This document shows positions 1-64,000 of a stretch of DNA of 64,000 nt, one piece after another (within the stretch, counting starts at the first letter, position 1; each line of letters starts with the position of its first letter). The notes under the pieces were generated by a model that ran no database searches, had not been told where the DNA came from, and saw only the letters and a program-made list of their open reading frames with translations. The translations under genes and the position numbers were made by a program. The stretch comes from Candidatus Aenigmatarchaeota archaeon (GTDB lineage Archaea; Aenigmatarchaeota; Aenigmatarchaeia; CG10238-14), in contig JAHLMN010000005.1 in assembly GCA_018920345.1 (NCBI GenBank), forward strand, positions 12,255 to 76,254. Reading direction: 5' to 3'.

Positions 1-539
1 ACAAAAATGAAAAATTCTTTAAATTTTTACATATACCTGTTCAGTCTGGAAGCGACAAAATATTAAAAGACATGAGGAGAGGATACAAAGTAGAAGACTT
101 TTTATTTTATGTTAAAAGGTTTAGAGAAGAAATAGATTACATAACAATAAGTACTGATATAATAGTTGGTTATCCAACAGAAAAAGAAAAAGATTTTAGG
201 GATACAATTAAATTGATAAAAAAAGTAAAACCAGATGTTGTTAATTTATCTAGATTTACCCCAAGAAAAGGAACTTTGGCTGCTCAATTAAAACAATTAG
301 ACCCAAAGGTTGTTAATAAAAGAAGCCAGAAAATACATAAACTTGTTAGAAAAATACTTGAAAAGAAAAATAAAAAATGGGTTGGTTGGAAGGGAGAAGC
401 ACTAATAGATGAAAAAAATAAAAACATAACTACTGCTAGAAACATTTACTACAAACCTATAATTGTACAAGGAGATTTAGGTCAATTTAGACAAGTAGAA
501 ATAACTAAATCTTTTGCAAATTATTTTGTTGGAAAATAA
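1..539 (+). CDS. Radical-SAM methylthiotransferase (MiaB/MtaB/RimO family), C-terminal portion; 5' end lies outside the window
   Basis: Frame 3 is open from nt 3 and reads ...LHIPVQSGSDKILKDMRRGY..., a conserved motif of radical-SAM methylthiotransferases. It continues into tracked ORF 72-539, which has a TRAM-like C-terminus (IIVQGDLGQFRQVEITK). Confidence 0.7.
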   Translation, partial: KNEKFFKFLHIPVQSGSDKILKDMRRGYKVEDFLFYVKRFREEIDYITISTDIIVGYPTEKEKDFRDTIKLIKKVKPDVVNLSRFTPRKGTLAAQLKQLDPKVVNKRSQKIHKLVRKILEKKNKKWVGWKGEALIDEKNKNITTARNIYYKPIIVQGDLGQFRQVEITKSFANYFVGK

Positions 540-785
540 AAAATAAATAAAAAAGAATTCAACTCACTTACCAATCTTCGTCGTCAAAATCTTCGTCAAA
601 ATCTTCATCGTCACCGAAATCTTCATCGTCTTCCCAATCATCTTCCCTTCTTAAACCAAACAATGCTTTCACCTCTTGGTTTACTCATTTATTCTATTGG
701 ATAAAAGTATTTAAACCTTTATCATATTATTCATGAGTAATAAATTTGCTATTATTTTTTAAATCTTTTATCTAATAAAAATACA

Positions 786-1082
786 ATGAAGTTAACAAAA
801 ACTCAAGTTATGAAAAAATTAAAGGAATGTTATGATCCTGAAATACCTATAAATATTGTTGATTTAGGTTTAGTATATGATGTGAAAATTGAAGGAAAAA
901 ATGTTTATATAAAAATGACTTTGACTTCTATAGGATGTCCATTAGCAGGTTTTATATCAGAAGATATACAAAATAAAATAAAAGAGTTGGGAGCAGAAAA
1001 TGTAGAAGTTGAAATAGTTTGGGATCCTCCGTGGACTCCAGATAAAATGTCTAAGCAAGCGAAAGCAATTTTAGGAATTTAA
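786..1082 (+). CDS. DUF59/MIP18-family Fe-S cluster assembly protein (SufT-like)
   Basis: 98 aa with the characteristic DUF59 pattern: YDPEIPINIVDLGLVYDV...TLTSIGCPLAG... Confidence 0.7.
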   Translation: MKLTKTQVMKKLKECYDPEIPINIVDLGLVYDVKIEGKNVYIKMTLTSIGCPLAGFISEDIQNKIKELGAENVEVEIVWDPPWTPDKMSKQAKAILGI

Positions 1083-1223
1083 TTCCTTTTCCATTTCATT
1101 TACTTCTAATAAAAATCTATTGACAACTTTAGGTACATCTTTTTCTTCAACTCTAAAAATTTCTGCTATTTTTTTCAGAATTTCTTCCTTATTTTTTAAT
1201 TCTTGCCATTCTTTATAATTCAT
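1071..1223 (-). CDS. Small hypothetical protein (50 aa), possibly co-transcribed with the MBF1-like gene
   Basis: ATG-initiated minus-strand ORF MNYKEWQELKNKEEILKKIAEIFRVEEKDVPKVVNRFLLEVNEMEKELNS. It starts 26 nt downstream of the MBF1-like stop. It is too short for the ORF track and has no family signal. Confidence 0.25.
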   Translation of the reverse strand: MNYKEWQELKNKEEILKKIAEIFRVEEKDVPKVVNRFLLEVNEMEKELNS

Positions 1224-1249
1224 AAAAATAAAATTTGACAACAAATATT

Positions 1250-1681
1250 TTAATCTATCTTTGCGACATCACCTATGGTTAACTCAGCTTTTTTATAATC
1301 CTTTTTAGTGAAAGTTGAATCTATTTTTTGTAAAATTTTTATTCCAAGCTGTTTTTCTATCTTTTTTGCAATTTCAACTTCAGGTATCAATTCTTCTGAT
1401 TCAATTCTTCTTAAAATGTTTTCTTTAATTCTAATTTTTGAAGCAAAATCCTTTCTAGATAAATTGTTTTTTTCTCTAGCTTTTTTTATAATTTCACCAA
1501 AATTATCTATTAAATCATATTCTTCTTCCTTTATTTTTTCCTCTTTTACTTCTTCCTTCTTTTTTTCTAATACTATTTGCCCAAATGATGAACAATTTTT
1601 ACATACTTCTACAATTGCATCTTCAACCTTTATTTTTACAAGATCCTTTTCATCTTTTCCGCAAATAGTGCATTCTGGAAT
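1250..1681 (-). CDS. mbf1: MBF1-type transcription cofactor (N-terminal zinc ribbon plus C-terminal XRE-type HTH); start codon uncertain
   Basis: Minus-strand translation reads (L-I-K-G-V-F-I)PECTICGKDEKDLVKIKVEDAIVEVCKNCSSFGQIV...DLIDNFGEIIKKAREKNNLSRKDFASKIRIKENILRRIES...DYKKAELTIGDVAKID*. This is the archaeal MBF1 architecture (CxxC...CxxC then HTH). There is an in-frame TAA at 1700-1702 and no ATG/GTG/TTG before the first Cys, so the start may be ATT at 1679-1681. Confidence 0.65.
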   Translation of the reverse strand: MPECTICGKDEKDLVKIKVEDAIVEVCKNCSSFGQIVLEKKKEEVKEEKIKEEEYDLIDNFGEIIKKAREKNNLSRKDFASKIRIKENILRRIESEELIPEVEIAKKIEKQLGIKILQKIDSTFTKKDYKKAELTIGDVAKID

Positions 1682-1834
1682 AAAAACACCCTTTATTAAT
1701 TATATATATTTTTGAGAAAAAATTTAAACATAAACATATTTTAAATACTTTCTAAACAAAATTTATTAAATGAGGTTTTTTGGTGTTTATCGGATTGATT
1801 TTTTGTTTAATTAATAAAAAAAAGGTGATTTTCT

Positions 1835-4705
1835 ATGAATAATTTTAAAGAAATAGAGGAAAATATAAAAGATTTTTGGAAAAAAAATAATATACCTGAA
1901 AAAGTAAGAAAAGTAAATGAAGGCAAAAAAAAGTTTTATTTTCTTGATGGGCCACCTTACGCTACTGGTTATATTCATATAGGTACGGCATGGAACAAAA
2001 TTTTGAAGGATTCTTATATAAGATTTTGGAGAATGAAAGGTTATGATGTATGGGACAAACCAGGTTATGACACACATGGTCTGCCAATAGAAAATAAAGT
2101 TGAGCAAAAACTTGGATTAAAATCTAAAGGTGATATAGAAAGATTAGGAATAGAAAAGTTTAATCAAGAATGCAAAAATTATGCAACTCAATTTATTGAT
2201 ATAATGAATTCTCAATTTGAAAATCTAGGAGCATGGATGAACTGGAAAGAACCTTACTTAACATTGGACAATAATTATATAGAAGGTGGATGGTATACAT
2301 TTAAAATAGGTTTTGAAAAAGGCCTTCTATATAAAGATGTTTATCCTGTTCATGTATGCACACATTGTGAAACTGTAGTAGCTTATAACGAGATAGAATA
2401 TACTCAATTAACAGATCCTTCTATTTTTGTCAAGTTTCCTGTTTATGGAAAAGAAAATGAATTTTTAGTTGTATGGACAACAACACCTTGGACATTACCA
2501 TCAAATACCGGTATAATGGTAAAACCATCAGCTGATTATGTATATGTAAAAATTGGAAATGAAACATTAATAATGGCAGAATCAAGACTTCAATATGTCA
2601 TGGAAAAAGCGGGTTTAAGTGGATATAGAATAATAAAAAAAGTAAAAGGAAAAGATTTAGAAGGTTTAAAGTATGAACATCCATTAGTAGACGTATTTCC
2701 TTTTATCAAAAGACTCCAAAATGCACATAGAGTAGTTTTGTCTGAACAATATGTATCTTTAGAAGAAGGTACAGGTTTAGTTCACACAGCTCCTGGCCAT
2801 GGCCAAGAAGATTATAAGGTTGGTAAAGAAAATGGTTTGCCAATAGTATCTCCTTTAAGACTTAATGGAACTTATAACAATAATTGTGGTAGATTCTCAG
2901 GAAAATATGCCAAAAGTGCAGATGATGAAATAATAGAAGAATTTAATGTAAGAGGCTTGTTGTTGCATAAAGAAAAAATAACACATGAATATCCTAAATG
3001 TTGGAGATGCAGTACACCATTACTTTACATGGCTGTGCCACAATGGTTTTTCAAGGTAACTGCAATAAGACAAAAACTTTTAGAGGAGAATAAAAAAGTC
3101 AATTGGTACCCAGATTGGGCAGGAAAAAGATTTGAAAATTGGTTAGAAAATTTGGGTGATTGGCCTATATCTAGGCAAAGATATTGGGGTATACCGCTCC
3201 CTATATGGGAGTGCGAAAGATGTGGAAGAGTAAAAGTAATCGGTTCTGTTGAAGAACTTCCTGTTAAGCCAAAAGATTTACACAGACCTTATATAGACGA
3301 AATAGAAATAGAATGTGAATGCAAGGCAAAAATGAAAAGAGTTCCTGATGTTTTAGATGTTTGGTTTGATTCTGGTTTGGCAGGATGGGCAAGTTTGAAT
3401 TTTTCAAAAGATAAAAAATTATTTGAAAGATTATGGCCATGTGATTTGCAAATAGAGGGTCCTGATCAAATAAGAGGATGGTGGAATTCTCAGCTGATAA
3501 CAAGTGTTATAACATTTAATGAAAAACCATTTCAAAATATATTATTTCATGGTTTTGTTCTAGATGCTCATGGAAACAAAATGTCCAAAAGCAAAGGCAA
3601 TATAGTTCAACCAGAAGATGTCATAGAAAAATATGGAAGAGACGTTTTACGTTTTTATTTGTTATCAAGTCCAGCATGGGACGATTTCTATTTTAATTGG
3701 TCAGATACTGAAAATGTTGCAAGAACTTTGAATATTTTGAGAAATACTTTTGTCTTTATAAAAACTTATGTAACTAAAAAACCTGATAAAAAACCTGAAC
3801 TAAAAATAGAAGATAAATGGATATTGTCAAGAATAAATTCTATTTTAGAAGATTTTGATAAAAACATGCAGCAATATAGCCAATATAAATCCGTTCAAGC
3901 ATTACAGGATTTTATTTTGAATGATTTGTCAAGATGGTATATAAAACTAGTGAGAGATAGAGTATGGCCAACATATGAAGGAAAAGATAAAGAAGCAGCA
4001 TTTTACACTTTAATAAAAGTAAGTGAAATATTGCTAAAGATGCTTGCTCCTATTACTCCATTTTTAACTGAATATTATTATCAAGATTTGTTGAGAGATA
4101 AAAAATCACCAGAATCAATACATATGTTTTTGCTTCCAACACCTGACAAGAAAATAATAGATAAAGATCTTGAAAAATACATGATAATAGCTAAACAAAT
4201 ATTTGAGACTTCATCCGCTGTAAGACAAAAAGAAAAGTTAAAACTAAAATGGCCAATGAAAAGAATAATTATTATAACAGATGATAAAGAGGTAAAAGAA
4301 TCGGTAGAAAAATTAAAAGAAATTTTAGAATTTATATGTAACGTAAAACAAGTTCTAGTAGAGAAAAAATTACCTAAAGGAAAATTTTCAGAAGGTATTT
4401 TTGACAAAGGAAAATTATATCTTGATTTAGAAAGAGACGAAGAATTAGAAGCTGAAATGATTTTGAGAGAACTAATAAGATATATACAAGATATGAGAAA
4501 GAAAAACAAGTTTGTTATAAAAGATGAAATAATTTTGACAATAAAAACAGATCAAGACACTACAAAGATAATTGAAAAATATAAAGACAAGCTAAGAAAA
4601 GAAGTTGGTGCAGCTAGTATTGTTTTTAACAAATTGGAAGGAGCATTCAAAGGTAAGTTAGAGATAGAAGATGTTAAAATAGAACTAGCTTTTAACAAAA
4701 AATAA
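1835..4705 (+). CDS. ileS: Isoleucyl-tRNA synthetase (class I)
   Basis: PPYATGYIHIGTAWNKILKD (HIGH region), WDTHGLPIE, CWRCSTP zinc motif and KMSKS (GNKMSKSKGN). At 956 aa it is shorter than typical archaeal IleRS. Confidence 0.85.
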   Translation: MNNFKEIEENIKDFWKKNNIPEKVRKVNEGKKKFYFLDGPPYATGYIHIGTAWNKILKDSYIRFWRMKGYDVWDKPGYDTHGLPIENKVEQKLGLKSKGDIERLGIEKFNQECKNYATQFIDIMNSQFENLGAWMNWKEPYLTLDNNYIEGGWYTFKIGFEKGLLYKDVYPVHVCTHCETVVAYNEIEYTQLTDPSIFVKFPVYGKENEFLVVWTTTPWTLPSNTGIMVKPSADYVYVKIGNETLIMAESRLQYVMEKAGLSGYRIIKKVKGKDLEGLKYEHPLVDVFPFIKRLQNAHRVVLSEQYVSLEEGTGLVHTAPGHGQEDYKVGKENGLPIVSPLRLNGTYNNNCGRFSGKYAKSADDEIIEEFNVRGLLLHKEKITHEYPKCWRCSTPLLYMAVPQWFFKVTAIRQKLLEENKKVNWYPDWAGKRFENWLENLGDWPISRQRYWGIPLPIWECERCGRVKVIGSVEELPVKPKDLHRPYIDEIEIECECKAKMKRVPDVLDVWFDSGLAGWASLNFSKDKKLFERLWPCDLQIEGPDQIRGWWNSQLITSVITFNEKPFQNILFHGFVLDAHGNKMSKSKGNIVQPEDVIEKYGRDVLRFYLLSSPAWDDFYFNWSDTENVARTLNILRNTFVFIKTYVTKKPDKKPELKIEDKWILSRINSILEDFDKNMQQYSQYKSVQALQDFILNDLSRWYIKLVRDRVWPTYEGKDKEAAFYTLIKVSEILLKMLAPITPFLTEYYYQDLLRDKKSPESIHMFLLPTPDKKIIDKDLEKYMIIAKQIFETSSAVRQKEKLKLKWPMKRIIIITDDKEVKESVEKLKEILEFICNVKQVLVEKKLPKGKFSEGIFDKGKLYLDLERDEELEAEMILRELIRYIQDMRKKNKFVIKDEIILTIKTDQDTTKIIEKYKDKLRKEVGAASIVFNKLEGAFKGKLEIEDVKIELAFNKK

Positions 4706-4734
4706 TATAAACAAGCTTTCTAAATATTAATCAT

Positions 4735-5178
4735 ATGCCTAATACTACAGTAAAAGATGTAATGAATCCTAAGGTTGTTGTTGCTAAACCTCAGGCTACC
4801 ATAAAAGAAGCAGCTGAAATAATGTCTCAATTAAGAATAGGATGTTTATTGGTAATGGAAGATGAAAAAGTTATAGGTATAGTTACAGAAAGCGATATAA
4901 TAGGAAAAATTGTTGCAAAGAAAAGAGATCCAGAAAGAGTTACTGTTGATGAAATAATGACAAAAAATATAATTTCTACAACACCTGATGAAACTTTGGA
5001 TGAAGCTGCAGAAAAAATGGTAGAAAATAAAATAAAGAGATTGCCTGTCTTAGATGGAGGTAAGCTTGTTGGCATAATCACAGCTACAGATTTAATATCT
5101 TTTGAGCCAAAAATGATTGAGACTTTAAGTGAGCTTTTTTCAATGAAATCTCAAATAGGTAGAACTATTGCAGGTTAG
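4735..5178 (+). CDS. CBS-domain pair protein
   Basis: Two CBS-like repeats: VKDVMNPKVVVAKPQATIKEAAEIMSQLRIGCLLVMEDEKVIGIVTESDII and IMTKNIISTTPDETLDEAAEKMVENKIKRLPVLDGGKLVGIITATDLI. Confidence 0.8.
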   Translation: MPNTTVKDVMNPKVVVAKPQATIKEAAEIMSQLRIGCLLVMEDEKVIGIVTESDIIGKIVAKKRDPERVTVDEIMTKNIISTTPDETLDEAAEKMVENKIKRLPVLDGGKLVGIITATDLISFEPKMIETLSELFSMKSQIGRTIAG

Positions 5179-5761
5179 TTTTTATTGCAAACATTAAAGG
5201 ATTATCTAAAACATCTATAGAATTTTTTACTTCTTTTTTCAAAATACTTTCATCTATAGGGCAATCTATCTGTTTTAGTATATCAACCATCAATAAATTT
5301 ACAAATTCATATGGATTAATATTAGAAAAATCACCATCTTTATTTACAGAAACATCGTTTTTTACTTTTAATTCTCCATAAATTGAAAGACTTTCGCTTC
5401 TCAAAATTTCTCTATTCTTAACATTTATCATTTCAAAAGAGAAATTAAAAGGAATTTTATCTTCTAAATAAACTATTTTTGTTAATTTAAGCATACCTAC
5501 AATAACTGCAATCGTTCTAACTATATCCACTTCTTTTTTAAGAAAAATTAATTCTTTATATTCTATAATACCTTTTGAAGTTATAGTTGCAGTCGAGCCT
5601 GCTTTTTTATCATTGAAGTTAATATGATCTTCAAATAAAGTGTTTTTATTTAATATCAAAAACCAAGGTTTGTTTTTTATAATTTTTCTCTTAAAGTTAT
5701 CATCTATTTTTATATTAAATTCTTTTTTTGGTTTTACTGTTATTTTATAAAAAGATTTCAT
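5165..5761 (-). CDS. Hypothetical protein (198 aa)
   Basis: Long ORF with ordinary composition, overlapping the CBS gene end by 14 nt. No family recognised. Confidence 0.5.
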   Translation of the reverse strand: MKSFYKITVKPKKEFNIKIDDNFKRKIIKNKPWFLILNKNTLFEDHINFNDKKAGSTATITSKGIIEYKELIFLKKEVDIVRTIAVIVGMLKLTKIVYLEDKIPFNFSFEMINVKNREILRSESLSIYGELKVKNDVSVNKDGDFSNINPYEFVNLLMVDILKQIDCPIDESILKKEVKNSIDVLDNPLMFAIKTNLQ

Positions 5762-5802
5762 AGAAAATATTATTGTTATATTAATATTTAATAGGTTGTT
5801 GG

Positions 5803-5836
5803 AATTTATTTAAATATTTATACAATTAAATAAATT
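5803..5836. promoter_or_regulatory. Candidate ArsR operator: 11-bp inverted repeat (AATTTATTTAA / TTAAATAAATT) with a 12-bp spacer, ending at the arsR-like start codon
   Basis: Perfect 11-bp arms at 5803-5813 and 5826-5836, read directly from the sequence. ArsR/SmtB repressors typically bind imperfect dyads overlapping their own promoter. The AT-rich background weakens the call. Confidence 0.35.
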
Positions 5837-5837
5837 C

Positions 5838-6104
5838 ATGAAAAATGCAGCAAAGCTTTTTAAACTTTTGGGTGATGAGACAAGAATTAAAATCTTACAT
5901 TCTATTATGAAAAAAGAAAAATGTGTTTGTGAAATAATTGAAGATGTAAAAAAATCACAACCAACTATATCTATACATTTAAATAGAATGGAAAGAGAAG
6001 GTTTGTTAGAATCAGAAAGGAGAGGAAGAATGATAATTTATAGAATAAAAAAACCAAAAATAATAGATTTATTAAAAACAGCAGAGGTAATACTAAATGA
6101 ATGA
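5838..6104 (+). CDS. ArsR/SmtB-family winged-helix transcriptional regulator
   Basis: LFKLLGDETRIKILHSIMKKEKCVCEIIEDVKKSQPTISIHLNRMEREGLLESERRGRMIIYRI is the ArsR HTH pattern. Confidence 0.8.
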   Translation: MKNAAKLFKLLGDETRIKILHSIMKKEKCVCEIIEDVKKSQPTISIHLNRMEREGLLESERRGRMIIYRIKKPKIIDLLKTAEVILNE

Positions 6105-6471
6105 AGCACAAAAAGCTGTAATAATATTTTTTGTTTTAACATTTTTAATAATAGGAAGTCTTTATATAATTTACATAAACAAAAAACCAAAATATAATAA
6201 AAATGACATAATTTTCTTTTATGGAGTTACATGCCCTCATTGTAAGAATGTGGAAGAATTTATAAACCAAAATAATCTTGATTCTAAAATAAGTATAATA
6301 AAAAAAGAAGTATATTACAATCAAACAAATCTTTCTGAATTAATGAATTATGCTAAGAAATGTAACTTAAAAGAAGATCAAGTAGGAGTACCATTTATCT
6401 ATTATCAAGGTAAATGTTATATAGGAGATAAAGAATGTATAGAGTTGTTAAAGAGCTTAACAGGTGTTTAG
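6097..6471 (+). CDS. Membrane-anchored thioredoxin-fold protein with DsbA-type CPHC active site
   Basis: N-terminal TM helix (VIIFFVLTFLIIGSLYIIYI), then FFYGVTCPHCKNVEEFI...GVPFIYYQGKCYIGDKECIELLK. Cys-Pro-His-Cys is the DsbA catalytic motif. The start overlaps the arsR-like stop. Confidence 0.6.
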   Translation: MNEAQKAVIIFFVLTFLIIGSLYIIYINKKPKYNKNDIIFFYGVTCPHCKNVEEFINQNNLDSKISIIKKEVYYNQTNLSELMNYAKKCNLKEDQVGVPFIYYQGKCYIGDKECIELLKSLTGV

Positions 6472-6967
6472 AATGCTATGGTTAATAATAATACTCTTAA
6501 GTTTTAGACAAGTTGAGGCTGTTTGCCCTTTATGTACTGTTGCAGTAGGTGCTGGTGTTGGTTTGACAAGGTATTTTGGCATAGATGATTTAATAACAGG
6601 TACATGGATCGGCGCATTGATAATTTCAAGCTCTTTATGGATAATAGATTGGTTTGAAAAAAAGAAAATAAAGTTTTTTGCTATGAAACAAATAGTAATA
6701 GCATCTTTTTATTTAATAGTTCTATTACCATTATATTTTTCTGGTTTTATAGGACATCCAGGTAATACAATTCTAGGTGTAGATAAAATATTATTAGGAT
6801 GTTTATTAGGCACTATGACATTCATTAAAGCTATATTAGCTGATAAATATTTAAGAAAATTAAACAAAAACAAAGTTTTATTTCCATATCAAAAAGTTGT
6901 AATACCAATAGTTTTTCTGATTATTTCAAGTATTATAATTTATTTACTTTTAGGAATACTTTCATGA
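6464..6967 (+). CDS. Polytopic membrane protein with CPLC motif (possible redox partner of the CPHC protein)
   Basis: About 4 predicted TM helices, with CPLC after TM1 and an additional Cys in a later helix. Overlaps the upstream gene by 8 nt (operonic). Family not recognised. Confidence 0.5.
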   Translation: MFRMLWLIIILLSFRQVEAVCPLCTVAVGAGVGLTRYFGIDDLITGTWIGALIISSSLWIIDWFEKKKIKFFAMKQIVIASFYLIVLLPLYFSGFIGHPGNTILGVDKILLGCLLGTMTFIKAILADKYLRKLNKNKVLFPYQKVVIPIVFLIISSIIIYLLLGILS

Positions 6968-6974
6968 GGTGTTG

Positions 6975-7529
6975 AAAATGGATAAAGTAGATGAATTCAT
7001 AAAAAAAGTTGATAAGGTAATAAAAGAGAAAAAACTAGACTTGTCATCAGATGAAGACTTGAGCATAGGAATAATGAATCTAATAAGCATTGAAGAGCAT
7101 CTATTTTTTACAGCCAACAAGACAGGTAAAGACAAGTATTATGCTATGCTTAATGAAGTTAGAGAGATTAGAAAAAAGATGTTAAAGAAAATAATAAAAG
7201 ACTATGAAGGAGAAGTTTGGTGTATAAGCAAACACCTTTTAGCTGCTTCTATGAGATTAATGGAAGTGGGAACAAAACAGCTAAGTAAAGGTAACAAAAA
7301 AGAAGCAAAAGAATTATTTGAACACTCTTATCAGCTATATACAATGTTTTGGGGTTTAAATTTAGGTTTGATAGAAGCAAAAGATATAGATAAGAAAAAA
7401 ATTTTAGAAGAATCGAAAAAAGAAAATTATCTTTCAGAAGAATTAAAACCAGAAGACGAAGAAAAGAAAGGTTTTTTTACTAAGCTAAAAAAAGCATTTG
7501 AAAAGGCAATAGATTGTTGTAAAGAATAA
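6975..7529 (+). CDS. Hypothetical protein (start more likely ATG 6975 than tracked TTG 6969)
   Basis: 184-aa ORF MDKVDEFIKKVDKV..., charged and helical. No family recognised. Confidence 0.5.
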   Translation, partial: KMDKVDEFIKKVDKVIKEKKLDLSSDEDLSIGIMNLISIEEHLFFTANKTGKDKYYAMLNEVREIRKKMLKKIIKDYEGEVWCISKHLLAASMRLMEVGTKQLSKGNKKEAKELFEHSYQLYTMFWGLNLGLIEAKDIDKKKILEESKKENYLSEELKPEDEEKKGFFTKLKKAFEKAIDCCKE

Positions 7530-7566
7530 ACAACATTTTTAAAAAATTAAAGTATTATTATTTTTT

Positions 7567-9906
7567 ATGCCTATTGATAAGAAGACTTTGATGAAAAAGT
7601 TTCAAACACAACCTGAAAAATATTGGAAGGTTTCTTTATTTGATGAAAAAGGTTTTGTTAGAAAAAAATGCATCAGTTGTGGAAAATATTTTTGGACATT
7701 AGATGCTAGTAGAGAGAAATGCGATGACCAACCTTGTCGATTTTATGATTTTATTGGCAACCCACCAACTAATAAAAAATTAGATTATGTAGAAACATGG
7801 AAAGTTATAGAGAAATTTTTTGTCAAGAACGGTCATACATCTTTAAGAAGATATCCTGTTGTTTGCAGATGGTATCCTCTATATTTTAACATAGCTTCTA
7901 TAATAGATTTCTATAGAATAGATCAAGGTCAACTTACATTTGAATTTCCAGCAAATCCGGTAATAGTTCCACAGTTTTGTTTGCGATTTAATGATATACC
8001 GAATGTTGGGATAACAGGTAAGCATTTTACTTGCTTTAATATGATTGGGCAAGCAGGTTTTTATGATGGCAAACAAGGATATTGGAAGGATAGATGCATA
8101 GAACTTGATTTTAATTTTGTTACAAAAGAGCTAGGCATACCTGAAAAAGAAGTTATATTTATAGAAGATATGTGGGTAGGTCCAAGCGCTTTTGGTCCTT
8201 CTTTAGAATATTATTCTAGAGGTTTAGAGCTAGGTAATGCTGTATTTACTGAGTTTGTTGGAACTATTGATAATTACAAAGAGATGCAACCAAAAGTAAT
8301 TGATATGGGCGCAGGTTTAGAAAGGTTAGCTTGGATAACTAATGGTACACCTACTGCTTATGATGTTACCTTTGAGCCAGTAATAAGATATATGTTAAAA
8401 GAAACAGGGTTAACTGCTGATTGGGATTTCTTTCAAAAATACTCTCGCTTAGCCGGGTCCTTGAATATTGAAGAAGCTGGCGATTTAAAAAAAGCAAGAT
8501 CAAAAATAGCAAAAGAAATTGGTATAAGTGTAGATAAATTAATTGAAAAAGTAAGACCATTCGAAGCAATGTATGCTATAGCTGATCATACAAGAGCTTT
8601 GACTTTTGCGATATCAGATGGTGCTTTGCCTAGTAATGTAGGTGGTGGCTATAACTTAAGAATAATTTTAAGAAGAACATTTTCATTTTTGGATGAAGTA
8701 AAACTCAATTTAGATTTAATAAAAATTTGTGAATTACATGCCAAACAATTAGAGTATTTTTCACCAGAATTAAAAGAACATATAAACGACATAAATACAA
8801 TATTTGATGTTGAAAGGAAAAGATATAACTCAAGCAAGACAAGAGCTCAAAAAATTGTTGAAGAAATTGTTAACAAAAATGAAGAAATAAATGAAGATAA
8901 GCTAGTCACTCTTTATGATTCTGAAGGAATTACACCAGAATTAATTTTGCAGTATAAACCTGATTTAAAGATACCTGAAGATTTTTATTCCAGAGTTGCA
9001 GCTAAACACATGAAAGAAGAAGAAACAGTAAAAAGACAAGAAATAGATGTTTCAGGTTTACCTGCAACACAAGCTCTCTATTATGATGATGAAAAAAAGA
9101 TGGAGTTTAAAGCTAAAGTGCTTAAAGTAATAAACAATCAATGGGTTGTTTTAGATAAAACATACTTTTATCCTGAAAGTGGTGGGCAAAAAGCTGACAT
9201 GGGTTTCATAGATGGTCAACCTGTTATGGATGTTCAAAAAATTGGAAATGTAATTGTTCATAGAGTGGTTGGTAATATTCAAGAAGGTAAGGAAGTAGAA
9301 TGTAAAATAAATGCTTATAGAAGACAAATACACACAAGACACCATACAGCTACTCATGTTGTATTTACTGCCGCTAAACAAGTTTTAGGATCTTGGGTTT
9401 GGCAACATGGCGCAGAAAAATCAACTGAAAAGGCTAGAATAGATATAACTCATTTTGACAGCTTAACAGAGCAACAAATAAAAGAGATAGAGAGAATAGC
9501 TAATGAAATTGTTGAAAAGAATTTTACAGTGAAGAAAGAATGGTATGATAGAACAGAAGCAGAAAACAAATTTGGTTTCACTATTTATCAAGGTGGATAT
9601 GTGCCAAATAAAAAAGTTAGAATAGTATCTATAGGCAACCTAAATAGTCAAGCTTGTGGTGGTACGCATGTGGATAAAACAAAAGAAATTGGATATATAA
9701 CAATATTAAAGACAAAAAGAATTCAAGATGGTGTTGTAAGAATTGAATTTTGTTCAGGAGAAATAGCAGAAAAATATTTGAAAGAAAAAGCAGATTTATT
9801 AAAACAGACTTTGGATATTTTGAAAGTTGAAGAGGATAAAGCTATTGATGCTGCTACTCAATTATTTGAAAAATGGAAAGATTTGAGAAAAAAAGTGAAA
9901 AAATGA
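7567..9906 (+). CDS. alaS: Alanyl-tRNA synthetase (archaeal type)
   Basis: Archaeal AlaRS catalytic-core motifs (RRYPVVCRWYP...ASIIDFYR...CLRFNDIPNVGITGKHFTCFNMIGQAGF) and editing-domain motifs HHTATHVV and CGGTHV. At 779 aa it appears to lack the C-terminal C-Ala domain. Confidence 0.85.
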   Translation: MPIDKKTLMKKFQTQPEKYWKVSLFDEKGFVRKKCISCGKYFWTLDASREKCDDQPCRFYDFIGNPPTNKKLDYVETWKVIEKFFVKNGHTSLRRYPVVCRWYPLYFNIASIIDFYRIDQGQLTFEFPANPVIVPQFCLRFNDIPNVGITGKHFTCFNMIGQAGFYDGKQGYWKDRCIELDFNFVTKELGIPEKEVIFIEDMWVGPSAFGPSLEYYSRGLELGNAVFTEFVGTIDNYKEMQPKVIDMGAGLERLAWITNGTPTAYDVTFEPVIRYMLKETGLTADWDFFQKYSRLAGSLNIEEAGDLKKARSKIAKEIGISVDKLIEKVRPFEAMYAIADHTRALTFAISDGALPSNVGGGYNLRIILRRTFSFLDEVKLNLDLIKICELHAKQLEYFSPELKEHINDINTIFDVERKRYNSSKTRAQKIVEEIVNKNEEINEDKLVTLYDSEGITPELILQYKPDLKIPEDFYSRVAAKHMKEEETVKRQEIDVSGLPATQALYYDDEKKMEFKAKVLKVINNQWVVLDKTYFYPESGGQKADMGFIDGQPVMDVQKIGNVIVHRVVGNIQEGKEVECKINAYRRQIHTRHHTATHVVFTAAKQVLGSWVWQHGAEKSTEKARIDITHFDSLTEQQIKEIERIANEIVEKNFTVKKEWYDRTEAENKFGFTIYQGGYVPNKKVRIVSIGNLNSQACGGTHVDKTKEIGYITILKTKRIQDGVVRIEFCSGEIAEKYLKEKADLLKQTLDILKVEEDKAIDAATQLFEKWKDLRKKVKK

Positions 9907-10835
9907 ACATACCTAGAGGCGCTTATGTAGCTGTTAAACAATGTATGAAAATAAAAAAAGGAGAAAAGGTTTTGATAATTACTGATCAAAAAATGAACCA
10001 GTTTTTGTCAAAATCAATAGAATATGTTTGCAAACAACAAGGTGCTAAAACAAGTCTAGTTAATATAAAACCTTTAGAAAGAAATGGTCAGGAGCCAGAA
10101 AATGAAATAGCAAAATTAATGAGAGAATTTGATGCGGAGTTTTTAATTACATCAAAATCTCTTAGTCACACTAAAGCAAGAAAAAAAGCGTGTGAATCAG
10201 GAGCAAGAATAGCATCAATGCCTGGAATAACAGAATTTTCTTTTACTAAAGGAGGTTTGACAGCAAATTATAATAAAGTTAAAAAATTGTGTTTAAAGAT
10301 GTTTTTTGAAATTAAAAAGGCAAAAAAACTCGAGCTGAAAAGTTCTAATGGAACAGACATAATTTTTGAAATTGGAGATTATGCTTTAGACATAGATGAG
10401 GGTTTATATCATAAACCAGGTGATTTTGGAAACTTACCAGCAGGTGAAGTATCTACATCACCAAATGATTTTTCTGTTAATGGAAAATTAGTTATAGATA
10501 AAATGGGTAGATTTGGAGAAAACATTATTTTTGAAATAAAGGATAGTTTTGTAGAAAAAATAAAAGGTTCAAAAATTTTAGAAGAAGAAATTGAAATATT
10601 AGGAAATAAAGTAAGAATAATAGCAGAATTTGGTATAGGTACAAATCCAAAAGCAAAAATAATAGGAAACATTTTAGAAGACGAAAAGGTTTTAGGTACA
10701 GTTCATATGGCAATTGGAAATAATACATCTTATGGAGGAAAAAATGACGTTCAGTTTCATCAAGATGGAATTATATTTAAACCTCATTTGATTGTTGATC
10801 AAAAAGTTTTGATAAAAAATGGTGAATGGGTTTGA
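9903..10835 (+). CDS. M29-family aminopeptidase (aminopeptidase T / AmpS-like)
   Basis: GNLPAGEV...IAEFGIGTNPKA...GTVHMAIGNN pattern. ATG at 9903 forms an ATGA overlap with the alaS stop. The tracked alternative start 9873 is in the same frame. Confidence 0.7.
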   Translation: MNIPRGAYVAVKQCMKIKKGEKVLIITDQKMNQFLSKSIEYVCKQQGAKTSLVNIKPLERNGQEPENEIAKLMREFDAEFLITSKSLSHTKARKKACESGARIASMPGITEFSFTKGGLTANYNKVKKLCLKMFFEIKKAKKLELKSSNGTDIIFEIGDYALDIDEGLYHKPGDFGNLPAGEVSTSPNDFSVNGKLVIDKMGRFGENIIFEIKDSFVEKIKGSKILEEEIEILGNKVRIIAEFGIGTNPKAKIIGNILEDEKVLGTVHMAIGNNTSYGGKNDVQFHQDGIIFKPHLIVDQKVLIKNGEWV

Positions 10836-11305
10836 ATGATAAATTATTGAAAGCCATAGAAAAATTAAAGAAAATTGGCATAAACTATAAAATATTAGAA
10901 TTTAACGAGGCAGCAAGGACTTCTAGTGATGTTGCAAGATTATATGGTATAAACCCGAGAGAAATAATAAAAACATTGATTGTAAAGACAGATGACAATA
11001 GATTTTTTGCTGTAATGTTGCCAGGAATTTTAAAGATAGATAATAAAAAATTATTGAAAGAATTAAATGCAAAAAAAGATAGATTTTTGAATGAAGATGA
11101 ATTGAAAAATAATACAGAATTCGAGCCTGGTGAAGTTTGTCCAATACTAATAGAAAAAATACCAATTTTAGTTGATAAGACGGTTTTTGAAACAGAAAAT
11201 ATAAATTTTGGATCAGGGGATTTGTATTTTGGTATAGAAATAAAATCAAAAGATCTGCATAAAGCAATTAAAATAGAAAAAATTGTAGATATTGTTAAAT
11301 TTTAA
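10826..11305 (+). CDS. YbaK/ProX-type aminoacyl-tRNA deacylase
   Basis: TSSDVARLYGINPREIIKTLIVKTDDNRFFAVMLPGILKIDNKKLLKEL...GEVCPI matches the YbaK/ProX/EbsC deacylase fold pattern. It follows a cluster of synthetases. Confidence 0.65.
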   Translation: MGLNDKLLKAIEKLKKIGINYKILEFNEAARTSSDVARLYGINPREIIKTLIVKTDDNRFFAVMLPGILKIDNKKLLKELNAKKDRFLNEDELKNNTEFEPGEVCPILIEKIPILVDKTVFETENINFGSGDLYFGIEIKSKDLHKAIKIEKIVDIVKF

Positions 11306-11330
11306 TTTAAAATAAATTCATATAAAAAAT

Positions 11331-11843
11331 ATGAAACCAAACATGGGTTCTGGTGATGATGGAAAAACAAATTTAATAGGAAAAAGAGTTTGGAAAGACC
11401 ATTTAAGAGTAGAAATAAATGGAAATATAGATGAACTAAATAGTTTTTTAGGTTTAGCAAATTCAAAAATAAACTATGATGATATCAAGCAAGTAATATT
11501 AGATGTTCAAAATAAACTTTTTTTGATCGGCTCTATAGTAGCTTATTATAGTGATAAAAAAATAAAAAAAGAAGATGTAGATCATATAGAAAAGATGATA
11601 TTTGAATTTGAAAAAGAATTAGATCCATTGAAAAAATTTATTATTCCTTTTGGCGAGGAAGCTTGCTTGCTTCATATATGTAGATCAAAATGTAGAAATG
11701 TCGAGAGATTAATTGTTAAATTATCAAAAAAAGAAAAAATAGATAAAGAAATTTTATCTTACTTGAATAGGCTTTCTGATCTACTTTTTATATTATCAAG
11801 ATTAGTTAATAAGAGAAAAGGAATAAAAGAAATTGAATGGTAA
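11331..11843 (+). CDS. PduO-type ATP:cob(I)alamin adenosyltransferase
   Basis: GDDGKTNLIGKRVWKDHLRVEINGNIDELNSFLGLA matches the GDxGxTxL...R...KDD.RVEAYG.VDELNS.IG signature. Confidence 0.75.
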   Translation: MKPNMGSGDDGKTNLIGKRVWKDHLRVEINGNIDELNSFLGLANSKINYDDIKQVILDVQNKLFLIGSIVAYYSDKKIKKEDVDHIEKMIFEFEKELDPLKKFIIPFGEEACLLHICRSKCRNVERLIVKLSKKEKIDKEILSYLNRLSDLLFILSRLVNKRKGIKEIEW

Positions 11844-11850
11844 TAAATAA

Positions 11851-12285
11851 TTATTTTTTGCAGAAAACTTTTCCATCACCATTTGTGTCAGGAACATTAA
11901 CCTTAACCCCACTTTTTACTAAACCATCATTAAATTTTTTTATTGTATATTCTGGATTAATATCATCCCATAACCTTTTAAATCCATCCCAATCTCCATA
12001 TCCTCCAGGTCCAAGAAAATCCTCGCCCCTATAATAAGCAAAAGGCCAACAGCCTTCTGGCAATGTTTGTTCAAGAATTGACAAACCCTTTTTCGATTCA
12101 GGTAAAGCTGTTTGATAACTTGGTTCAGGCATAAACGATTCAGGTACAACTTGATAAATAGGAGTTGGAACAGTTGTTGGCGAAACAGGAGTTTTATTAT
12201 ATTTAGTTACATATCCAGCTATAAATATTCCACAAAAAGCCACTAATGATATAATTCCATATAAAAATCTTCTATTATTTTTCAT
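11851..12285 (-). CDS. Secreted or membrane-anchored hypothetical protein
   Basis: N-terminal signal anchor (LYGIISLVAFCGIFIAGYV) followed by a Pro/Thr-rich stretch. Confidence 0.55.
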   Translation of the reverse strand: MKNNRRFLYGIISLVAFCGIFIAGYVTKYNKTPVSPTTVPTPIYQVVPESFMPEPSYQTALPESKKGLSILEQTLPEGCWPFAYYRGEDFLGPGGYGDWDGFKRLWDDINPEYTIKKFNDGLVKSGVKVNVPDTNGDGKVFCKK

Positions 12286-12382
12286 ATTTTTAATTTAATA
12301 GTAATAAATTTAAATTTTACAATTTTTAAATGTCAAATTTTAACAATTTAAAACTTTAAAATCAAAATAAAAATAGATCAAA

Positions 12383-12553
12383 ATGATAAAAATTGATAGA
12401 GATTTATGTATAGGTTGTGGTGCTTGTGTTGCTATATGTAGTGAAGTTTTTGAAATAGATAAAAATGGAAAATCAAGAATAAAACAACAAAAAAATACAA
12501 GTTGTGTCGATAAGGCAATAAAATCATGTCCTGTTGGTGCAATAACAAAGTGA
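12383..12553 (+). CDS. Small 4Fe-4S ferredoxin (56 aa)
   Basis: MIKIDRDLCIGCGACVAICSEVFEIDKNGKSRIKQQKNTSCVDKAIKSCPVGAITK has a CxxCxxC...C cluster motif and a second half-motif. Too short for the ORF track. Confidence 0.6.
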   Translation: MIKIDRDLCIGCGACVAICSEVFEIDKNGKSRIKQQKNTSCVDKAIKSCPVGAITK

Positions 12554-12557
12554 TTTT

Positions 12558-13637
12558 ATGGATATAGAAAGAAGAATAGAATTGATAAAAGCACCGCCTA
12601 CAGAAGAAGTGATAACAGAGCAAGATTTAAAAGAGCTACTAGAAACAAAACAAAAACCTATTGCTTATGATGGTTTTGAAACATCGGGTTTACTTCATTT
12701 AGGTTCAGGTGTTTTAAGAGCTATAAAAATTCAAGATATGTTAGAAGCTAAATGTGATTTTATACTTTGGATAGCTGATTGGTTTGCTTATATAAATAAT
12801 AAAATGGGTGGAGATTTGGAGTTAATAAAGAAAACAGGAGAATATTATATAGAGGGTTGGAAAGCATGTGGTGTTGATATAAAAAAAGTAAAAATATTGT
12901 GGACAAGTGATGCTGTCAAAGATCCTGATTATTGGAAAGGTGTTATAGATGTTGCCAAAAACACAACCGTTAAAAGAACTATAAGAGCTAGTCCTATAAT
13001 GGGAAGAAATGAAGCAGAAATAAAATATACAGCACAACTGCTTTATCCTATGATGCAGGCATGGGATCCTTTTTATTTTGGTGCAGATATTCTTCAACTT
13101 GGTATGGATCAAAGACACGCTACTATGCTTTCTAGAGAGTTAGCAGAAAAACTTGGATTTTCTAAAAGAATATGCGTTCACCATCATCTTTTAGCTGGTT
13201 TGCAAGCAGGAAAGGGAAGAATGGGTAAAGATGATTTAGATACGCAGATAGAAAATAAAATGAGCAAGTCTAAGCCAGAGACAGCAATATTTATTCATGA
13301 TACCAAGGAAGAAATAAAAAGGAAGATAATGAATGCTTATTGTCCAGAAAAGATAGTGGAAGGAAATCCTATAATAGAAATATGGAAATATATAATACTA
13401 AGAAAGTTTTCTGTGAGAACAATAAAAAGACCTCAAAAATTTGGTGGAGATTTACAAATAGAAAGTTATCAACAACTAGAAGATTTATTTAAAAAAGGTG
13501 ATTTACATCCTTTAGATTTAAAGAATGAAACTATAGAAGCCTTAGATGAAATATTAGAACCTATAAGAAAACATTTTGAAAAAGATAAACCTAGAGAATT
13601 GTATGAAATAGTTAAAAATGCAAAGATAACCAGATAA
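12558..13637 (+). CDS. tyrS: Tyrosyl-tRNA synthetase (archaeal type)
   Basis: GFETSGLLHLGSG, IADWFAYINNK (LADLHAYLN-like), LYPMMQAWDPFYFGADILQLGMDQRHATMLSREL (matches IYPIMQVND..GGMEQRKIHMLAREL of archaeal TyrRS), and KMSKS. TrpRS is less likely. Confidence 0.75.
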   Translation: MDIERRIELIKAPPTEEVITEQDLKELLETKQKPIAYDGFETSGLLHLGSGVLRAIKIQDMLEAKCDFILWIADWFAYINNKMGGDLELIKKTGEYYIEGWKACGVDIKKVKILWTSDAVKDPDYWKGVIDVAKNTTVKRTIRASPIMGRNEAEIKYTAQLLYPMMQAWDPFYFGADILQLGMDQRHATMLSRELAEKLGFSKRICVHHHLLAGLQAGKGRMGKDDLDTQIENKMSKSKPETAIFIHDTKEEIKRKIMNAYCPEKIVEGNPIIEIWKYIILRKFSVRTIKRPQKFGGDLQIESYQQLEDLFKKGDLHPLDLKNETIEALDEILEPIRKHFEKDKPRELYEIVKNAKITR

Positions 13638-13638
13638 T

Positions 13639-13893
13639 TTAACTAGGGTAATCTTGTAGCCAATTCTTTATTGCTTTTTTTATATCAACAACTTCTTTTG
13701 TTCCATCTGGTAAAGGTCTTTTAATTGTCATAGGTATTTTCATTTGCCTAAACTCTTGCTCAGCTATTTCCATTGGGTCAGATGCATCTGTTTTAATAAG
13801 TAAAGGTGCACCTAGAAAAATTTGTAAAGCTCTAGCACCTATAATCCTTGCAACTTCAAATCTAGTTAATCTATCTTTTGGCCATTCTGGCAT
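13639..13893 (-). CDS. rpoK: DNA-directed RNA polymerase subunit K (Rpb6 homologue)
   Basis: LTRFEVARIIGARALQIFLGAPLLI is the RpoK/Rpb6 signature. Start chosen at MPEWPK (13893), which avoids overlap with rpoN. The tracked alternative is 13923. Confidence 0.75.
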   Translation of the reverse strand: MPEWPKDRLTRFEVARIIGARALQIFLGAPLLIKTDASDPMEIAEQEFRQMKIPMTIKRPLPDGTKEVVDIKKAIKNWLQDYPS

Positions 13894-13903
13894 TAAAACA
13901 CCT

Positions 13904-14098
13904 TTAAGGTTTAAACTTTGCAACTTTTTGTATTAGATCAACATGACTGATGAATAAAGACCTACAACAATATCTTTCTAAGCCTAGATCATTTAATACT
14001 TTTTCGCTATTCTCACCATTTTTAATTCTTTTTTGATATTCTTCCCACAAGTGACCAACTACTTTCCCACAAGAAAAACATCTTACAGGTATAATCAT
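13904..14098 (-). CDS. rpoN: DNA-directed RNA polymerase subunit N (Rpb10 homologue)
   Basis: MIIPVRCFSCGKVVGHLWEEY...LGLERYCCRSLFISHVDL shows the Rpb10 CxxC...CC zinc-bundle signature. Confidence 0.85.
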   Translation of the reverse strand: MIIPVRCFSCGKVVGHLWEEYQKRIKNGENSEKVLNDLGLERYCCRSLFISHVDLIQKVAKFKP

Positions 14099-14215
14099 TC
14101 AATCTCCTACCAATATTTAAATTTTGCAAATATAATTCTTATCCTCAAAATTTTTAAAGATATCTTTCTTAGAAACTCCTATCATTTTATATCTATTAAA
14201 AACAATTATAATCTA

Positions 14216-14497
14216 ATGAGTATAGATATTGATTTTGAAAAAAAACCCATAAAATCTAAAAAGCTCAAAATAATCTCTAATATAGGCTCACTTTATGCTA
14301 CTTTTGATGGATCTAGAGTATGGGAAATTGATCAAGCAGTAAATTATGTTCTAAGTTTATGTGATGGAAATAGAAGAATAGAAGACATAGCACAAGAAAT
14401 AGCTAAAACAATAGAAAGTGATATAGAAGTAGTAAGACAAACTTTAGCTAGTATGATGTTAGAGCTTGAGAAAAATGGTTTTATAGAATATTTATGA
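14216..14497 (+). CDS. PqqD-family / RiPP-recognition-element-like small protein
   Basis: MSIDIDFEKK...GSLYATFDGSRVWEIDQAVNYVLSLCDGNRRIEDIAQEIAKTIESDIEVVRQTLASMMLELEKNGFIEYL. The tracked ORF start at 14033 is an antisense extension over rpoN. The internal ATG at 14216 gives a 93-aa PqqD-sized protein. Confidence 0.55.
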   Translation: MSIDIDFEKKPIKSKKLKIISNIGSLYATFDGSRVWEIDQAVNYVLSLCDGNRRIEDIAQEIAKTIESDIEVVRQTLASMMLELEKNGFIEYL

Positions 14498-14740
14498 AAC
14501 CTTCTTTAACTTTTCTAATACTTCTTCTTCTTTTATTAATTTAACATATCTTTCTTTCAAATAACATAATTTTGCCACACCAACTTTTCTTTGATAAATT
14601 ATACCAGCTCCTATTAACTCGTGAACATATTTTGTAGCTGTTAATCTATTCATATTAGTTAGTTGGGCTATTTTTTGTAGTGTTAATCCTTCTGGGTGTT
14701 TTTTCAAAAGCTCTATTATTGATTGTTTAGGATCGCTCAT
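14492..14740 (-). CDS. Winged-helix DNA-binding protein (paralogue of the N-terminus of gene 18212-19069)
   Basis: IIELLKKHPEGLTLQKIAQLTNMNRLTATKYVHELIGAGIIYQRKVGVAKLCYL aligns with ILQLLSKHPEGLTITSIAEKLGIHRHTATKYVKDLILSGEINERNVGMAKLCFL. Confidence 0.7.
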   Translation of the reverse strand: MSDPKQSIIELLKKHPEGLTLQKIAQLTNMNRLTATKYVHELIGAGIIYQRKVGVAKLCYLKERYVKLIKEEEVLEKLKKVS

Positions 14741-14829
14741 AGTAATCGATAATAATTAATGTTAAACAATAATATTTAAAATTAATTATAAACCGAAATG
14801 TTTATAAGCTGGGTTAACAATATCTATTT

Positions 14830-15723
14830 ATGGACAAAATGAAAATAGAAAATATTTTAATAATTTCATTTATATTGGCTCTATCTATTTTATCACTTGT
14901 AAATTTTCCTTCTATTCAGGCAGCTACAAACGATACTGTTGTAATTCATGTTAATGTATCTTTATTATCAGAAATAACTGTTACTCCAGAAATGTTAGAA
15001 TGGTTGAATATAGTTCCAGGAACACCAGCAGCAGAATATAGTGTAGATATAAAAAACACAGGATCTACCAATTTCACAAAATTATGGGCAACTGTTAACT
15101 CTTTTGCTACTGAAACTACAAATCCTCTAGGAAAAGGTAATCCTTTATTATATGCAGCAGGATCTTTCTTACTTTTGAAAAATGAAACAGGTGAAGATGC
15201 ATTTAGATTCGTCAACAGAATGGAATGGAATGAAACAGAAATGCCTACATATATGGTTCCTAACCCATCTGACGCTGTGTCATGGGGTTATTTCAGGAAT
15301 TTCACTGATATCTATTTGTGGAATTTTAATGACAGTGCGACTGCAGGCGAATGCCTGAATGGGACAGAAATGCAATTTAGAATAAAGACAACACCTGAAT
15401 CTATAGTATTGCCAAACAGAGATATGACAGTCGGCACAGTAGCAGCTACATTTGAAGCAAATACAACAGAATGGAGTGCATGGAGTTTTTCATCAGGACC
15501 ATTAGCTGGATATTGTGTTTACATATACAAAGATTGTCAAAAGATAATGGTTGCACAATGGGACTATAATCAAACTTTACCAGCATGTAGCTCAAGAAAA
15601 TATATAACTCAAGAATTCTTTATGCCAAACATGATTCATACTGTTAATTTAACAGTCTATATACCAAGAGGAGTTCCATACGGTAATACTACATCGAATA
15701 TTTTAACAATAGTAGCTGAATAG
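14830..15723 (+). CDS. Secreted protein with multiple N-glycosylation sequons
   Basis: Signal peptide (ILIISFILALSILSLVNFPSIQAA) and many NxS/T sites. Confidence 0.6.
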   Translation: MDKMKIENILIISFILALSILSLVNFPSIQAATNDTVVIHVNVSLLSEITVTPEMLEWLNIVPGTPAAEYSVDIKNTGSTNFTKLWATVNSFATETTNPLGKGNPLLYAAGSFLLLKNETGEDAFRFVNRMEWNETEMPTYMVPNPSDAVSWGYFRNFTDIYLWNFNDSATAGECLNGTEMQFRIKTTPESIVLPNRDMTVGTVAATFEANTTEWSAWSFSSGPLAGYCVYIYKDCQKIMVAQWDYNQTLPACSSRKYITQEFFMPNMIHTVNLTVYIPRGVPYGNTTSNILTIVAE

Positions 15724-15733
15724 GCTGTTTTTT

Positions 15734-15925
15734 ATGGGTCTATTTGGTGGATATTCTTATAAAAATAAAAAAGGTGAGAAATATTATTTACATTATTCTG
15801 AAAAAAAGAAAGTTTATTATTTTTCTAAAGAACCTACCGATTCAATAGATTTACCTATAGGCTACGAAGTGGTAGAAAGTCCTAGGACCGGGCTACCTGT
15901 TTTAAGAAAAATAGGGAAAAAATAA
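15734..15925 (+). CDS. Small hypothetical protein (63 aa)
   Basis: ORF 11 nt downstream of the preceding gene. Basic and Tyr-rich. No family recognised. Confidence 0.4.
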   Translation: MGLFGGYSYKNKKGEKYYLHYSEKKKVYYFSKEPTDSIDLPIGYEVVESPRTGLPVLRKIGKK

Positions 15926-15990
15926 TTGTTTCACTATAGTTTCATCTAGTAAAAAAATGTTATAGGTAACTAAATTTTAAAAATTTCAAA

Positions 15991-16032
15991 TGTTATAGTT
16001 AACTATAACAAATTTTGCCAAAATTGGCAAAA
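15991..16032. promoter_or_regulatory. Two adjacent palindromes in a promoter region: perfect 20-bp TGTTATAGTTAACTATAACA, then TTTTGCCAA-aa-TTGGCAAAA (9-bp arms)
   Basis: Read directly from the sequence. A third partial copy (TGTTATAGgTAACT) lies at 15958-15971. They sit immediately upstream of the ATG at 16066. Confidence 0.45.
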
Positions 16033-16065
16033 CATACAGTTCAGACCGTCTGGCCGGGGGGTGTC

Positions 16066-16776
16066 ATGGAGCAGCAATTATGGGCATTTGACAAGTTCTG
16101 GATAATATGGTCTTCTTGTTTAGACAAGCCTAGAACGCTTAATGAAATACAAGACTTTTGGGAGTATGATGGTAATGCTTTATACCAAAAAGGTTTGAAT
16201 AAACCAATTTGGAAAGAAATGCTTGAGCAAGGTTTTATAGAAAGCAAAGGCAAAGTTAAAGTAAGAGGAGTTTCTGGCGATTTAATATATGGTAAGCTTG
16301 AATGGATACCCAATTATTTAGAAGAATTATCAAAAGAGTTGAGAGTAAAATATGAAAACGAGCAACTTTTCCATCTTTTAAAATGTATAGAGAACAAGAA
16401 AAAACTTTTGTATTATATTGATACAAACAGAACAGTATTCTTTTTGTTACCTAGACTTAAAATATTGTTTGGTAAAAAAGATGTGCTGAAAGCAAACTAT
16501 GATCTATGTATAACAGCACCTTTAACAATAATATTTAACTACTATATAATAACTACACTAAAGAAAAAATTGAAGCTAGAGCTAGATAGTATATTTCTGC
16601 TTTCCCATTCACTAATATTTACACCTTTTAGTAGAATAAATTTTCTAGGATATTACAAGGCTGTGATGAAAGAATTATCATTAAAAGAGTTGCCTTTGGG
16701 AATTTTTAATGAAGCAGCGACTTTTAAATTATGGAAAGATTATGCAAAGGATATTTTGAAAGAGATAAATCTCTAA
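16066..16776 (+). CDS. Hypothetical protein (ATG start; tracked TTG start 16015 lies inside the palindrome)
   Basis: 236-aa ORF MEQQLWAFDKFW... No family recognised. Confidence 0.5.
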   Translation: MEQQLWAFDKFWIIWSSCLDKPRTLNEIQDFWEYDGNALYQKGLNKPIWKEMLEQGFIESKGKVKVRGVSGDLIYGKLEWIPNYLEELSKELRVKYENEQLFHLLKCIENKKKLLYYIDTNRTVFFLLPRLKILFGKKDVLKANYDLCITAPLTIIFNYYIITTLKKKLKLELDSIFLLSHSLIFTPFSRINFLGYYKAVMKELSLKELPLGIFNEAATFKLWKDYAKDILKEINL

Positions 16777-16802
16777 ATTAAAAAAATATTATTGTTGAGA
16801 AA

Positions 16803-17397
16803 ATGGAAATGATTTATGAAAAAAACAGAATATTTTTGAAAAATAAAAAAATCAATAATCTAGACAAATTTGTAATAAAATTTGTAAAAATCTTGGAAAA
16901 ATATACAAGATATGTTATAGTTAGCGGATATGTATCAATACTCTTTGGTCGTTCAAGAGCAACAGAAGATATAGATATTATTGTCGAAAAAAAAAGATCT
17001 TTCTGAATTTTTTTCTCATTTAGAAAAAAAGAATTATTGGTTGATAAATGCAAGTTTTAATGAAGCTAATGAAAACATAAAATATAATGCTATTAGAATT
17101 GCAAAAAAAGGTAAATTTATTCCAAATATAGAATTAAAGATAGCTAAGACAGATATAGAAAAAATAGCACTTTCGGAAAGAATAAGAGTTTTTCTTAATT
17201 CAAGTTCAATTTACATATCCCCCATAGAATTGAAAATAGCTTATAAGTTGTTTTTATCTTCTGAAAAAGATATAGAAGATGCAAGACATTTATTTAATAT
17301 TTTTTCAGATAAGATAAAAATAGAAGAGTTGAAAAAGATGGTTGAGGAATTAAAAGTGGAAAAAAAATTAAAATATTTGGGGATAAAATATGATTGA
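16803..17397 (+). pseudogene. Nucleotidyltransferase-fold protein interrupted by a frameshift in an A9 homopolymer (16987-16995)
   Basis: ORF 16803-17006 carries a minimal NTase motif (SGYVSILFGRSRATEDIDIIV). It stops just after the A9 run. ORF 16981-17397 continues in another frame from the same run (..IIVEKK | DLSEFFSHLEKK..). Confidence 0.5.
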
Positions 17398-17545
17398 TAT
17401 CAAAGAGTTGAAAGAGCAGAAAATAAAGAATTTTGAAGAAAGATTAAAGTTTATAGATCTTTGGTGTGATTATATAAAAAAAACCCCAAATAAAGTTTGG
17501 AGTTCTCAACAAGCAGAAATAATAAACAGCCAAATAACAAAAGAT
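17390..17545 (+). CDS. Small hypothetical protein (51 aa)
   Basis: ATG overlaps the upstream stop (ATGATTGA). MIDIKELKEQKIKNFEERLKFIDLWCDYIKKTPNKVWSSQQAEIINSQITKDMI. Weak support only. Confidence 0.3.
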
Positions 17546-17550
17546 ATGAT

Positions 17551-17940
17551 TTAAGCAAGTTTGTAATATTTCTTTCTGTTAATAACTTCTGCTCTAGCTT
17601 CTTTATTTCTTTCCATTTCTTTTAGATATTCATTACATCTAGTTCTTGATAATCCCACAATCTCAGCCAATTCTTCTGAAGTCATTTTTCCTTTTTTTCT
17701 TAATATCATTTTTATTGCTTCCTTTATCTTGTCTTTCTTTGTTATTGTTGTTGTTTCACTATCTAATGGTGTTTTTTCCAATAGTTGTTTTATTTCTTCT
17801 AGTTGTAAAGAGATTCTGTCGATTTTTTGGTTTAATTCTCTAACATCTTCCATTAACTTAAATATATGAGCATATTGCAAGTTTAGTTGTTTATGGATTT
17901 CATCATTAGAATCCTTTTCTTGTGTTAGCAATTTTATCAT
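17551..17940 (-). CDS. Coiled-coil protein with C-terminal winged-helix HTH (putative transcription regulator)
   Basis: N-terminal heptad-rich segment (LNQKIDRISLQLEEIKQLLEK), then KMTSEELAEIVGLSRTRCNEYLKEMERNKEARAEVINRKKYYKL. Confidence 0.6.
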   Translation of the reverse strand: MIKLLTQEKDSNDEIHKQLNLQYAHIFKLMEDVRELNQKIDRISLQLEEIKQLLEKTPLDSETTTITKKDKIKEAIKMILRKKGKMTSEELAEIVGLSRTRCNEYLKEMERNKEARAEVINRKKYYKLA

Positions 17941-17949
17941 ATTCTATTT

Positions 17950-18170
17950 ATTTGTTTTGTCGAAATAAAATGCTTTTCTATTCGACACTTTTCTATTCGA
18001 CTTTTTGAAAAAACTTAGAATCGACAAAATAGACAATGCATTTTAAAAAGGCTTTTTTCTCCTTGTTTTTTTGCCTATCAAACATAGTTTTTGTTTCGAT
18101 TAAAAAGAAAATGTGTCGATTCGACTTTTCTTTTCTATATATTAGAAGGAGTTATATCAATCGACAATAT
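17950..18170. promoter_or_regulatory. Divergent intergenic region with at least 8 TCGAC-containing motifs, including a 15-bp tandem direct repeat CTTTTCTATTCGAC(A/T)
   Basis: gtcgaa (17960), cttttctattcgaca (17973-17987), cttttctattcgact (17988-18002), aatcgacaaaatagacaat (18019-18037), tttcgatt (18094), tgtcgattcgac (18113-18124), aatcgacaatattgtt (18159-18174). The pentamer is GC-rich in an AT-rich genome, so the enrichment is strong. Confidence 0.5.
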
Positions 18171-18211
18171 TGTTATACAATATTGGCCAATCTAAGAAGG
18201 AGGATATCCTC

Positions 18212-19069
18212 GTGAAAGAAGAAATATTGCAACTTTTGTCTAAACATCCAGAAGGTTTGACAATAACTTCTATAGCCGAAAAACTAGGGATACATAGACA
18301 TACTGCCACAAAATATGTTAAAGATCTTATCTTATCTGGGGAGATAAATGAGAGAAATGTCGGTATGGCAAAACTTTGTTTTTTGAATAAATACAAGTCT
18401 AGGCATATAATAGGTGAAAAAGCTGAAACAGGGCAGGCACAAATATTTGCTTTAGCAATTCTCTTATTCTTTATACCTGTTTTAATAATAGCTCAGAATT
18501 TTGGCACAAATATTACAGGTAGTTTTAGTGAAGTAATCGACACAACATTTATCACTTCTTCTAGCGATATCATAACAACAACGACAATTTCTGAATTTGT
18601 CGAAAATTCGACAGAATTAGTAGTCCAACAAGAGCCTTTATTAGTTGAAAATTACTCTGAGAATTCGACAGATTTTAATGAAGATATAGCTACTTCAGAG
18701 CATCAAAATATATCATCTTTTATCAATGAAACTAATGAAACAACCTCTAATAATTCATTAACAGAAATACAAGATGAAATTTTACAGCCAACTGAAACAA
18801 TAGAAAAAATAGAACTCGATTTAAACATTCCTAAAAAGATAAATAGAGGTGAAGAATTTCAAGCAACAGCTTCAGTATTAAACAAGTTTTCTTCGCAAAA
18901 AAATGTAAAAATAAAATGGATGCTTCCTCCTGGTTTTTCCATAATAAGAGGTAGTGAAGAAACTTTTTGTGAGCTAGAATCAGAGCAAGGATGCATTTCT
19001 GAAATAATGATAAAAGCTGAAACAGAGTTGGGGTTGCACGAGATAAAGGTGAAAGCAACTTATGAGTAA
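18212..19069 (+). CDS. Membrane-anchored winged-helix regulator (cytoplasmic wHTH, single TM, extracellular glycosylated domain); probable GTG start
   Basis: GTG at 18212 is preceded by AGGAGG 7 nt upstream and gives VKEEILQLLSKHPEGL..., parallel to the paralogue start. The tracked TTG/ATG start is 18170. TM is FALAILLFFIPVLIIA, followed by NxT-rich and CARDB-like sequence. The stop overlaps the giant gene ATG by 8 nt. Confidence 0.7.
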   Translation: MKEEILQLLSKHPEGLTITSIAEKLGIHRHTATKYVKDLILSGEINERNVGMAKLCFLNKYKSRHIIGEKAETGQAQIFALAILLFFIPVLIIAQNFGTNITGSFSEVIDTTFITSSSDIITTTTISEFVENSTELVVQQEPLLVENYSENSTDFNEDIATSEHQNISSFINETNETTSNNSLTEIQDEILQPTETIEKIELDLNIPKKINRGEEFQATASVLNKFSSQKNVKIKWMLPPGFSIIRGSEETFCELESEQGCISEIMIKAETELGLHEIKVKATYE

Positions 19070-22000
19070 TCAAAAATTCAACAAAAGCCAAGTTTCTCTT
19101 GCCTTAGCTATGCCTATATTCTTCTTACCTATTCTAGTAATTCTTCCTCTATATCTTGCTTTATCTTTACTTGTGCTATATATAGCCTTCATAAACTTAA
19201 GTAAAAAATCTGAAACAGGTCAAAGCCAGTTGTTAGCTTCTTTGATTGTCTTGTTAATAACCTCTACTTTAGTAATAGCAACCAATTCCACAATTACAAA
19301 TAATACTATCACAGGAATGTTCACAGAAGTCATGCCAGAAGAGATTGAAAAAACAGCTCAAATAGAAGTGTGGGCAAATACATTTATTGAAACTTCTGAA
19401 GAAAACAATCTTATAAAAGCTAGATTATTAATGGATAATGGTTCTTTTGTTAGCGGACAAGAAATTTTATCATATTTTAATGATCAAGTTCAAAATATTC
19501 AAATCACAGATAATGATGGTTATGCATACTTTGATAAAAACATAACTAAATTAGAATATAAAGGAAACCAAAGTTTATATTTGAACCCCAGTTTTATTGA
19601 AATAAATTATACTCAGACTTTAACTAGACAAGATTTCTTAACAGTTTTTACTGACAAACAGTTTTATGAAAGTAATGAGACAGTAAATGTTTTCGGTTAT
19701 GTTTCAATAAATGGCTCAGTAGAAGTTGAGATAATAGTTGAAAAAGACAGTCAAGTATACAAAACACAAACAATATCTGCTGAAAACGGTTCATATAATT
19801 ATAATTTTATTGTTGATTTTACCGAGCAAGGTGTTTATACAATAAAAGTAAGATCAATAGGTTTGATAAATACAACAGCATTTGAATATAGGTTGCCAAA
19901 GAAACTAAGAATAGAGGCTACTGCTTTTGCAGAAAATATAGGAAAGACAAAATTAAAGTCAATAATTGTTAACGGAAGCGTTTTTTCAGGAGATACAAAA
20001 ATACCAGCCTTAATAAAAGTAAAAATTTACAATGTTAATGGAGAATTGGTATTGCAGAGTCAAAAGCAAATTGTAAATAATTTCTTTTTCAATTTTACTC
20101 ACTTGCCGAAAACATATGGCAAATATTATGCTGAGATAAATGCTGAAACTGAGTTAGGCAATGTAAGCGAAACAATTTATTTTGATGTTTTAAAGCATTT
20201 AGTACTAAAGCCTTTAATAAAACAAGAAAAATTCAATTATGAGCTAGGAGAAAAAATAAGATTCCAAGTAGATGCTGTTGATGAAGATGGAAATATCTAT
20301 TCAGATGTAAATGTTTCTGCTTTTGTCGTTGATCCTGATGGCAATGTAACAGAAGCAAATGTTATAGCAGATGAAACTTTACCAGGAAGATTTTATGTTG
20401 AGTTAGATACTGAAAGAGAGTTTAGGCCAGGCGTGCACAAGCTAAAAGTTCGACTAAACTATATTAGTCCAAACCCAGGTGAGGTTGTTGTTGAGGAGGA
20501 AGTGGAATTTGCTGTTGGTTTGATTAATGTTAATACAGATAAAAGTATTTATTTACCAGGAGATAAAGCAAAGATAACAATTGGAGTTTTAAATAATGAA
20601 GGAAAAAGGGCTTATGATGCAACTGTTATTATGAATATAATAACCCCATCAGGGGAAATTTTTACATACAATAGTTATAATGGAGATTTTTCAACAGACG
20701 AAATTGACGGTAGTTTAGCTTTGCTTTATGATGTAAATGAAACTGGCAATTATTCGATAGATGTTTTGGCATATGGTTCAAATTTTTCAGTTAATTACCA
20801 GACATTTTTTGAAACAAGAAATTATGTAGATTTTGATATACAGAGAAAGGTAAAAACACTTATAGACATAGGACATCCAAATACAGCTGAAATAAAAATC
20901 AAATCCAATGTTAATGCAAACAATGTTACATTGATAGAAAAATTACCTAATAGTTTTTTAGAAATAACAGCATATGGAGCTAGAATAGAAAGAAAGGAAA
21001 ACGAAACTTGGATTATATGGAGTTTTAATAAATTAAATGAAAATGATGAAAAAACATTAAAATATAGCTTCACAACCCCTGATGTTAACCCAGCAATTTA
21101 TTTAGCAGGCCCATTAACAGTTTATTATAATGATTCATTTGTTTTTGAAGAATCAAAACCTTGGACATTTATTGTAGTTGATGTTGTCTATTATTTCTTT
21201 AAATTCATGCCTTATTACTATAGAACTAACAATGTAACTGATTCTGTTCAGCATATAGTTTTTAACAGCTTTGATGAATATAGAGATCCCGTTATTATGT
21301 GTAGAAACCACGAAAATTATTCTTTGAATGTTCTATTAACAGATGAAGCAGATGATGATAATGGAATAATTCAACAATGGGAACTACAAATTTATGATGG
21401 TTCATGGAAAGCAATAACAACAAATGGTGTAGCAGGATTTTATATAATGTCGGGAGAAACTAATCCTGTTTCAGGTAGTGGTGTCGGTACAACAGATACA
21501 TGTACATCAAACTTTGGTGTAGCAGGTGGTGATAAATGTGAATGGGGTGAACATTTCAGATGGAACATAACAATTAATAAAACAGCACCTTTAGGTTTAA
21601 CGAAAATAAGAGTTTTGCCAAAAACAAGAACGCAAGGTCCGATGTTCAATACAAATGAATTTTATGCTTATATAATAGATTGTCAAGATATTAATCTTGT
21701 AAGACCAATAAAAATATTTGGTCCATCAGGTGAGCCAATAGACAAAATATCGAGAGGCCATATAGCAAAAATTGTAATTCCATTAGCAAATTATAACTCA
21801 TCTTTAAAAAAGGCTAACATAAGTATAGATATAAAAGATTCTACTGGAAACTCTGTTGATTGGTTTATTGAGGAAGGAAAAGTACAAACAGTATCTATAC
21901 CAGGAACTTTAACAAGACCAAATTGGAGTGAGAAAATAGTTGTATACACAGTATATGTACCTGATGAAGTACAAGCAACAACATACAGTATTTATGTAAA

Positions 22001-25000
22001 TATAACCTCAGATCAAGTAGTTGTTCAACATGCAAAAACTTTTACTGTGTATACAGATGAAGGTGGAACATCAAACGATATTGTTTTGTTTACAAGTACA
22101 CCAAGAAAATTAGGTGCAAATTGTGAGGATACAGGAGGTCAAACAACAGGTTGTGGTACAGGTCACGCATCTGTTTGTGCAGACGGAGATGGTCAACCTT
22201 GTTATAAAAATTTCAGAGAAATTTATGTATGCAATTATGGTGATTATAATCTTACAGTAAATATAACAGATTTTACCGCCGGCTCAAATGTATATTTTAC
22301 AACAGAGACAGATGGGCCTATGGCTGTTCCCCAACCTGATTATAATTCAACAGGTGAAGTTAGATGGTATAATGTTAAAATAAATACATCTTCTTGCTTC
22401 ATGGCAGAAATTCCATATAGACCGACAGACGATACTGGTGAAGAAACTTTTATTTTACAAGCCGAATGGATAGATCCTGTTACAGGAGAGTCACAAATGG
22501 TAACAAATAAACATATTTCATTAATATCTGCAACTACTGGAACACAATCTCCAACTATAACTACAATTCTTAACAGAACAACAGTGTATCCAAATGAGCA
22601 ATTACCTTTAAGAGTTATTGCAAAACTTGGAGGAAGTGAAGGTTTTGCAGCAATCGATGGTGCAGCAACACACACTGTTGTTCATTATGTTGAATTATAT
22701 ATACCTCCAGGATTTGAAAGGCCAACAAACTTTAGAGTTGTGGATAATAATGGTGCAACTATTAGAGCAACATCACCAGATCCAGGATATCCAATAGGTT
22801 CTCCGGAAGAAGGTTGGGTCGTTAAATTTTCTCCATATTCAATTGGCGGTACAGTGATAAGATTTGCAGCTGCAGCAACACAGTCTGTTGGAAATATAAA
22901 CCATTATGTGGATTTCGTAACAACTGTTTTACCTGAAAATAATATAACTCCAGGTGGAAAAGTTTTTTATACAACCTATGTAGGTTGGATGAGACAAAAC
23001 AAAGATTACCTTTTCAAAACTGATAGAAACGTGTTAAGTGTTTTATCACCATTTATAAAAACTGTTAGATATTACAATACAACAATCAATAATGAAGAAA
23101 AAGGATTTCCTTCTTCAAATATGTGTCAGCCATTTTCTGTAAAGCTTCAAGTTTTTAACAAAGGAAATTTGCCAGCAACAAATTTCAATGTAACAGAAAA
23201 CAAATATAATCATAGTGTTACACACTGGAATGATTTGCAATTTTCAAATTTCAACCCCTCTGCAAATGTTTACAGCAGTAACGGCATAATTTGGGGAAAC
23301 AATAACATCAATTTTATACCAACTGGAAAGGATAATTCATTGAATTATACTTATATAATAACAGTACCTTATCAAACAAATGGAACATTTGTTTTCAAAG
23401 CTTTGACAAGAAATATGACATATATCTTCTATGACAAAAATTATACATCATTAATTTCATGTGGAGCATCATTAATTGTAAGTGAACCAATAATTAAAAA
23501 AGGTGAAATAACAAACCCACCAATTTATGCTGGTGACATTTTCAATATTTCTTCGACAATTTATAATGATGGCCCCGGAAATGCAAGCAATGTTATAGCT
23601 ATAATCAATTATACAGCTAATTTTGATGTTAGAAACTTTACTAATCACAATAGCAATATCACATATTTAGGAAATATTCAAAGCAAAGAATCAAAAGTTG
23701 CTCACATAGATTATACTTATACTGTTAATACTACAGGTGTATTACCAGGTACATATACATTTTGCATAATAGCGAATGCAACAGAAAATGCAACAAAGGT
23801 TGCTGCTTGTAAAGATGTAACAATACAAGCTCCACCAGCAACAATAGAATTAGAAAATCCACTAATTATAAGTAAAGAAACAGGCAGCTCAAGCGGTTCA
23901 TGGGGTTACAATTTTACTTTCAATATAAGCGTAAGAGTAAGCAATTCAGACACAGATGTTTCTATTTGCTCTTATTTCAGCAAAACAGGAAACGAGCCAT
24001 GGATACAAGTTGGCGAATGCCAAAACTATCCAGCTCCAGGCCAATCTATAGGTCAATGGCAAAACTTTACATATGAATTTGATCCTAGTTGCAATGACAT
24101 AGGTCAAATAGTTTTTGTAAAATTCAACGCAACCAATAATGCAGGCACAAGCAATTCAACGCAAACAACATTTTCAATAACAAAAGATAAAATTGCATTT
24201 GAAAACTTAATTGGTAATAATACAGAAACAAGAAGAGGTAAAACAGCAACTCTGCTTGCGATTAGAACTAGAGATGCAAACGGCACACTTGTGACAAACT
24301 TACCATTAACATTTTTCGTCACATTAGATGGCACCATTTATGATTCTGGTTATTCAACAACAACAAATGCTTCTGCTTATGCCAATTATTATTTCCAAGC
24401 ATCATGCTCGCCAAAATACCAAGTTGGTTTGCAAAAAGTGAAAATTGTTTTAGCTAATAACGAATGCTATCAAGACAACAACACAGAAAGTTATTATAAT
24501 ATTTATACTAATGTTACAGGTGATATAATTTTATCTTTTGTAAGGCCTGACGGCTCTGTGAACTATACACAAGAGCAAGAAATTCCATTTTTAGGAGCAG
24601 TCACAGATGATTGTAACGATCCTATAACAGCTACAATAAAATATTTCATCAATCAATCTTCATCCAGCATAGAATGTGAAGACATTAGTCAAGTTGGTTC
24701 CAATGCATTTACTTGTGATTTACCAACAACAATAAACACACCAATGGGTTGGTATAACACGAGCATGTATGCCAATAAATTGCAACATTACAATAATTAT
24801 ACAAATAATTTAGGTAACCCAGGATTGTTCTATTTATTCCCAATCAAAAAATTATTACAACCGTCTGCTTATCCAACAACAGAAGGTTGGGGTTATCCAA
24901 ATTGGAATTTCTCAATAAATGTGAGCAGCGGAGATTCTGAAAATGTTTTGTTAGCTAGTCTTTATATGGCTCAATATTGGCCTCCAACCTATCCTTGCCC

Positions 25001-28000
25001 ATCTAATATTTGCTTGAACCAAACACCTTTAGAATGTGCAAATTGTATAGGTTCTGTAAAATATTGGTATCGCAACTTTACAGCTTATGAACAAGGAATA
25101 TGGTATTATCAATTCAAGCTAGATGGTACACAAACAGATCAAGTCATTTCAGTAACAGTTGAAAAAGATGATACAAATATAACTTATGGTGGTGAAGGAA
25201 ATTTAACAACAGTTATAAAAGATGTTCAACCTCAATATTTGTCAGCAAGAGTTTATGATTTGGATAGACAAACTTATAATGTTACTTCACCATCAGCTAC
25301 AGTTACCTTTAAGCTTTATAACAGCAATTATCCAGATGGTTATATAATTTTAGGTTCGGCCTTAACAAATGAAACAGGTTATGCAAGATTTTTGTTTAAC
25401 ATCACCAATTGCTATGGTTTTTATGAAGGAACTCAATTATGGACAGCTGAAATAAATTCCTCTGAGCCATATTACAAACCAAGCCAAATGGGTAACGGTA
25501 CTATAACTATTCAGTTGCCTGGATGCCAACCACAAATAGATGTAGAGCAAATATTGACGCCAAAAGAAGTATTTTCTGGAAGAAACTTTACAGTAAATGC
25601 AACTATAACATCTTGGGTCGCTTCAGCTGAAAATGTTTACGCAACTATTTATTTGCCTGCAGGTTGGCAAGTTGACCAAGCTATAAAGAGTTTAGGCACA
25701 GTTAATGTAGGCGAGCACGTAAGAATATCTTGGAATGTAAATGCAACAACTGATGGTGTTGAAAACATCACAGTTTATGTAAATTCGACAAATGCTAACA
25801 ACGACGTCATTTATTCAAACAAGATCATTTCATATAAGCCAATCACATCATCAATAATTGAAACATTACCAAAAATTATTCAGCCAAGCCAGAGTCAAAT
25901 ATTCAGCTTTTTATGCGAAGCAGGTGATTATAGAATAGCAAATATAACTACTAACTGGAATGGTACAAATACAAAGGCAAAACTATATTCCTATAACGGC
26001 ACGACCTGGATAGATATAGGAGAAAGATATTTGAATGAAACAAAAATAGAATTTATTCCTATCTTGCAACATCAAATAAATTCAAATGAAACAGGATATT
26101 GTTTGATAAAAATCCAAAACATAGGAGACAATTATATCAATATTAGCAATATACAATTTTCAGCATACTACAATGAAACAATAAAAATACAAGACATTAA
26201 TACAACTGTTTTTGGCAATCAAATAACTGGAATAGAGCCAAATCAAAAATTAAATGTAACTGTTAAAGTTGCAAATTCAGGGCAAGGTCAAACAGGTATT
26301 TTGTGGCTAAACATCACAGGGCCAACTGGTTTGGTAAATTATTCTTCACAGAACATTAACATACCAAATGGCATAAGCTTTTTCAATATTAATGACATAG
26401 ATACTTCAACTTGGCAAGAAGGAACATATTCTATTAAAGCATTTGTAGATTATGGCAATAAAACAGAAAGAATTGAGCTATTAGAGTTGAGACAAATACA
26501 AGCAAGGATACATGCATATAATTGGATGTGCAATTCTTCAACCGAAGATCTATCTGTAGATATTTATCATCCATTTAATGATGATATACAATACAACATT
26601 TCCTTGCAAGTCCCATCTGGTTGGCAATATTCACCTGTTTATCAACTAATAAATGCATCTACTAAAGGCAATTACACAGCCAACTTCACCATAACTTCAG
26701 GCAATACTGCTGAAGTAGCATTAATAAATGCTTCTATTGTCTACAACTATCCTCAAGAAAAATCTTTGCAAGTAACTAAACAAATTATAAGCAATTCAAT
26801 TGCAATTTTAGAAGTTATAAGAGAAATGCCGAAATATGTTGGTAATGACAAAGTTTTTGATGCTCAATTAGTAATACACAATAAAGGTTGTGCACCAACA
26901 ACAGGAACAACAACTGTTTCAGAGCAAATATCAGCAGGATGGATACCAGCAAACCCATTCATAAAGAAAAATGAGTATGGTGACAATATAGAGCTAATAT
27001 CAACACAAGTTGATTTAATTAAAAATAAGGTAACATGGAATTTAGGCCAAATAGGCGTGAATGAATATGCTGTTTTGACATATCAAATAAAAGCACCAGT
27101 CGATACTGCAAGAGAAGGTCAATTCACTTGGAATGTTTCTTGGGATGGAAAGAGTTTGAGAGAAAGAGACCCATATAATGTGCAGACAGCTAATTATTCA
27201 AATGAAGCTCATTTAGAGTTTGATTTAGAGGCCTTGCAACAAGAAGCCTATCCGTGGGTCGAGCCAAGATCTGCTCAGCTAAATAGAAATTATGAATATG
27301 CATTAAAAGTCACAAATGTTGGAGATAAAAATGCAACCGATTGGACAATAACACTATATGTTCCCGAAGCTTGTGATGTCAAGGCAATAAAGAACAGTGG
27401 CAGTTGGAACTCAACCTCAAGAAAAATCTCTTGGTCTTTACCTGAAATAGAGACTTATGAAAGCACTTATTTGAACTTTACATTGAATTGTACAATTGAA
27501 GGAAAGAAAATATTAATAGCAGAGGCATTAAAAGACGAAAGACAACAAATAGCTTTCACAAACGACACAAGCATCTCTTGTTATGGTCAAGAATGTTTAA
27601 TTGAGCAGCCATTCACATTTACAAAACCAGTTAATGCGAGATATGAAACCCTATCTGCTTTAAACATGCTGGTAAATTATGATTGGAGCGGGTTTAGAAA
27701 CACAATAGGAGAAGGAAAGATAACTTTCACAGACGATTTAGGAAACTATTACACTTTATGGCAAAATTACAGTCATGATAGCACATCATCATCTTTATGG
27801 CAAAATTACACAATTCTGGAAAATGAAAAGTATGTTTCTCCAACAAGAAAAATAAAAATAGAAGGTTATGCAGATGCAACTGATGATGCTTTAACAAATG
27901 TTACTATTAACAAAATAAATTATGTCTGGAATGTTGGAAAATACTTCCAAGAGCCACAAGAATTGTTTATAAAGACAAAGATATACACATATAAACCTTT

Positions 28001-31000
28001 ATTAGAAAATGCAACTCTCTACATTAATGGTAATAGCAGCAGAATTATAGGTGGATGGGGAGAAACATTTAATTTTTCTGTAATGTTGAGAGATCGTTTT
28101 GGTAGAGACGTCACTGTCTATGCATGGCACAAAAAAGGTGCTGGGGAATATAGTTTAATAGGAAGCTGGACTTGTTATTCATGCTTGGAATGGAATCAAG
28201 CGAACTTTAGTTATGACTATATAGGCAGTGATATAAGCAGCTGGGAGTTCAAATTTAATGCAACTAATGCTGACGGCACTTCAACATTAAACGGTTATCC
28301 ATATACAGTTGAAGCAGATGACATAAATGTTGATTTTGCTTATCCAACCTATAACATGACTGTTAATAGAAGTGGAACAAGCAATTTTGTAATTTTGGTT
28401 TATGATAGAGACAATCAAACCTCTCCAGCTTATTTAATGCCTGGAGAAACAGATGAAGGTAAAGGAAGAATTTATATTTCAAAATTCGGTAGTAATACAA
28501 CATTTGATCTATCCCCTTCGCTTTCAGCAAACTCTACCGGTCATGTAGTAAGACAAATGAGCAATATAATACCGCAATGGTGTTTGGTAAGCGATTATTA
28601 TTTAGGACAAAATTATTGGAAGGGCGGGATAGAAGGTGCAGTGACTTACAAGAATAATGCAACAGGTATTTATCCATTTATGTTAGTAGGTGATCTATCA
28701 AATTCTTACTTAACACAACCAAACAACAAAAACTTTACAAGAGGCTCAACAATCAATTTAGACGGAGTCATAAAAGACGATTGCAATGATGTAAAAACAG
28801 ATTCTGCAAGATTTGGTGCAGAATATATATTGACGCATGAATCAACTGAATACAGAATTACAGCTTCTTTAACTTCAGCTTCCTTTGAAATTCCGTTAGA
28901 CGCACCGCTAGGCTGGTATAATATTACAATGATATCATTCTCAGAAGGTATTGATAATGACAAATATTGGAATGGCACATATTTCAAGCAAAATGCATTT
29001 TTCTTAGCATCCATACCTCAACTAAACAATGTTCAAGTTCAGCCATATCCAAAAGGAAGTTGGGAAACAAAACCATTCAACTTTTCTGTTTACATAACAA
29101 ACATAGATAATGAAACAGTTTTTGCTAGACTCTGGTTCAAAAACCAAACAGATGATTGGTTCTTGCAAAACACAACTACTTGCAGTAATTGCGACAATTA
29201 TTATTTCTTGACACAACACAACTTCACTTGCTATAATATTGGTGAATGGAAAGCACAATTTAATGCAACTTCAGCTACTTCATTTAGCAATTTGACAACA
29301 ACAATAACATTTAACATTACAAAGTCTGATATCTCTATATTACATTCTTCAGGAAATAACACAATTGTTAATAGAAGTGATGACGAACCAGCTAATACAA
29401 GAGAACTATCTGTTCAAATATTCAATCTAGTTACAAACAAAAATGAGACAGCAATATCAACATCAGACGTCTACACATGGGTATATGATGGCTCTACATA
29501 TATAGAACAGCTTGAGACAGCAAATACTTCACATTACTATTTCAATTTCAATCCATCTTGCAGTTATCAAGTAGGTAAACAAAAATGGAAAGTTAATACA
29601 ACTTCTAGCTGCTATTCAACAAACACATCAGAAGAATTTTACATAGATATTTATGGAAGTTTGAATAACACTTTGATTTTACCTGATGGATCTACAAATT
29701 ACACGCAAAATGATCAAATATTGCTTTTAGGCCAAATAACAGATGATTGCTCGCAACCAGTGTTAAATGCTAATGTAAGATTCAAACTTCAGTCTGGCTC
29801 AAACATCTATTACTGCCCATCTTCAGGTTATATAACAAATACAACAGGCAATTATTATTCATGTGTTTGGGATTCTTCCGGTAAACCAGGTGGTTTTTAC
29901 AATATTACAATGGAGTCAAACAAAGCATATCACAATAATGGAACAGACTATTTGCAAAACGCTTTCTTCCTCATAACACCTGTTCAGCTTATCTCACCGC
30001 AAGTTAGCTATCCTGGCGATGGTAGTTGGGGAGAGTTGCATAACTTTACTGTTTTTGTCACCCACTATGCTCCTGCAAATGTATGCTTGCTAGAAAGAAC
30101 ACCAACAACTCAATGGCAAGTAACAGAATGTAAATATGTTGAAAATCCACAAAATACATTTGTAAACTTTACAAGATACTATACTTGCGATGAATATCAA
30201 GCTTCAGCTTTGAGATATTTTGTATTTAATGCAAGTGAGCCAGGTGTTGCTGCAACATATTCAAACACAACCGAACAATCTCACGTCCTTGTTAAAAATG
30301 ACATAACAATAACTTATGTTTATGGCAACGAGTCTTTTGTCAATAGAAATGGCGCAAACACAACCAAATTTATATTGTTCGTGAATGATACAGACAGAAA
30401 CCAACCAGCATATTATTTATTAGGTGCTTCGGTAAAGCCACAAGTTTGGTTTAGAGTACACAATGCAACTAGCTATTTAGTTGATGGATATAATTCGACA
30501 AACACATCTGGATATGTCGAATATAATTTCAACCCATCTTGTAGTTATGAAGCAGGTAAATTTAAATGGCAAGGCTATACTTCTTCTGATTCTTGCTACA
30601 AAGATTATTCTGCAGAAGAGTATAATGTTACAATAATAGGTGATCTAGTTGCAAATGTCACATATCCAGATGGAATAACATACTTTAGAAATTTAGAGCT
30701 ATACATACCAATCAACGGCACAGTTATTGATGAGTGTAACTTACATTACAATGAAAATGCTACAGTAAACTTTACAGCAATTAGTGTTGGTTTTGGCACA
30801 GAATATCAATGCCTACCTGTTGATAATGCTGGTACAGGAAAGTATAATTGCACGCTAAATGCAACAACAATAGAAGAAGGTTGGTATAACGTAAGAATGA
30901 ATGCAACCAATGTGCAATATTATAATAACGCAACTATTTTAGCATCAAATAAATTTAGAGTCATTCAACAATGGGTTCCACCTATTTTAGAAAACGCAAC

Positions 31001-34000
31001 TGTTTTACCAGAGCAAGACTGGGGCTGGGGTGAAAATTTCACTTTCATAGTTAATGTAAGCGATCTAAATGCACAAGACATAAATGTCTCTTTATGGCTT
31101 TCCCCAGATAATCAAACCTGGCAATACATATCTTCACAAATATGCTACAATTGTGGAAGCAAGAAACAATTAACATTCTATTATAAAGGTTTTAATTGTG
31201 ATGCAATACCAAAATATTATTTCAAATTTAATGCAAGCGATCAATACAATAAAACAGAAATAGCTGGAATAGAGTTTCCAATAACCAAAAATGATGTTGA
31301 AGTTAGATATGTTGATTTTGCTGTAGGCAACAATTCAGTTGTCAATAGAAACGAATACACAATGTTAAGGTTAAGACTATATGACACAGATAATAAAAGC
31401 TATTTGCCAGCAAATGTAAATGGAAGAATTTTTGTAACAACAAATTATGTTGATTTTGATTTAGGTAATGCAAACATAACAGATGAACAAGGCTATTTAA
31501 GTTATTATTTCCAACCAAACTGTAATTATTTAGCTGGTGTGCAAAAATGGAAAGGAGGCACATATGAAGATGCATGCTATAAAGATAGCAATATAACAGA
31601 TTATTTGCAAACAACAATAATAGGTTGGTTAAATAATACAATTATAGAGCCAAATGGAGATGTTTATTATTCAAATCAAAACGTAACAATAGTAACAAAT
31701 GTTTCTGACGAATGCTTCCTGCCAATAACAGATGCATCTGTTGTCTTTATGCTTAATCATTCATCAAACTATTATCAATGTCTTGATGTTTCATCAAATA
31801 ATGGTTGGTATAATTGTACTTGGAACATTTCTAACAACCCATCTGGTTGGTATAGCATAAGAATGAATTCAACAAGGCAATATTATAACAATGCAACAAC
31901 TTATAGTGAGCAATCATTCTTCCATCAAGTCGATCCACAATTAAAAGCAGCTTTTGTAACACCAAATTCAACATGGTGGGGCTCAACATTTGCTTTCAAA
32001 GTAAATGTAACAGATGATGATGATTATGTAAATGTCAGTTTATGGATAAGATGTGTAGGCGGCAATATAACTCCAAACGGCTGCTCACCTGATTCAGAAT
32101 TTTCTTTAGCAAACACCACAAATGTTTACGATTATATTAATAATCAAGTCATGCTAACAAAGAAGTTTGCTGATGGTGTCAATATAGGTAATTATGAATG
32201 GTTCATAAATGCATCAGATAATTATGGCGGATTTGCAAACACAGGCATTTATACATTTAATGTCACAAAAAGACCTGTTTATCTAGTTTATGTATCTGGA
32301 AATGAAACTAATGTAAGCAGGATAGGCGCAAACACAACATTAGTTAGAGTTAGATTATTCAGAGTTGGTGCTGACGGCGGCAACGACGAGCCTTTGAATG
32401 GTTTATCAGTCAACTTCTGGTTTACTCAAGATGGATCTACTTGGTCAAACACGCCTAGATCAAACACAACAGGTCAAAGTGGCCCAGGTTATGCTGAATT
32501 TGCTTTCAATCCATCTTGTCCAGCTACTGACGGAGGTATAGATTTCTTCAAGACAGGTAGACAATGGTGGAATGCAACATTCTCAAGCAACACAGAGCCA
32601 GGAATTTATTATTATGCAAACACATCAACTAATTTCACTTTATATATTAATTCAACTTTAAATGTTAAAATAATAAAACCAGACGGTGAATACTATCCAG
32701 TTGGCACCAATATTTACACCTTAGCAAATGTTTCTGATGAATGTGAATATGTTTCTCAAGCTTCTGTTCAATTATCAGTTTCTGGCGAAAGTATAAGTTG
32801 CAGCAATAACACAGGTGATGCGAATGGTCAATATAGCTGCATTTTGCTAACATCAGTTCTTGGTACAGGTGATTATAATGAGGAAGCAACAGCTACTAAG
32901 AATTATTATGATTCTGCTTACACATTTAAACCAAATGCATTCAAGATTAGATATTCTCCACAGTTAAGCAATCAACAAGTAACGCCAACAACAGAAGGTT
33001 GGGGTTATAACTTTACATTCAATGTTTCAGCTCAAGATTCTGATCCAGGAGATTATCTAAACATAAGTCTATGGAAAAGTTACGGAGGTGAATGGATAAA
33101 AGTTGAGCAAAAGAATTGTGATTCATGTTTGAGCCAGCAAACTCTATTCTTCCATCCAATTTTCAGTTGTGAAGATTACATAAATGGTCCAGTAGTAAGA
33201 TTCAAGTTTAATGCAACAGACTCTTATGGTTTAAAAGCAGAAACACCAAACATTACATTAACATTTGAAAAAGACGATGTTTTATTTACAATTTTACAAG
33301 GTAGTGGAGCAACAATAAATAGAAGTGATGAGAATGATAATAATGCATACAATTTTGTTGTGATTGTTAATGATACAGATAGAAGAAATGTAACTGTTAA
33401 TAGCAGTGAAGAGCCAGACCAAACAATAACAGGTTATTTTGTCTTTAGTAAAGAGCCAATATCACCAACATTTGATTCTGGACATAGCAATACAACTGTT
33501 AATGGCTATCTTAGCTACTATTTCAATCCAGACTGCAATTATAAAACAGGTTTGCAATACTGGAAAGTTAATATAAGCGGAAATACTTGCTATAAAGATA
33601 CAGAATTAACAGAATACCAAACTTTCAACATAATAGGTCAATTAAAGACAAATCTATACTTACCACAAAAATACTCTGAATTTAATGTTACTGACAATAT
33701 AACATTCAAGTTCAACACATATTCAGATTGTTATTTGCAAGGAGCAGAAGATAATGGCAACATAAGTGTTGACACAAGTTCTTTAAGATTAAATGAAACA
33801 TTTTATTGTACACCCATACAACAAGAGTTAGCAGGTAACTATAATTGTACTTGGGACAGCACAGGCAAGCCGCAAGGCAATTATACAGTAAACATAACAG
33901 TTGAAAAATTGAATTACAATTTCAACACAAGCTATTATATTGATTGGTTTTATTTGAAAAATAGAATGCCAAATGTCACAGAAATGAATGTTACTCCATA

Positions 34001-37000
34001 TTCATCTGGCTGGGGTGATACATACACATATAGAGCTGAAATATTTGATGAAGAAAATGACACTGTTACTTGCTCTCTTTATACAAACACAACAGGTCAG
34101 TGGGTTTACAAAGGCAGCAATACAATCAACACACCAGGTAATTGCTCAATAACAGTTAATGATTTTTCATGCGACGAGCAAGGACAAGCATCATTTATGT
34201 TTGAAATTAATGATACCTTTACACGTTTCAATACTTCGGTTGTTTTAGGACCTATAATAGCAAAAGATAATGTCTCAGTTACACACATTTTAGGTAATAA
34301 TTCTTATGTTAATAGAAGCGGTGATCAATATACCACATTTATTTTAAATATAACAGATACAACAAAAAAAGTAAAGGCACAAAATGCAAATACAACAATA
34401 TGGATAACAACTGATGGTAGCAACTATCAATCATGGTTTGATCTAAAGTCAAACGAAACAGGACATGTGATATTCAAATTTAATCCAAATTGTTCTTCGC
34501 CAACTTATAGCTTAGGAAAACAATACTGGTTAGGTGGAGTAAGAAATGATGTGTGCTATAATGAAGCAAACACCACAGAAAACTTTACAGTAAACATATT
34601 AGGTGATCTTCAACTCTTCATAAATCAACCAAAAGGAGAAAAATATTTGAGAACAAATTATCCAGATGGATCTTATGTTATAATAAAGGCAAATATCTCT
34701 GACGATTGTTTATTGCCTATAACAAATGCTCAAGTAAACTTCACTTCTGAAAAAGGTTTAACAAAGAAATATTGTAATCCAATTTACAATGAAGGTGATA
34801 GCAACTATAATTGCACAATAGATACAACAACATATCAAGCAGGTGCATGGAATTTAACAATGAATGCATCTTTGATCAACTACAATTATAATACAACTAC
34901 TTATGTATATCAACCAAACCAAAAAGGTTATTGGGTTGAGACAAAACCTGTAATAGAACCTTATTTGCCAATAACACCAATACCTGCAGGAGATGGTGGC
35001 TGGGGAGAATATTGGCTTTTCAGAACAAATGTTACAGACGAAGATTTGGATACATTAACGCTAAGACTATGGATAAATAGCACTAGTGAACCAGAAACAT
35101 GGACATTTAAAGCATCAAACAACAGTGTCTCAGGCATAAATCAAACTGTTTTCTTTAATGTTACATTCACATCAACTTTTGCAAACAAACACTTTAAATT
35201 CAAATATAACGTTTCAGAAAATGTAATAGACTTTATACAAAACATAAATGAAACAGGTAATGGCACTTTCTATTTAGACAAAGACGATACATTTGTACAA
35301 TATATTGAAGGCAACAACACTGTTGTTAATCGATCAGCTCCAATATCAGTATCAAACTTTACTATGACAGTAAGATTGTGGGATGCAGATAAATATGATA
35401 CAACTATAGGAAATAGAAGAATTAGATTTTGGATGACAACTGATAATGCTGAAAATTGGGTTGTAGTCTCACCAGCAGCTCTAAGAACAAATGGTACAGG
35501 AGAGCAGCCTTCATCAGCAGGTTGGGGTTATGCATCTAACATTTCTCATCCAGGATGCAATTTTGCTGTAGGTCCGCAAAAATGGAAGGCAGAGATTTAT
35601 AATGAAGATCCATACAAGTCAAGCAATTCAAGCATATCATTCTTTACAATAATTGCATCTCAACTTCAATCAAAAGTAATTTCACCAAAAAATAAAACAA
35701 TATTAAAAGGAATAGAAGATCTTGTTATCAAAGGTAATGTTTCTGATGATTGTGGTTTAGTTGCTAATGCATCTGTAACAATAACAGTTATTGATTCAAG
35801 TGGTACTGTTAGAGGTGTTTGCAAACCGAACGATCCATTCAATCCAACATTAGATGAAAGTAACGGCATATATAATTGTACATTTCCAGCTTCACAAATA
35901 TATTCAGAAGATTGGCCAACAGGTTGGTATAATGTTACGATAAATGCAACAAAACAATACTATAACGATTCTGTAACTTATGTTGAGCAGAGTTCATTTA
36001 GAATAAGTACAGCACCTGAATTATCAAATGCAATAGTAACATCAGAAGAAGGCTCCAATGTTGGTGGTTGGGGTGAACTTTGGCAATTTTCTGTTGATAT
36101 AATAGATCCTGATAATGATAATTCAACAGTTTATTTATGGTTAAATTTAACAGGAGATTGGGTATTATATAATCAAACTTATTGGAGAAATGGCATAGAT
36201 CCATCGACGATTACATTTTACAATACATTTAACTGTACAGGTTTAGCTGATTTAGGCACAAAATTCTTCAAGTTTAATGCATCTGACAATTATGGCTATA
36301 AAGATGAAATAACAAACTCATTTACTTTACAACCAGATGATACAGAAGTATATGTCACTGCCACAAACGGTCAATCAATAAATAGAGAAGGTCCAAACGA
36401 GCTAGAGTTATCAGCATGGATATTAGACATAGATAGAGATTATATACCAGTAGGAGAAGGTGTTAATACAAGGATAAGAATAACAACAAACGCAAGTGAT
36501 CCAAATAGTTGGAGTGATTATGAAACTCAAACAAATTCATCTGGCTATACAAAAAGAATTATCGACCCAGATTGTACTTATTCAGTTGGTATTCAAACAT
36601 GGAGAGCAGAGGTTTATAATGATGTTTGCTACAAAACCGCTTATGATCAAGATACAATAACTGTTTTAGGCAGCATTTACAATAGCTTGTTAGCACCAGA
36701 TCAATATTCTTCCTATCCAACCGGAACACCTGTGGCCATTAATTATAGCACTACAAGTGATTGTACAAATGTAAGAAGTGATGAAACACCCTACATAAAT
36801 GTAACTCCAACCATAGAATTAAGCTTAACAGGCGCAAATTGGGAGCAATGTTCACCTATAACAAATAATTATGGCATATACAATTGCACTTGGAATTCAT
36901 CCTACAAACAGCCAGGCTATTGGGATATAAAATTGACAAGCAACAAGCAATACTATAATACTAAGCAAACAGTTTATCAAGACTGGTTCGAAATATATAA

Positions 37001-40000
37001 TGCTAATCCAACTAATACAAGTACACCTACTGTTACACCAACAATAGGTGGATGGGGAACAGTTTACAATTATTCTGTCCAACTTTTAGATACAGACGGC
37101 GATCCAATTACTTGTGTACTATACACATCAACTGATGATGGTAATACTTGGGTGAAACAAGGACAACAATTAATAGGTAGTGTAGGTACATGCAGTTTCC
37201 TTGTCAAAAACTTTAATTGTAATGCAACTTATACAGATGTTGGTAGTGATAACTGGTTCAAATTTGAAATCACAGATGGTTATCACACACCATTTAATAT
37301 CTCAAGTGAACCTGGACCAATAATAGAGAAAAACAATATAACAATAACTTTATTTGCAGGCAATAATTCAGTTGTTAATAGAACAGGAAATGATTTCACA
37401 ATATTAAGAGTTTTTGTAAACGATACAACAAAAGGTTGGCCTGTTGGCAATGCAACTTCAGGCAATGCAACTATCAAGTTCAACATAACTTATAATGGTA
37501 TAAGCTATTTGTTAGAAGGATCAAACACAACTTATAGAGGCAACGTCACATATCGCTTTAACCCATCTTGCTCTTATTATGTAGGTGATCAAAAATGGAT
37601 AGCATATAAACAAGGTGAGATAGGTGGAGATCAATGTTACAATGATGCTTCCTCAGAAGTCTTCAACTTAACAATCACAGGTAATTTAATTAATGTTATA
37701 CAAAAACCAAGTGGAGAAAAATACAACAGAGGCGAAGTAAATGTAACAATAAGAGGTAATGTAACAACAGATTGTCCATCTTTAGATGGATTAATTTCTA
37801 CTGCTCTAGTTAACTATACAATAATTCATGTAGGCACACAAAACACTTATAGCTGTACAGAAGGTACATTCACAAATGAGGGTAATGGTTATTATAATTG
37901 CAGTTTTGATACAACATCAAAACCAACACAATGGTACAATATTAGGATGAATTCTTCTGGATTTCAATATTATACACCCAATACCACAACAAAAACTAAT
38001 GCTTTCTTTATATCTACAATTCCAAATTTAACAAATCCAACAACAACACCTTTATCTGGTGGATGGGGTGCACCACATACATTTAGTGTTTACATAAAAG
38101 ATGATGACAATGATGTCAATAATGTCAGTTTATGGATAAGATGTGTTGGCGGCGGCTGCAATCCAACAAACTTTTGGTTAGCAAAGACAACTTTGATAAC
38201 AGCATCATCGTCTCCTCAACAAGTACAATTCACAAAAACAGACTTTACACCAGCTGATATTGGCAATTGGGAATATTTCTTTAATGCAAGCGATGGTTTA
38301 AATTCAGCTAACACAAGTATAAACACATTTACAATAACAAAGGATACAATTAATTTAACTCTAGTAGCAGGAAACGAGGCTGTAATAAATAGAAGTACGA
38401 CAGAAACAGCAACATTAAGAGTAAAAGTTTTTGATGTTGATAGAAATGTCGCCTTATCACCAGGTGAGCCAGGTACAGGCTATTTCTATGTAACAACAGA
38501 TCCAAATAATCCTAATAGCTATGTAATTGATAAAACTCTAACATCAATAGAAGGAGGAAGTTATTTAACAGATATATTTCCAACATTAGCTAGATGCACA
38601 TATGGTGTTGGTCCACAAAAATGGAAAGTAGAATTTGGCTCAGACGCTTATCAAGCAACAAATAGCTCAGAATTTTTAATCAATATTACAACACATGAAA
38701 TTATTTTGCAAATAATTGGCCCTAATAATCAAACATTTAGAAGAGCAAGAGACCCAATACCTCTGGTGGCTCAAGCCAATGATGATTGTGGCGGTTTAAT
38801 AGGAGCAACAACATTCTTTAAAGCTTATCCAGAATATTCATGGACAACTTGCAATTCGCCTACTGATAATTTGAATGGAACTTATAACTGCACATTGTAT
38901 TCTCCAGAAACTGCAGGTTTAACTTATTATAATTTAGAATTTAATGCAACAAAACAATATTACAATTCAAGTAGCAATGCCTACAAACAAGATGCCTTTG
39001 TACTTGTAACAAATCCAGAAATAATAGCTTATACACCTGTAACTTCTGATACAGTTTATCCAAATGGTTGGTCTGAAGTTTGGAATTTCACAGCAAGCGT
39101 AAGAGACATTGATCAAAATGTCTATAATTTTGAAAAATTGAACATAAGTTTATGGATTGATTTTGGCTCAGGTTATCAACTTGTTAACAGCACTATATGC
39201 TCAGCAACAGATAATCCAAATTGTGCAAGCTGGAAGACAATAACATTCTTGTTTAGAAACTTTACTTGTGGTGATATAGGAATAAAATCATATAAATGGA
39301 ATGTTACTGATGTTTGGAATTATACCAATGAGACAACAGCAACATTAACTGTAGATAAAAGTGATGTAATAATAGAGTTTGTAGATCAACCTTCATATAT
39401 TTATAGAGCTGATACTAGCACTGGTAAATTTGTTTATAGGGTTTATGATACTGATAAAGGTCAATATGTTACAAATACGTCCACAAACACAATGATGTGG
39501 ATAACAACTGATGGTAGCACTTATGACAATGGAAGATTTGTGCAAATAAATTCATCTGGTTATGCTGTTTATGAATTTGATCCAGATTGTAATTACAGAT
39601 ATGGAATGCAAAAATGGATAGCAGGCGTTTATGAGGATGCTTGCTATAAAAACAAGAATTTATCATTCACTCCTCAATTTGAAGTAAGAGTCCAATTACA
39701 AAATAATTTGCTTGTACCTGTATACAATAGCATTTATAATGTAACTGATATGATATTAGTAAGATTTAATACAACCACAGAATGTTCTGCTGAAGGTTTA
39801 ATTGGAAATGCAACAACAACGATTTCTTTACAATCGCCATTAGGTGTTTGGGAGACATGCACACCAATTAATAATGAATACAATGGTTGGTATAACTGCA
39901 CATGGAATTCCACTCATAAAAAGGAAGGCTATTGGTCAATAATGCTTAACAGCACAAAAACACCATATTTTGCTCAGAATTCAACTGTCTATTCTAACTG

Positions 40001-43000
40001 GTTCTGGTTAGAAAATTTAAACTCAAGCTATGACAACATAACATTAACACCAACAATAGGTGGATGGAGTAGGCTATACAACTATACAATAGATATTGAT
40101 GATCCAGAAAGAGAGGACATAAATTGCAGCTTATTTATAAGCAAGGACAACCAATTGACATGGGAATATAAAGGTAGTTATTTATTGCAAAACGGTTTAG
40201 GTACTTGTTTTGTAACAGTTCATGACTTTACATGCGAAGATATTGGAAAAGAAATATTTTACAAATGGCAAGTTGTTAATGGAGAACCTGCTAACGCATA
40301 TAATACATCTGCATATAAAGGCCCAAACATAACAGAATCATTAGTGCAAGTACAGCTTTCTCAAGGCAATAACACATTTATCAACAGAACATTCCAAACA
40401 AAACCTTTAATTGTCAGAATTTTTGATATAGAAAACCAAAGCTATGTATACAATGCTAACACAAGCTTTTGGATAACATATGATTATTCAAATTATTTAC
40501 TTGTAAACAAAACACAAACAGATTATAATGGTTATGCTCTTTACAGCTTTACACCTAGCTGCATATATCAAGTAGGCACACAAAATTGGAAGGCAGGAAT
40601 TGAAGACGACAAATGCTATTCTGATGTTAACTCAACTGATTATCTAGTTCATGTAAACGGTACATTGTTTAATACAATATTACAACCATCAGGACAAGAA
40701 TTTTTAAGAGGAGATAATATAACAATAAAAGCAAACGTCTCAAGTGATTGCCAAAACGAAGTAATGAATGAATCTGTTTACTTGGAATTAACAACTGTTA
40801 AAGATTTACAAAGTTTGCAATGCACACCTGTATTGAATGAAAACACTGGTGTCTACAATTGCACATTTAATACATCAAGCTATGCAGCGAGATGGTGGAA
40901 TATAACAGCTTACAGCAACAAAATAGGCTATAATAGCAACTATACAACAAAAATAAATGCATTTTGGGTTGAAACAAAACCAGAGTTGAACAACCCAACT
41001 GTTATGCCTTTAGGAGATGGAGGTTGGGGTGAAACATGGATATTTACAGTTAATTTTACAGATGAAGATTTAGATCCAAATACAGTAAGATTATGGGTAA
41101 ATAAATCAAGTGGTTGGTCAAATGCAAATACAACTATTGTTTCAGGTATAAATCAAACAATAACATTTGTTCAAGTTAATCTATTTACATCAAGTGATTA
41201 TATAAACTCATTAAACAATTTAACAAAATTCTATTTCAGAACACAAGATGAAATAATACCAACAGAAAACGATACAGCTGAAACACCACAAATTAACATA
41301 ACATTGCAAAAAGATGATGTTTACATAAATCATACCTATGGCAACAATACAGTTGTTAACAGAAGTGGAGGAAGTTTGTTCTTTAGAGTAAGAATGTGGG
41401 ATACAGATAGAGTTCCTTGGGATGATTTACCTTCTGGCAGCAAAGGAAGATTTTGGTTTACAAAAGATGGTAATACATTTGTAAACACAATAGATAAATT
41501 TGCTAATAGCTCTGGAGAAATAGCACATTTGCAAGCTTTAGATTGCTCATTCCAAGTTGGTCCACAAAAATGGTTTGCTGAATTATATGGCAACACGCCA
41601 TATAAAGATACTAACTCAAGCATCTTTAATTGGACAATTGTTACTGTTGGCTTAACAGCTAACATAACTGATCCTGATGGCATACCGAGATTGAGAGGAA
41701 TAGATGATATTGTTTTGCGTGCAAGAGTAACAGATGATTGTGGTGGTGTGCCTAATGCTACTGTTATATTCCATGTTCCAGATGAAAATTATGATTGTAC
41801 AAACGTGTATTATGAAGGTAACGGATATTACAATTGTACAATACCTGCAGCTACAACAGCAAGCTGGAATACAGGTTGGCACGATGTTACTGTTGATGTT
41901 TCAAAACAATACTATAATGGTACATTTGTAGAAAAGACAAATGCATTTTATTTAGCAACAAAACCTGAAATATTGCTTACACCACCTCCTGCTGCTATAC
42001 CAGAGCAAGATGGTGGTTGGGGTGAGGATTGGTTATTTACAGCTATAACACAAGATACTGATGGTGATAGCTATAATGTATCTTTATGGTTCAATTTAAC
42101 AGGTAATTGGCAATTAGTAGATTCAGTAATAGTTAGTGGTCCACAACAAGTTGATTTTCCAGGTAAAACATTCTCTTGTGATGATATTGGTGAAAGGCAA
42201 TTTATGTTTAAAGTAACAGATGTTTGGGGTTATGAAAATAATTATACATCGCCTTTCACAATTTACAAAGATGATACAATAATCGATTATGTTGCTGGTG
42301 CTGGTACACAGGTTAATAGAGAATATGATGACATAGAGCCAATTATAGTGCAAATATCTGACTTTGATAGAGATGGTATTTATGTAGGAAGTAATGTTAA
42401 TGGATCATTCTTTATAACAACAGATGGATCAAACTATATACAAGCAGCAGCTAACAAAACAGATACCTCTAGTCTATTAAGCTATTACTTTAATCCTAAC
42501 TGTACATTCAATGTAGGCATACAAAAATGGAAAGCAGGTACATATAATGATAGATGTTATAAAGATAATATACCGGATTATGGATTTACAATAGAAATCA
42601 CAGGGCAACTGAAAAACAATTTGATAAAACCAAACTATGGTGAAATAATAGCAGTAGGTAATTTGGTTAATACAACATTCCAAGTTTTAGATGAATGTGG
42701 TTTTGCTGTAAATGATTCTAATGGTAAAATAGAATTTGGCTCGCCTACAAATTCATTTGAGCAGTGTTTACCAATAACAGATCAAGGCAATAGCATCTAC
42801 AATTGTACTTGGAATACAAGCTTCCATATGGGTGGTTATTGGGATATAAGACTAAACAGCAGTAAACAGTACTATTATTCCAATTCAACTTTACTAAATG
42901 ATTGGATTTATTTATTGAATACGCCACCTGCTTATGAAAACCTGTCTGTTACACCTACATCAGAAGGTTGGGGAAGAAACTTCAGCTTTAGTGTTGATGT

Positions 43001-46000
43001 CGATGATTTGCAGTATGATAATGTTACATGCACATTATTTGTTTCAACAGATAATGGGTTAACATGGAAAAACAAAGGCAATTATACTGTTTATGGCGGT
43101 CGTGGCAAATGCATAGTCAATGTTTCTGATTTTGATTGTGGTGATATAGGAAATGACAATAGATATTTGTTCCAATTATATGACGGTACAAATTTAATAA
43201 ACACAACAAACAATACAAATCTAATAATAGAGCCAAACGATGTTGAAATAATATACATTTCTGGCAATAATACATTTGTCAACAGAAGTGGCAATCAATA
43301 TACAACATTTGTTGTACAAGTTCATGATCTAGATGCTAATACTTATCCAAAAGATGTAAACATGTCAGTATTTGTTACAGTCGACAAAACAAACTATTTA
43401 ATAAACTCAACACCTAGATCTGACATCAATGGTATGCTTTACTATAACTTTAATCCATCTTGTACTTTTAATGAATTAGGTATGCAATATTGGCTCATAG
43501 GTGCAGATAACAATGTTTGCTATAAGAGTGTTAACACAACTCAAAATTATACAGTCAATATAATAGGAGACATTTTAAACAGACTAACAACACCAAGTGG
43601 TCAAGACTTTTTAAGAGGAGAAGATAATATTACTTTCACTATAGAAACATCAGATGATTGTGCTGCACCTGTGGATAATGCAAATATTAATTTGACATTA
43701 ATAAGCGAATATGGAAATACATACAGTTGCGAACCAATAGATGAGTTTGGCGGAGGAATTTATTATTGCACTAAAAATACAAGTGGCATGAGAGCAAGAT
43801 GGTATAATGTAAGTGTAAACACGAGCAAAGAATTCTTTAACACAAATGTTTCTTTACATGTAAGACCATTTTTCATTAAAACCATGCCAATAGTGCAGAA
43901 TTTAACTATAACACCAGCACAAGATTGGGGTTGGGGTGAAAAATATATATTTACAGCAAATGTCACTGATGAAGATTTAGACACAGTTTACGTCAATCTA
44001 TATTATACACCAGTCGGTTTTGATGATTGGGTTCAAATAAATTCAACAACAATAACTTCACCATTCAATACAACTGTTACATTAACATATCAAGGATTTA
44101 CATGCTCTGATATAGATTACGAGCAAGAATTTGAATTTACTGTTTTAGACAATAGATCTTACTTGGTTAATAGTACAGTACGGGAGCCATGGAAGAAGAA
44201 ATTCAATTTAACAAAAGATGATGTTCAAATAATTTATGAAGCAGGAAATGGCGAAGAGGTATGGAGAAACGGTACTGACTCAAGAAGATTAAGCATAAGA
44301 GTATATGATACTGATAAAGGCAGTTATCCTGGCTCAGGCTACAACGGCATGTTCTGGGTAACGACAAATTATGCTCAATTTGATATAGGCAAAGCGACAA
44401 CAACAAACTCTTCAAGCTTTTTGAATTATTATTTCACTTCCGAAGCACCTCAGCCTGAGTGCGATTATTTAACAGGTGTGCAAAAATGGAAAGCTGGCAT
44501 ATATGATGATGCATGCTATAAAGATACTAACTCAACCAATTATACAATTACAATTAAATCAGAGTTAAGGCCACAAATAGATTATCCATATGGACAAGGT
44601 TTCATAAGACCAAATCCAGTTCCATTCATTGCAAGAATATATGATGATTGTGGTTTGGTTTCAGGGGCGACAACAACTTGGACAGCATATAATGGACCAA
44701 ACGAATATGGTTGCACCAATAAAACAGAAGCTAATGGCTGGTATAATTGTACATGGCCATCTGCTAACAGACCTTATGGATATTACAATCTTCAATTTGC
44801 TGCTACCAAAAACTATTATGCACCTAATAACACTTATAGAGCAAACGCATACTTCTTAGGCACTCTACCACAACTTTCTGATCCAAAGATACTCAACAAT
44901 CATTATTTAGGTGGATGGGGAGAAACTTATGAATTTTCTGTTAAGCTAACAGATTTTGACTTGAACACAAACAATGTAAGTGTTTGGAAGAGTTTTGACG
45001 CTCAAAATTGGACTCTAGTTGCTTCGCAAAATGTTTCTAATGCTGTTAATCAGCAAATAATCTTCCCAGTAAAATTCAACTGCAGTGACATGGGCTTTAA
45101 CTATTTCTACTTTACTTCTGTTGACCAGTTTGGCTATTCAACAAACACAACAATATTGAATTTCACTTTAGAAGCTGATAATGTCACTTTATCTATTGGT
45201 CTAATAAATACAACTGTTAGAAGAATAGGAGAACAACAAGCTTTGTTGAACTTTACAATTTATGATGATGATTATGGAAGATATGCACCAAATGCTTTAG
45301 GCAACATAAACATTACTTTAGATTATTCTAACTATTCTTATGTCTTCAATTGTACTACTAATGAAAGAGGTCAATGTTATATATATTATAATCCAAACTG
45401 CTCTTCTTTAGCTGGTGTACAAAGTTGGATAGGTAAAACAGTTGATAGCTGTTATCAAATAAAAGAAACTTCACCAACTAGCTTGGCTGTCATAGGCCAA
45501 TTAAACACATCTATTTTGAATCCTTACAATGGACAAATATTGAACAGAAATCAAAATGCTTCACTAAACACAATAATATTAGATGAATGCTTTAATGAAG
45601 TAAGTGGGGCAACAGCTTTATGGTATAATGAAACTTGGAGCAACATAGCTTCTGGTTACAATACTAATTGGATAATACCAACTTATTATGAGCTTGGTCC
45701 AGAAACAATTTATCTAAATGTAAGCAAAACATATTATGATCCAAACAGCAACAAAACAAATGTCTACATATATGGTTGGAGCGGCATTAGCATCTTAAAC
45801 CCACTTGATTCATCATTCTATTTAGCTGGAACATCAGTAAATGTTAAATGCAAAGTTATAGATCTAAACACAACAATGCCTTTACAATCATATATGGTCA
45901 AATTCTATAAGAATGGAACTTTAATGGACACACAACCAACTAATTCAGATGGCGAGGCATTTTGGTTATGGCAAACCATGACAGAAAATTATGGATGGTA

Positions 46001-49000
46001 TAACATTACATGCTCAATAGATGATAATACAGTTATGTATTACAATGCAAGTATTCCAAGAGCAACTTCTCTTGTTGAAATAAAGAGGCCTTTGATAATT
46101 CAATCAATAGATAAAAGTTCTCCATTTGTTTATAGAAATGATAGTTTTGTTCCAAATAATGTTAACATAACAGTAAGAATTAAAGATGCATTAATTGGAG
46201 ATGCAGAAAATGCAAATGTTACTTTCTATAATTCTACTGGTTTAATAGATTGGTGTTTGACAAATTCAACAGGTCAATGCTTTATAACATTTAATCCAGC
46301 TGATACAATAACACCAAACATTTATACAATTTATGTTAATGCAACTAAAGTAGGCTTACAAGACTCTGTTACAAATACAACAACAATAGAAGTGAAAGGA
46401 AAGCTTTTTGTCAACATATCTTCACCTTTAAACAATAGTTTCTGGGCAAGAACAGACAATATAGCTTTAATAGCTTCTGTTTATGATGAAGCTGGTCAGG
46501 AAACAACAGCAACAGTAAGATGGTTTAATGAAACAGCTCAAGTTGCCTCTGGCGAAAACAGCAATTGGTATTTAATAGAGCAAACAACAGGTAATCATAC
46601 ATTAACAGTAAATGCCACAAGAGATTATTATGATAAAGGTGAACAAACAATAATAATAACAATAAGCAGCTTGTCAGATGTTCAATGGATTTATCCAAAT
46701 GATGGCAGCATAATGCCATACCCAGATGCATTCAACACTTTATGTAGAGTAATAGATAGCAGCACAGGCACTCCAATACCAAATTACATGGTGCAATTCT
46801 GGTATAACTATACACCTGGTTATATTTTCAATGGTACATTGTATACAAATGCTTCTGGTATAGCAACAAATACATGGCAACCTCCACAAAAAGGTCAAGT
46901 TATGTTTAGATGCAATATAACAAATGATTATGAAAAATTATATACAGCAAACATAAAAGAGGCATTTGCACTAATTACAATAAGAGATATAAGACCACCA
47001 CAAATAAACAATATTTCTATTCAACCTTATGCAGGTTTAGAAGCCAATTTAAATTACACAAACATCTCAGCTGTTATAACAGATGATATAGCTGTATATG
47101 AAGCCTGGGCACAAATAACAATGCCTAACAGTACTATATTGAACTTAACAATGCCTAATAGTGGTAATACTTATAGTGTTTTGTATCTACCTCCAATAGG
47201 AGGAAATTATAGTGTAAGAATATATGCAAGAGATTATCCACCAGAAAGCAACTCCAACAACACATTTGCAGGAACATTTTATGTAAATGGCAAAACTAAT
47301 GGTATTATAACTCAACCTGATAATATACAAATAAATGGCATAACATGGACAAGCTCTGAATCAGCAGAATTAACAATCAATTTCACTAATATAGGCCCAG
47401 CAACTGCTTATGCTGTCAATATTTCATTCATTTCTGATCCATTAAATTCACTTATATTAAATGAAACCATTCATGAATGTGGCACAGTCTATAATCAAAG
47501 CTCTTGTATATTTGGTTTACTAGTCACAGTGCCAGCTGCTACACCACCTTCAGCTATCAAACTTATATCAAATGCAACTTGGCGCAATCCTGACTTGACA
47601 AAAAGTTTCACAACAGAAGATACTAATTTTGTTGTTATTTCAAACAAGATAATTGATATATTACAAGACAACATAACAGCTATTGCTCCTCATGACAAGC
47701 TTACTGATTTACCTGATATAACTGTTCAATCTTTAGGAAATGACATGATAACTGATATAAGCATAACAACAACAGGCGGCAACATATCAACATTATGTCC
47801 AGACTGCGAACTAATAATTGTTCCAAATGAATGGGGTCTACTTGAAGCAGGAGCAAGCTTTGTTTCTGATTTACGTATAAATGTGCCAAGAGCACAACCA
47901 CCAGGAACATACTGGACTTATATCAAGGCAGCATCAGTTGAAACATCGCCAGACTTGATGCCTTTGTATATTACAGTGCCGCTAAATACATCATGGTCAC
48001 GCTCTCCTGAAAACTTTGGCTTAATATTAGCTCCACCAAACACATCTGGTTATATAGGTGAAATAACAACAACAAGCTTTGCAAATATAAGATTAATATT
48101 AAATGCTTACAAACTACAGAACGGCTCACAACTTTTCAACATTTATCCATCTGCTTTCAGTCTTGACAATGGCGCTGTGAGAAACATCACTGTCACATAC
48201 AATATACCCTCATCTTTCATTTCTTCTCAAGGATTATATTATGCTCAAATAATTATAACAAATGAAACAGCAATGCCAAATGAATACAGAACAGAATTCT
48301 GGTTAAATGTTACAGATATACCTCCAATAATATCAAATGTATCTTTTGTGCCAACTGAGTTTGAAATGATTTATGAATCAACAAATATATCAGCAATTAT
48401 TAGAGATAATTTTGCAGTAAGCTCAGCTTTCCTAAATATAACTTTACCTAATAGCACTAGCTTTACTCAACCTATGAATAATACAGGCTCTTATTATTCA
48501 ACTATTTACACAAGCAACATACATGGCTATCATAATATAAGTATTTGTGCAATTGATACCCAAGGCTTACAGGGTTGTACAGAACCAACACCAATATTAG
48601 TTTCAGGTGAAACAACAATAAGAAATGTCTTTAACATAAGCAAAGCAGTCGTGCCTAACATCACTTTGTCAAATGGAAATGAATTTGCAATAACATTTAC
48701 AACAAATAACACAGGTTTATCAAGAGCATTTAATATTTCAGTAAATATAACAACACCTTCAAACATATCATCAAACATAAATTCAACTTTCTATTCATTG
48801 CTTTTAAAGAATCAATCATCTAGTCAAGTAGTTGAATTTAATGTTTCAGCTGCGACAAGACCAGGCATTTACAAAATTAATTTCACAAACAATTGGACAA
48901 ATTTAGATCAAACCATTTCCTCTTCCCTCGATCAGCTAGAAGTAGAAGTATTATCAAATCCAAGATTGAATACAACTGAAAACATTACAGTTTATGTACC

Positions 49001-52000
49001 AGATGGAACTACAAACAACGCTACTATGATATTGCAAGCATCAGGTAATGATGATGTCTACAACATAACATTCTCCTGTCTTGATGGTGTAGCTTGTCAA
49101 GACTTTAATGTTTCATTCTATCCAACATTCATAAACAGAATTAATCTAACTGATACAGATTTAGTAAACATTTCAGTTTCAGTGCCAAAACAATATATGA
49201 CAGGAAGATATAATGGAACAATACTAGTAAATGCAACAAACTTTTCCATGGTCGTGCCTCTATATGTAATAGTCCCAATGAACATTTCTTGGTCTCAAAC
49301 ACCTTTAGAGATTAGCAAGACAGTTTTAGGCGATACAAAAGGTGTATTTGGTGAAATAGAATTGCAAAACACAGGCAATGCACCTGTAATTCTAGAAATT
49401 CTCAAATCAGGAAATATTAGCAACTATATATCTTTATCTGAGAGCAGCATAACAATACCAATAGGTCAAACATATTTAATAAAAATAAACTATACAGTTC
49501 CTGTCATAAATCAAGAAAGCAACTTTACAGGTGAAATAATTATAAGAAATACAACAGCTGACCAACAAAAACAAACATCTGTTTCTCTATATGTATTGCC
49601 ATACTATGTAAACATAACAAAACCAACCGAAGTTGAACCTATTGTAAACATAGCATTTGGAGATGTAGTAACATCTTATGTCAATGTAACATATAGTCAA
49701 ACAATAACAGAAAATGTAACATTCTATTTAAGAATTGGAAACGAATCATTCTCACAAGCAATAGTGGTTGATTCATCTCAATTCTTACCTGACATGCAAT
49801 TATGGCAAATAAACTTCACTGCACCTTTATTACCTGAAAACAGAGCTTATGATTTAAATGTAACAGCTTACTATTCAACAAAGAATGTTACAAGAAGTGA
49901 TATAGAATATAAAGCAATAAACTATAGAGATTCTATACCACCAAATATAACATTAATAACGCCACTCAAAGTTCCAGCTGGTTATATAGCTATAATAGAT
50001 GCACTAATATATGAAGAAGGCAATCTAAAGAATGTTTCTGGTATAATAACATATCCAGATAATAGAACAGAGTATGTTAATTTTGCAAGATTAAAGAGAA
50101 CAAACAACACATATTATTATCAACACAATATAACTAATACAACTTTGCTTGGCGTTTACACAATAAATGCAACAACTTGTGACTTTTCAGGTAATTGTGC
50201 TAATGCCTCAGCAGAATTTAGCATATATCCAGCTGCATTATTCCATGGTTATTCAAAAGATTATGAAGCAGCTTCTGAGCCAGTACAATTTGTTAACTTT
50301 AGCTTATATCAACCTGGAGTAGAATTGCTTTTATTCAACATTACACCTAACATGCAAACAGGTTATTATTCTGCTTTAATAGATGCAAGATCATATGACT
50401 TGCAAGCTTCCATATTCAATTCTACTGTTTTAGCCAGAGATGTTGAAATTATACAAGATGTCTTCAATCCAATAATATTTGGTGATATACCATCAGAAAA
50501 AATAAGTCTTGGTGCATTAACAGGTTTGTATGTAGAATCTATATTGAATACAACTAACACAAGCATTAAGATAGATTATTCACCTTATATTAGCAAGGAA
50601 ATATGTAAGATGAATAATGATTGTAGACCAGCATTATTCTTTGAAGAACATCTTTCATTATTTAGATGCAACGCTTGGACAAGAAAGATTGGTTGCTCAG
50701 GTGGTTGGACAAGGCTAGATACAAAAATAAATACTACATTACACTTTGCTGAAGTTGAAGTTATAGGCAATATTTCAGGTGCTTATGCATTAGCTCCATA
50801 TATTTGTGGCGATGGCATATGTGATCATGGTTATGGAGAGTCACCGTTCACATGTCCAAGAGATTGTGAATTACCAAGGCCAGTACCTGTTCCACCAGCA
50901 GCAGGAGGTGGGGGTGCAGGTGGAGGCGGTGGTGGAGGTGCTGCAGGAGGAAGAGAAGTAAGCATATCTGTACCAGGATTGCCTTATTCAATAAAATCAA
51001 CTTTGTTATTCATCACAATAAAGCCAGGTGAGCAAGAAATACACTCTATTGAAATATCAAATAATGAAGACAAAGAGATAGAAGGCCAACTAAAAGTAGA
51101 AGGATTTGCTTGGGAAATGATAATGCTTGAAGAGCCAGTGTTTAAAGTGGCACCAAAAACTACCAAAGTAATAAAAGTTAAAGTCTTTGCCCTACCAACA
51201 ACTCAGCCTGGTATATATACAGCTGATCTAGTCACAACAATTAATGGCGAACAGCATAGAACACCAATAACAATAAAAGTTGAATATGGTCCAGAGCCAC
51301 TATTAGACGTAAAGATAGAAGCATTATCCAAATCAGTGAGACCAGGAGAAGAGGCAAAATTCCAAGTTACAGTGCTAAATATGGGTCAGACCGCGACAGT
51401 AGAAGATATAGTATTGAATTATACATTAAGGAATTTAAGAACAAACGAGATGATTTCTGTTGGGCAAGAAACAATAGCTGTAGAAGATGTTAATACATTC
51501 ATCAAATCCTTCCATATACCAGAAGATACACCAACTGATAGATATGTCATAGAAGTTACAGCAAGCTATTGGTATGGCAAAAAACAAGCTAGAGCAGCTG
51601 CAGCATTTGATGTTGTTTACTTGCCAGCACCATTGATAATATTGAAAGCTCTTGCTACAAGCTGGATCACATATTTAGTAGTCCTTATAATTGCGCCAGC
51701 TGCTGCAGTTGGCTATAGAGCTTACAGATATTATACAACTATGAAGAAGATTAAAGCCAAATACATATTCCCTGTTGATATAAAGAAGTTACCACAACCA
51801 GGACCAAACACAATATTAGTTGGTAAAGTTGCTGAAACAGATATAAATGCTTATACAGATGTCAACAAGCTTGTCATGCATAGCTTAGCAGCAGGAGGTA
51901 CTGGATCTGGTAAAACAGTATCGGCTATGGTTACAGCAGAAGAATTGCTAAAGAGAGATATACCAATAATTGTCTTTGACCCAACAGCTCAATGGACAGG

Positions 52001-52841
52001 CTTCATAAGGCCTTGTAAAGATGAAGAAATGTTTAAGCTATATCCACAATTTGGCCTGAAGAGAGAGGATGCAAGAGGATTCAAGACAAACATAATAATA
52101 GTTAAAGATCCTAACATGAAGCTAAACTTGAAAGAATATATGAAACCGGGTGAAATAACAGTATTTGTTATGAACAAACTTTCCATGGCTGAAATAGATA
52201 CACTAATAAGAGCATCTATACAAGAGATATTCGACATGAACTTGCCAGAATCAAAACAATTAAAGCTTTTAATGGTTTACGATGAAGTTCACAGATTATT
52301 GCCTAAATATGGAGGTAAAGGTGGTTTCGTAGCTCTAGAAAGAGGTGCAAGAGAATTCAGAAAGTGGGGTGTTGGCTTATATATGATATCACAAGTACTT
52401 ATGGACTTTAGAGGAGCAATTAGAGCTAACATTGGTACAGAAATACAAATGAGAACAAAGTACGAAGGTGATATCAATAGAGTAAAGACAAAGTACGGCG
52501 CTGATTATGCTGCTAGGATAACAAAACTTACTACTGGTACTGGATTGGTGCAAAATCCAGAATACAATGAAGGTAAACCATGGTTCGTTGCATTTAGACC
52601 ACTATTGCATGATACACACAGACTAACAGATGAAGAATTAGCTGAATATGATGCAACACAACAAAAGATTAAAGAAGCTGATGATAGAATTGCAAAACTA
52701 AAGGCAAGAAAGATAGATACTTATGATGTTGAGCTAGAGCTTAACATAGCTAAAGATAAGATGAAACAAGGAATGTTTAAGATGGCTCAAACATATCTAG
52801 AATCTGTTGATAGTAGACTAAAGGCATTAGAGAAGAGATAA
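19062..52841 (+). CDS. Giant (11,259 aa) membrane-anchored, heavily N-glycosylatable surface protein with C-terminal cytoplasmic FtsK/HerA-superfamily ATPase domain
   Basis: Single uninterrupted ORF. N-terminal TM segments. Extracellular tandem modules carry conserved GGWGE, QKWK, CYKD and WYN[IV]T motifs. CARDB-like domains near the C-terminus. TM at ATSWITYLVVLIIAPAAAVGY, followed by positively charged residues. Walker A GGTGSGKT, DEVH box, and a RGAREFRKWGVGLYMISQ motif typical of COG0433/DUF87 ATPases. Confidence 0.85.
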   Translation: MSNQKFNKSQVSLALAMPIFFLPILVILPLYLALSLLVLYIAFINLSKKSETGQSQLLASLIVLLITSTLVIATNSTITNNTITGMFTEVMPEEIEKTAQIEVWANTFIETSEENNLIKARLLMDNGSFVSGQEILSYFNDQVQNIQITDNDGYAYFDKNITKLEYKGNQSLYLNPSFIEINYTQTLTRQDFLTVFTDKQFYESNETVNVFGYVSINGSVEVEIIVEKDSQVYKTQTISAENGSYNYNFIVDFTEQGVYTIKVRSIGLINTTAFEYRLPKKLRIEATAFAENIGKTKLKSIIVNGSVFSGDTKIPALIKVKIYNVNGELVLQSQKQIVNNFFFNFTHLPKTYGKYYAEINAETELGNVSETIYFDVLKHLVLKPLIKQEKFNYELGEKIRFQVDAVDEDGNIYSDVNVSAFVVDPDGNVTEANVIADETLPGRFYVELDTEREFRPGVHKLKVRLNYISPNPGEVVVEEEVEFAVGLINVNTDKSIYLPGDKAKITIGVLNNEGKRAYDATVIMNIITPSGEIFTYNSYNGDFSTDEIDGSLALLYDVNETGNYSIDVLAYGSNFSVNYQTFFETRNYVDFDIQRKVKTLIDIGHPNTAEIKIKSNVNANNVTLIEKLPNSFLEITAYGARIERKENETWIIWSFNKLNENDEKTLKYSFTTPDVNPAIYLAGPLTVYYNDSFVFEESKPWTFIVVDVVYYFFKFMPYYYRTNNVTDSVQHIVFNSFDEYRDPVIMCRNHENYSLNVLLTDEADDDNGIIQQWELQIYDGSWKAITTNGVAGFYIMSGETNPVSGSGVGTTDTCTSNFGVAGGDKCEWGEHFRWNITINKTAPLGLTKIRVLPKTRTQGPMFNTNEFYAYIIDCQDINLVRPIKIFGPSGEPIDKISRGHIAKIVIPLANYNSSLKKANISIDIKDSTGNSVDWFIEEGKVQTVSIPGTLTRPNWSEKIVVYTVYVPDEVQATTYSIYVNITSDQVVVQHAKTFTVYTDEGGTSNDIVLFTSTPRKLGANCEDTGGQTTGCGTGHASVCADGDGQPCYKNFREIYVCNYGDYNLTVNITDFTAGSNVYFTTETDGPMAVPQPDYNSTGEVRWYNVKINTSSCFMAEIPYRPTDDTGEETFILQAEWIDPVTGESQMVTNKHISLISATTGTQSPTITTILNRTTVYPNEQLPLRVIAKLGGSEGFAAIDGAATHTVVHYVELYIPPGFERPTNFRVVDNNGATIRATSPDPGYPIGSPEEGWVVKFSPYSIGGTVIRFAAAATQSVGNINHYVDFVTTVLPENNITPGGKVFYTTYVGWMRQNKDYLFKTDRNVLSVLSPFIKTVRYYNTTINNEEKGFPSSNMCQPFSVKLQVFNKGNLPATNFNVTENKYNHSVTHWNDLQFSNFNPSANVYSSNGIIWGNNNINFIPTGKDNSLNYTYIITVPYQTNGTFVFKALTRNMTYIFYDKNYTSLISCGASLIVSEPIIKKGEITNPPIYAGDIFNISSTIYNDGPGNASNVIAIINYTANFDVRNFTNHNSNITYLGNIQSKESKVAHIDYTYTVNTTGVLPGTYTFCIIANATENATKVAACKDVTIQAPPATIELENPLIISKETGSSSGSWGYNFTFNISVRVSNSDTDVSICSYFSKTGNEPWIQVGECQNYPAPGQSIGQWQNFTYEFDPSCNDIGQIVFVKFNATNNAGTSNSTQTTFSITKDKIAFENLIGNNTETRRGKTATLLAIRTRDANGTLVTNLPLTFFVTLDGTIYDSGYSTTTNASAYANYYFQASCSPKYQVGLQKVKIVLANNECYQDNNTESYYNIYTNVTGDIILSFVRPDGSVNYTQEQEIPFLGAVTDDCNDPITATIKYFINQSSSSIECEDISQVGSNAFTCDLPTTINTPMGWYNTSMYANKLQHYNNYTNNLGNPGLFYLFPIKKLLQPSAYPTTEGWGYPNWNFSINVSSGDSENVLLASLYMAQYWPPTYPCPSNICLNQTPLECANCIGSVKYWYRNFTAYEQGIWYYQFKLDGTQTDQVISVTVEKDDTNITYGGEGNLTTVIKDVQPQYLSARVYDLDRQTYNVTSPSATVTFKLYNSNYPDGYIILGSALTNETGYARFLFNITNCYGFYEGTQLWTAEINSSEPYYKPSQMGNGTITIQLPGCQPQIDVEQILTPKEVFSGRNFTVNATITSWVASAENVYATIYLPAGWQVDQAIKSLGTVNVGEHVRISWNVNATTDGVENITVYVNSTNANNDVIYSNKIISYKPITSSIIETLPKIIQPSQSQIFSFLCEAGDYRIANITTNWNGTNTKAKLYSYNGTTWIDIGERYLNETKIEFIPILQHQINSNETGYCLIKIQNIGDNYINISNIQFSAYYNETIKIQDINTTVFGNQITGIEPNQKLNVTVKVANSGQGQTGILWLNITGPTGLVNYSSQNINIPNGISFFNINDIDTSTWQEGTYSIKAFVDYGNKTERIELLELRQIQARIHAYNWMCNSSTEDLSVDIYHPFNDDIQYNISLQVPSGWQYSPVYQLINASTKGNYTANFTITSGNTAEVALINASIVYNYPQEKSLQVTKQIISNSIAILEVIREMPKYVGNDKVFDAQLVIHNKGCAPTTGTTTVSEQISAGWIPANPFIKKNEYGDNIELISTQVDLIKNKVTWNLGQIGVNEYAVLTYQIKAPVDTAREGQFTWNVSWDGKSLRERDPYNVQTANYSNEAHLEFDLEALQQEAYPWVEPRSAQLNRNYEYALKVTNVGDKNATDWTITLYVPEACDVKAIKNSGSWNSTSRKISWSLPEIETYESTYLNFTLNCTIEGKKILIAEALKDERQQIAFTNDTSISCYGQECLIEQPFTFTKPVNARYETLSALNMLVNYDWSGFRNTIGEGKITFTDDLGNYYTLWQNYSHDSTSSSLWQNYTILENEKYVSPTRKIKIEGYADATDDALTNVTINKINYVWNVGKYFQEPQELFIKTKIYTYKPLLENATLYINGNSSRIIGGWGETFNFSVMLRDRFGRDVTVYAWHKKGAGEYSLIGSWTCYSCLEWNQANFSYDYIGSDISSWEFKFNATNADGTSTLNGYPYTVEADDINVDFAYPTYNMTVNRSGTSNFVILVYDRDNQTSPAYLMPGETDEGKGRIYISKFGSNTTFDLSPSLSANSTGHVVRQMSNIIPQWCLVSDYYLGQNYWKGGIEGAVTYKNNATGIYPFMLVGDLSNSYLTQPNNKNFTRGSTINLDGVIKDDCNDVKTDSARFGAEYILTHESTEYRITASLTSASFEIPLDAPLGWYNITMISFSEGIDNDKYWNGTYFKQNAFFLASIPQLNNVQVQPYPKGSWETKPFNFSVYITNIDNETVFARLWFKNQTDDWFLQNTTTCSNCDNYYFLTQHNFTCYNIGEWKAQFNATSATSFSNLTTTITFNITKSDISILHSSGNNTIVNRSDDEPANTRELSVQIFNLVTNKNETAISTSDVYTWVYDGSTYIEQLETANTSHYYFNFNPSCSYQVGKQKWKVNTTSSCYSTNTSEEFYIDIYGSLNNTLILPDGSTNYTQNDQILLLGQITDDCSQPVLNANVRFKLQSGSNIYYCPSSGYITNTTGNYYSCVWDSSGKPGGFYNITMESNKAYHNNGTDYLQNAFFLITPVQLISPQVSYPGDGSWGELHNFTVFVTHYAPANVCLLERTPTTQWQVTECKYVENPQNTFVNFTRYYTCDEYQASALRYFVFNASEPGVAATYSNTTEQSHVLVKNDITITYVYGNESFVNRNGANTTKFILFVNDTDRNQPAYYLLGASVKPQVWFRVHNATSYLVDGYNSTNTSGYVEYNFNPSCSYEAGKFKWQGYTSSDSCYKDYSAEEYNVTIIGDLVANVTYPDGITYFRNLELYIPINGTVIDECNLHYNENATVNFTAISVGFGTEYQCLPVDNAGTGKYNCTLNATTIEEGWYNVRMNATNVQYYNNATILASNKFRVIQQWVPPILENATVLPEQDWGWGENFTFIVNVSDLNAQDINVSLWLSPDNQTWQYISSQICYNCGSKKQLTFYYKGFNCDAIPKYYFKFNASDQYNKTEIAGIEFPITKNDVEVRYVDFAVGNNSVVNRNEYTMLRLRLYDTDNKSYLPANVNGRIFVTTNYVDFDLGNANITDEQGYLSYYFQPNCNYLAGVQKWKGGTYEDACYKDSNITDYLQTTIIGWLNNTIIEPNGDVYYSNQNVTIVTNVSDECFLPITDASVVFMLNHSSNYYQCLDVSSNNGWYNCTWNISNNPSGWYSIRMNSTRQYYNNATTYSEQSFFHQVDPQLKAAFVTPNSTWWGSTFAFKVNVTDDDDYVNVSLWIRCVGGNITPNGCSPDSEFSLANTTNVYDYINNQVMLTKKFADGVNIGNYEWFINASDNYGGFANTGIYTFNVTKRPVYLVYVSGNETNVSRIGANTTLVRVRLFRVGADGGNDEPLNGLSVNFWFTQDGSTWSNTPRSNTTGQSGPGYAEFAFNPSCPATDGGIDFFKTGRQWWNATFSSNTEPGIYYYANTSTNFTLYINSTLNVKIIKPDGEYYPVGTNIYTLANVSDECEYVSQASVQLSVSGESISCSNNTGDANGQYSCILLTSVLGTGDYNEEATATKNYYDSAYTFKPNAFKIRYSPQLSNQQVTPTTEGWGYNFTFNVSAQDSDPGDYLNISLWKSYGGEWIKVEQKNCDSCLSQQTLFFHPIFSCEDYINGPVVRFKFNATDSYGLKAETPNITLTFEKDDVLFTILQGSGATINRSDENDNNAYNFVVIVNDTDRRNVTVNSSEEPDQTITGYFVFSKEPISPTFDSGHSNTTVNGYLSYYFNPDCNYKTGLQYWKVNISGNTCYKDTELTEYQTFNIIGQLKTNLYLPQKYSEFNVTDNITFKFNTYSDCYLQGAEDNGNISVDTSSLRLNETFYCTPIQQELAGNYNCTWDSTGKPQGNYTVNITVEKLNYNFNTSYYIDWFYLKNRMPNVTEMNVTPYSSGWGDTYTYRAEIFDEENDTVTCSLYTNTTGQWVYKGSNTINTPGNCSITVNDFSCDEQGQASFMFEINDTFTRFNTSVVLGPIIAKDNVSVTHILGNNSYVNRSGDQYTTFILNITDTTKKVKAQNANTTIWITTDGSNYQSWFDLKSNETGHVIFKFNPNCSSPTYSLGKQYWLGGVRNDVCYNEANTTENFTVNILGDLQLFINQPKGEKYLRTNYPDGSYVIIKANISDDCLLPITNAQVNFTSEKGLTKKYCNPIYNEGDSNYNCTIDTTTYQAGAWNLTMNASLINYNYNTTTYVYQPNQKGYWVETKPVIEPYLPITPIPAGDGGWGEYWLFRTNVTDEDLDTLTLRLWINSTSEPETWTFKASNNSVSGINQTVFFNVTFTSTFANKHFKFKYNVSENVIDFIQNINETGNGTFYLDKDDTFVQYIEGNNTVVNRSAPISVSNFTMTVRLWDADKYDTTIGNRRIRFWMTTDNAENWVVVSPAALRTNGTGEQPSSAGWGYASNISHPGCNFAVGPQKWKAEIYNEDPYKSSNSSISFFTIIASQLQSKVISPKNKTILKGIEDLVIKGNVSDDCGLVANASVTITVIDSSGTVRGVCKPNDPFNPTLDESNGIYNCTFPASQIYSEDWPTGWYNVTINATKQYYNDSVTYVEQSSFRISTAPELSNAIVTSEEGSNVGGWGELWQFSVDIIDPDNDNSTVYLWLNLTGDWVLYNQTYWRNGIDPSTITFYNTFNCTGLADLGTKFFKFNASDNYGYKDEITNSFTLQPDDTEVYVTATNGQSINREGPNELELSAWILDIDRDYIPVGEGVNTRIRITTNASDPNSWSDYETQTNSSGYTKRIIDPDCTYSVGIQTWRAEVYNDVCYKTAYDQDTITVLGSIYNSLLAPDQYSSYPTGTPVAINYSTTSDCTNVRSDETPYINVTPTIELSLTGANWEQCSPITNNYGIYNCTWNSSYKQPGYWDIKLTSNKQYYNTKQTVYQDWFEIYNANPTNTSTPTVTPTIGGWGTVYNYSVQLLDTDGDPITCVLYTSTDDGNTWVKQGQQLIGSVGTCSFLVKNFNCNATYTDVGSDNWFKFEITDGYHTPFNISSEPGPIIEKNNITITLFAGNNSVVNRTGNDFTILRVFVNDTTKGWPVGNATSGNATIKFNITYNGISYLLEGSNTTYRGNVTYRFNPSCSYYVGDQKWIAYKQGEIGGDQCYNDASSEVFNLTITGNLINVIQKPSGEKYNRGEVNVTIRGNVTTDCPSLDGLISTALVNYTIIHVGTQNTYSCTEGTFTNEGNGYYNCSFDTTSKPTQWYNIRMNSSGFQYYTPNTTTKTNAFFISTIPNLTNPTTTPLSGGWGAPHTFSVYIKDDDNDVNNVSLWIRCVGGGCNPTNFWLAKTTLITASSSPQQVQFTKTDFTPADIGNWEYFFNASDGLNSANTSINTFTITKDTINLTLVAGNEAVINRSTTETATLRVKVFDVDRNVALSPGEPGTGYFYVTTDPNNPNSYVIDKTLTSIEGGSYLTDIFPTLARCTYGVGPQKWKVEFGSDAYQATNSSEFLINITTHEIILQIIGPNNQTFRRARDPIPLVAQANDDCGGLIGATTFFKAYPEYSWTTCNSPTDNLNGTYNCTLYSPETAGLTYYNLEFNATKQYYNSSSNAYKQDAFVLVTNPEIIAYTPVTSDTVYPNGWSEVWNFTASVRDIDQNVYNFEKLNISLWIDFGSGYQLVNSTICSATDNPNCASWKTITFLFRNFTCGDIGIKSYKWNVTDVWNYTNETTATLTVDKSDVIIEFVDQPSYIYRADTSTGKFVYRVYDTDKGQYVTNTSTNTMMWITTDGSTYDNGRFVQINSSGYAVYEFDPDCNYRYGMQKWIAGVYEDACYKNKNLSFTPQFEVRVQLQNNLLVPVYNSIYNVTDMILVRFNTTTECSAEGLIGNATTTISLQSPLGVWETCTPINNEYNGWYNCTWNSTHKKEGYWSIMLNSTKTPYFAQNSTVYSNWFWLENLNSSYDNITLTPTIGGWSRLYNYTIDIDDPEREDINCSLFISKDNQLTWEYKGSYLLQNGLGTCFVTVHDFTCEDIGKEIFYKWQVVNGEPANAYNTSAYKGPNITESLVQVQLSQGNNTFINRTFQTKPLIVRIFDIENQSYVYNANTSFWITYDYSNYLLVNKTQTDYNGYALYSFTPSCIYQVGTQNWKAGIEDDKCYSDVNSTDYLVHVNGTLFNTILQPSGQEFLRGDNITIKANVSSDCQNEVMNESVYLELTTVKDLQSLQCTPVLNENTGVYNCTFNTSSYAARWWNITAYSNKIGYNSNYTTKINAFWVETKPELNNPTVMPLGDGGWGETWIFTVNFTDEDLDPNTVRLWVNKSSGWSNANTTIVSGINQTITFVQVNLFTSSDYINSLNNLTKFYFRTQDEIIPTENDTAETPQINITLQKDDVYINHTYGNNTVVNRSGGSLFFRVRMWDTDRVPWDDLPSGSKGRFWFTKDGNTFVNTIDKFANSSGEIAHLQALDCSFQVGPQKWFAELYGNTPYKDTNSSIFNWTIVTVGLTANITDPDGIPRLRGIDDIVLRARVTDDCGGVPNATVIFHVPDENYDCTNVYYEGNGYYNCTIPAATTASWNTGWHDVTVDVSKQYYNGTFVEKTNAFYLATKPEILLTPPPAAIPEQDGGWGEDWLFTAITQDTDGDSYNVSLWFNLTGNWQLVDSVIVSGPQQVDFPGKTFSCDDIGERQFMFKVTDVWGYENNYTSPFTIYKDDTIIDYVAGAGTQVNREYDDIEPIIVQISDFDRDGIYVGSNVNGSFFITTDGSNYIQAAANKTDTSSLLSYYFNPNCTFNVGIQKWKAGTYNDRCYKDNIPDYGFTIEITGQLKNNLIKPNYGEIIAVGNLVNTTFQVLDECGFAVNDSNGKIEFGSPTNSFEQCLPITDQGNSIYNCTWNTSFHMGGYWDIRLNSSKQYYYSNSTLLNDWIYLLNTPPAYENLSVTPTSEGWGRNFSFSVDVDDLQYDNVTCTLFVSTDNGLTWKNKGNYTVYGGRGKCIVNVSDFDCGDIGNDNRYLFQLYDGTNLINTTNNTNLIIEPNDVEIIYISGNNTFVNRSGNQYTTFVVQVHDLDANTYPKDVNMSVFVTVDKTNYLINSTPRSDINGMLYYNFNPSCTFNELGMQYWLIGADNNVCYKSVNTTQNYTVNIIGDILNRLTTPSGQDFLRGEDNITFTIETSDDCAAPVDNANINLTLISEYGNTYSCEPIDEFGGGIYYCTKNTSGMRARWYNVSVNTSKEFFNTNVSLHVRPFFIKTMPIVQNLTITPAQDWGWGEKYIFTANVTDEDLDTVYVNLYYTPVGFDDWVQINSTTITSPFNTTVTLTYQGFTCSDIDYEQEFEFTVLDNRSYLVNSTVREPWKKKFNLTKDDVQIIYEAGNGEEVWRNGTDSRRLSIRVYDTDKGSYPGSGYNGMFWVTTNYAQFDIGKATTTNSSSFLNYYFTSEAPQPECDYLTGVQKWKAGIYDDACYKDTNSTNYTITIKSELRPQIDYPYGQGFIRPNPVPFIARIYDDCGLVSGATTTWTAYNGPNEYGCTNKTEANGWYNCTWPSANRPYGYYNLQFAATKNYYAPNNTYRANAYFLGTLPQLSDPKILNNHYLGGWGETYEFSVKLTDFDLNTNNVSVWKSFDAQNWTLVASQNVSNAVNQQIIFPVKFNCSDMGFNYFYFTSVDQFGYSTNTTILNFTLEADNVTLSIGLINTTVRRIGEQQALLNFTIYDDDYGRYAPNALGNINITLDYSNYSYVFNCTTNERGQCYIYYNPNCSSLAGVQSWIGKTVDSCYQIKETSPTSLAVIGQLNTSILNPYNGQILNRNQNASLNTIILDECFNEVSGATALWYNETWSNIASGYNTNWIIPTYYELGPETIYLNVSKTYYDPNSNKTNVYIYGWSGISILNPLDSSFYLAGTSVNVKCKVIDLNTTMPLQSYMVKFYKNGTLMDTQPTNSDGEAFWLWQTMTENYGWYNITCSIDDNTVMYYNASIPRATSLVEIKRPLIIQSIDKSSPFVYRNDSFVPNNVNITVRIKDALIGDAENANVTFYNSTGLIDWCLTNSTGQCFITFNPADTITPNIYTIYVNATKVGLQDSVTNTTTIEVKGKLFVNISSPLNNSFWARTDNIALIASVYDEAGQETTATVRWFNETAQVASGENSNWYLIEQTTGNHTLTVNATRDYYDKGEQTIIITISSLSDVQWIYPNDGSIMPYPDAFNTLCRVIDSSTGTPIPNYMVQFWYNYTPGYIFNGTLYTNASGIATNTWQPPQKGQVMFRCNITNDYEKLYTANIKEAFALITIRDIRPPQINNISIQPYAGLEANLNYTNISAVITDDIAVYEAWAQITMPNSTILNLTMPNSGNTYSVLYLPPIGGNYSVRIYARDYPPESNSNNTFAGTFYVNGKTNGIITQPDNIQINGITWTSSESAELTINFTNIGPATAYAVNISFISDPLNSLILNETIHECGTVYNQSSCIFGLLVTVPAATPPSAIKLISNATWRNPDLTKSFTTEDTNFVVISNKIIDILQDNITAIAPHDKLTDLPDITVQSLGNDMITDISITTTGGNISTLCPDCELIIVPNEWGLLEAGASFVSDLRINVPRAQPPGTYWTYIKAASVETSPDLMPLYITVPLNTSWSRSPENFGLILAPPNTSGYIGEITTTSFANIRLILNAYKLQNGSQLFNIYPSAFSLDNGAVRNITVTYNIPSSFISSQGLYYAQIIITNETAMPNEYRTEFWLNVTDIPPIISNVSFVPTEFEMIYESTNISAIIRDNFAVSSAFLNITLPNSTSFTQPMNNTGSYYSTIYTSNIHGYHNISICAIDTQGLQGCTEPTPILVSGETTIRNVFNISKAVVPNITLSNGNEFAITFTTNNTGLSRAFNISVNITTPSNISSNINSTFYSLLLKNQSSSQVVEFNVSAATRPGIYKINFTNNWTNLDQTISSSLDQLEVEVLSNPRLNTTENITVYVPDGTTNNATMILQASGNDDVYNITFSCLDGVACQDFNVSFYPTFINRINLTDTDLVNISVSVPKQYMTGRYNGTILVNATNFSMVVPLYVIVPMNISWSQTPLEISKTVLGDTKGVFGEIELQNTGNAPVILEILKSGNISNYISLSESSITIPIGQTYLIKINYTVPVINQESNFTGEIIIRNTTADQQKQTSVSLYVLPYYVNITKPTEVEPIVNIAFGDVVTSYVNVTYSQTITENVTFYLRIGNESFSQAIVVDSSQFLPDMQLWQINFTAPLLPENRAYDLNVTAYYSTKNVTRSDIEYKAINYRDSIPPNITLITPLKVPAGYIAIIDALIYEEGNLKNVSGIITYPDNRTEYVNFARLKRTNNTYYYQHNITNTTLLGVYTINATTCDFSGNCANASAEFSIYPAALFHGYSKDYEAASEPVQFVNFSLYQPGVELLLFNITPNMQTGYYSALIDARSYDLQASIFNSTVLARDVEIIQDVFNPIIFGDIPSEKISLGALTGLYVESILNTTNTSIKIDYSPYISKEICKMNNDCRPALFFEEHLSLFRCNAWTRKIGCSGGWTRLDTKINTTLHFAEVEVIGNISGAYALAPYICGDGICDHGYGESPFTCPRDCELPRPVPVPPAAGGGGAGGGGGGGAAGGREVSISVPGLPYSIKSTLLFITIKPGEQEIHSIEISNNEDKEIEGQLKVEGFAWEMIMLEEPVFKVAPKTTKVIKVKVFALPTTQPGIYTADLVTTINGEQHRTPITIKVEYGPEPLLDVKIEALSKSVRPGEEAKFQVTVLNMGQTATVEDIVLNYTLRNLRTNEMISVGQETIAVEDVNTFIKSFHIPEDTPTDRYVIEVTASYWYGKKQARAAAAFDVVYLPAPLIILKALATSWITYLVVLIIAPAAAVGYRAYRYYTTMKKIKAKYIFPVDIKKLPQPGPNTILVGKVAETDINAYTDVNKLVMHSLAAGGTGSGKTVSAMVTAEELLKRDIPIIVFDPTAQWTGFIRPCKDEEMFKLYPQFGLKREDARGFKTNIIIVKDPNMKLNLKEYMKPGEITVFVMNKLSMAEIDTLIRASIQEIFDMNLPESKQLKLLMVYDEVHRLLPKYGGKGGFVALERGAREFRKWGVGLYMISQVLMDFRGAIRANIGTEIQMRTKYEGDINRVKTKYGADYAARITKLTTGTGLVQNPEYNEGKPWFVAFRPLLHDTHRLTDEELAEYDATQQKIKEADDRIAKLKARKIDTYDVELELNIAKDKMKQGMFKMAQTYLESVDSRLKALEKR
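24400..45450 (+). repeat. Intragenic array of about 20 diverged tandem ~1-kb (~330-aa) coding modules
   Basis: The conserved QKWK-type motif recurs at about nt 29580, 30565, 31545, 32562, 33558, 34527, 35580, 36597, 37590, 38617, 39612, 40580, 41562, 42522, 43488, 44478 and 45422 (period 944-1053 nt). The GGWGE-type motif recurs with the same period. Repeats are protein-level, not identical DNA. Confidence 0.7.
51760..52838 (+). other. Cytoplasmic P-loop ATPase domain (FtsK/HerA superfamily, COG0433/DUF87-like) of the giant protein
   Basis: Walker A gca gga ggt act gga tct ggt aaa aca at 51891-51917. Walker B / DEAH-like VYDEVH at 52275-52292. ALERGAREFRKWGVGLYMISQVLMDFRGAIRANIGTEIQMR resembles the HerA/DUF87 arginine-finger region. 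Confidence 0.65.
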
Positions 52842-52887
52842 AACTAAAATTTAATTTTCAAAAACATAAATCATTTAAGGCGTTAAA

Positions 52888-54291
52888 ATGGCTGACATTA
52901 ACGATTTAATTTCACAAAAAAAAGAGATAGAAACTCTTCTAAAATCATTAGAAGATGAATATGGAAGAGCTCAAATAAGTGATGCTACTTATAATGAGAT
53001 AAAAAGCAAAAACATGGAAAAATTAAAAAAAATTCAAGAAGAAATAGACAAGCTAGGAGGAAGCGAGCAAGAATCTGTTGAGAAACAAACACCTGTTTCT
53101 GAAGTACAACCACCTCAAGCTGTATCTCAACCCATATCTTCTACAAATTTGGCTATACAGCCTAAAACGACTGCTGATTCAACAAAAATAAAATCTGAAA
53201 TAATGCTGGAAATAAATAAAAAAATAGATACAGAAATAAACAAGCTAAATATTGAGTTAGAAAAGATAAAGGCATTTTTAGATGCTCAAAAAGATTTAAG
53301 AACAGCTACAGATGAAAAATTGCAAAGATTAACAGAAAGTATAGGAGAGCTAAGATCAATGCTTTTCCAAAAAGAGAGTGAAATAGACAAGATGAATGTA
53401 AAGGTTCAAAGGATAGAAGAAGTTTTTAATGATGTAAAGCCAGAGCAATATACAAGAGAGTTGCAGAAGAGAGATAAAGAATTAGCAAATCAAAATTTGC
53501 GTTTAGAGAAGTTAGAAAAAATGAGCTATGATATGGTTAAAGATGTTAATGATATGAGAAATGTTTTTAAGGAAATAGGGAGTGTAGAAAATCTTGTTAA
53601 TGTAAGTAAAAGAATAAACGAAAAGTTCATAAAAATGGAAAATATGCTGAAAGATGTTGAAAAGATATCTGAAAAATTAGAAAAGCATTTTGTTGAGATA
53701 AACAAAAAATTAGAAGAGTTTGAAGAGTACAAAAACAAGCAATTACAAATAGATGGGTTGTCAAAAGATTTGTTAAAGGCAGTAGATGATATAAATATAA
53801 AAATTGGAAAGTTGGCAAGCGAAGAAGAAGTATTTAAACTTAAAGAAATGTTGAACGATTTTACCAAAGATTTAGAAGATGTTAAAAAATCTGTAAAATC
53901 TGGAATACCTTTTGTCGGACCTTTGCCAGAGGAAATACAAAAGTTACAAGAAGAAAAAGACAAAATAAAAACATTTTTAGATTCTATTGACGAGCAATAC
54001 AAATCAAGAGCTATAAAAGAGGAAGAATACAAGAGAATAAGAGAAGCAAACTTGCAAAAGTTAGCTGATATAGATGCTAAAATAAGGGAAAGTATAGAAA
54101 AGATAAAAGGAATACCTAATGTTCAGCCACAACCTATACCACAACCAGTTCAGCAGACACCTCAAATACAAGAGCAACCTCAGCAAGAAGATAAAGCTTC
54201 AAAATTGCTATCAGAATTAAAAGATTTGTACAAAAAAGGTTTGATAAGTGAAAAGGCATATCAAAAGACATCTAGATTACTTATCAAATAG
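52888..54291 (+). CDS. Long coiled-coil protein with three SHOCT-like motifs
   Basis: 467 aa, predominantly heptad-like charged repeats. SHOCT-like motifs: N-terminal LLKSLEDEYGRAQISDATYNEIKSKNMEKL, internal FLDSIDEQYKSRAIKEEEYKRIREANLQKL, C-terminal LLSELKDLYKKGLISEKAYQKTSRLL. Starts 46 nt after the giant gene on the same strand. Confidence 0.65.
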   Translation: MADINDLISQKKEIETLLKSLEDEYGRAQISDATYNEIKSKNMEKLKKIQEEIDKLGGSEQESVEKQTPVSEVQPPQAVSQPISSTNLAIQPKTTADSTKIKSEIMLEINKKIDTEINKLNIELEKIKAFLDAQKDLRTATDEKLQRLTESIGELRSMLFQKESEIDKMNVKVQRIEEVFNDVKPEQYTRELQKRDKELANQNLRLEKLEKMSYDMVKDVNDMRNVFKEIGSVENLVNVSKRINEKFIKMENMLKDVEKISEKLEKHFVEINKKLEEFEEYKNKQLQIDGLSKDLLKAVDDINIKIGKLASEEEVFKLKEMLNDFTKDLEDVKKSVKSGIPFVGPLPEEIQKLQEEKDKIKTFLDSIDEQYKSRAIKEEEYKRIREANLQKLADIDAKIRESIEKIKGIPNVQPQPIPQPVQQTPQIQEQPQQEDKASKLLSELKDLYKKGLISEKAYQKTSRLLIK

Positions 54292-54589
54292 ATTTTTTAC
54301 CAAAAATATAATTTCCCCCCTCTATTCTTAAAGCCTTACCATTAATAATTGCATCGGCAATTTTTTTTCTAGCAGATGAAACAATTCTGTGAAATGTTGG
54401 TTGTGAAACATTCATTTTTTTGGCAGCTTCTTCTTGCTCTAAATCCAAAAAATCCTTTAACCTTAAAGCTTCAATTTCATCGACTGTTAATACAACTTCT
54501 TCCAAATCCACAATTCTTAAACCAGCAGGCTTAAAGTAAGTAATATTAGGCTTAAAAAAAATTCTTCTACATCTTCTAGGTCTTGGCAT
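54284..54589 (-). CDS. DUF134-family putative DNA-binding protein
   Basis: MPRPRRCRRI...KPAGL...LTVDEIEALRLKDFLDLEQEEAAKKMNVSQPTFHRIVSSARKKIADAIINGKAL is the canonical DUF134 pattern. Confidence 0.8.
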   Translation of the reverse strand: MPRPRRCRRIFFKPNITYFKPAGLRIVDLEEVVLTVDEIEALRLKDFLDLEQEEAAKKMNVSQPTFHRIVSSARKKIADAIINGKALRIEGGNYIFGKKSI

Positions 54590-54631
54590 AATTAAATAAA
54601 ATATTTTTTAGCTTAAATAATTAAAAAAGTC

Positions 54632-54904
54632 TTAACCCAAAACCTTCAATTTATTTTCAATTTCCTCCTTTTCTTTTTCTAGGATTTTTATTTCCTCCTT
54701 TATTTCCTCCAATTCTTCTTGTAAAAATTTTTTTTGCTCGTCCATCGACAATTCGGGCATTCTGCTGTAATACCAAGGTTGCAATCTCCAAAACCTTCTG
54801 TTTTTGAAGCCTCTTCTCCATGCTAAACCCTTTCCACATGGACCTAAACCCCTTCCAGTTAAAGGTCCTTCTCCAAACGGACCAGTCCCATCTCTTCCAG
54901 GCAT
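54632..54904 (-). CDS. DUF5320-family protein (frequent partner of DUF134)
   Basis: MPGRDGTGPFGEGPLTGRGLGPCGKG... plus a C-terminal coiled coil. Start chosen at the second Met (54904). The tracked start 54919 would include the upstream repeat. Confidence 0.75.
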   Translation of the reverse strand: MPGRDGTGPFGEGPLTGRGLGPCGKGLAWRRGFKNRRFWRLQPWYYSRMPELSMDEQKKFLQEELEEIKEEIKILEKEKEEIENKLKVLG

Positions 54905-54917
54905 GTTTTTCACCTCC

Positions 54918-54963
54918 ATATTGAATATATATTCATAATTTATATTGAATATATATTCATAAT
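54918..54963. promoter_or_regulatory. Perfect 22-bp tandem direct repeat ATATTGAATATATATTCATAAT x2 (period 24) immediately upstream of the DUF5320/DUF134 operon
   Basis: Copies at 54918-54939 and 54942-54963, read directly from the sequence. Each contains a TATA-like ATATATAT core. Confidence 0.55.
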
Positions 54964-55005
54964 AGTATTTAAACTTATCGTTTTATTGATTCAAAATGTA
55001 TAAAA

Positions 55006-55275
55006 CTAAAAGAAATATTTCATTATTCTATTTGCGATTTCTTTAGCTTTTTCCTCTTCTTTAATACCTCTTATCATGATTTTATTGTTCTTAGAGATAG
55101 ATATTTTTGCTTGACCAATATCTATTAAAGTTAAAAAATCGGTATCAGTTAGAATATTTCCATCAAATTCTTTTAAAATAACTTTTATTAATAATTTTCT
55201 ATCAATTTTTCCTTGAGGTATTATTTCAAATGAGGCATCAGTTTTACATGGTTTAAACATAAAGTAAACTTTCAT
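55006..55275 (-). CDS. Hypothetical small protein (89 aa)
   Basis: ORF with ordinary composition, divergent from the THUMP gene. No confident family. Confidence 0.45.
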   Translation of the reverse strand: MKVYFMFKPCKTDASFEIIPQGKIDRKLLIKVILKEFDGNILTDTDFLTLIDIGQAKISISKNNKIMIRGIKEEEKAKEIANRIMKYFF

Positions 55276-55315
55276 ATCAAAATATTATTTAAATTAAACT
55301 AAAAAACATATTGAT

Positions 55316-56119
55316 ATGAAATACAATTTATTAATTGCAAGATTTTCTGAAATAGCAATAAAATCACATCCTGTTAGAAAAAGACTTTTGAAAATATTGA
55401 TAAAAAACATAAAAAAAGCGATGTTAAAAAACAAAATAGAGGCAGTCGTATATGCTAAATGGGAAAGAATATTTGTTGAAACAAAAAACATAAAAAAAGC
55501 AACAAACATCTTAAAACATATTTTTGGAATAGTTTCGATATCACCAGTAATAAAATTAAAATTATCTAATCTGGAAAAAACTATAAAAAATTATGCTCAT
55601 ATGGCTAAAAATAAAAACTTTGCTGTAAGAGTTAAAAGAGTAGGAAATCACGATTTTACAAGCAGAGATATGGAAAAAAAACTAGGTTCTATAATTTTAA
55701 GTAAAATTAATGCTAAAGTTAACTTAGAAAAACCTGATATTACATTTTATGTAGAAATAAGAAATGATGACGCATATTTATATTTTGATGTGATTCCTGG
55801 TCCAGGTGGAATGCCTTTAGGAAGTGAGCAAAAGGTTTTTTGTGAAATTAAAAATAAAAGAGATCTAGTAGCTTGTTGGTTAATGATGAAGAGAGGTTGC
55901 AAAGTTGTCATATTTCCAAAAATATCTATAAAACCATTAAAAAAATGGCTATATGGTGAGCATAAGATAATAAAGAAATTAGATGAATTTTGCTTGAAAT
56001 TACCAAAGGTATCAGGAGATTCTTTGAAGAAAATCAAAATAAATGGTATAAAATTTTATCCAATCTGCTGCTTGACACAGGAAGAGATAGATAAAATATT
56101 TAAAAAAATAAATAATTAA
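55316..56119 (+). CDS. ThiI-like THUMP-domain protein with degenerate PP-loop
   Basis: The N-terminal ferredoxin-like and THUMP region resembles ThiI (MKYNLLIARFSEIAIKS..., FAVRVKRVGNHDFTS..., EKPDITFYVEIRNDDAYLY). VACWLMMKRGCKVV matches the ThiI segment after the PP-loop. The SGGxDS motif position reads EIKNKRDL instead. At 267 aa the protein is also shorter than ThiI. Confidence 0.6.
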   Translation: MKYNLLIARFSEIAIKSHPVRKRLLKILIKNIKKAMLKNKIEAVVYAKWERIFVETKNIKKATNILKHIFGIVSISPVIKLKLSNLEKTIKNYAHMAKNKNFAVRVKRVGNHDFTSRDMEKKLGSIILSKINAKVNLEKPDITFYVEIRNDDAYLYFDVIPGPGGMPLGSEQKVFCEIKNKRDLVACWLMMKRGCKVVIFPKISIKPLKKWLYGEHKIIKKLDEFCLKLPKVSGDSLKKIKINGIKFYPICCLTQEEIDKIFKKINN

Positions 56120-56121
56120 TT

Positions 56122-56493
56122 GTGAAAAGAGCAACAAAAAAACAAATAGATGAGGCAATAGATAAAGTATTCCAAGAAAGAAATTATATAAAAACTTTAA
56201 AGCAAGTTCACGAATATGTTAATGAAAAAATAAAACCTGTTAGAATTTCTTTACCAAGACTTAAAAAAATTCTTTTAAAAAGAAAAGATATAGTTGTAAA
56301 AGTAAAAAAGAGAGAGTTAAAAAACAAAAAAATAGAAAATTGTCCTGTTTGTGGTTGTGAATTTGAAAAAATTTTTGGTTTAGATGCTTTTGGACAAAAA
56401 AGACACATAGGCTATAAATGTAAATGTTGTAATTTTAAAATAGGGCTATTTTATTCTGTGCCTTACGAGTATTTATTTAAGAGAAAAGAATAA
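56122..56493 (+). CDS. Zinc-ribbon hypothetical protein (GTG start)
   Basis: CPVCGCEF...CKCCNF double CxxC, and a basic N-terminal half. Confidence 0.5.
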   Translation: MKRATKKQIDEAIDKVFQERNYIKTLKQVHEYVNEKIKPVRISLPRLKKILLKRKDIVVKVKKRELKNKKIENCPVCGCEFEKIFGLDAFGQKRHIGYKCKCCNFKIGLFYSVPYEYLFKRKE

Positions 56494-56513
56494 ATAATTT
56501 TATCTTAATATTA

Positions 56514-56786
56514 TTGGTGCCAATATCGGTGATAATAATGGTTTATAGAGGAAATAATGGTAAAATTTATACGGTTGATCAAAAAGGTCAATTAACAGAT
56601 GAGGAAGGAAGAAAAATTTTTTTTACAGGTACAAGGAGAGCATTATTGACTTGTCCAGATGGTAGTGAGAGAGAAACACAAATATCTTATTTTCAAGGTG
56701 TTATAGGTGAATGTGTGGATGAAAAAGGAAAGATACTAGATGTATTATATTCAGGAACTAAAATAAAAATAGACCCTAAATTTTAA
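56514..56786 (+). CDS. Hypothetical small protein
   Basis: 90-aa ORF. No family recognised. Confidence 0.4.
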   Translation: MVPISVIIMVYRGNNGKIYTVDQKGQLTDEEGRKIFFTGTRRALLTCPDGSERETQISYFQGVIGECVDEKGKILDVLYSGTKIKIDPKF

Positions 56787-57309
56787 TAAAATTCAACACT
56801 TTTTCTAAAACTTCTTTTTCACTCATATTGCTTGTATCAATAACTAAATCAGCCATTTCTTTTTGTTTTCTATAATCTATTCCATAATCCTTCTTCCATT
56901 CCTCCACTTCTAATTTTTCTCTTTCTTTTAAGGCCTTCAAAGCCTCTTTATAACTTATACCATCTCTTTGAGCAGTTCTTTTAGCTCTTTCTTTTATAGC
57001 ACAGTCCAGCCAAATTTTATAATCAGCAATATCTTTAAGCATCAAAATAGATAATTTGCCACAAATCACTATATTACCTTTTTTTGCAAGTCTTTTCTGC
57101 ATTTCATCTATACTTTCATGAAAATTTTTTTCTTTACCTTTACCTGATTTGAAAACATCCAAGGCCTTTGAAGTTTGATTGTTTTTATTAGAATGGTCTT
57201 TAAAATATTCTCCTGGAGAAAAATACTTCAAATTTAATTTTTCAGCCAAAAGTTTTGATAGTGTTGATGAACCAGAACCTGGTAAACCAGAAACAGCTAT
57301 TACAACCAC
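56776..57309 (-). CDS. cmk: Archaeal-type cytidylate kinase
   Basis: VIAVSGLPGSGSSTLSKLLAEKLNLKYFSPGEYF P-loop and overall length match archaeal Cmk. A related adenylate kinase-like family cannot be excluded. Confidence 0.7.
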   Translation of the reverse strand: MVVIAVSGLPGSGSSTLSKLLAEKLNLKYFSPGEYFKDHSNKNNQTSKALDVFKSGKGKEKNFHESIDEMQKRLAKKGNIVICGKLSILMLKDIADYKIWLDCAIKERAKRTAQRDGISYKEALKALKEREKLEVEEWKKDYGIDYRKQKEMADLVIDTSNMSEKEVLEKVLNFIKI

Positions 57310-57510
57310 TCAACCACCACTTATTACTTTTAAGAACTCTATTTTATCCTTTTCATTAATTTTTTCATCTTCCGGAACTATAACATCATTGACTTTAACT
57401 ATATAATTTGAAAGTATAATACCATTTTTTCTTGCTAATTCTGCTATACTCATACCTTTTTCAGCTTTTAATTGTTTAACTTTTCCTTCGAAAATAACCT
57501 TAATTTTCAT
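57310..57510 (-). CDS. ThiS/MoaD-family ubiquitin-like small protein ending in Gly-Gly (SAMP-like)
   Basis: 66 aa, a beta-grasp-sized protein, ending ...FLKVISGG* directly upstream of cmk. Confidence 0.7.
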   Translation of the reverse strand: MKIKVIFEGKVKQLKAEKGMSIAELARKNGIILSNYIVKVNDVIVPEDEKINEKDKIEFLKVISGG

Positions 57511-57539
57511 AGAAATTAATAATGTTAATATAGATAAAA

Positions 57540-57917
57540 ATGTTTAAATTCGACTTACTTCGTCAAGTAATAGGCCTTTCTTTAATCTTATTTTCCTGGT
57601 TAGATCCATTTTATTGGGGTGAAGAATTTCAAATAGTTTCTTTTATTTTAGGTTTTGATATGATGACTTTATTTCCAAAAATAATAATTTTCGGTATAGA
57701 TTATTTCTGGGATATTTCAGGTTATGGTTTATTCTTGCTTTTACAAGTGATAGAAGATTTGATATTTGACTTTTTCACTTTAGGTAGAATAATTGAACTT
57801 ATAGTAAAGCCAGGAATAGTTTTTTTAATAATATTCTTAAATGGCTTTGGCTTTTGGCTAGCATCTATTGCAGCAGTAATAGATTTTATTTTTAATTTTC
57901 AAAAGAAAAAAATATAA
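57540..57917 (+). CDS. Hypothetical integral membrane protein
   Basis: Several hydrophobic helices. No family recognised. Confidence 0.5.
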   Translation: MFKFDLLRQVIGLSLILFSWLDPFYWGEEFQIVSFILGFDMMTLFPKIIIFGIDYFWDISGYGLFLLLQVIEDLIFDFFTLGRIIELIVKPGIVFLIIFLNGFGFWLASIAAVIDFIFNFQKKKI

Positions 57918-57971
57918 CTTGAAAATCATTAAAGCATTTAAACTCTTTAAAAATCAATATTTATTGAAAAT

Positions 57972-58055
57972 GCTGGAGTCGCCTAACCTGGTATGGCACA
58001 GGCCTGGAGAGCCTGCGGGCGAAAGCCCTTGCGTGTTCAAATCACGCCTCCAGCG
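57972..58055 (+). tRNA. tRNA-Ser (anticodon GGA), class II with long variable arm; no encoded CCA
   Basis: Hand-folded. Acceptor GCUGGAG/CUCCAGC (7 bp). D-stem GCC/GGC with a GG-containing loop. Anticodon stem CAGGC/GCCUG with loop CUGGAGA. Variable arm GGGC-GAAA-GCCC. T-arm GCGUG-UUCAAAU-CACGC. Discriminator G. A T-rich tract follows. Confidence 0.85.
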
Positions 58056-58098
58056 CTTTTTCTTTTATATTTTCAGTTTAATTATTAAATTTTTGAAA

Positions 58099-58173
58099 GG
58101 GGCAGTAGTATAGCTTGGTCTAGTATTCCAGCTTGGGGTGCTGGCGACCCGAGTTCAAATCTCGGCTGCCCCA
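58099..58173 (+). tRNA. tRNA-Pro (anticodon GGG); no encoded CCA
   Basis: Hand-folded. Acceptor GGGGCAG/CUGCCCC. Anticodon stem CCAGC/GCUGG with loop UUGGGGU. T-arm CCGAG-UUCAAAU-CUCGG. Discriminator A. The D-stem has two G-U pairs. Confidence 0.8.
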
Positions 58174-58507
58174 CTTATTAATATTAAAAATATTTAGAAG
58201 CAAAAGCAATCTGATATAGATTGATTATAAATAAAAACCTAAGGCCATGCTCTATAATTAGATGAGTTTGGTTTTTTAAAAAAGAATTTTATTAAAAATA
58301 ATTAACAAAATTAGATTTAACAAGTTAAAACTATTTTTAATTTTATAAATAACATTCTATACAAAGATAAAAATTATTATTTTTATTAATCAAGAAATAA
58401 ATTATATATTAAAAATCTATAACAAAATTTTTATTAATAATAATTTTAGCGATAATAATTTTATTTTCAGTAAAAAAATTAAAAATTTTTCTATTTAAAA
58501 AACAATT

Positions 58508-59779
58508 ATGAATATCACTAAAAGAATATTATTAGGAATTACAGCTTTAGGTATTGCTTTAAACTCTGGATGTTTGCCATACAATGGACAAAATGAATTA
58601 AGACAAACTAATCCTCGTGTTGTTCAAACACAACAAACACCAACCTATTTACAAACTCCACCATATCCAACACCTTTTACACCAACAGTAACCCCTGAAA
58701 ATTTTGCTAGAGATTATTTAAGAACAGCTACAACAACAGCCACTCAAACACCAACAGCCACTCAAACAAGTCAGATAAAACCATATGATATTGATAAAGT
58801 TTGTGTTATTAAAGGAACTTATATATTAGAGTCTGATTCATTTTCACCGCATTTATTTTTTTCAGAAAAATACACAACGCCTTATACTGAAGGACCTTCT
58901 ACTAAAATTACAGATTTAAATTACGCATTAGGTATATCGACTGATATTACAAAAATTATTGTAGGCAAAAATCAAGAGGTTTTTATTACTTCTCCTTATT
59001 TTGAAGTTGAAAAAACAGCATGGGGAGTATACACAAAACCATCAATTGGCGCAATTGAAAAATATGATCCAAACAATAAAGATCATCAACAATTTATTAA
59101 AGCTTTACAACTATATATGAGAGGTTCTTCTTTAAAAGAAATAGCTACAGTGGAAGGTGCAATAGAAAAAATAGATAATTATGATATCTTATCGCTAAAA
59201 AAAGGTGAAGAAGGATATATAAAATTAATATATGAATTCTTTTTAGCTTTGAATAATATAAACTATTTTGATTTAAGTTTACAAGAACAAGAAATTGAAA
59301 ATTTAGGTTGGATGATTGAAGATCTAAAATTTTTAGGTGTAATTTCAGATAAAGATTTGGCAAATTTATCAAAGGATCAAATAAGAAATTATTTAGAACA
59401 AAATTTAGATAAAAAAGTGAGTATAAAATTAAAAAAAGGAGATGAAAAAATTACTATAGGTGATTTAACAGATAATCCGAGTTATCATTCACCCATAACA
59501 TTAGGTCAAGTAGTAACAGCTTTAAATGTTTTTCATAGAGATAAAAGAGGCATATTATTAATGCTAGATGAATCTAATAAAACATTAAAAGTTACTGGTG
59601 ATCAGAAAGAAGATAATAATATTTATTGTTTAAAAGTAGATGAAGATAGAATTTATTCATCAGGCAAACCAATAGATCAAAAACCAGATTATCTTAAAAT
59701 TACAAATTTTCAAGTTATGGGAAAAAATTATGAAAAACAAAAACAAATTTTATCTGAACTTTTAGGAATAAACAATTAA
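58508..59779 (+). CDS. Putative lipoprotein / surface protein with Thr-Pro-rich linker
   Basis: Signal peptide with lipobox-like LNSGC, and a TPTATQT-rich linker. Paralogue of the partial gene at 63535. Confidence 0.6.
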   Translation: MNITKRILLGITALGIALNSGCLPYNGQNELRQTNPRVVQTQQTPTYLQTPPYPTPFTPTVTPENFARDYLRTATTTATQTPTATQTSQIKPYDIDKVCVIKGTYILESDSFSPHLFFSEKYTTPYTEGPSTKITDLNYALGISTDITKIIVGKNQEVFITSPYFEVEKTAWGVYTKPSIGAIEKYDPNNKDHQQFIKALQLYMRGSSLKEIATVEGAIEKIDNYDILSLKKGEEGYIKLIYEFFLALNNINYFDLSLQEQEIENLGWMIEDLKFLGVISDKDLANLSKDQIRNYLEQNLDKKVSIKLKKGDEKITIGDLTDNPSYHSPITLGQVVTALNVFHRDKRGILLMLDESNKTLKVTGDQKEDNNIYCLKVDEDRIYSSGKPIDQKPDYLKITNFQVMGKNYEKQKQILSELLGINN

Positions 59780-59954
59780 TTTATTTCTTATAATGTAACA
59801 CCTAGAGCAAGTAAACCATCTGTAATCAAATTTACAATCAAAATATGCATAGCCAAAAGCAAAATAATCCTAAAAAGAATTAGGCAGTCAATATTAAAAC
59901 CTCACAAAGCCTTCAAGACATCCACTATTTTAGAATTGTGATTTTTAGCTGATT

Positions 59955-60569
59955 TTACTTTAGATTAGATTCTATAGTTTCTTTTATTTCATCAAATTTA
60001 ATAACACCTTCTCTAATAAGTCTTGGAGGATAAGATGATACATCTACTATTGTTGAAGGCATTTTAACTTCACATTCACCTTTGTCAATTATCAAATCAA
60101 CTTTATTTTTTATTTCATCACTTATATCATCAATTTTGACAGGTGGTTTTTCTCCAGAAATATTAGCTGATGTAGAAGTTATAGGCTTGTTAAAATTAGA
60201 AATTAATTTTAAAGCAAAATCATTTTTAGGTATTCTTATACCAACTTTTATACCACCTTGATAGACATTTTCATCTATACTATCATCCTTTATGCTTAGA
60301 ACTAGAGACAAAGGTCCAGGTAAATATTTTTTTGCTAAAATATCAGCATATTTATTCCACCAAACATACTTTTTTGCCATTTCAATACTAGAGAAAGCTA
60401 TTAGCAAAGGTTTAAATTTATCCCTTCTCTTTATTTCAAATATCTTATTTATAGCCGAATGATTAGTAGCATCTGCACCTAAACCGTAAACTGTTTCCGT
60501 AGGATAAATTATTACTCCACCTGATCTAAGGGTTCTTATAGCTTTGTTTAACAAAATTTCATCATTCAT
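59955..60569 (-). CDS. tsaC: L-threonylcarbamoyladenylate synthase (Sua5/YrdC/TsaC family)
   Basis: GGVIIYPTETVYGLGADA...KPLLIAFSS... is the classic YrdC/Sua5 signature. Confidence 0.85.
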   Translation of the reverse strand: MNDEILLNKAIRTLRSGGVIIYPTETVYGLGADATNHSAINKIFEIKRRDKFKPLLIAFSSIEMAKKYVWWNKYADILAKKYLPGPLSLVLSIKDDSIDENVYQGGIKVGIRIPKNDFALKLISNFNKPITSTSANISGEKPPVKIDDISDEIKNKVDLIIDKGECEVKMPSTIVDVSSYPPRLIREGVIKFDEIKETIESNLK

Positions 60570-60581
60570 AAACCCTCAGAA

Positions 60582-61271
60582 TTACCTCTTTTTTTTAACT
60601 TTTTTAGCTTTTTGCTCTGTTTGTGGTTTTATTTTAGCTAGTTGATCAACAAGCTTTTCTGCAGGCGTATGAAGTATTTCATCTATTTTACCAGGTGTAA
60701 ATCCTGATTGTTTTACTAATTCCTCTATTTCTATCATCTCCTTTCTTATCCTAGCTAAGCTTTTACATGCCTTGAATTTATAGAAAGCTGCTGTCTCTTC
60801 ATCTACACCCCAACCAACACTGTCAAACCTATCTATTTCTTGAACAAACTCCTTTAATTTTGTTTTAGCTTTTGAATATAGGTCAAGCAAGTCAAATATT
60901 TCACTACTATTCATACTTACTTTTGAAACTACCGTCTTGAATTCTCTTATTCTTCTTTCAATATCCTCTGCTTCTAAATCTATTTTTATACACAAGTTTT
61001 CTAGGGTCATGTTTTTTGATGGTGTCGTTTCTTTTGGCATCAAATTTTCCAAATCACTCAATTCTGTTTCTATTTTTGAAAAATCTGTTTCAGGTATTTC
61101 TATTTCTTTTTGAGATATTTCTAATGCTTCTGTTGATTCTTGAGGTTTATTTTCTTGAGGCATTTCTTCCTTAATTTGCTCATCTTGTGGTACATTTAAT
61201 TCTTTTGTATCCAAAGGAGGTAGTGACAAATCATCTAGATTTTCTTTTTTCTTTTTGAACAAACCAAACAT
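60582..61271 (-). CDS. Hypothetical protein with acidic N-terminal half and basic C-terminal tail
   Basis: 229-aa ORF. No family recognised. Confidence 0.5.
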   Translation of the reverse strand: MFGLFKKKKENLDDLSLPPLDTKELNVPQDEQIKEEMPQENKPQESTEALEISQKEIEIPETDFSKIETELSDLENLMPKETTPSKNMTLENLCIKIDLEAEDIERRIREFKTVVSKVSMNSSEIFDLLDLYSKAKTKLKEFVQEIDRFDSVGWGVDEETAAFYKFKACKSLARIRKEMIEIEELVKQSGFTPGKIDEILHTPAEKLVDQLAKIKPQTEQKAKKVKKKR

Positions 61272-61332
61272 AATAATTTTATTCTTTTTCTAGTTTAAAT
61301 AAATTTTTTATTTCAGAAAAAAATATAAAATT

Positions 61333-63081
61333 ATGATAATGAGAAAATTGTCATTTCTATTAATATTTTTTTCATTTTTTATTCCTTTATCTTCTGCTCT
61401 TTGTGATAATGATAATCCTTGTCCTCCCGGATATTTGTGTATTAGTAACTCTTGTGTTAGAGCTACAACAACTACAGTTGAAACAACAACACAACCCTCA
61501 TCAGGTTCAACGCCAAGACCTCAACCCGGTGGCGGCACAGTAACAACCACAACTTACTGTGTGTGTGGTTATGTTTCTTCAGCAACATGTCCAGGTTCAG
61601 ACCCTGGAAGCAGATATTTTTATGGAAATATTTGCGGTAGTTTGCAATGTACAAAATGTGAAGTATGTCAATGTAGCGATTGGGTAAAAATAGGATGTGG
61701 AAAAGAAGGATGCGAACCAAATAAAATGGCATATAAAAGGTCTTGTTATTCCGGAAGATGCGCAACTATTGATTGTAGAAATGATATACAATGCACTAGT
61801 AATGTAATTTGTAGTTGGATAGGTAATGGGTGTTGTATTGATGGTAAAACAAAATTTAGTCTTATGTGTAATTTTGGTGAAGGACCAAAAGAAGATGATA
61901 GAGATTGTATTGGTATATGTGGCAGTTGCTCATGTACACCTTGGCAAGGTACAGGTGAAAGAGGCAATTGTCCCATAGGTTTTGAAAAACAAATTAGAAC
62001 ATGTGAACCTAAAAATATTTGTAAAGAAGATACAGAAAGATGTGTAGTTGCTGTTCAAACTCCTGTTTCACAAACATATAATCCAACAGTTCAACCACCT
62101 CCATCAACAACTTTACCATCAAACAACAATAACCCTAAAGGTTTTCATGATTCATTGGATTGTCAAATAACAACAGGATGGTCATGTGATCCTGACAATT
62201 ACAATTTACCTCTAAAAATAGAATTTTATTTGGATGGTGAAATAGGTACAGGAACTTTAATAGGAACAACAACCGCAGAAGAAACTAGAGTAGATGTAAT
62301 AACTCAATGTGGAGGAAATACAAACCATGGATTTTCTTGGCAAATACCAACTAATATTAAAGATGGCAATACACATAACATATATGTATATGCAGTTGGA
62401 GATAAAGGAGAAAAAATCAAACTAACAAATTCACCAAAAACAATACAATGTTCAAAATCCTTAACAATATCAGCAGATGTTATAAAAGATGGTTGTAGCC
62501 AAATAACAGATGCTAATAAAGACAAATGCAAAAAATATAAAGATTTGATAAGAGTAATGAGGGGAGAAAAAATCATAGTGAATGGCTATGTATATTCGGG
62601 TAATGATTTAATTTCTGGGGCAAACGTTCAAATTATTATAAAAAATTCTACTAGACAAGAGAAATTTAAATCCAACACACAAACAGGATCAAATGGTGCA
62701 TTTAGTTTTACTTATACTATAAATTCAGACTATGGTAGCTGGCTAATAGAATTAACTGCATCAAAACCAGGTTATCAAGATGGACAAACAACCTTATTGT
62801 TTGATGTTGTTGATTGCTTCAAAGATGATGACTGTCCAATTTATGCTTATTGCTCAGAAAATTTAAAATGTATCGATCTTAGAGAATTTGCAGCATCATG
62901 TAATTATTTTGATTATTGTGATAATGGAAAAATACCAGGAACTCAACAAAATTGTGTTTATGGAATACATTGTTATTCAAAAAATATACCAGAAAACGAA
63001 ATGTGGCCTTTATGTAATGATAATAATTATGCTGCACATAGCTTAATAATAAATTGCAAGTCTATAGGTAGATTAGGATGA
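61333..63081 (+). CDS. Secreted cysteine-rich protein with Thr-rich linker and CarbopepD_reg-like/Ig-like segment
   Basis: Signal peptide, more than 50 Cys in the first ~250 aa (CDNDNPCPPGYLCISNSC...), a TTTTVETTTQ linker, and VNGYVYSGNDLISGANVQIIIKN... beta-sandwich-like motifs. Confidence 0.6.
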   Translation: MIMRKLSFLLIFFSFFIPLSSALCDNDNPCPPGYLCISNSCVRATTTTVETTTQPSSGSTPRPQPGGGTVTTTTYCVCGYVSSATCPGSDPGSRYFYGNICGSLQCTKCEVCQCSDWVKIGCGKEGCEPNKMAYKRSCYSGRCATIDCRNDIQCTSNVICSWIGNGCCIDGKTKFSLMCNFGEGPKEDDRDCIGICGSCSCTPWQGTGERGNCPIGFEKQIRTCEPKNICKEDTERCVVAVQTPVSQTYNPTVQPPPSTTLPSNNNNPKGFHDSLDCQITTGWSCDPDNYNLPLKIEFYLDGEIGTGTLIGTTTAEETRVDVITQCGGNTNHGFSWQIPTNIKDGNTHNIYVYAVGDKGEKIKLTNSPKTIQCSKSLTISADVIKDGCSQITDANKDKCKKYKDLIRVMRGEKIIVNGYVYSGNDLISGANVQIIIKNSTRQEKFKSNTQTGSNGAFSFTYTINSDYGSWLIELTASKPGYQDGQTTLLFDVVDCFKDDDCPIYAYCSENLKCIDLREFAASCNYFDYCDNGKIPGTQQNCVYGIHCYSKNIPENEMWPLCNDNNYAAHSLIINCKSIGRLG

Positions 63082-63524
63082 AATTAATAAATTTACTATT
63101 AATTTTATTTATATTTAAAATTGTTTCAGCTAACGATTTTTTAATATATAACGTAGGTTATAATAAAAACAATGATATAATTATTTCTATAACAAACACA
63201 GGAAATTCTACTCTAAAAGATTTTGATGTCTATATAGATGATGTTTTAGAGAAAAAAATTAATGCACAATTAGAACCTGAATCGGCGTTTCAATTTTACA
63301 TAAAAAATGATGGTGTTAAACATAAATTAAAAATATGCTCTGAAACTATTTGTAAAGAAACAGAAATAATAGGTTTTTATGAAAAGACATATGTAAAAGG
63401 ACAAAATGAAAATAAAAAAATTGATTACATGAAAATAGCTTTAGTTTTGATAATATTAATAATTTTAGGAATAATAATTTTGCTTTTAGTAAATAAAAAA
63501 ACATTTAAAAACTTTTCTATTTAA
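63078..63524 (+). CDS. Hypothetical protein with signal peptide and C-terminal TM anchor
   Basis: N-terminal LLILFIFKIVSA and C-terminal IALVLIILIILGIIILLLV. ATGA overlap with the upstream gene. Confidence 0.5.
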   Translation: MKLINLLLILFIFKIVSANDFLIYNVGYNKNNDIIISITNTGNSTLKDFDVYIDDVLEKKINAQLEPESAFQFYIKNDGVKHKLKICSETICKETEIIGFYEKTYVKGQNENKKIDYMKIALVLIILIILGIIILLLVNKKTFKNFSI

Positions 63525-63534
63525 AAAAATAATT

Positions 63535-64000
63535 ATGAACGTAATTCAGAAATCAATATTAGGCATTATAGCTCTAGCTAATGCTTTATATGGTTCAGGT
63601 TGCTCTTTAGAGTCTAATATACAAAGAAAATTTACGGAAGCAACAAATAGTCCTGTTCAATTAATTCAAACGCAAACGCCTTATAGTCAAATTGAGCAAA
63701 CTTATCCATCACCTTTTGCTAGTACTGTAACTCCTGAAGATTTTGCTAGGAATTATTTAAAAACCAAAACACCAACAGCGACTCAAACAGTAACAGTTAC
63801 ACCAACAGCGACTCAAACACCAACAACTCCTATACCAACCATAAATATTAGTTCATTTTGTTTTTCTAGTTATAATTTAAATGGTGAGCGAACAGCAGAT
63901 TATAAATTATTTTTTGGATCATTTAATCCATATTTATCTATTTCAGATAAAATGTCTCTACCTGTTGTTAGTGAAAGCCAAGGCATTGAAATTCTAGAAT
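63535..64000 (+). CDS. Putative lipoprotein, paralogue of 58508-59779; 3' end outside the window
   Basis: Signal peptide with YGSGC lipobox-like motif. SPFASTVTPEDFARNYLKTKTPTATQT aligns with TPFTPTVTPENFARDYLRTATTTATQT of the paralogue. Confidence 0.55.
   Translation, partial: MNVIQKSILGIIALANALYGSGCSLESNIQRKFTEATNSPVQLIQTQTPYSQIEQTYPSPFASTVTPEDFARNYLKTKTPTATQTVTVTPTATQTPTTPIPTINISSFCFSSYNLNGERTADYKLFFGSFNPYLSISDKMSLPVVSESQGIEILE

Follow-up and report, generated by a model that had tools for sequence, protein, structure and literature searches.

What is encoded by the gene that directly follows a giant surface-protein gene in this aenigmarchaeal genome, and which component of the locus does its product serve? 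In the window, by which we mean the whole 64,000-nt stretch of DNA that was analysed, the junction and its surroundings are laid out as follows.

52888..54291, forward strand: partner gene from the ORF list, ATG start, 467 aa, stop codon included
19062..52841, forward strand: giant gene, 11,259 aa, ending 46 nt before the partner ATG
52842..52887, forward strand: giant-partner spacer, 46 nt, AT-rich
18170..19069, forward strand: upstream gene encoding a winged HTH, a TM segment and an ectodomain, overlapping the giant start by 8 nt

These coordinates agree with a previous sequence-only reading, which had noted a 467-aa ORF 46 nt after the giant gene. The spacer contains AAGG 9-12 nt ahead of the partner ATG, and an archaeal TATA-like AAATTTAAT that is indistinguishable from chance at 30% GC. 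A bacterial-type promoter and terminator scan, which is uninformative for an archaeon, found no terminator-like hairpin in 52000-55000. The upstream gene matches Pfam HTH_11 (E 4e-7) and has its TM segment at aa 90-108; it is possibly a membrane-bound regulator in the same transcription unit as the giant.

Of 80 species-level GTDB loci that encode the giant-type TM segment plus HerA/DUF87 ATPase, 75 gave a match to an HMM of the conserved partner core, in each case in the ORF that comes next on the same strand. In the five loci without a core match the contig ends within about 350 nt, so that all 75 informative loci are paired; in two of these five (L050 and L065), the start of an ORF carrying the hairpin motif described below is already visible. 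The gap between ATPase and partner genes has a median of 34 nt, is 60 nt or less in 53 of the 75 pairs, and is a 4-nt overlap in nine. With most intergenic distances at 0-60 nt or a 4-nt overlap, co-transcription of the partner with the ATPase gene is plausible. The partner is encoded in the ATPase gene cluster and is often translationally coupled to the ATPase.

The genes beyond the partner vary among loci while the ATPase-partner pair is retained. The pair is also present in MAGs labelled Nanoarchaeota and Micrarchaeota, and a 722-728-aa "short" ATPase paralogue, with an ectodomain of only ~290 aa, keeps its partner too. The partner is therefore part of the ATPase module and not of the giant ectodomain. 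The proposal that the protein is coupled to the ATPase tail of the giant is thus strongly supported by a gene order that runs from ATPase tail to partner in every informative locus. The broader tie to giant genes stands as conserved synteny, but is a tie to the ATPase module, as the short paralogue shows. The co-occurrence check that had been proposed found this synteny, so the combination named as fatal to the sequence-only reading, no SHOCT match together with no synteny, does not arise. Among 174 family representatives there were no fusions of ATPase and partner of the Rosetta-stone type, and the long members, of up to 1,659 aa, simply have longer linkers and additional motif copies.

A profile search of 1.84 billion representatives returned 1,064 partner relatives at E<=1e-3. 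A Ca. Aenigmarchaeota MAG encodes a protein 100% identical to the partner, and a further 28 homologues are close. There is no Pfam or NCBIfam model for the family: scans of the whole partner and 91 family members gave just sub-threshold coiled-coil, SHOCT, GvpG and CdvA matches. We found no description of the partner in literature on a HerA/DUF87 and giant gene pair in DPANN or Aenigmarchaeota. The HMM matches of the window partner to core and motif are true by construction, since it is the first row of both source alignments; the independent criteria are an exposed stripe of near-invariant residues, which it has, and its position, 46 nt 3′ of the ATPase gene. Outside the motif copies, to which we return, the protein is organized into these segments.

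53059..53178, forward strand: disordered linker 1, aa 58-97, S/T/P/Q/E-rich, pLDDT <50 at aa 58-98
53179..53898, forward strand: conserved helical core, aa 98-337, ~240 aa, the family signature
53314..53370, forward strand: near-invariant exposed stripe, aa 143-161, comprising E143, E150, G153, E154, R156, S157 and Q161
54106..54192, forward strand: disordered linker 2, Pro/Gln-rich, aa 407-435, pLDDT <50 at aa 408-434, indel-rich alignment columns

A hydropathy scan found no TM segment or signal peptide, and the partner is predicted to be soluble, cytoplasmic and largely alpha-helical. Its AF2 model is 77% helix, with three hairpins and two disordered linkers, at low pTM (0.23-0.30). The core is elongated and consists of four long helices (aa 98-182, 185-230, 233-308 and 313-337). 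Within the stripe, E154 is conserved in 100% and E150 and R156 in 99% of 76 sequences, and all listed residues occupy heptad positions b, c, e or f, with none on a/d, making this surface a candidate binding site. Linker 1, overlooked in the sequence-only reading, is the least conserved and least occupied part of the 76-sequence alignment. The Pro/Gln-rich insert noted there, GIPNVQPQPIPQPVQQTPQIQEQPQQ, was recovered at aa 408-433 as a predicted disordered segment that varies in length and sequence among homologues.

We also examined the extent of coiled coil, scoring 28-residue windows as heptad-like when the a/d hydrophobic contrast exceeded the 99th percentile of shuffles. This signal covers 183 of 467 residues (aa 2-31, 142-186, 238-281 and 310-373), against a shuffle mean of 4.2 residues. 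The description of the protein as almost entirely charged heptad repeats goes too far: K/R/D/E make up 38% of residues, and the heptad pattern itself is confined to those 183 residues. Apart from the three motif copies, the partner has no sequence repeats. Its coiled-coil stretches account for weak matches to NCBIfam Rad50/SMC models (E ~3e-6, 25 bits, where the cut-offs are 700 or more), and JGI names one homologue (P0005) 'chromosome segregation ATPase'. However, such matches score 17-26 bits against cut-offs of 300-1087, and this 467-aa protein contains no P-loop head, hinge or zinc hook. An SMC/Rad50-like role in chromosome segregation is therefore hardly credible, and an SMC/Rad50 identity is refuted by the lack of any ATPase head domain. 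A PDB sequence search with the family profile gave nothing at E<0.01; SNAP-25 SNARE matches in it (E ~0.1) were put down to composition. Fold searches with the partner were uninformative.

The hairpins of the model correspond to three copies of one motif.

52915..53037, forward strand: SHOCT-like motif copy 1, aa 10-50, motif HMM 53 bits
53953..54075, forward strand: SHOCT-like motif copy 2, aa 356-396, motif HMM 46 bits, the family's copy after the core
54184..54288, forward strand: SHOCT-like motif copy 3, aa 433-467, C-terminal, motif HMM 26.5 bits

The claim that related segments lie at the N-terminus, middle and C-terminus was borne out, as an HMM seeded on them recovers all three at these scores and matched none of 760 shuffled family sequences. 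AF2 places a helix pair at each (4-26/32-57 for copy 1, 348-372/378-406 for copy 2 and 436-449/455-466 for copy 3). The motif spans 41 positions and occurs in 178 copies in 75 of 76 partners, at one to three per protein. In the Micrarchaeota-type partner L096 the core is present and the motif absent; the hairpins are therefore dispensable in some lineages.

The literal pattern first given for these segments, L..L...G.I....Y...K....L, matches nowhere in the partner. Copy 3, the most SHOCT-like (LKDLYKKGLISEKAY), satisfies six of its eight fixed positions, and copies 1 and 2 can each be aligned gap-free with it on L.D.Y....I....Y, where the residue after I is S in copies 1 and 3 and K in copy 2. 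The family consensus ...EYRKGKISEEEY... has both the turn Gly and the following Glu. Copy 3 retains these as G451 and E455. In copy 1 the Gly comes two positions early (YGRAQIS) and the Glu is replaced by Asp, and copy 2 is without the Gly (YKSRAIKEEEY).

Are these hairpins SHOCT domains? SHOCT has been described as a unit of ~30 aa consisting of two amphipathic helices and a short turn, with no indels, strongly conserved Gly in the turn and Glu after it, and a location within ~50 residues of the C-terminus in 89% of members (PMC3581485). The three predicted hairpins and their gapless alignment agree with the paired helices and lack of indels in this description; copy 3 is C-terminal, while copies 1 and 2 are N-terminal and internal. 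When the SHOCT HMM check was run, membership as claimed in the sequence-only reading did not hold, since all matches to PF09851 and PF20612 fall under the gathering scores. For SHOCT (PF09851, gathering score 27), the whole partner reached E 0.15 and 12.3 bits, and copy 3 alone E 0.0017 and 18.5 bits. For SHOCT_2 (PF20612, cut-off 24), the partner reached E 0.0041 and 17.7 bits, with its best stretch at aa 374-391 in copy 2; copy 3 alone gave E 0.017, and the motif family consensus scored 17.7 bits. Copy 1 alone had no Pfam SHOCT match, and no PF09851 match above cut-off was reported among 91 full-length family members.

Across 150 family motif copies compared with Pfam at E<=0.1, the most-matched families were GvpG (53 copies), SHOCT (27, best 1.6e-5) and SHOCT_2 (16), none of which appeared among the 25 families listed for the reversed controls. 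Judged by these profiles, the likeness to SHOCT is direction-specific. Like SHOCT, SHOCT_2 and the C-terminal half of GvpG (PF05120), the motif forms a helix-turn-helix hairpin of ~30-40 aa that has hydrophobic positions and tolerates no indels. Further points of likeness, which hold for some copies only, are a Gly in the turn, an I-[ST]-x-E-x-[YF]-type stretch after it and a C-terminal location. Unlike SHOCT, it is longer (41 positions, with an N..KL..I extension) and occurs up to three times per protein, the N-terminus included; in copies 1 and 2 no Gly stands at the canonical position, and no window copy reaches the gathering score.

A resemblance to CdvA raised another reading of the hairpins, in which they and the coiled coil would form an autonomous sub-membrane filament, CdvA- or crescentin-like, and adjacency to the ATPase would reflect shared regulation only. 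Thirteen of the 150 motif copies match the Pfam CdvA coiled-coil model (best E 4.7e-5; none in reversed controls), and two LE.LY...EIP..Y-like stretches of the three-helix domain of CdvA (PF18822; PDB 9s9g) are similar to the motif. In S. islandicus CdvA, the motif profile has a weak alignment to residues 91-112 and 150-166, stretches that include or border the six residues at which mutation abolishes polymer formation (PMC12818579). Crescentin and lamin are among the generic coiled-coil fold matches. However, every CdvA similarity is below significance, including the PDB alignment of the motif profile (E 0.11), and the partner differs from CdvA in gene context and in having no PRC barrel or ESCRT-III-binding (E3B) peptide. 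In many loci the gene is strictly coupled to the ATPase in translation; this and the exposed invariant stripe point instead to a specific heterologous partner, and we consider a self-standing filament improbable. Membership in the CdvA family was rejected separately (E 3.1 to the coiled-coil model for the whole partner; no PRC match in any scan).

The same motif occurs in other proteins encoded near the partner. It ends TM-anchored surface proteins beside the partner (MG2-type in loci L092, L079 and L005; a 443-aa protein in L089) and the 306-340-aa membrane proteins of L093 and L094, and lies near the C-terminus of a surface protein in L088. The ParA/MinD-like ATPase of L088 carries it twice. 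In 14 of the 80 loci a ParA/MinD-like gene directly follows the partner, and in short cassettes it lies two genes downstream. These observations, and the combination of coiled coil and disordered linkers, would fit a cargo adaptor of a ParA/MinD-type positioning ATPase, by analogy with the coiled-coil and disordered adaptors McdB and PomX/PomY; the partner would then place or space the giant machine on the envelope and not act on the HerA-type ATPase. Yet no ParA/MinD gene was seen in the 64-kb window, nor as the next gene after the partner in most loci, whereas the HerA-type ATPase is adjacent every time, and conservation in the partner is highest in the core and not in the motif it shares with the ParA/MinD protein. 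A positioning adaptor is thus unlikely, if somewhat less so than a filament.

The ATPase itself lies at the C-terminal end of the giant, whose TM-like segments in a hydropathy scan are aa 21-39, 57-75 and 10859-10877.

51636..51716, forward strand: giant C-terminal TM helix, aa ~10859-10885, from the hydropathy scan and conserved in the tail alignment
51771..52613, forward strand: giant cytoplasmic ATPase domain, HerA/DUF87-type P-loop of the FtsK-HerA superfamily
52614..52838, forward strand: giant C-terminal extension after the ATPase, aa ~11185-11259, with invariant alignment columns

The TM helix is followed by a basic stretch, YRAYRYYTTMKKIKAK. The ATPase has a Walker A (AAGGTGSGKT) and a Walker B (VYDEVH) motif and matches Pfam DUF87 (38.3 bits, cut-off 23.2), HerA_C (30.7 bits, cut-off 22) and T4SS-DNA_transf (24.8 bits, cut-off 20.1), as well as HerA chains in PDB at E 2e-7; its identity between loci is 50-91%. 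An ATPase that follows a TM helix and a basic stretch, and a partner with no TM segment or signal peptide, fit the sub-membrane, cytoplasmic site that had been suggested for the partner. The extension, which is presumably helical, carries the motif IDTYD.E.ELNI...K.....F.M...Y.E....R and is a candidate docking site for the partner. A motif scan found no SHOCT-like motif in the ATPase tail, extension included.

With its Ig-like repeats, C-terminal TM helix, cytosolic ATPase and extension, the giant at 19062..52841 has a SPEARE-like layout. SPEARE-type giant surface proteins of Nanohaloarchaeota were reportedly described by Hamm in 2019. Two nanohaloarchaeal giants of this type, SVXNc_0300 and BNXNv_0298, were re-analysed in PMC10266531, whose giant-protein section gives their order as signal peptide, Ig-like repeats, TM, cytosolic VirB4-TraG-like ATPase and coiled coil. 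By layout, the window giant resembles the proteins in that section: an N-terminal membrane/secretion segment, thousands of Ig-like-repeat residues, one TM helix, a cytosolic FtsK-HerA/VirB4-TraG-like ATPase and a short, presumably helical C-terminal extension. In the nanohaloarchaeal loci, as that section presents them, the coiled coil is the tip of the giant protein and the next gene encodes a second VirB4/TraG ATPase; here, a separate conserved coiled-coil gene follows the giant, and none is mentioned in the section.

As the ATPase belongs to a translocase superfamily and PMC10266531 proposes a secretion role for the homologous nanohaloarchaeal architecture, the partner, built of helical hairpins and disordered linkers, could also be a substrate or effector exported by this FtsK/HerA/VirB4-like ATPase, comparable to type VII helical-hairpin substrates or to effectors of a proposed nanohaloarchaeal 'straw'. 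But conservation of the core over hundreds of lineages, invariant residues and one-to-one gene coupling are more like a machine subunit, non-exported membrane proteins also carry the motif on their cytoplasmic tails, and no known export signal was seen in the partner. Export of the partner is accordingly very unlikely, ranking below even a filament.

The reading we favour, at a probability of roughly 55%, is that the partner serves the membrane-anchored HerA/DUF87-type ATPase of a SPEARE-like giant surface protein as an accessory subunit in the cytoplasm, either adaptor or scaffold. Coiled-coil proteins such as FliH/FliJ of type III systems and the ArlX/FlaX ring of the crenarchaeal archaellum anchor, scaffold or regulate a hexameric P-loop ATPase encoded adjacent to them. 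By analogy, the partner may be such a soluble or membrane-proximal coiled-coil protein encoded beside its P-loop ATPase. Unlike in those systems, a HerA/FtsK-class ATPase is involved here, one joined covalently to a surface protein, and no sequence or fold relationship to the partner was detected.

As an accessory subunit, the partner could bind the ATPase ring, or the conserved C-terminal extension of the ATPase, through its core, with the exposed stripe E143/E150/G153-E154-x-R156-S157/Q161 as the likely contact. The tethered hairpins might act as docking plugs: they would touch the same motif on other partner molecules, in the cytoplasmic tails of single-pass surface proteins encoded nearby and in the ParA/MinD-type ATPase that carries it in some genomes. 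In this way the partner would gather components of a host-contact/transport machine under the membrane. In the window, no neighbouring protein has the motif and there is no ParA/MinD gene, so a hub role at this locus would depend on contacts between partner molecules or on genes elsewhere. For the oligomerisation suggested in the sequence-only reading, the sole published test on a SHOCT domain gave a negative result (PMC3581485). A bolder and distinctly more tentative extension is that in Aenigmarchaeota, and in DPANN archaea related to them, the hairpin serves as a modular code for docking in the cytoplasm. The partner would be its multivalent hub, wiring the HerA-type translocase of the giant adhesin to the tails of other single-pass surface proteins and to a ParA/MinD ATPase for positioning.

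DPANN archaea are presumed to live attached to hosts, and giant SPEARE-type surface proteins are prime candidates for their attachment/exchange apparatus. The partner, found wherever the contig extends past the ATPase gene, is a second defined component of that machine, and a motif common to the partner, surface-protein tails and a ParA/MinD ATPase provides a testable wiring diagram. SHOCT-type hairpins are widespread in prokaryotes, and the ATPase-partner system offers a biological context in which their function can be determined. Even if the partner were merely a passive structural rod, its description would still help annotation by adding a new family, ~1,000 sequence clusters in size and with a defined genomic signature. 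If the docking code is true, it would give the SHOCT-type domain its first concrete function and its first defined binding partners.

The partner, a 467-aa coiled-coil protein, is encoded by an ORF with an ATG start that begins 46 nt past the stop codon of the giant, exactly where the sequence-only reading had placed it, in a window of ~30% G+C. An identical protein (100%) is recorded from a Candidatus Aenigmarchaeota MAG. The genes and protein parts concerned are:

52888..54291 (+): partner, 467 aa
19062..52841 (+): giant, 11,259 aa
Giant, C-terminal part (last ~430 aa): TM helix and basic stretch, then P-loop ATPase, then conserved extension
Giant, ATPase domain: HerA/DUF87-type P-loop; DUF87 38.3 bits and HerA_C 30.7 bits, both above cut-off
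Giant, extension C-terminal to the ATPase: conserved, presumably helical

Charged residues (K/R/D/E) make up 38% of the partner, and a Pro/Gln-rich stretch occupies aa 408-433, as had been noticed. The description of the protein as almost entirely heptad repeats was overstated: AF2 predicts 77% helix, but only 183 of 467 residues fall in windows whose heptad a/d contrast exceeds the 99th percentile of shuffles (shuffle mean 4.2). Three segments said to match a literal SHOCT pattern do exist, at the N-terminus, middle and C-terminus, and are related to each other, aligning gap-free on L.D.Y....I....Y; the literal pattern itself matches nowhere. An HMM grown from these segments, which we refer to as the motif or hairpin, scores 53 bits at aa 10-50, 46 bits at 356-396 and 26.5 bits at 433-467, and gave no match in 760 shuffled family sequences.

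In the window no plus-strand gene lies beyond the partner, and a convergent DUF134 gene overlaps its last 8 nt. The convergent genes downstream, DUF134 and DUF5320 (54284-54919, minus strand), are kept in a close relative (L001, 11399-12242), with a 77-aa EncFtn-like gene between them that is missing from the window.

Linkage of the partner to the ATPase was evident from both sides. Five partner homologues (29-80% identity) all lie directly behind giant ORFs that are cut by contig ends (3,000 to >11,000 aa) and whose last 800 aa are 50-91% identical to the window's giant; the genes beyond the partner vary among these loci. Scanning the ATPase tail against one genome per GTDB species yielded 496 relatives, and the best 80 of these 496, mostly from Aenigmatarchaeota, were examined with an HMM of the partner core (the conserved helices, aa 98-337). 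This HMM matched the same-strand ORF immediately downstream of the ATPase in 75 of the 80 loci. The remaining five have <350 nt of contig left, and two of them already begin a motif-bearing ORF. The distance from the giant stop to the first ATG of the partner has a median of 34 nt and is ≤60 nt in 53 of 75 loci, with a 4-nt overlap in nine pairs; the 46-nt spacer in the window contains no terminator-like structure. The ATPase carries Walker A (AAGGTGSGKT) and Walker B (VYDEVH) motifs, and PDB HerA structures match it at E 2e-7.

Directly behind (0-2 nt) a short paralogue of 722-728 aa, which consists of a signal peptide, a ~290-aa ectodomain, a TM helix and the same ATPase (~55% identity), lies a family member of 525-527 aa (core E 1e-55 to 1e-61). 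Gene order is also kept in a Nanoarchaeota-labelled MAG (932-aa partner, core E 1e-37) and a Micrarchaeota-labelled MAG (286-aa partner without hairpin motif, core E 5e-35). Because the order is retained with the short paralogue and in these MAGs, the constant unit is the TM-ATPase plus the partner core, and the pairing does not depend on gigantism. The two short cassettes (L093, 4522-10066; L094, 8001-13553) contain, beyond the partner-family gene, a 306-340-aa single-pass membrane protein with the motif in its C-terminal tail and then a ParA/MinD-like ATPase. Upstream are several small TM or signal-peptide proteins and a large surface protein, with Beta_helix/NosD Pfam matches in L094.

The giant-protein section of PMC10266531 describes nanohaloarchaeal SPEARE giants (SVXNc_0300, 9,409 aa) in which a signal peptide and ~75 Ig-like domains precede a TM helix, a VirB4/TraG-like ATPase in the cytosol and, at the end, a coiled coil; a 'straw' into the host, similar to type IV secretion, has been proposed as the structure they form. 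The window's giant is alike in architecture, and its system is thus of a known kind. That section mentions neither a separate coiled-coil partner gene nor a cluster-shared SHOCT-like motif, and our literature searches found no published description of the partner or of such a shared motif. Overlapping the giant start by 8 nt is a 299-aa ORF (18170-19069, plus strand) with a winged HTH (aa 17-57; HTH_11 E 4e-7) and one TM helix (aa 90-108). It also has a segment rich in S/T/N and, at the C-terminus, an Ig-like region. By its make-up the product resembles a one-component regulator anchored in the membrane, and its gene would stand first in the operon; a short-ATPase cassette contains a 72-aa HTH protein of similar sequence (L094, 5351-5569). 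A Gly/Ala run, PVPPAAGGGGAGGGGGGGAAGG (~50200-50270), lies ~480 aa before the giant's C-terminal TM helix, sets off the last extracellular domains from most of the ectodomain and may be a flexible hinge.

The partner family is large. A word-indexed search returned 29 relatives, of which 14 were full-length (57-100% identity). Among 1.84 billion cluster representatives, a profile search matched 1,064 proteins with E≤1e-3; 786 of these reached ≤1e-10 and 338 reached ≤1e-30. No Pfam or NCBIfam model reached threshold on the partner or on any of 91 scanned members, and a PDB search detected no relatives. One source labels one homologue a 'chromosome segregation ATPase'. This label reflects nothing but coiled-coil bias (25 bits, where the cut-offs are at least 700), and there is no ATPase head; we give practically no credence to an SMC/Rad50-like protein.

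An AF2 model built from a 27-sequence alignment (pLDDT 74, pTM 0.23) contains hairpins at 4-26/32-57, 348-372/378-406 and 436-449/455-466, long helices at 98-182, 185-230, 233-308 and 313-337, and disorder at 58-98 and 408-434. Across 76 aligned sequences the linkers are least conserved. Conservation is highest at E154 (100%), E150 and R156 (99%), P185 (96%) and E125 (93%), followed by E143, G153 and S157. Within the well-defined heptad register of aa 140-186, conserved residues occupy positions b, c, e and f, the solvent-exposed face. We therefore infer that they mark a putative binding surface and are not conserved for the sake of packing. The most evident candidate counterpart is the ATPase's C-terminal extension, which is just as conserved.

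We asked if the motif is SHOCT, defined as a ~30-aa, two-helix, indel-free unit, usually C-terminal, with strongly conserved Gly and Glu (PMC3581485). The motif is likewise two-helix and indel-free, and the family consensus, EKEDIETLLSSLEEEYRKGKISEEEYEEIKKKNLKKLKEIE, has both residues, but copies 1 and 2 of the window's partner lack the canonical Gly position. All Pfam scores on the window protein were below threshold: SHOCT_2 gave E 0.0041 (17.7 bits; cut-off 24), and SHOCT gave E 0.15 on the whole protein and E 0.0017 on copy 3 alone (18.5 bits; cut-off 27). Scanned singly, 150 motif copies matched GvpG (53), SHOCT (27, best 1.6e-5), SHOCT_2 (16), the CdvA coiled-coil model (13) and YqgQ (8). 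With the same 150 copies reversed, these five were absent among the matches listed, and no family had more than 9 matches. The likeness is thus specific to the sequence and indicates the SHOCT-type hairpin group, without establishing formal SHOCT membership. In the PDB the motif profile matches best (E 0.006) to SKKYFLDSLEEAYNNGSISAESYYK, residues 846-870 of 8c8g, a botulinum-like Weissella toxin in which a SHOCT-like turn probably occurs independently.

The profile also aligned weakly (E 0.11) with residues 91-112 and 150-166 of S. islandicus CdvA (PDB 9s9g), whose coiled-coil domain may contain SHOCT-like elements. Mutating six residues abolishes CdvA filament formation, and the aligned stretches contain or flank those six (PMC12818579). 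An autonomous CdvA- or crescentin-like filament would fit this resemblance, but E 0.11 makes it a lead only, and we regard such a filament as improbable.

Among 174 core-bearing family representatives, 88 have three motif copies, 68 two, 16 one, one four and one none; one copy almost always lies ~20 aa past the core. The motif also forms the extreme C-terminus, past a TM helix and basic stretch, of TM-anchored surface proteins adjoining the partner, and it occurs in one ParA/MinD-like ATPase:

L092 5282-9223; L079 9229-13227; L005 3749-7984 (L005/L006): MG2/Ig-type surface proteins of 1,300-1,500 aa ending in the motif
L089 8787-10118: 443-aa surface protein ending in the motif, no Pfam match
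L088 5378-6736: ParA/MinD-like ATPase with AAA_31 and CbiA matches above threshold; its C-terminal extension carries the SHOCT-like motif twice

In the L092, L079, L005 and L089 surface proteins, one SHOCT-like hairpin makes up the cytoplasmic tail past the TM helix; the L088 surface protein has a copy near its C-terminus, and that of L008 a weak one. In 41 of 75 loci the genes downstream of the partner include one of MG2 type, and all three of complete length end in the motif. A ParA/MinD-like gene directly follows the partner in 14 of 80 loci. The 64-kb window contains no MG2-type gene, no other motif-bearing surface protein gene and no ParA/MinD gene, and the motif HMM matched nothing in it besides the partner. 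That the partner serves a ParA/MinD positioning ATPase as its cargo adaptor is unlikely, though less so than the filament.

Coupling to the TM-ATPase is operon-like and conserved, and the partner is cytoplasmic. Its helical core is elongated, an invariant stripe (aa 143-161) is exposed, its hairpins are tethered, and neighbouring cytoplasmic tails carry the same hairpin. We favor, at a probability of about 0.55, a model in which the core would dock on the ATPase ring or the ATPase C-terminal extension and linker-borne hairpins would contact like motifs multivalently. The partner would thereby serve a host-contact machine as adaptor or scaffold of its cytoplasmic face. A transported substrate is still less probable than a filament. 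Since an oligomerisation test of a SHOCT domain was negative (PMC3581485), simple self-association is not to be assumed. The initial idea of a submembrane, oligomerising scaffold for the ATPase tail is supported in part, and the observations behind it were largely right.

The finding is no artefact. The partner represents a protein family that is new, clearly delimited and, in DPANN archaea, constantly paired with the ATPase of SPEARE-like surface machines. If the shared hairpin is a docking code, the family would carry greater weight.

Follow-up and report, generated by a model that had tools for sequence, protein, structure and literature searches.

Two genes of the 64-kb stretch of DNA analysed here (the window), encoding a DUF5320 and a DUF134 protein, are preceded by two identical copies of a 22-nt sequence, and the question raised by this locus is what such a repeat does at the head of the gene pair. 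As an answer, the initial annotation offered either duplicated promoter elements or tandem operator sites. The second is strongly supported by the occurrence of the same boxes in orthologous loci and by their co-variation with a helix of DUF134, and we put at roughly 80% the probability that the repeat is an operator pair for the DUF134 protein of the same operon, most likely serving autorepression. A literature search returned no publication on the function of DUF134 or DUF5320, or on the box motif; both families are widespread in anaerobic archaea and bacteria and are still without an assigned function.

The DUF5320-DUF134 gene pair

The DUF134 gene (54284-54589, minus strand) encodes a 101-aa protein that belongs to Pfam family DUF134 (PF02001; UPF0251 / COG1342), with a match over residues 3-95 at an E value of 8.5e-32 and 110.1 bits against a gathering cut-off of 27. 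The invariant motifs PRPRxCRR, YFKPxG and SQPTF are all present, and the protein is 100% identical to an Aenigmarchaeota MAG protein at NCBI; NCBIfam names DUF134 'hypothetical protein'. A sequence search of the PDB with DUF134 found no solved structure of the family and a single marginal match, to the DeoR DNA-binding domain (DBD). The DUF5320 gene (54632-54904, minus strand; 90 aa from the likely ATG at 54904) leads the two-gene unit, 42 nt upstream of DUF134, with no terminator-like site found between the two. Its ORF, which the ORF caller extends to 54919 (54632-54919), belongs to Pfam DUF5320 (PF17253; E 9e-13, 49.7 bits against a cut-off of 27) and carries the N-terminal motif MPGRDGTGPxGxGPxTGRGxGxC; the consensus over loci is MP..DgTGP.G.Gp.TGRG.G.C, followed by a charged helical tail. 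That the two families form a widely conserved gene pair, as had been proposed, was borne out by our survey of loci.

The repeat had also been described as immediately preceding the DUF5320 start. We place the true start very probably at 54904, because the PF17253 profile begins at residue 6 (MPGRDG) of the longer ORF, the family start is MP..DgTGP, and a Shine-Dalgarno sequence, GGAGGTG (54911-54917, minus strand; read directly), lies 6 nt before this ATG. The repeat would therefore end 13 nt upstream of the DUF5320 start and not abut it. The ATG at 54919 consists of the final AT of the repeat and the first G of the Shine-Dalgarno sequence, which is kept in the four aligned Aenigmarchaeota promoters (GGAGGTG, with TGAGGTG in L006) and is also present in most of the DUF134 loci aligned.

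The palindromic box and its distribution

The repeat is real and exact as first described, with two copies of ATATTGAATATATATTCATAAT at 54918-54939 and 54942-54963 that are separated by a 2-bp spacer (24-bp period). It is the top-scoring tandem repeat of the window (TRF score 92), and a search for the 22-nt unit at up to three mismatches gave 2 matches where 0.02 would be expected by chance. What the initial annotation overlooked is the palindrome that the repeat contains, the identity of this palindrome across phyla and domains, and its co-variation with a DUF134 helix. Each 22-nt copy holds the perfect 14-bp palindrome TGAATATATATTCA, at 54946-54959 (box 1, the promoter-proximal putative operator, within the copy at 54942-54963) and at 54922-54935 (box 2, the promoter-distal putative operator, within the copy at 54918-54939). 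The box consensus over loci is a 20-bp palindrome, TTATGAATATATATTCATAA, and a symmetric site of the size suited to an HTH dimer is thus found twice in this promoter. The conserved unit is the palindrome and not the 22-nt direct repeat. The window holds no boxes beyond these two, even with a relaxed pattern; a 2-mismatch match at 28820, inside a giant ORF, is at chance level.

Orthologous loci, in which the initial annotation had suggested looking for the repeat, do carry the box. We assembled 84 non-redundant DUF134 loci (471 kb), gathered through close homologues of the window DUF134, and the exact palindrome TGAATATATATTCA is present in 54 of them, with about 0.02 occurrences expected by chance in 471 kb by our own estimate. 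Its place, at the promoter of the operon that encodes DUF134, is conserved as well: for 50 of the 57 exact boxes the distance downstream to the first operon gene is 0-150 nt, and in five loci without an upstream DUF5320 (L069, L070, L076, L077 and L083) the box stands upstream of DUF134 itself. Control DNA downstream of DUF134 (347 kb) was free of boxes of all classes when up to one mismatch was allowed. Carriers of the box include Woese-, Pace-, Aenigm-, Micr-, Nano- and Iainarchaeota, Methanosarcinales, Thermoplasmatota, Halobacteriota and deltaproteobacteria, and across more than 50 species the box sequence is identical, with no compensatory changes seen. About 70% of the loci have a single box; 16 of 53 loci have a second box, at a start-to-start distance of +23 to +25, and the other offsets between -45 and +60 in these 53 loci gave none, apart from one weak match at -16.

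Additionally, the box varies together with the residues of DUF134 that are predicted to read DNA. The recognition helix of the window DUF134 reads S62-Q-P-T-F-H-R68, and loci with this helix (SQPTFHR) have 49 boxes of class A (TGAATATATATTCA) and none of class B or C. The helix SRPTFQR goes with 33 boxes of class B (TGAGCATATGCTCA) and none of class A or C, and SRPTFHR with 8 boxes of class C (TGGACATATGTCCA or TGAACATATGTTCA) and none of class A or B. The residues that vary, 63 and 67, are among the first of the predicted recognition helix (63-83 in the AF2 model). This correspondence of three helix classes with three box classes represents about three specificities, a small number of independent events, and for classes B and C the loci are on metagenome contigs that carry no taxonomy. 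At the stringency used, 10 of the 59 SQPTFHR loci had no box, nor did any of the seven SRPTYHR loci, where no convincing palindrome precedes the DUF134 genes.

Position in the promoter and proposed regulation

The boxes lie next to a recognizable core promoter. An archaeal TATA box, TTTAAATA (54966-54973, minus strand), ends 6 nt before box 1 and does not vary among the four closest loci. Of 49 archaeal loci, 48 have a TATA-like 8-mer that precedes the box by 4-7 nt (mode 6). In the window, the TATA box is immediately preceded by a purine-rich BRE-like element, ACGATAAG (54974-54981, minus strand). Across loci, cGAAA-type 7-mers are the commonest sequence preceding the TATA box; the BRE assignment is the weaker part of this BRE/TATA call. 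In the four closest relatives the region from BRE to ATG is nearly invariant, with free divergence upstream of the BRE. The standard TATA-to-start spacing predicts a transcription start near 54943, by which box 1 would fall between TATA and this start, at about -16 to -3, and box 2 within the 5' UTR, at about +9 to +22. Three deltaproteobacterial loci have a sigma-70 promoter (11/12) whose -10 hexamer, TATATT, falls within the box, and in class C loci the box comes directly after the -10. The position of the box relative to core promoter elements is thus conserved in two domains of life, and would fit a repressor in both the archaeal and the bacterial transcription system.

These features suggest the following scheme. 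DUF134, a small protein with an HTH of the sigma-region-4/DeoR-DBD type, would bind each 14-20 bp palindrome (TTA-TGAATATATATTCA-TAA) as a dimer, with box 1 situated between TATA and the transcription start and box 2 24 bp downstream, in initially transcribed DNA just before the ribosome-binding site; both the binding and the dimer stoichiometry are deduced from sequence. With the boxes occupied, TBP and TFB may still bind, but recruitment or escape of RNA polymerase would be blocked, and because of this block the DUF5320-DUF134 unit would be placed under negative autoregulation. Repression as the sign of regulation is what we infer solely from where the boxes lie. Two perfect sites might give tight, probably cooperative repression; the 24 bp between box centres correspond to about 2.3 helical turns, and the dimers are therefore predicted to sit on different faces of the DNA, which is not the textbook geometry for cooperativity. 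A signal would then free the repressor, with metal or redox as the likely candidates and with the conserved N-terminal Cys of DUF134, DUF5320 or both as the sensor; this choice of signal is guesswork. The window DUF134 has no obvious sensor domain.

On a reading that we hold to be unlikely, DUF134 would instead bind the boxes to activate transcription, or would recognise the promoter in the manner of a sigma factor or TFB, and the tandem sites would recruit the transcription machinery. The attraction of this reading lies in the fold. The AF2 model of DUF134 has helices at 36-47, 52-58 and 63-83, the Pfam HTH matches are Sigma70_r4_2 (weak, E 1.5e-5), Sigma70_r4, HTH_10 and Xre-like, and the nearest solved folds found by Foldseek are the DeoR DBD with its operator and ECF sigma region 4. 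By phmmer the HTH matches the DBD of Bacillus subtilis DeoR (SorC family; PDB 7bhy) at an E value of 0.015, and Foldseek gives a TM score (target) of about 0.7 over 40-51 residues for the DeoR DBD and sigma region 4 (7bhy, 2h27). These are weak matches (Foldseek E 0.06-0.1) that cover the three-helix core alone, and DUF134, unlike either relative, has its own N-terminal beta-sheet and a C-terminal strand. DUF134 does not qualify as a member of the sigma-70 family, as it has a lone region-4-like HTH in 101 aa and a TIGR02937 score of 26.9 against a cut-off of 42.9. The deltaproteobacterial box contains the -10 hexamer, hence contact with core promoter DNA is predicted there; however, sigma region 4 reads the -35 element and not the -10 or the start region, and it does so at asymmetric sites as part of the polymerase, whereas DUF134 is predicted to act as a free dimer on palindromes, from which a symmetric dimer would be expected, not a subunit of the polymerase. 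Furthermore, characterised archaeal repressors typically bind downstream of BRE/TATA and activators usually upstream of the BRE; the archaeal box lies downstream of a complete BRE/TATA, and box 2 stands in the transcribed leader.

A second alternative takes the boxes as operators of another factor, for example a metalloregulator of the Fur/Zur/PerR type, with DUF134 just a regulated gene. Fur/Zur/PerR boxes, too, are AT-rich inverted repeats with TGA...TCA ends that lie over the core promoters of metal and oxidative-stress genes, the 7+7 inverted repeat recalls the Fur 7-1-7 motif (TGATAATNATTATCA), and the CDF, ZIP, EncFtn-like and rubrerythrin genes found in DUF134 operons are typical members of Fur-family regulons. 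We nevertheless rejected a Fur-type box, and consider this reading very improbable, because the spacing here is 7-0-7 and because the box class switches exactly with the DUF134 helix, with no cross-class case, which an unrelated factor, of a different protein fold, would not be expected to track. In addition, the box accompanies DUF134 over two domains and many phyla whatever the neighbours, and a Pfam scan of 52888-56786 found no Fur-family gene flanking the operon.

Duplicated promoter elements, the other half of the alternative originally posed, would mean a duplicated core promoter with two TATA-like elements and two transcription starts. Each copy does have a TATATA centre, and in the deltaproteobacterial relatives that centre is the predicted -10 hexamer. 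As an archaeal TATA box, however, the centre was rejected: 48 of 49 archaeal loci have a separate BRE/TATA element of the TTTAAATA type that precedes the box by 4-7 nt (box 1 by 6 nt here), and in L031 and L011, where the box ends 14-17 nt before the ATG, a TATA box within it would put the transcription start past the Shine-Dalgarno sequence. Duplication is also at odds with the roughly 70% of loci that are single-boxed, and neither the conserved outer TGA...TCA nor the co-variation with the HTH is a property of TATA boxes. Duplicated promoter elements thus find no support at this locus, and we regard them as highly improbable. Least credible is an RNA-level element in which the two copies would pair into a long leader hairpin by the ribosome-binding site, with an effect on translation or on the stability of the mRNA. 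The predicted hairpin (54965-54895, minus strand; -18.5 kcal/mol, z-score -4.1) was rejected as the trivial product of any two palindrome copies; it is not conserved, since most loci are single-boxed, and it leaves the Shine-Dalgarno sequence outside the long stem. One of its copies is predicted to precede the transcription start and hence to be untranscribed, and the sequence is itself invariant over more than 50 species without compensatory changes.

Known systems and wider meaning

The proposed autorepression by DUF134 has parallels in other regulators. At the Methanococcus maripaludis nif promoter, NrpR, an archaeal repressor, is reported to use tandem operators that follow the TATA box, and MDR1 of Archaeoglobus fulgidus is said to be an autoregulated, metal-dependent repressor encoded with a metal transporter, which blocks polymerase recruitment and not TBP/TFB binding. 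Like the DUF134 boxes, the operators of both are reportedly palindromic and located just past TATA, over the start region, with a second operator a few helical turns downstream, as is the case for box 2. The protein families and operator sequences are unlike those of DUF134, NrpR reportedly consisting of winged-helix and NrpR domains and MDR1 being DtxR-like. We know of no instance in which the NrpR or MDR1 systems share one operator between Archaea and Bacteria.

Genes that share operons with DUF134 elsewhere encode CDF efflux pumps, EncFtn(-like) proteins, ZIP, rubrerythrin, NifX-like proteins and Fe-S ATPases, and these genes point to a possible role in metal or redox homeostasis. The order is box-CDF-DUF134 in two loci (L013, L023) and box-DUF5320-CDF-DUF134 in two others (L027, L065), layouts that mirror the CzrA-CzrB operon of Staphylococcus aureus, in which an ArsR/SmtB-type metal-sensing autorepressor is reportedly encoded with a CDF efflux pump; CzrA is described as a small dimeric HTH repressor with the pump in its operon and an inverted repeat over its own promoter. 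The resemblance to ArsR/SmtB is one of operon logic only: DUF134 has no HTH_5 or ArsR Pfam match, its HTH is of the sigma-r4/DeoR-DBD type and follows a beta-sheet with the PRPRxCRR motif, and the window operon, unlike CzrA-CzrB, has no pump.

The ORP (orange protein) system, which is anaerobe-specific, possibly of archaeal origin and found in clusters in Desulfovibrio, is controlled by OrpR, a sigma-54 enhancer-binding activator confined to delta-Proteobacteria (PMC6345978, PMC8359166). Families of the ORP complex, namely Nitro_FeMo-Co proteins and ParA/NUBPL ATPases with two 4Fe-4S motifs, are companions of DUF134/DUF5320 elsewhere. DUF134 itself is not related to OrpR, and the promoters that its box overlaps are archaeal or of the sigma-70 type. 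One speculative extension, which we offer only tentatively, is that DUF134 and its palindrome form a portable cassette that would work unchanged on TBP/TFB and sigma-70 promoters and may have spread between domains together with the operator. DUF134 might then be the missing regulator of ORP-like and metal-homeostasis genes (Nitro_FeMo-Co, Fe-S ParA ATPases, CDF/ZIP, EncFtn) outside delta-Proteobacteria, with DUF5320 as an obligatory partner (sensor, co-repressor or primary effector) and a two-residue code (Q63/H67, R63/Q67 or R63/H67) that would set the half-site.

With a 20-bp operator, a predicted action at the promoter and three classes tied to two helix residues, the DUF134 family becomes directly testable, and the gene set that would be co-regulated points to metal or Fe-S/redox homeostasis. 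The box additionally provides a sequence tag for annotating the regulon in DPANN and other uncultured lineages. The same operator sequence over the core promoters of Archaea and Bacteria is a rare case, one that would lend itself to a comparison of the ways in which a single repressor interferes with two different initiation machineries.

The 22-nt repeat, its palindrome and their surroundings

The window operon consists only of DUF5320 (ORF 54632-54919, minus strand; Pfam DUF5320, E 9e-13) and DUF134 (ORF 54284-54589, minus strand; Pfam DUF134, E 8.5e-32), and the exact 22-nt tandem repeat that the initial annotation had described next to them was borne out by direct reading, with two exact copies at 54918-54939 and 54942-54963 separated by the spacer TT. 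The pair is the window's top tandem repeat by score (TRF score 92), and at no more than 3 mismatches the window holds 2 matches to the repeat vs. 0.02 expected by chance. Within each copy lies a perfect 14-bp palindrome, TGAATATATATTCA (the box; box 1 is promoter-proximal, box 2 promoter-distal). The G+C content of the window is ~30%, and archaeal promoter rules are applicable to it because an NCBI Candidatus Aenigmarchaeota MAG encodes a protein 100% identical to its DUF134.

The mechanical ORF call for DUF5320 begins at an ATG built from repeat and Shine-Dalgarno bases (54905-54919), the ATG at 54919 being composed of the repeat's last bases and the first G of GGAGGTG. Since the DUF5320 Pfam profile starts at MPGRDG, the family consensus starts MP..DgTGP, and the Shine-Dalgarno sequence GGAGGTG lies 6 nt ahead of the ATG at 54904, we take this latter ATG, rather than that at 54919, as the probable true start. 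The box reads ATGAATATATATTCA, which translates as M-N-I-Y-S, and ORF callers therefore lengthen DUF5320 into it in several loci; calls run into the operator at their upstream ends in L008, L028, L033, L035, and L067 (L-numbers denote DUF134 loci from other genomes or metagenome contigs). Start-codon misannotation is thus likely to be systematic across the DUF5320 family.

Comparison of the contigs that carry the genes for the three most similar DUF134 proteins (88%, 83%, and 83% identity) showed synteny with the window in two; in the third, the DUF134 operon adjoins superoxide dismutase and DsbA genes, and EncFtn-like and methyltransferase genes sit between DUF5320 and DUF134. As for the proposed check of orthologous loci, the repeat is present in close relatives with the same layout, namely TTTAAATA, 5-6 nt, box 1, ~10 nt, box 2, 3-4 nt, Shine-Dalgarno sequence (GGAGGTG; TGAGGTG in L006), and ATG. 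The aligned promoters of these loci hardly differ between the BRE-like element and the ATG, and diverge freely upstream. Because the flanks and spacer of the boxes vary among loci, conservation applies to the palindrome rather than to the 22-nt direct repeat. A third box, TGAATAGTTATTCA, lies ahead of the EncFtn-like gene of L003.

A breadth scan of one genome per species, with the DUF134 alignment as query, gave 80 further loci from six DPANN phyla, Methanosarcinales, Bathyarchaeota, Thermoplasmatota, Halobacteriota, and several bacterial groups. The exact 14-mer occurred in 54 of 84 non-redundant loci, with a chance expectation, estimated from base composition, of ~0.02 in the 471 kb examined, and 50 of 57 exact boxes lay 0-150 nt (median ~31) upstream of the DUF5320 start, or of the DUF134 start where DUF5320 was not upstream. 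No box match at up to 1 mismatch was found in 347 kb downstream of DUF134. The box-aligned consensus was cGAAA-N2-TTTAWATA-N5/6-TTA-TGAATATATATTCA-T(T/A)A(T), in which the palindrome spans 20 bp.

A second box, defined by at least 10 of 12 matching half-site positions, was sought at offsets of -45 to +60 in the 53 loci with an exact box; it was found at a start-to-start distance of +23 to +25 in 16 loci and at no other offset in this range, except for a single weak case at -16. It mostly retains TGAATA..TATTCA with a variable centre, and among the loci examined both boxes are perfect only in the window and in the two loci most closely related to it. The fixed offset and this distribution mark the tandem as an ancestral, phased feature with its strongest form in the window.

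Several neighbouring features were also observed. A single 11,259-aa ORF (19062-52841, plus strand), rich in Asn, Thr, and Ser, occupies over half of the window and contains repeated modules of Ig-like look; its homologous fragment in L001 has DUF87/HerA-C/T4SS-DNA_transf ATPase matches at the C-terminal end, and these features suggest a giant surface or ATPase protein from a DPANN archaeon. Convergent with DUF134, and overlapping its 3' end by 8 bp (54284-54291), is a gene for a 467-aa coiled-coil protein (52888-54291, plus strand) with weak SMC/Rad50-type and SHOCT-like matches, which adjoins DUF134 in L001 and L006 as well. Directly upstream of the operator region, an 89-aa ORF (55006-55275, minus strand) had no Pfam or NCBIfam match; its size and position are kept in L001, L002, L006, and L007. 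Its start and that of a divergent THUMP/ThiI-like gene (55316-56119, plus strand) are only 40 bp apart and are covered by an inverted repeat (55270-55321; 22-nt arms, 86% complementary, 8 nt apart), which may serve both genes as a bidirectional control region or represent two leaderless starts.

DUF134 as the candidate reader of the box

In the DUF134 alignment, S-Q-P-T-F at residues 62-66 is invariant, and in an AF2 model (mean pLDDT 76) this stretch opens the long third helix (63-83) of a helix-turn-helix. By fold, the model is matched best by the operator-bound DeoR DNA-binding domain and by ECF sigma region 4. Several box-less bacterial DUF134 proteins carry SRPT in place of SQPT, and a metagenome scan seeded with such proteins added 80 loci. 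Boxes were sorted into class A (TGAATATATATTCA), class B (TGAGCATATGCTCA), and class C (TGGACATATGTCCA / TGAACATATGTTCA), and each helix type was found with a single class at most: SQPTFHR with A (49 loci; 10 without a box), other SQPT..R variants with A (13; 3 without), SRPTFQR with B (33; 9 without), SRPTFHR with C (8; 11 without), and SRPTYHR with none (7). Relaxed matching revealed box C in more SRPTFHR loci. All three classes share the frame TTATG-NNNAT/ATNNN-CATAA (/ marks the centre) and differ only at inner half-site positions.

That the helix residue change tracks the inner half-site bases is our chief reason for regarding DUF134 itself as the reader of the box, although about three classes amount to few independent events; direct base readout would predict just such A/T-to-G/C changes alongside a Gln-to-Arg change. 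Binding by a different factor, for instance one of the Fur family, was rejected on the co-variation with DUF134 and on the half-site spacing. No recognisable palindrome was found upstream of the SRPTYHR-type genes (L071, L073, L093, L094, L097, L102, L111, and L114), and this subgroup either has its operator elsewhere or is not autoregulated. In several of these loci, a similar run (GGAGTG) immediately precedes the ORF.

Position on archaeal and bacterial promoters

Of 49 archaeal loci, 48 have a TATA-like 8-mer, preceded by a purine-rich BRE-like sequence, at a distance of 4-7 nt (mode 6) upstream of the box. The archaeal TATA box is centred ~26-27 nt upstream of the transcription start. Under this assumed geometry, the window TATA box (54973-54966) would be centred at about -26/-27, box 1 (54959-54946) would lie at about -16 to -3, transcription would start near 54943 (+1), and box 2 (54935-54922), the Shine-Dalgarno sequence (54917-54911), and the ATG (54904) would fall at about +9 to +22, +27 to +33, and +40, respectively. 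In three deltaproteobacterial loci a promoter scan found an 11/12 sigma-70 promoter, TTGACA-17/18-TATATT, with the -10 hexamer inside the box, and in class C loci the box is directly 3' of the -10. Given these placements, the box is predicted to overlap DNA needed by RNA polymerase in both domains, which is repressor geometry.

Taken together, these results suggest, with a probability of roughly 0.8, that the boxes are DUF134 binding sites controlling the operon, and the mechanism would be that of a classical autoregulated HTH-operator pair. Repression as the sign of regulation is somewhat less secure; activation by DUF134 is the less probable alternative, given where the box lies. An RNA hairpin formed by the two copies would require transcription of both, and the 70% of loci that have a single box lack it. 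The initial annotation had offered tandem operators or duplicated promoter elements; the former reading is supported and the latter is not, as a separate conserved BRE/TATA is kept at a fixed distance from the box and as transcripts of some loci would lack their Shine-Dalgarno sequence.

Partner genes, fusions and physiology

Same-strand genes between or after DUF5320 and DUF134 in other loci encode ArsP-type split permeases, CDF cation-efflux pumps, ZIP transporters, Nitro_FeMo-Co (NifX-like) proteins, EncFtn-like ferritins, rubrerythrin, desulfoferrodoxin, thioredoxin and DsbD-like proteins, and ParA/NUBPL ATPases with 4Fe-4S motifs. In bacterial-type loci the corresponding genes encode DUF5320, Nitro_FeMo-Co, ferredoxin domains, DUF364/DUF4213 ("putative heavy-metal chelation"), and NUBPL ATPases. 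A CDF pump lies directly 3' of the box in L013 and L023, and in L003, L030, and L036 the EncFtn-like gene comes with a box of its own. DUF134 is also known in fusions with a Nitro_FeMo-Co domain, with a Cys4 zinc-ribbon-like tail, or with an N-terminal DUF5320 motif; the first and the last of these forms support a physical or functional link among DUF134, DUF5320, and NifX-like proteins. Partner genes, boxed genes, and fusions together suggest that the process under control is metal or Fe-S/redox homeostasis and that sensing is Cys-based or cofactor-based; the regulatory signal is speculative.

Among the fusions, the DUF5320 motif (MPQGDGTGPMGQGPRTG) runs straight into DUF134 in L022:2944-3285, and the Nitro_FeMo-Co domain is C-terminal in four bacterial loci (L053, L069, L076, and L077). 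The Cys4 tail, C.CPKCG...H.RG.PC....CPKCG (weak zinc-ribbon matches; seen in L017:954-1451, L034, L070, L013:2700-2996, and L041:4602-4754), closes many long DUF134 proteins, ends the L013 CDF efflux pump, and is also found by itself as a 50-aa ORF; a metal-sensing module common to regulator and transporter is one possible role.

The Nitro_FeMo-Co and Fe-S ParA set near DUF134 has the same composition as the ORP complex of Desulfovibrio. OrpR, the known ORP regulator, is restricted to delta-Proteobacteria, and an archaeal origin of the ORP system has been proposed (PMC6345978, PMC8359166). We hypothesize that DUF134 may regulate ORP-like genes outside delta-Proteobacteria.

Our literature search for the function of DUF134, DUF5320, and UPF0251 and for the box sequences found no paper, a PDB sequence search found no solved DUF134 structure, and NCBIfam names the protein "hypothetical." The present analysis offers a concrete, testable function and a recognition code for this widespread orphan family, with one operator placed over archaeal and bacterial core promoters alike and a possible tie to metal and ORP-type systems.
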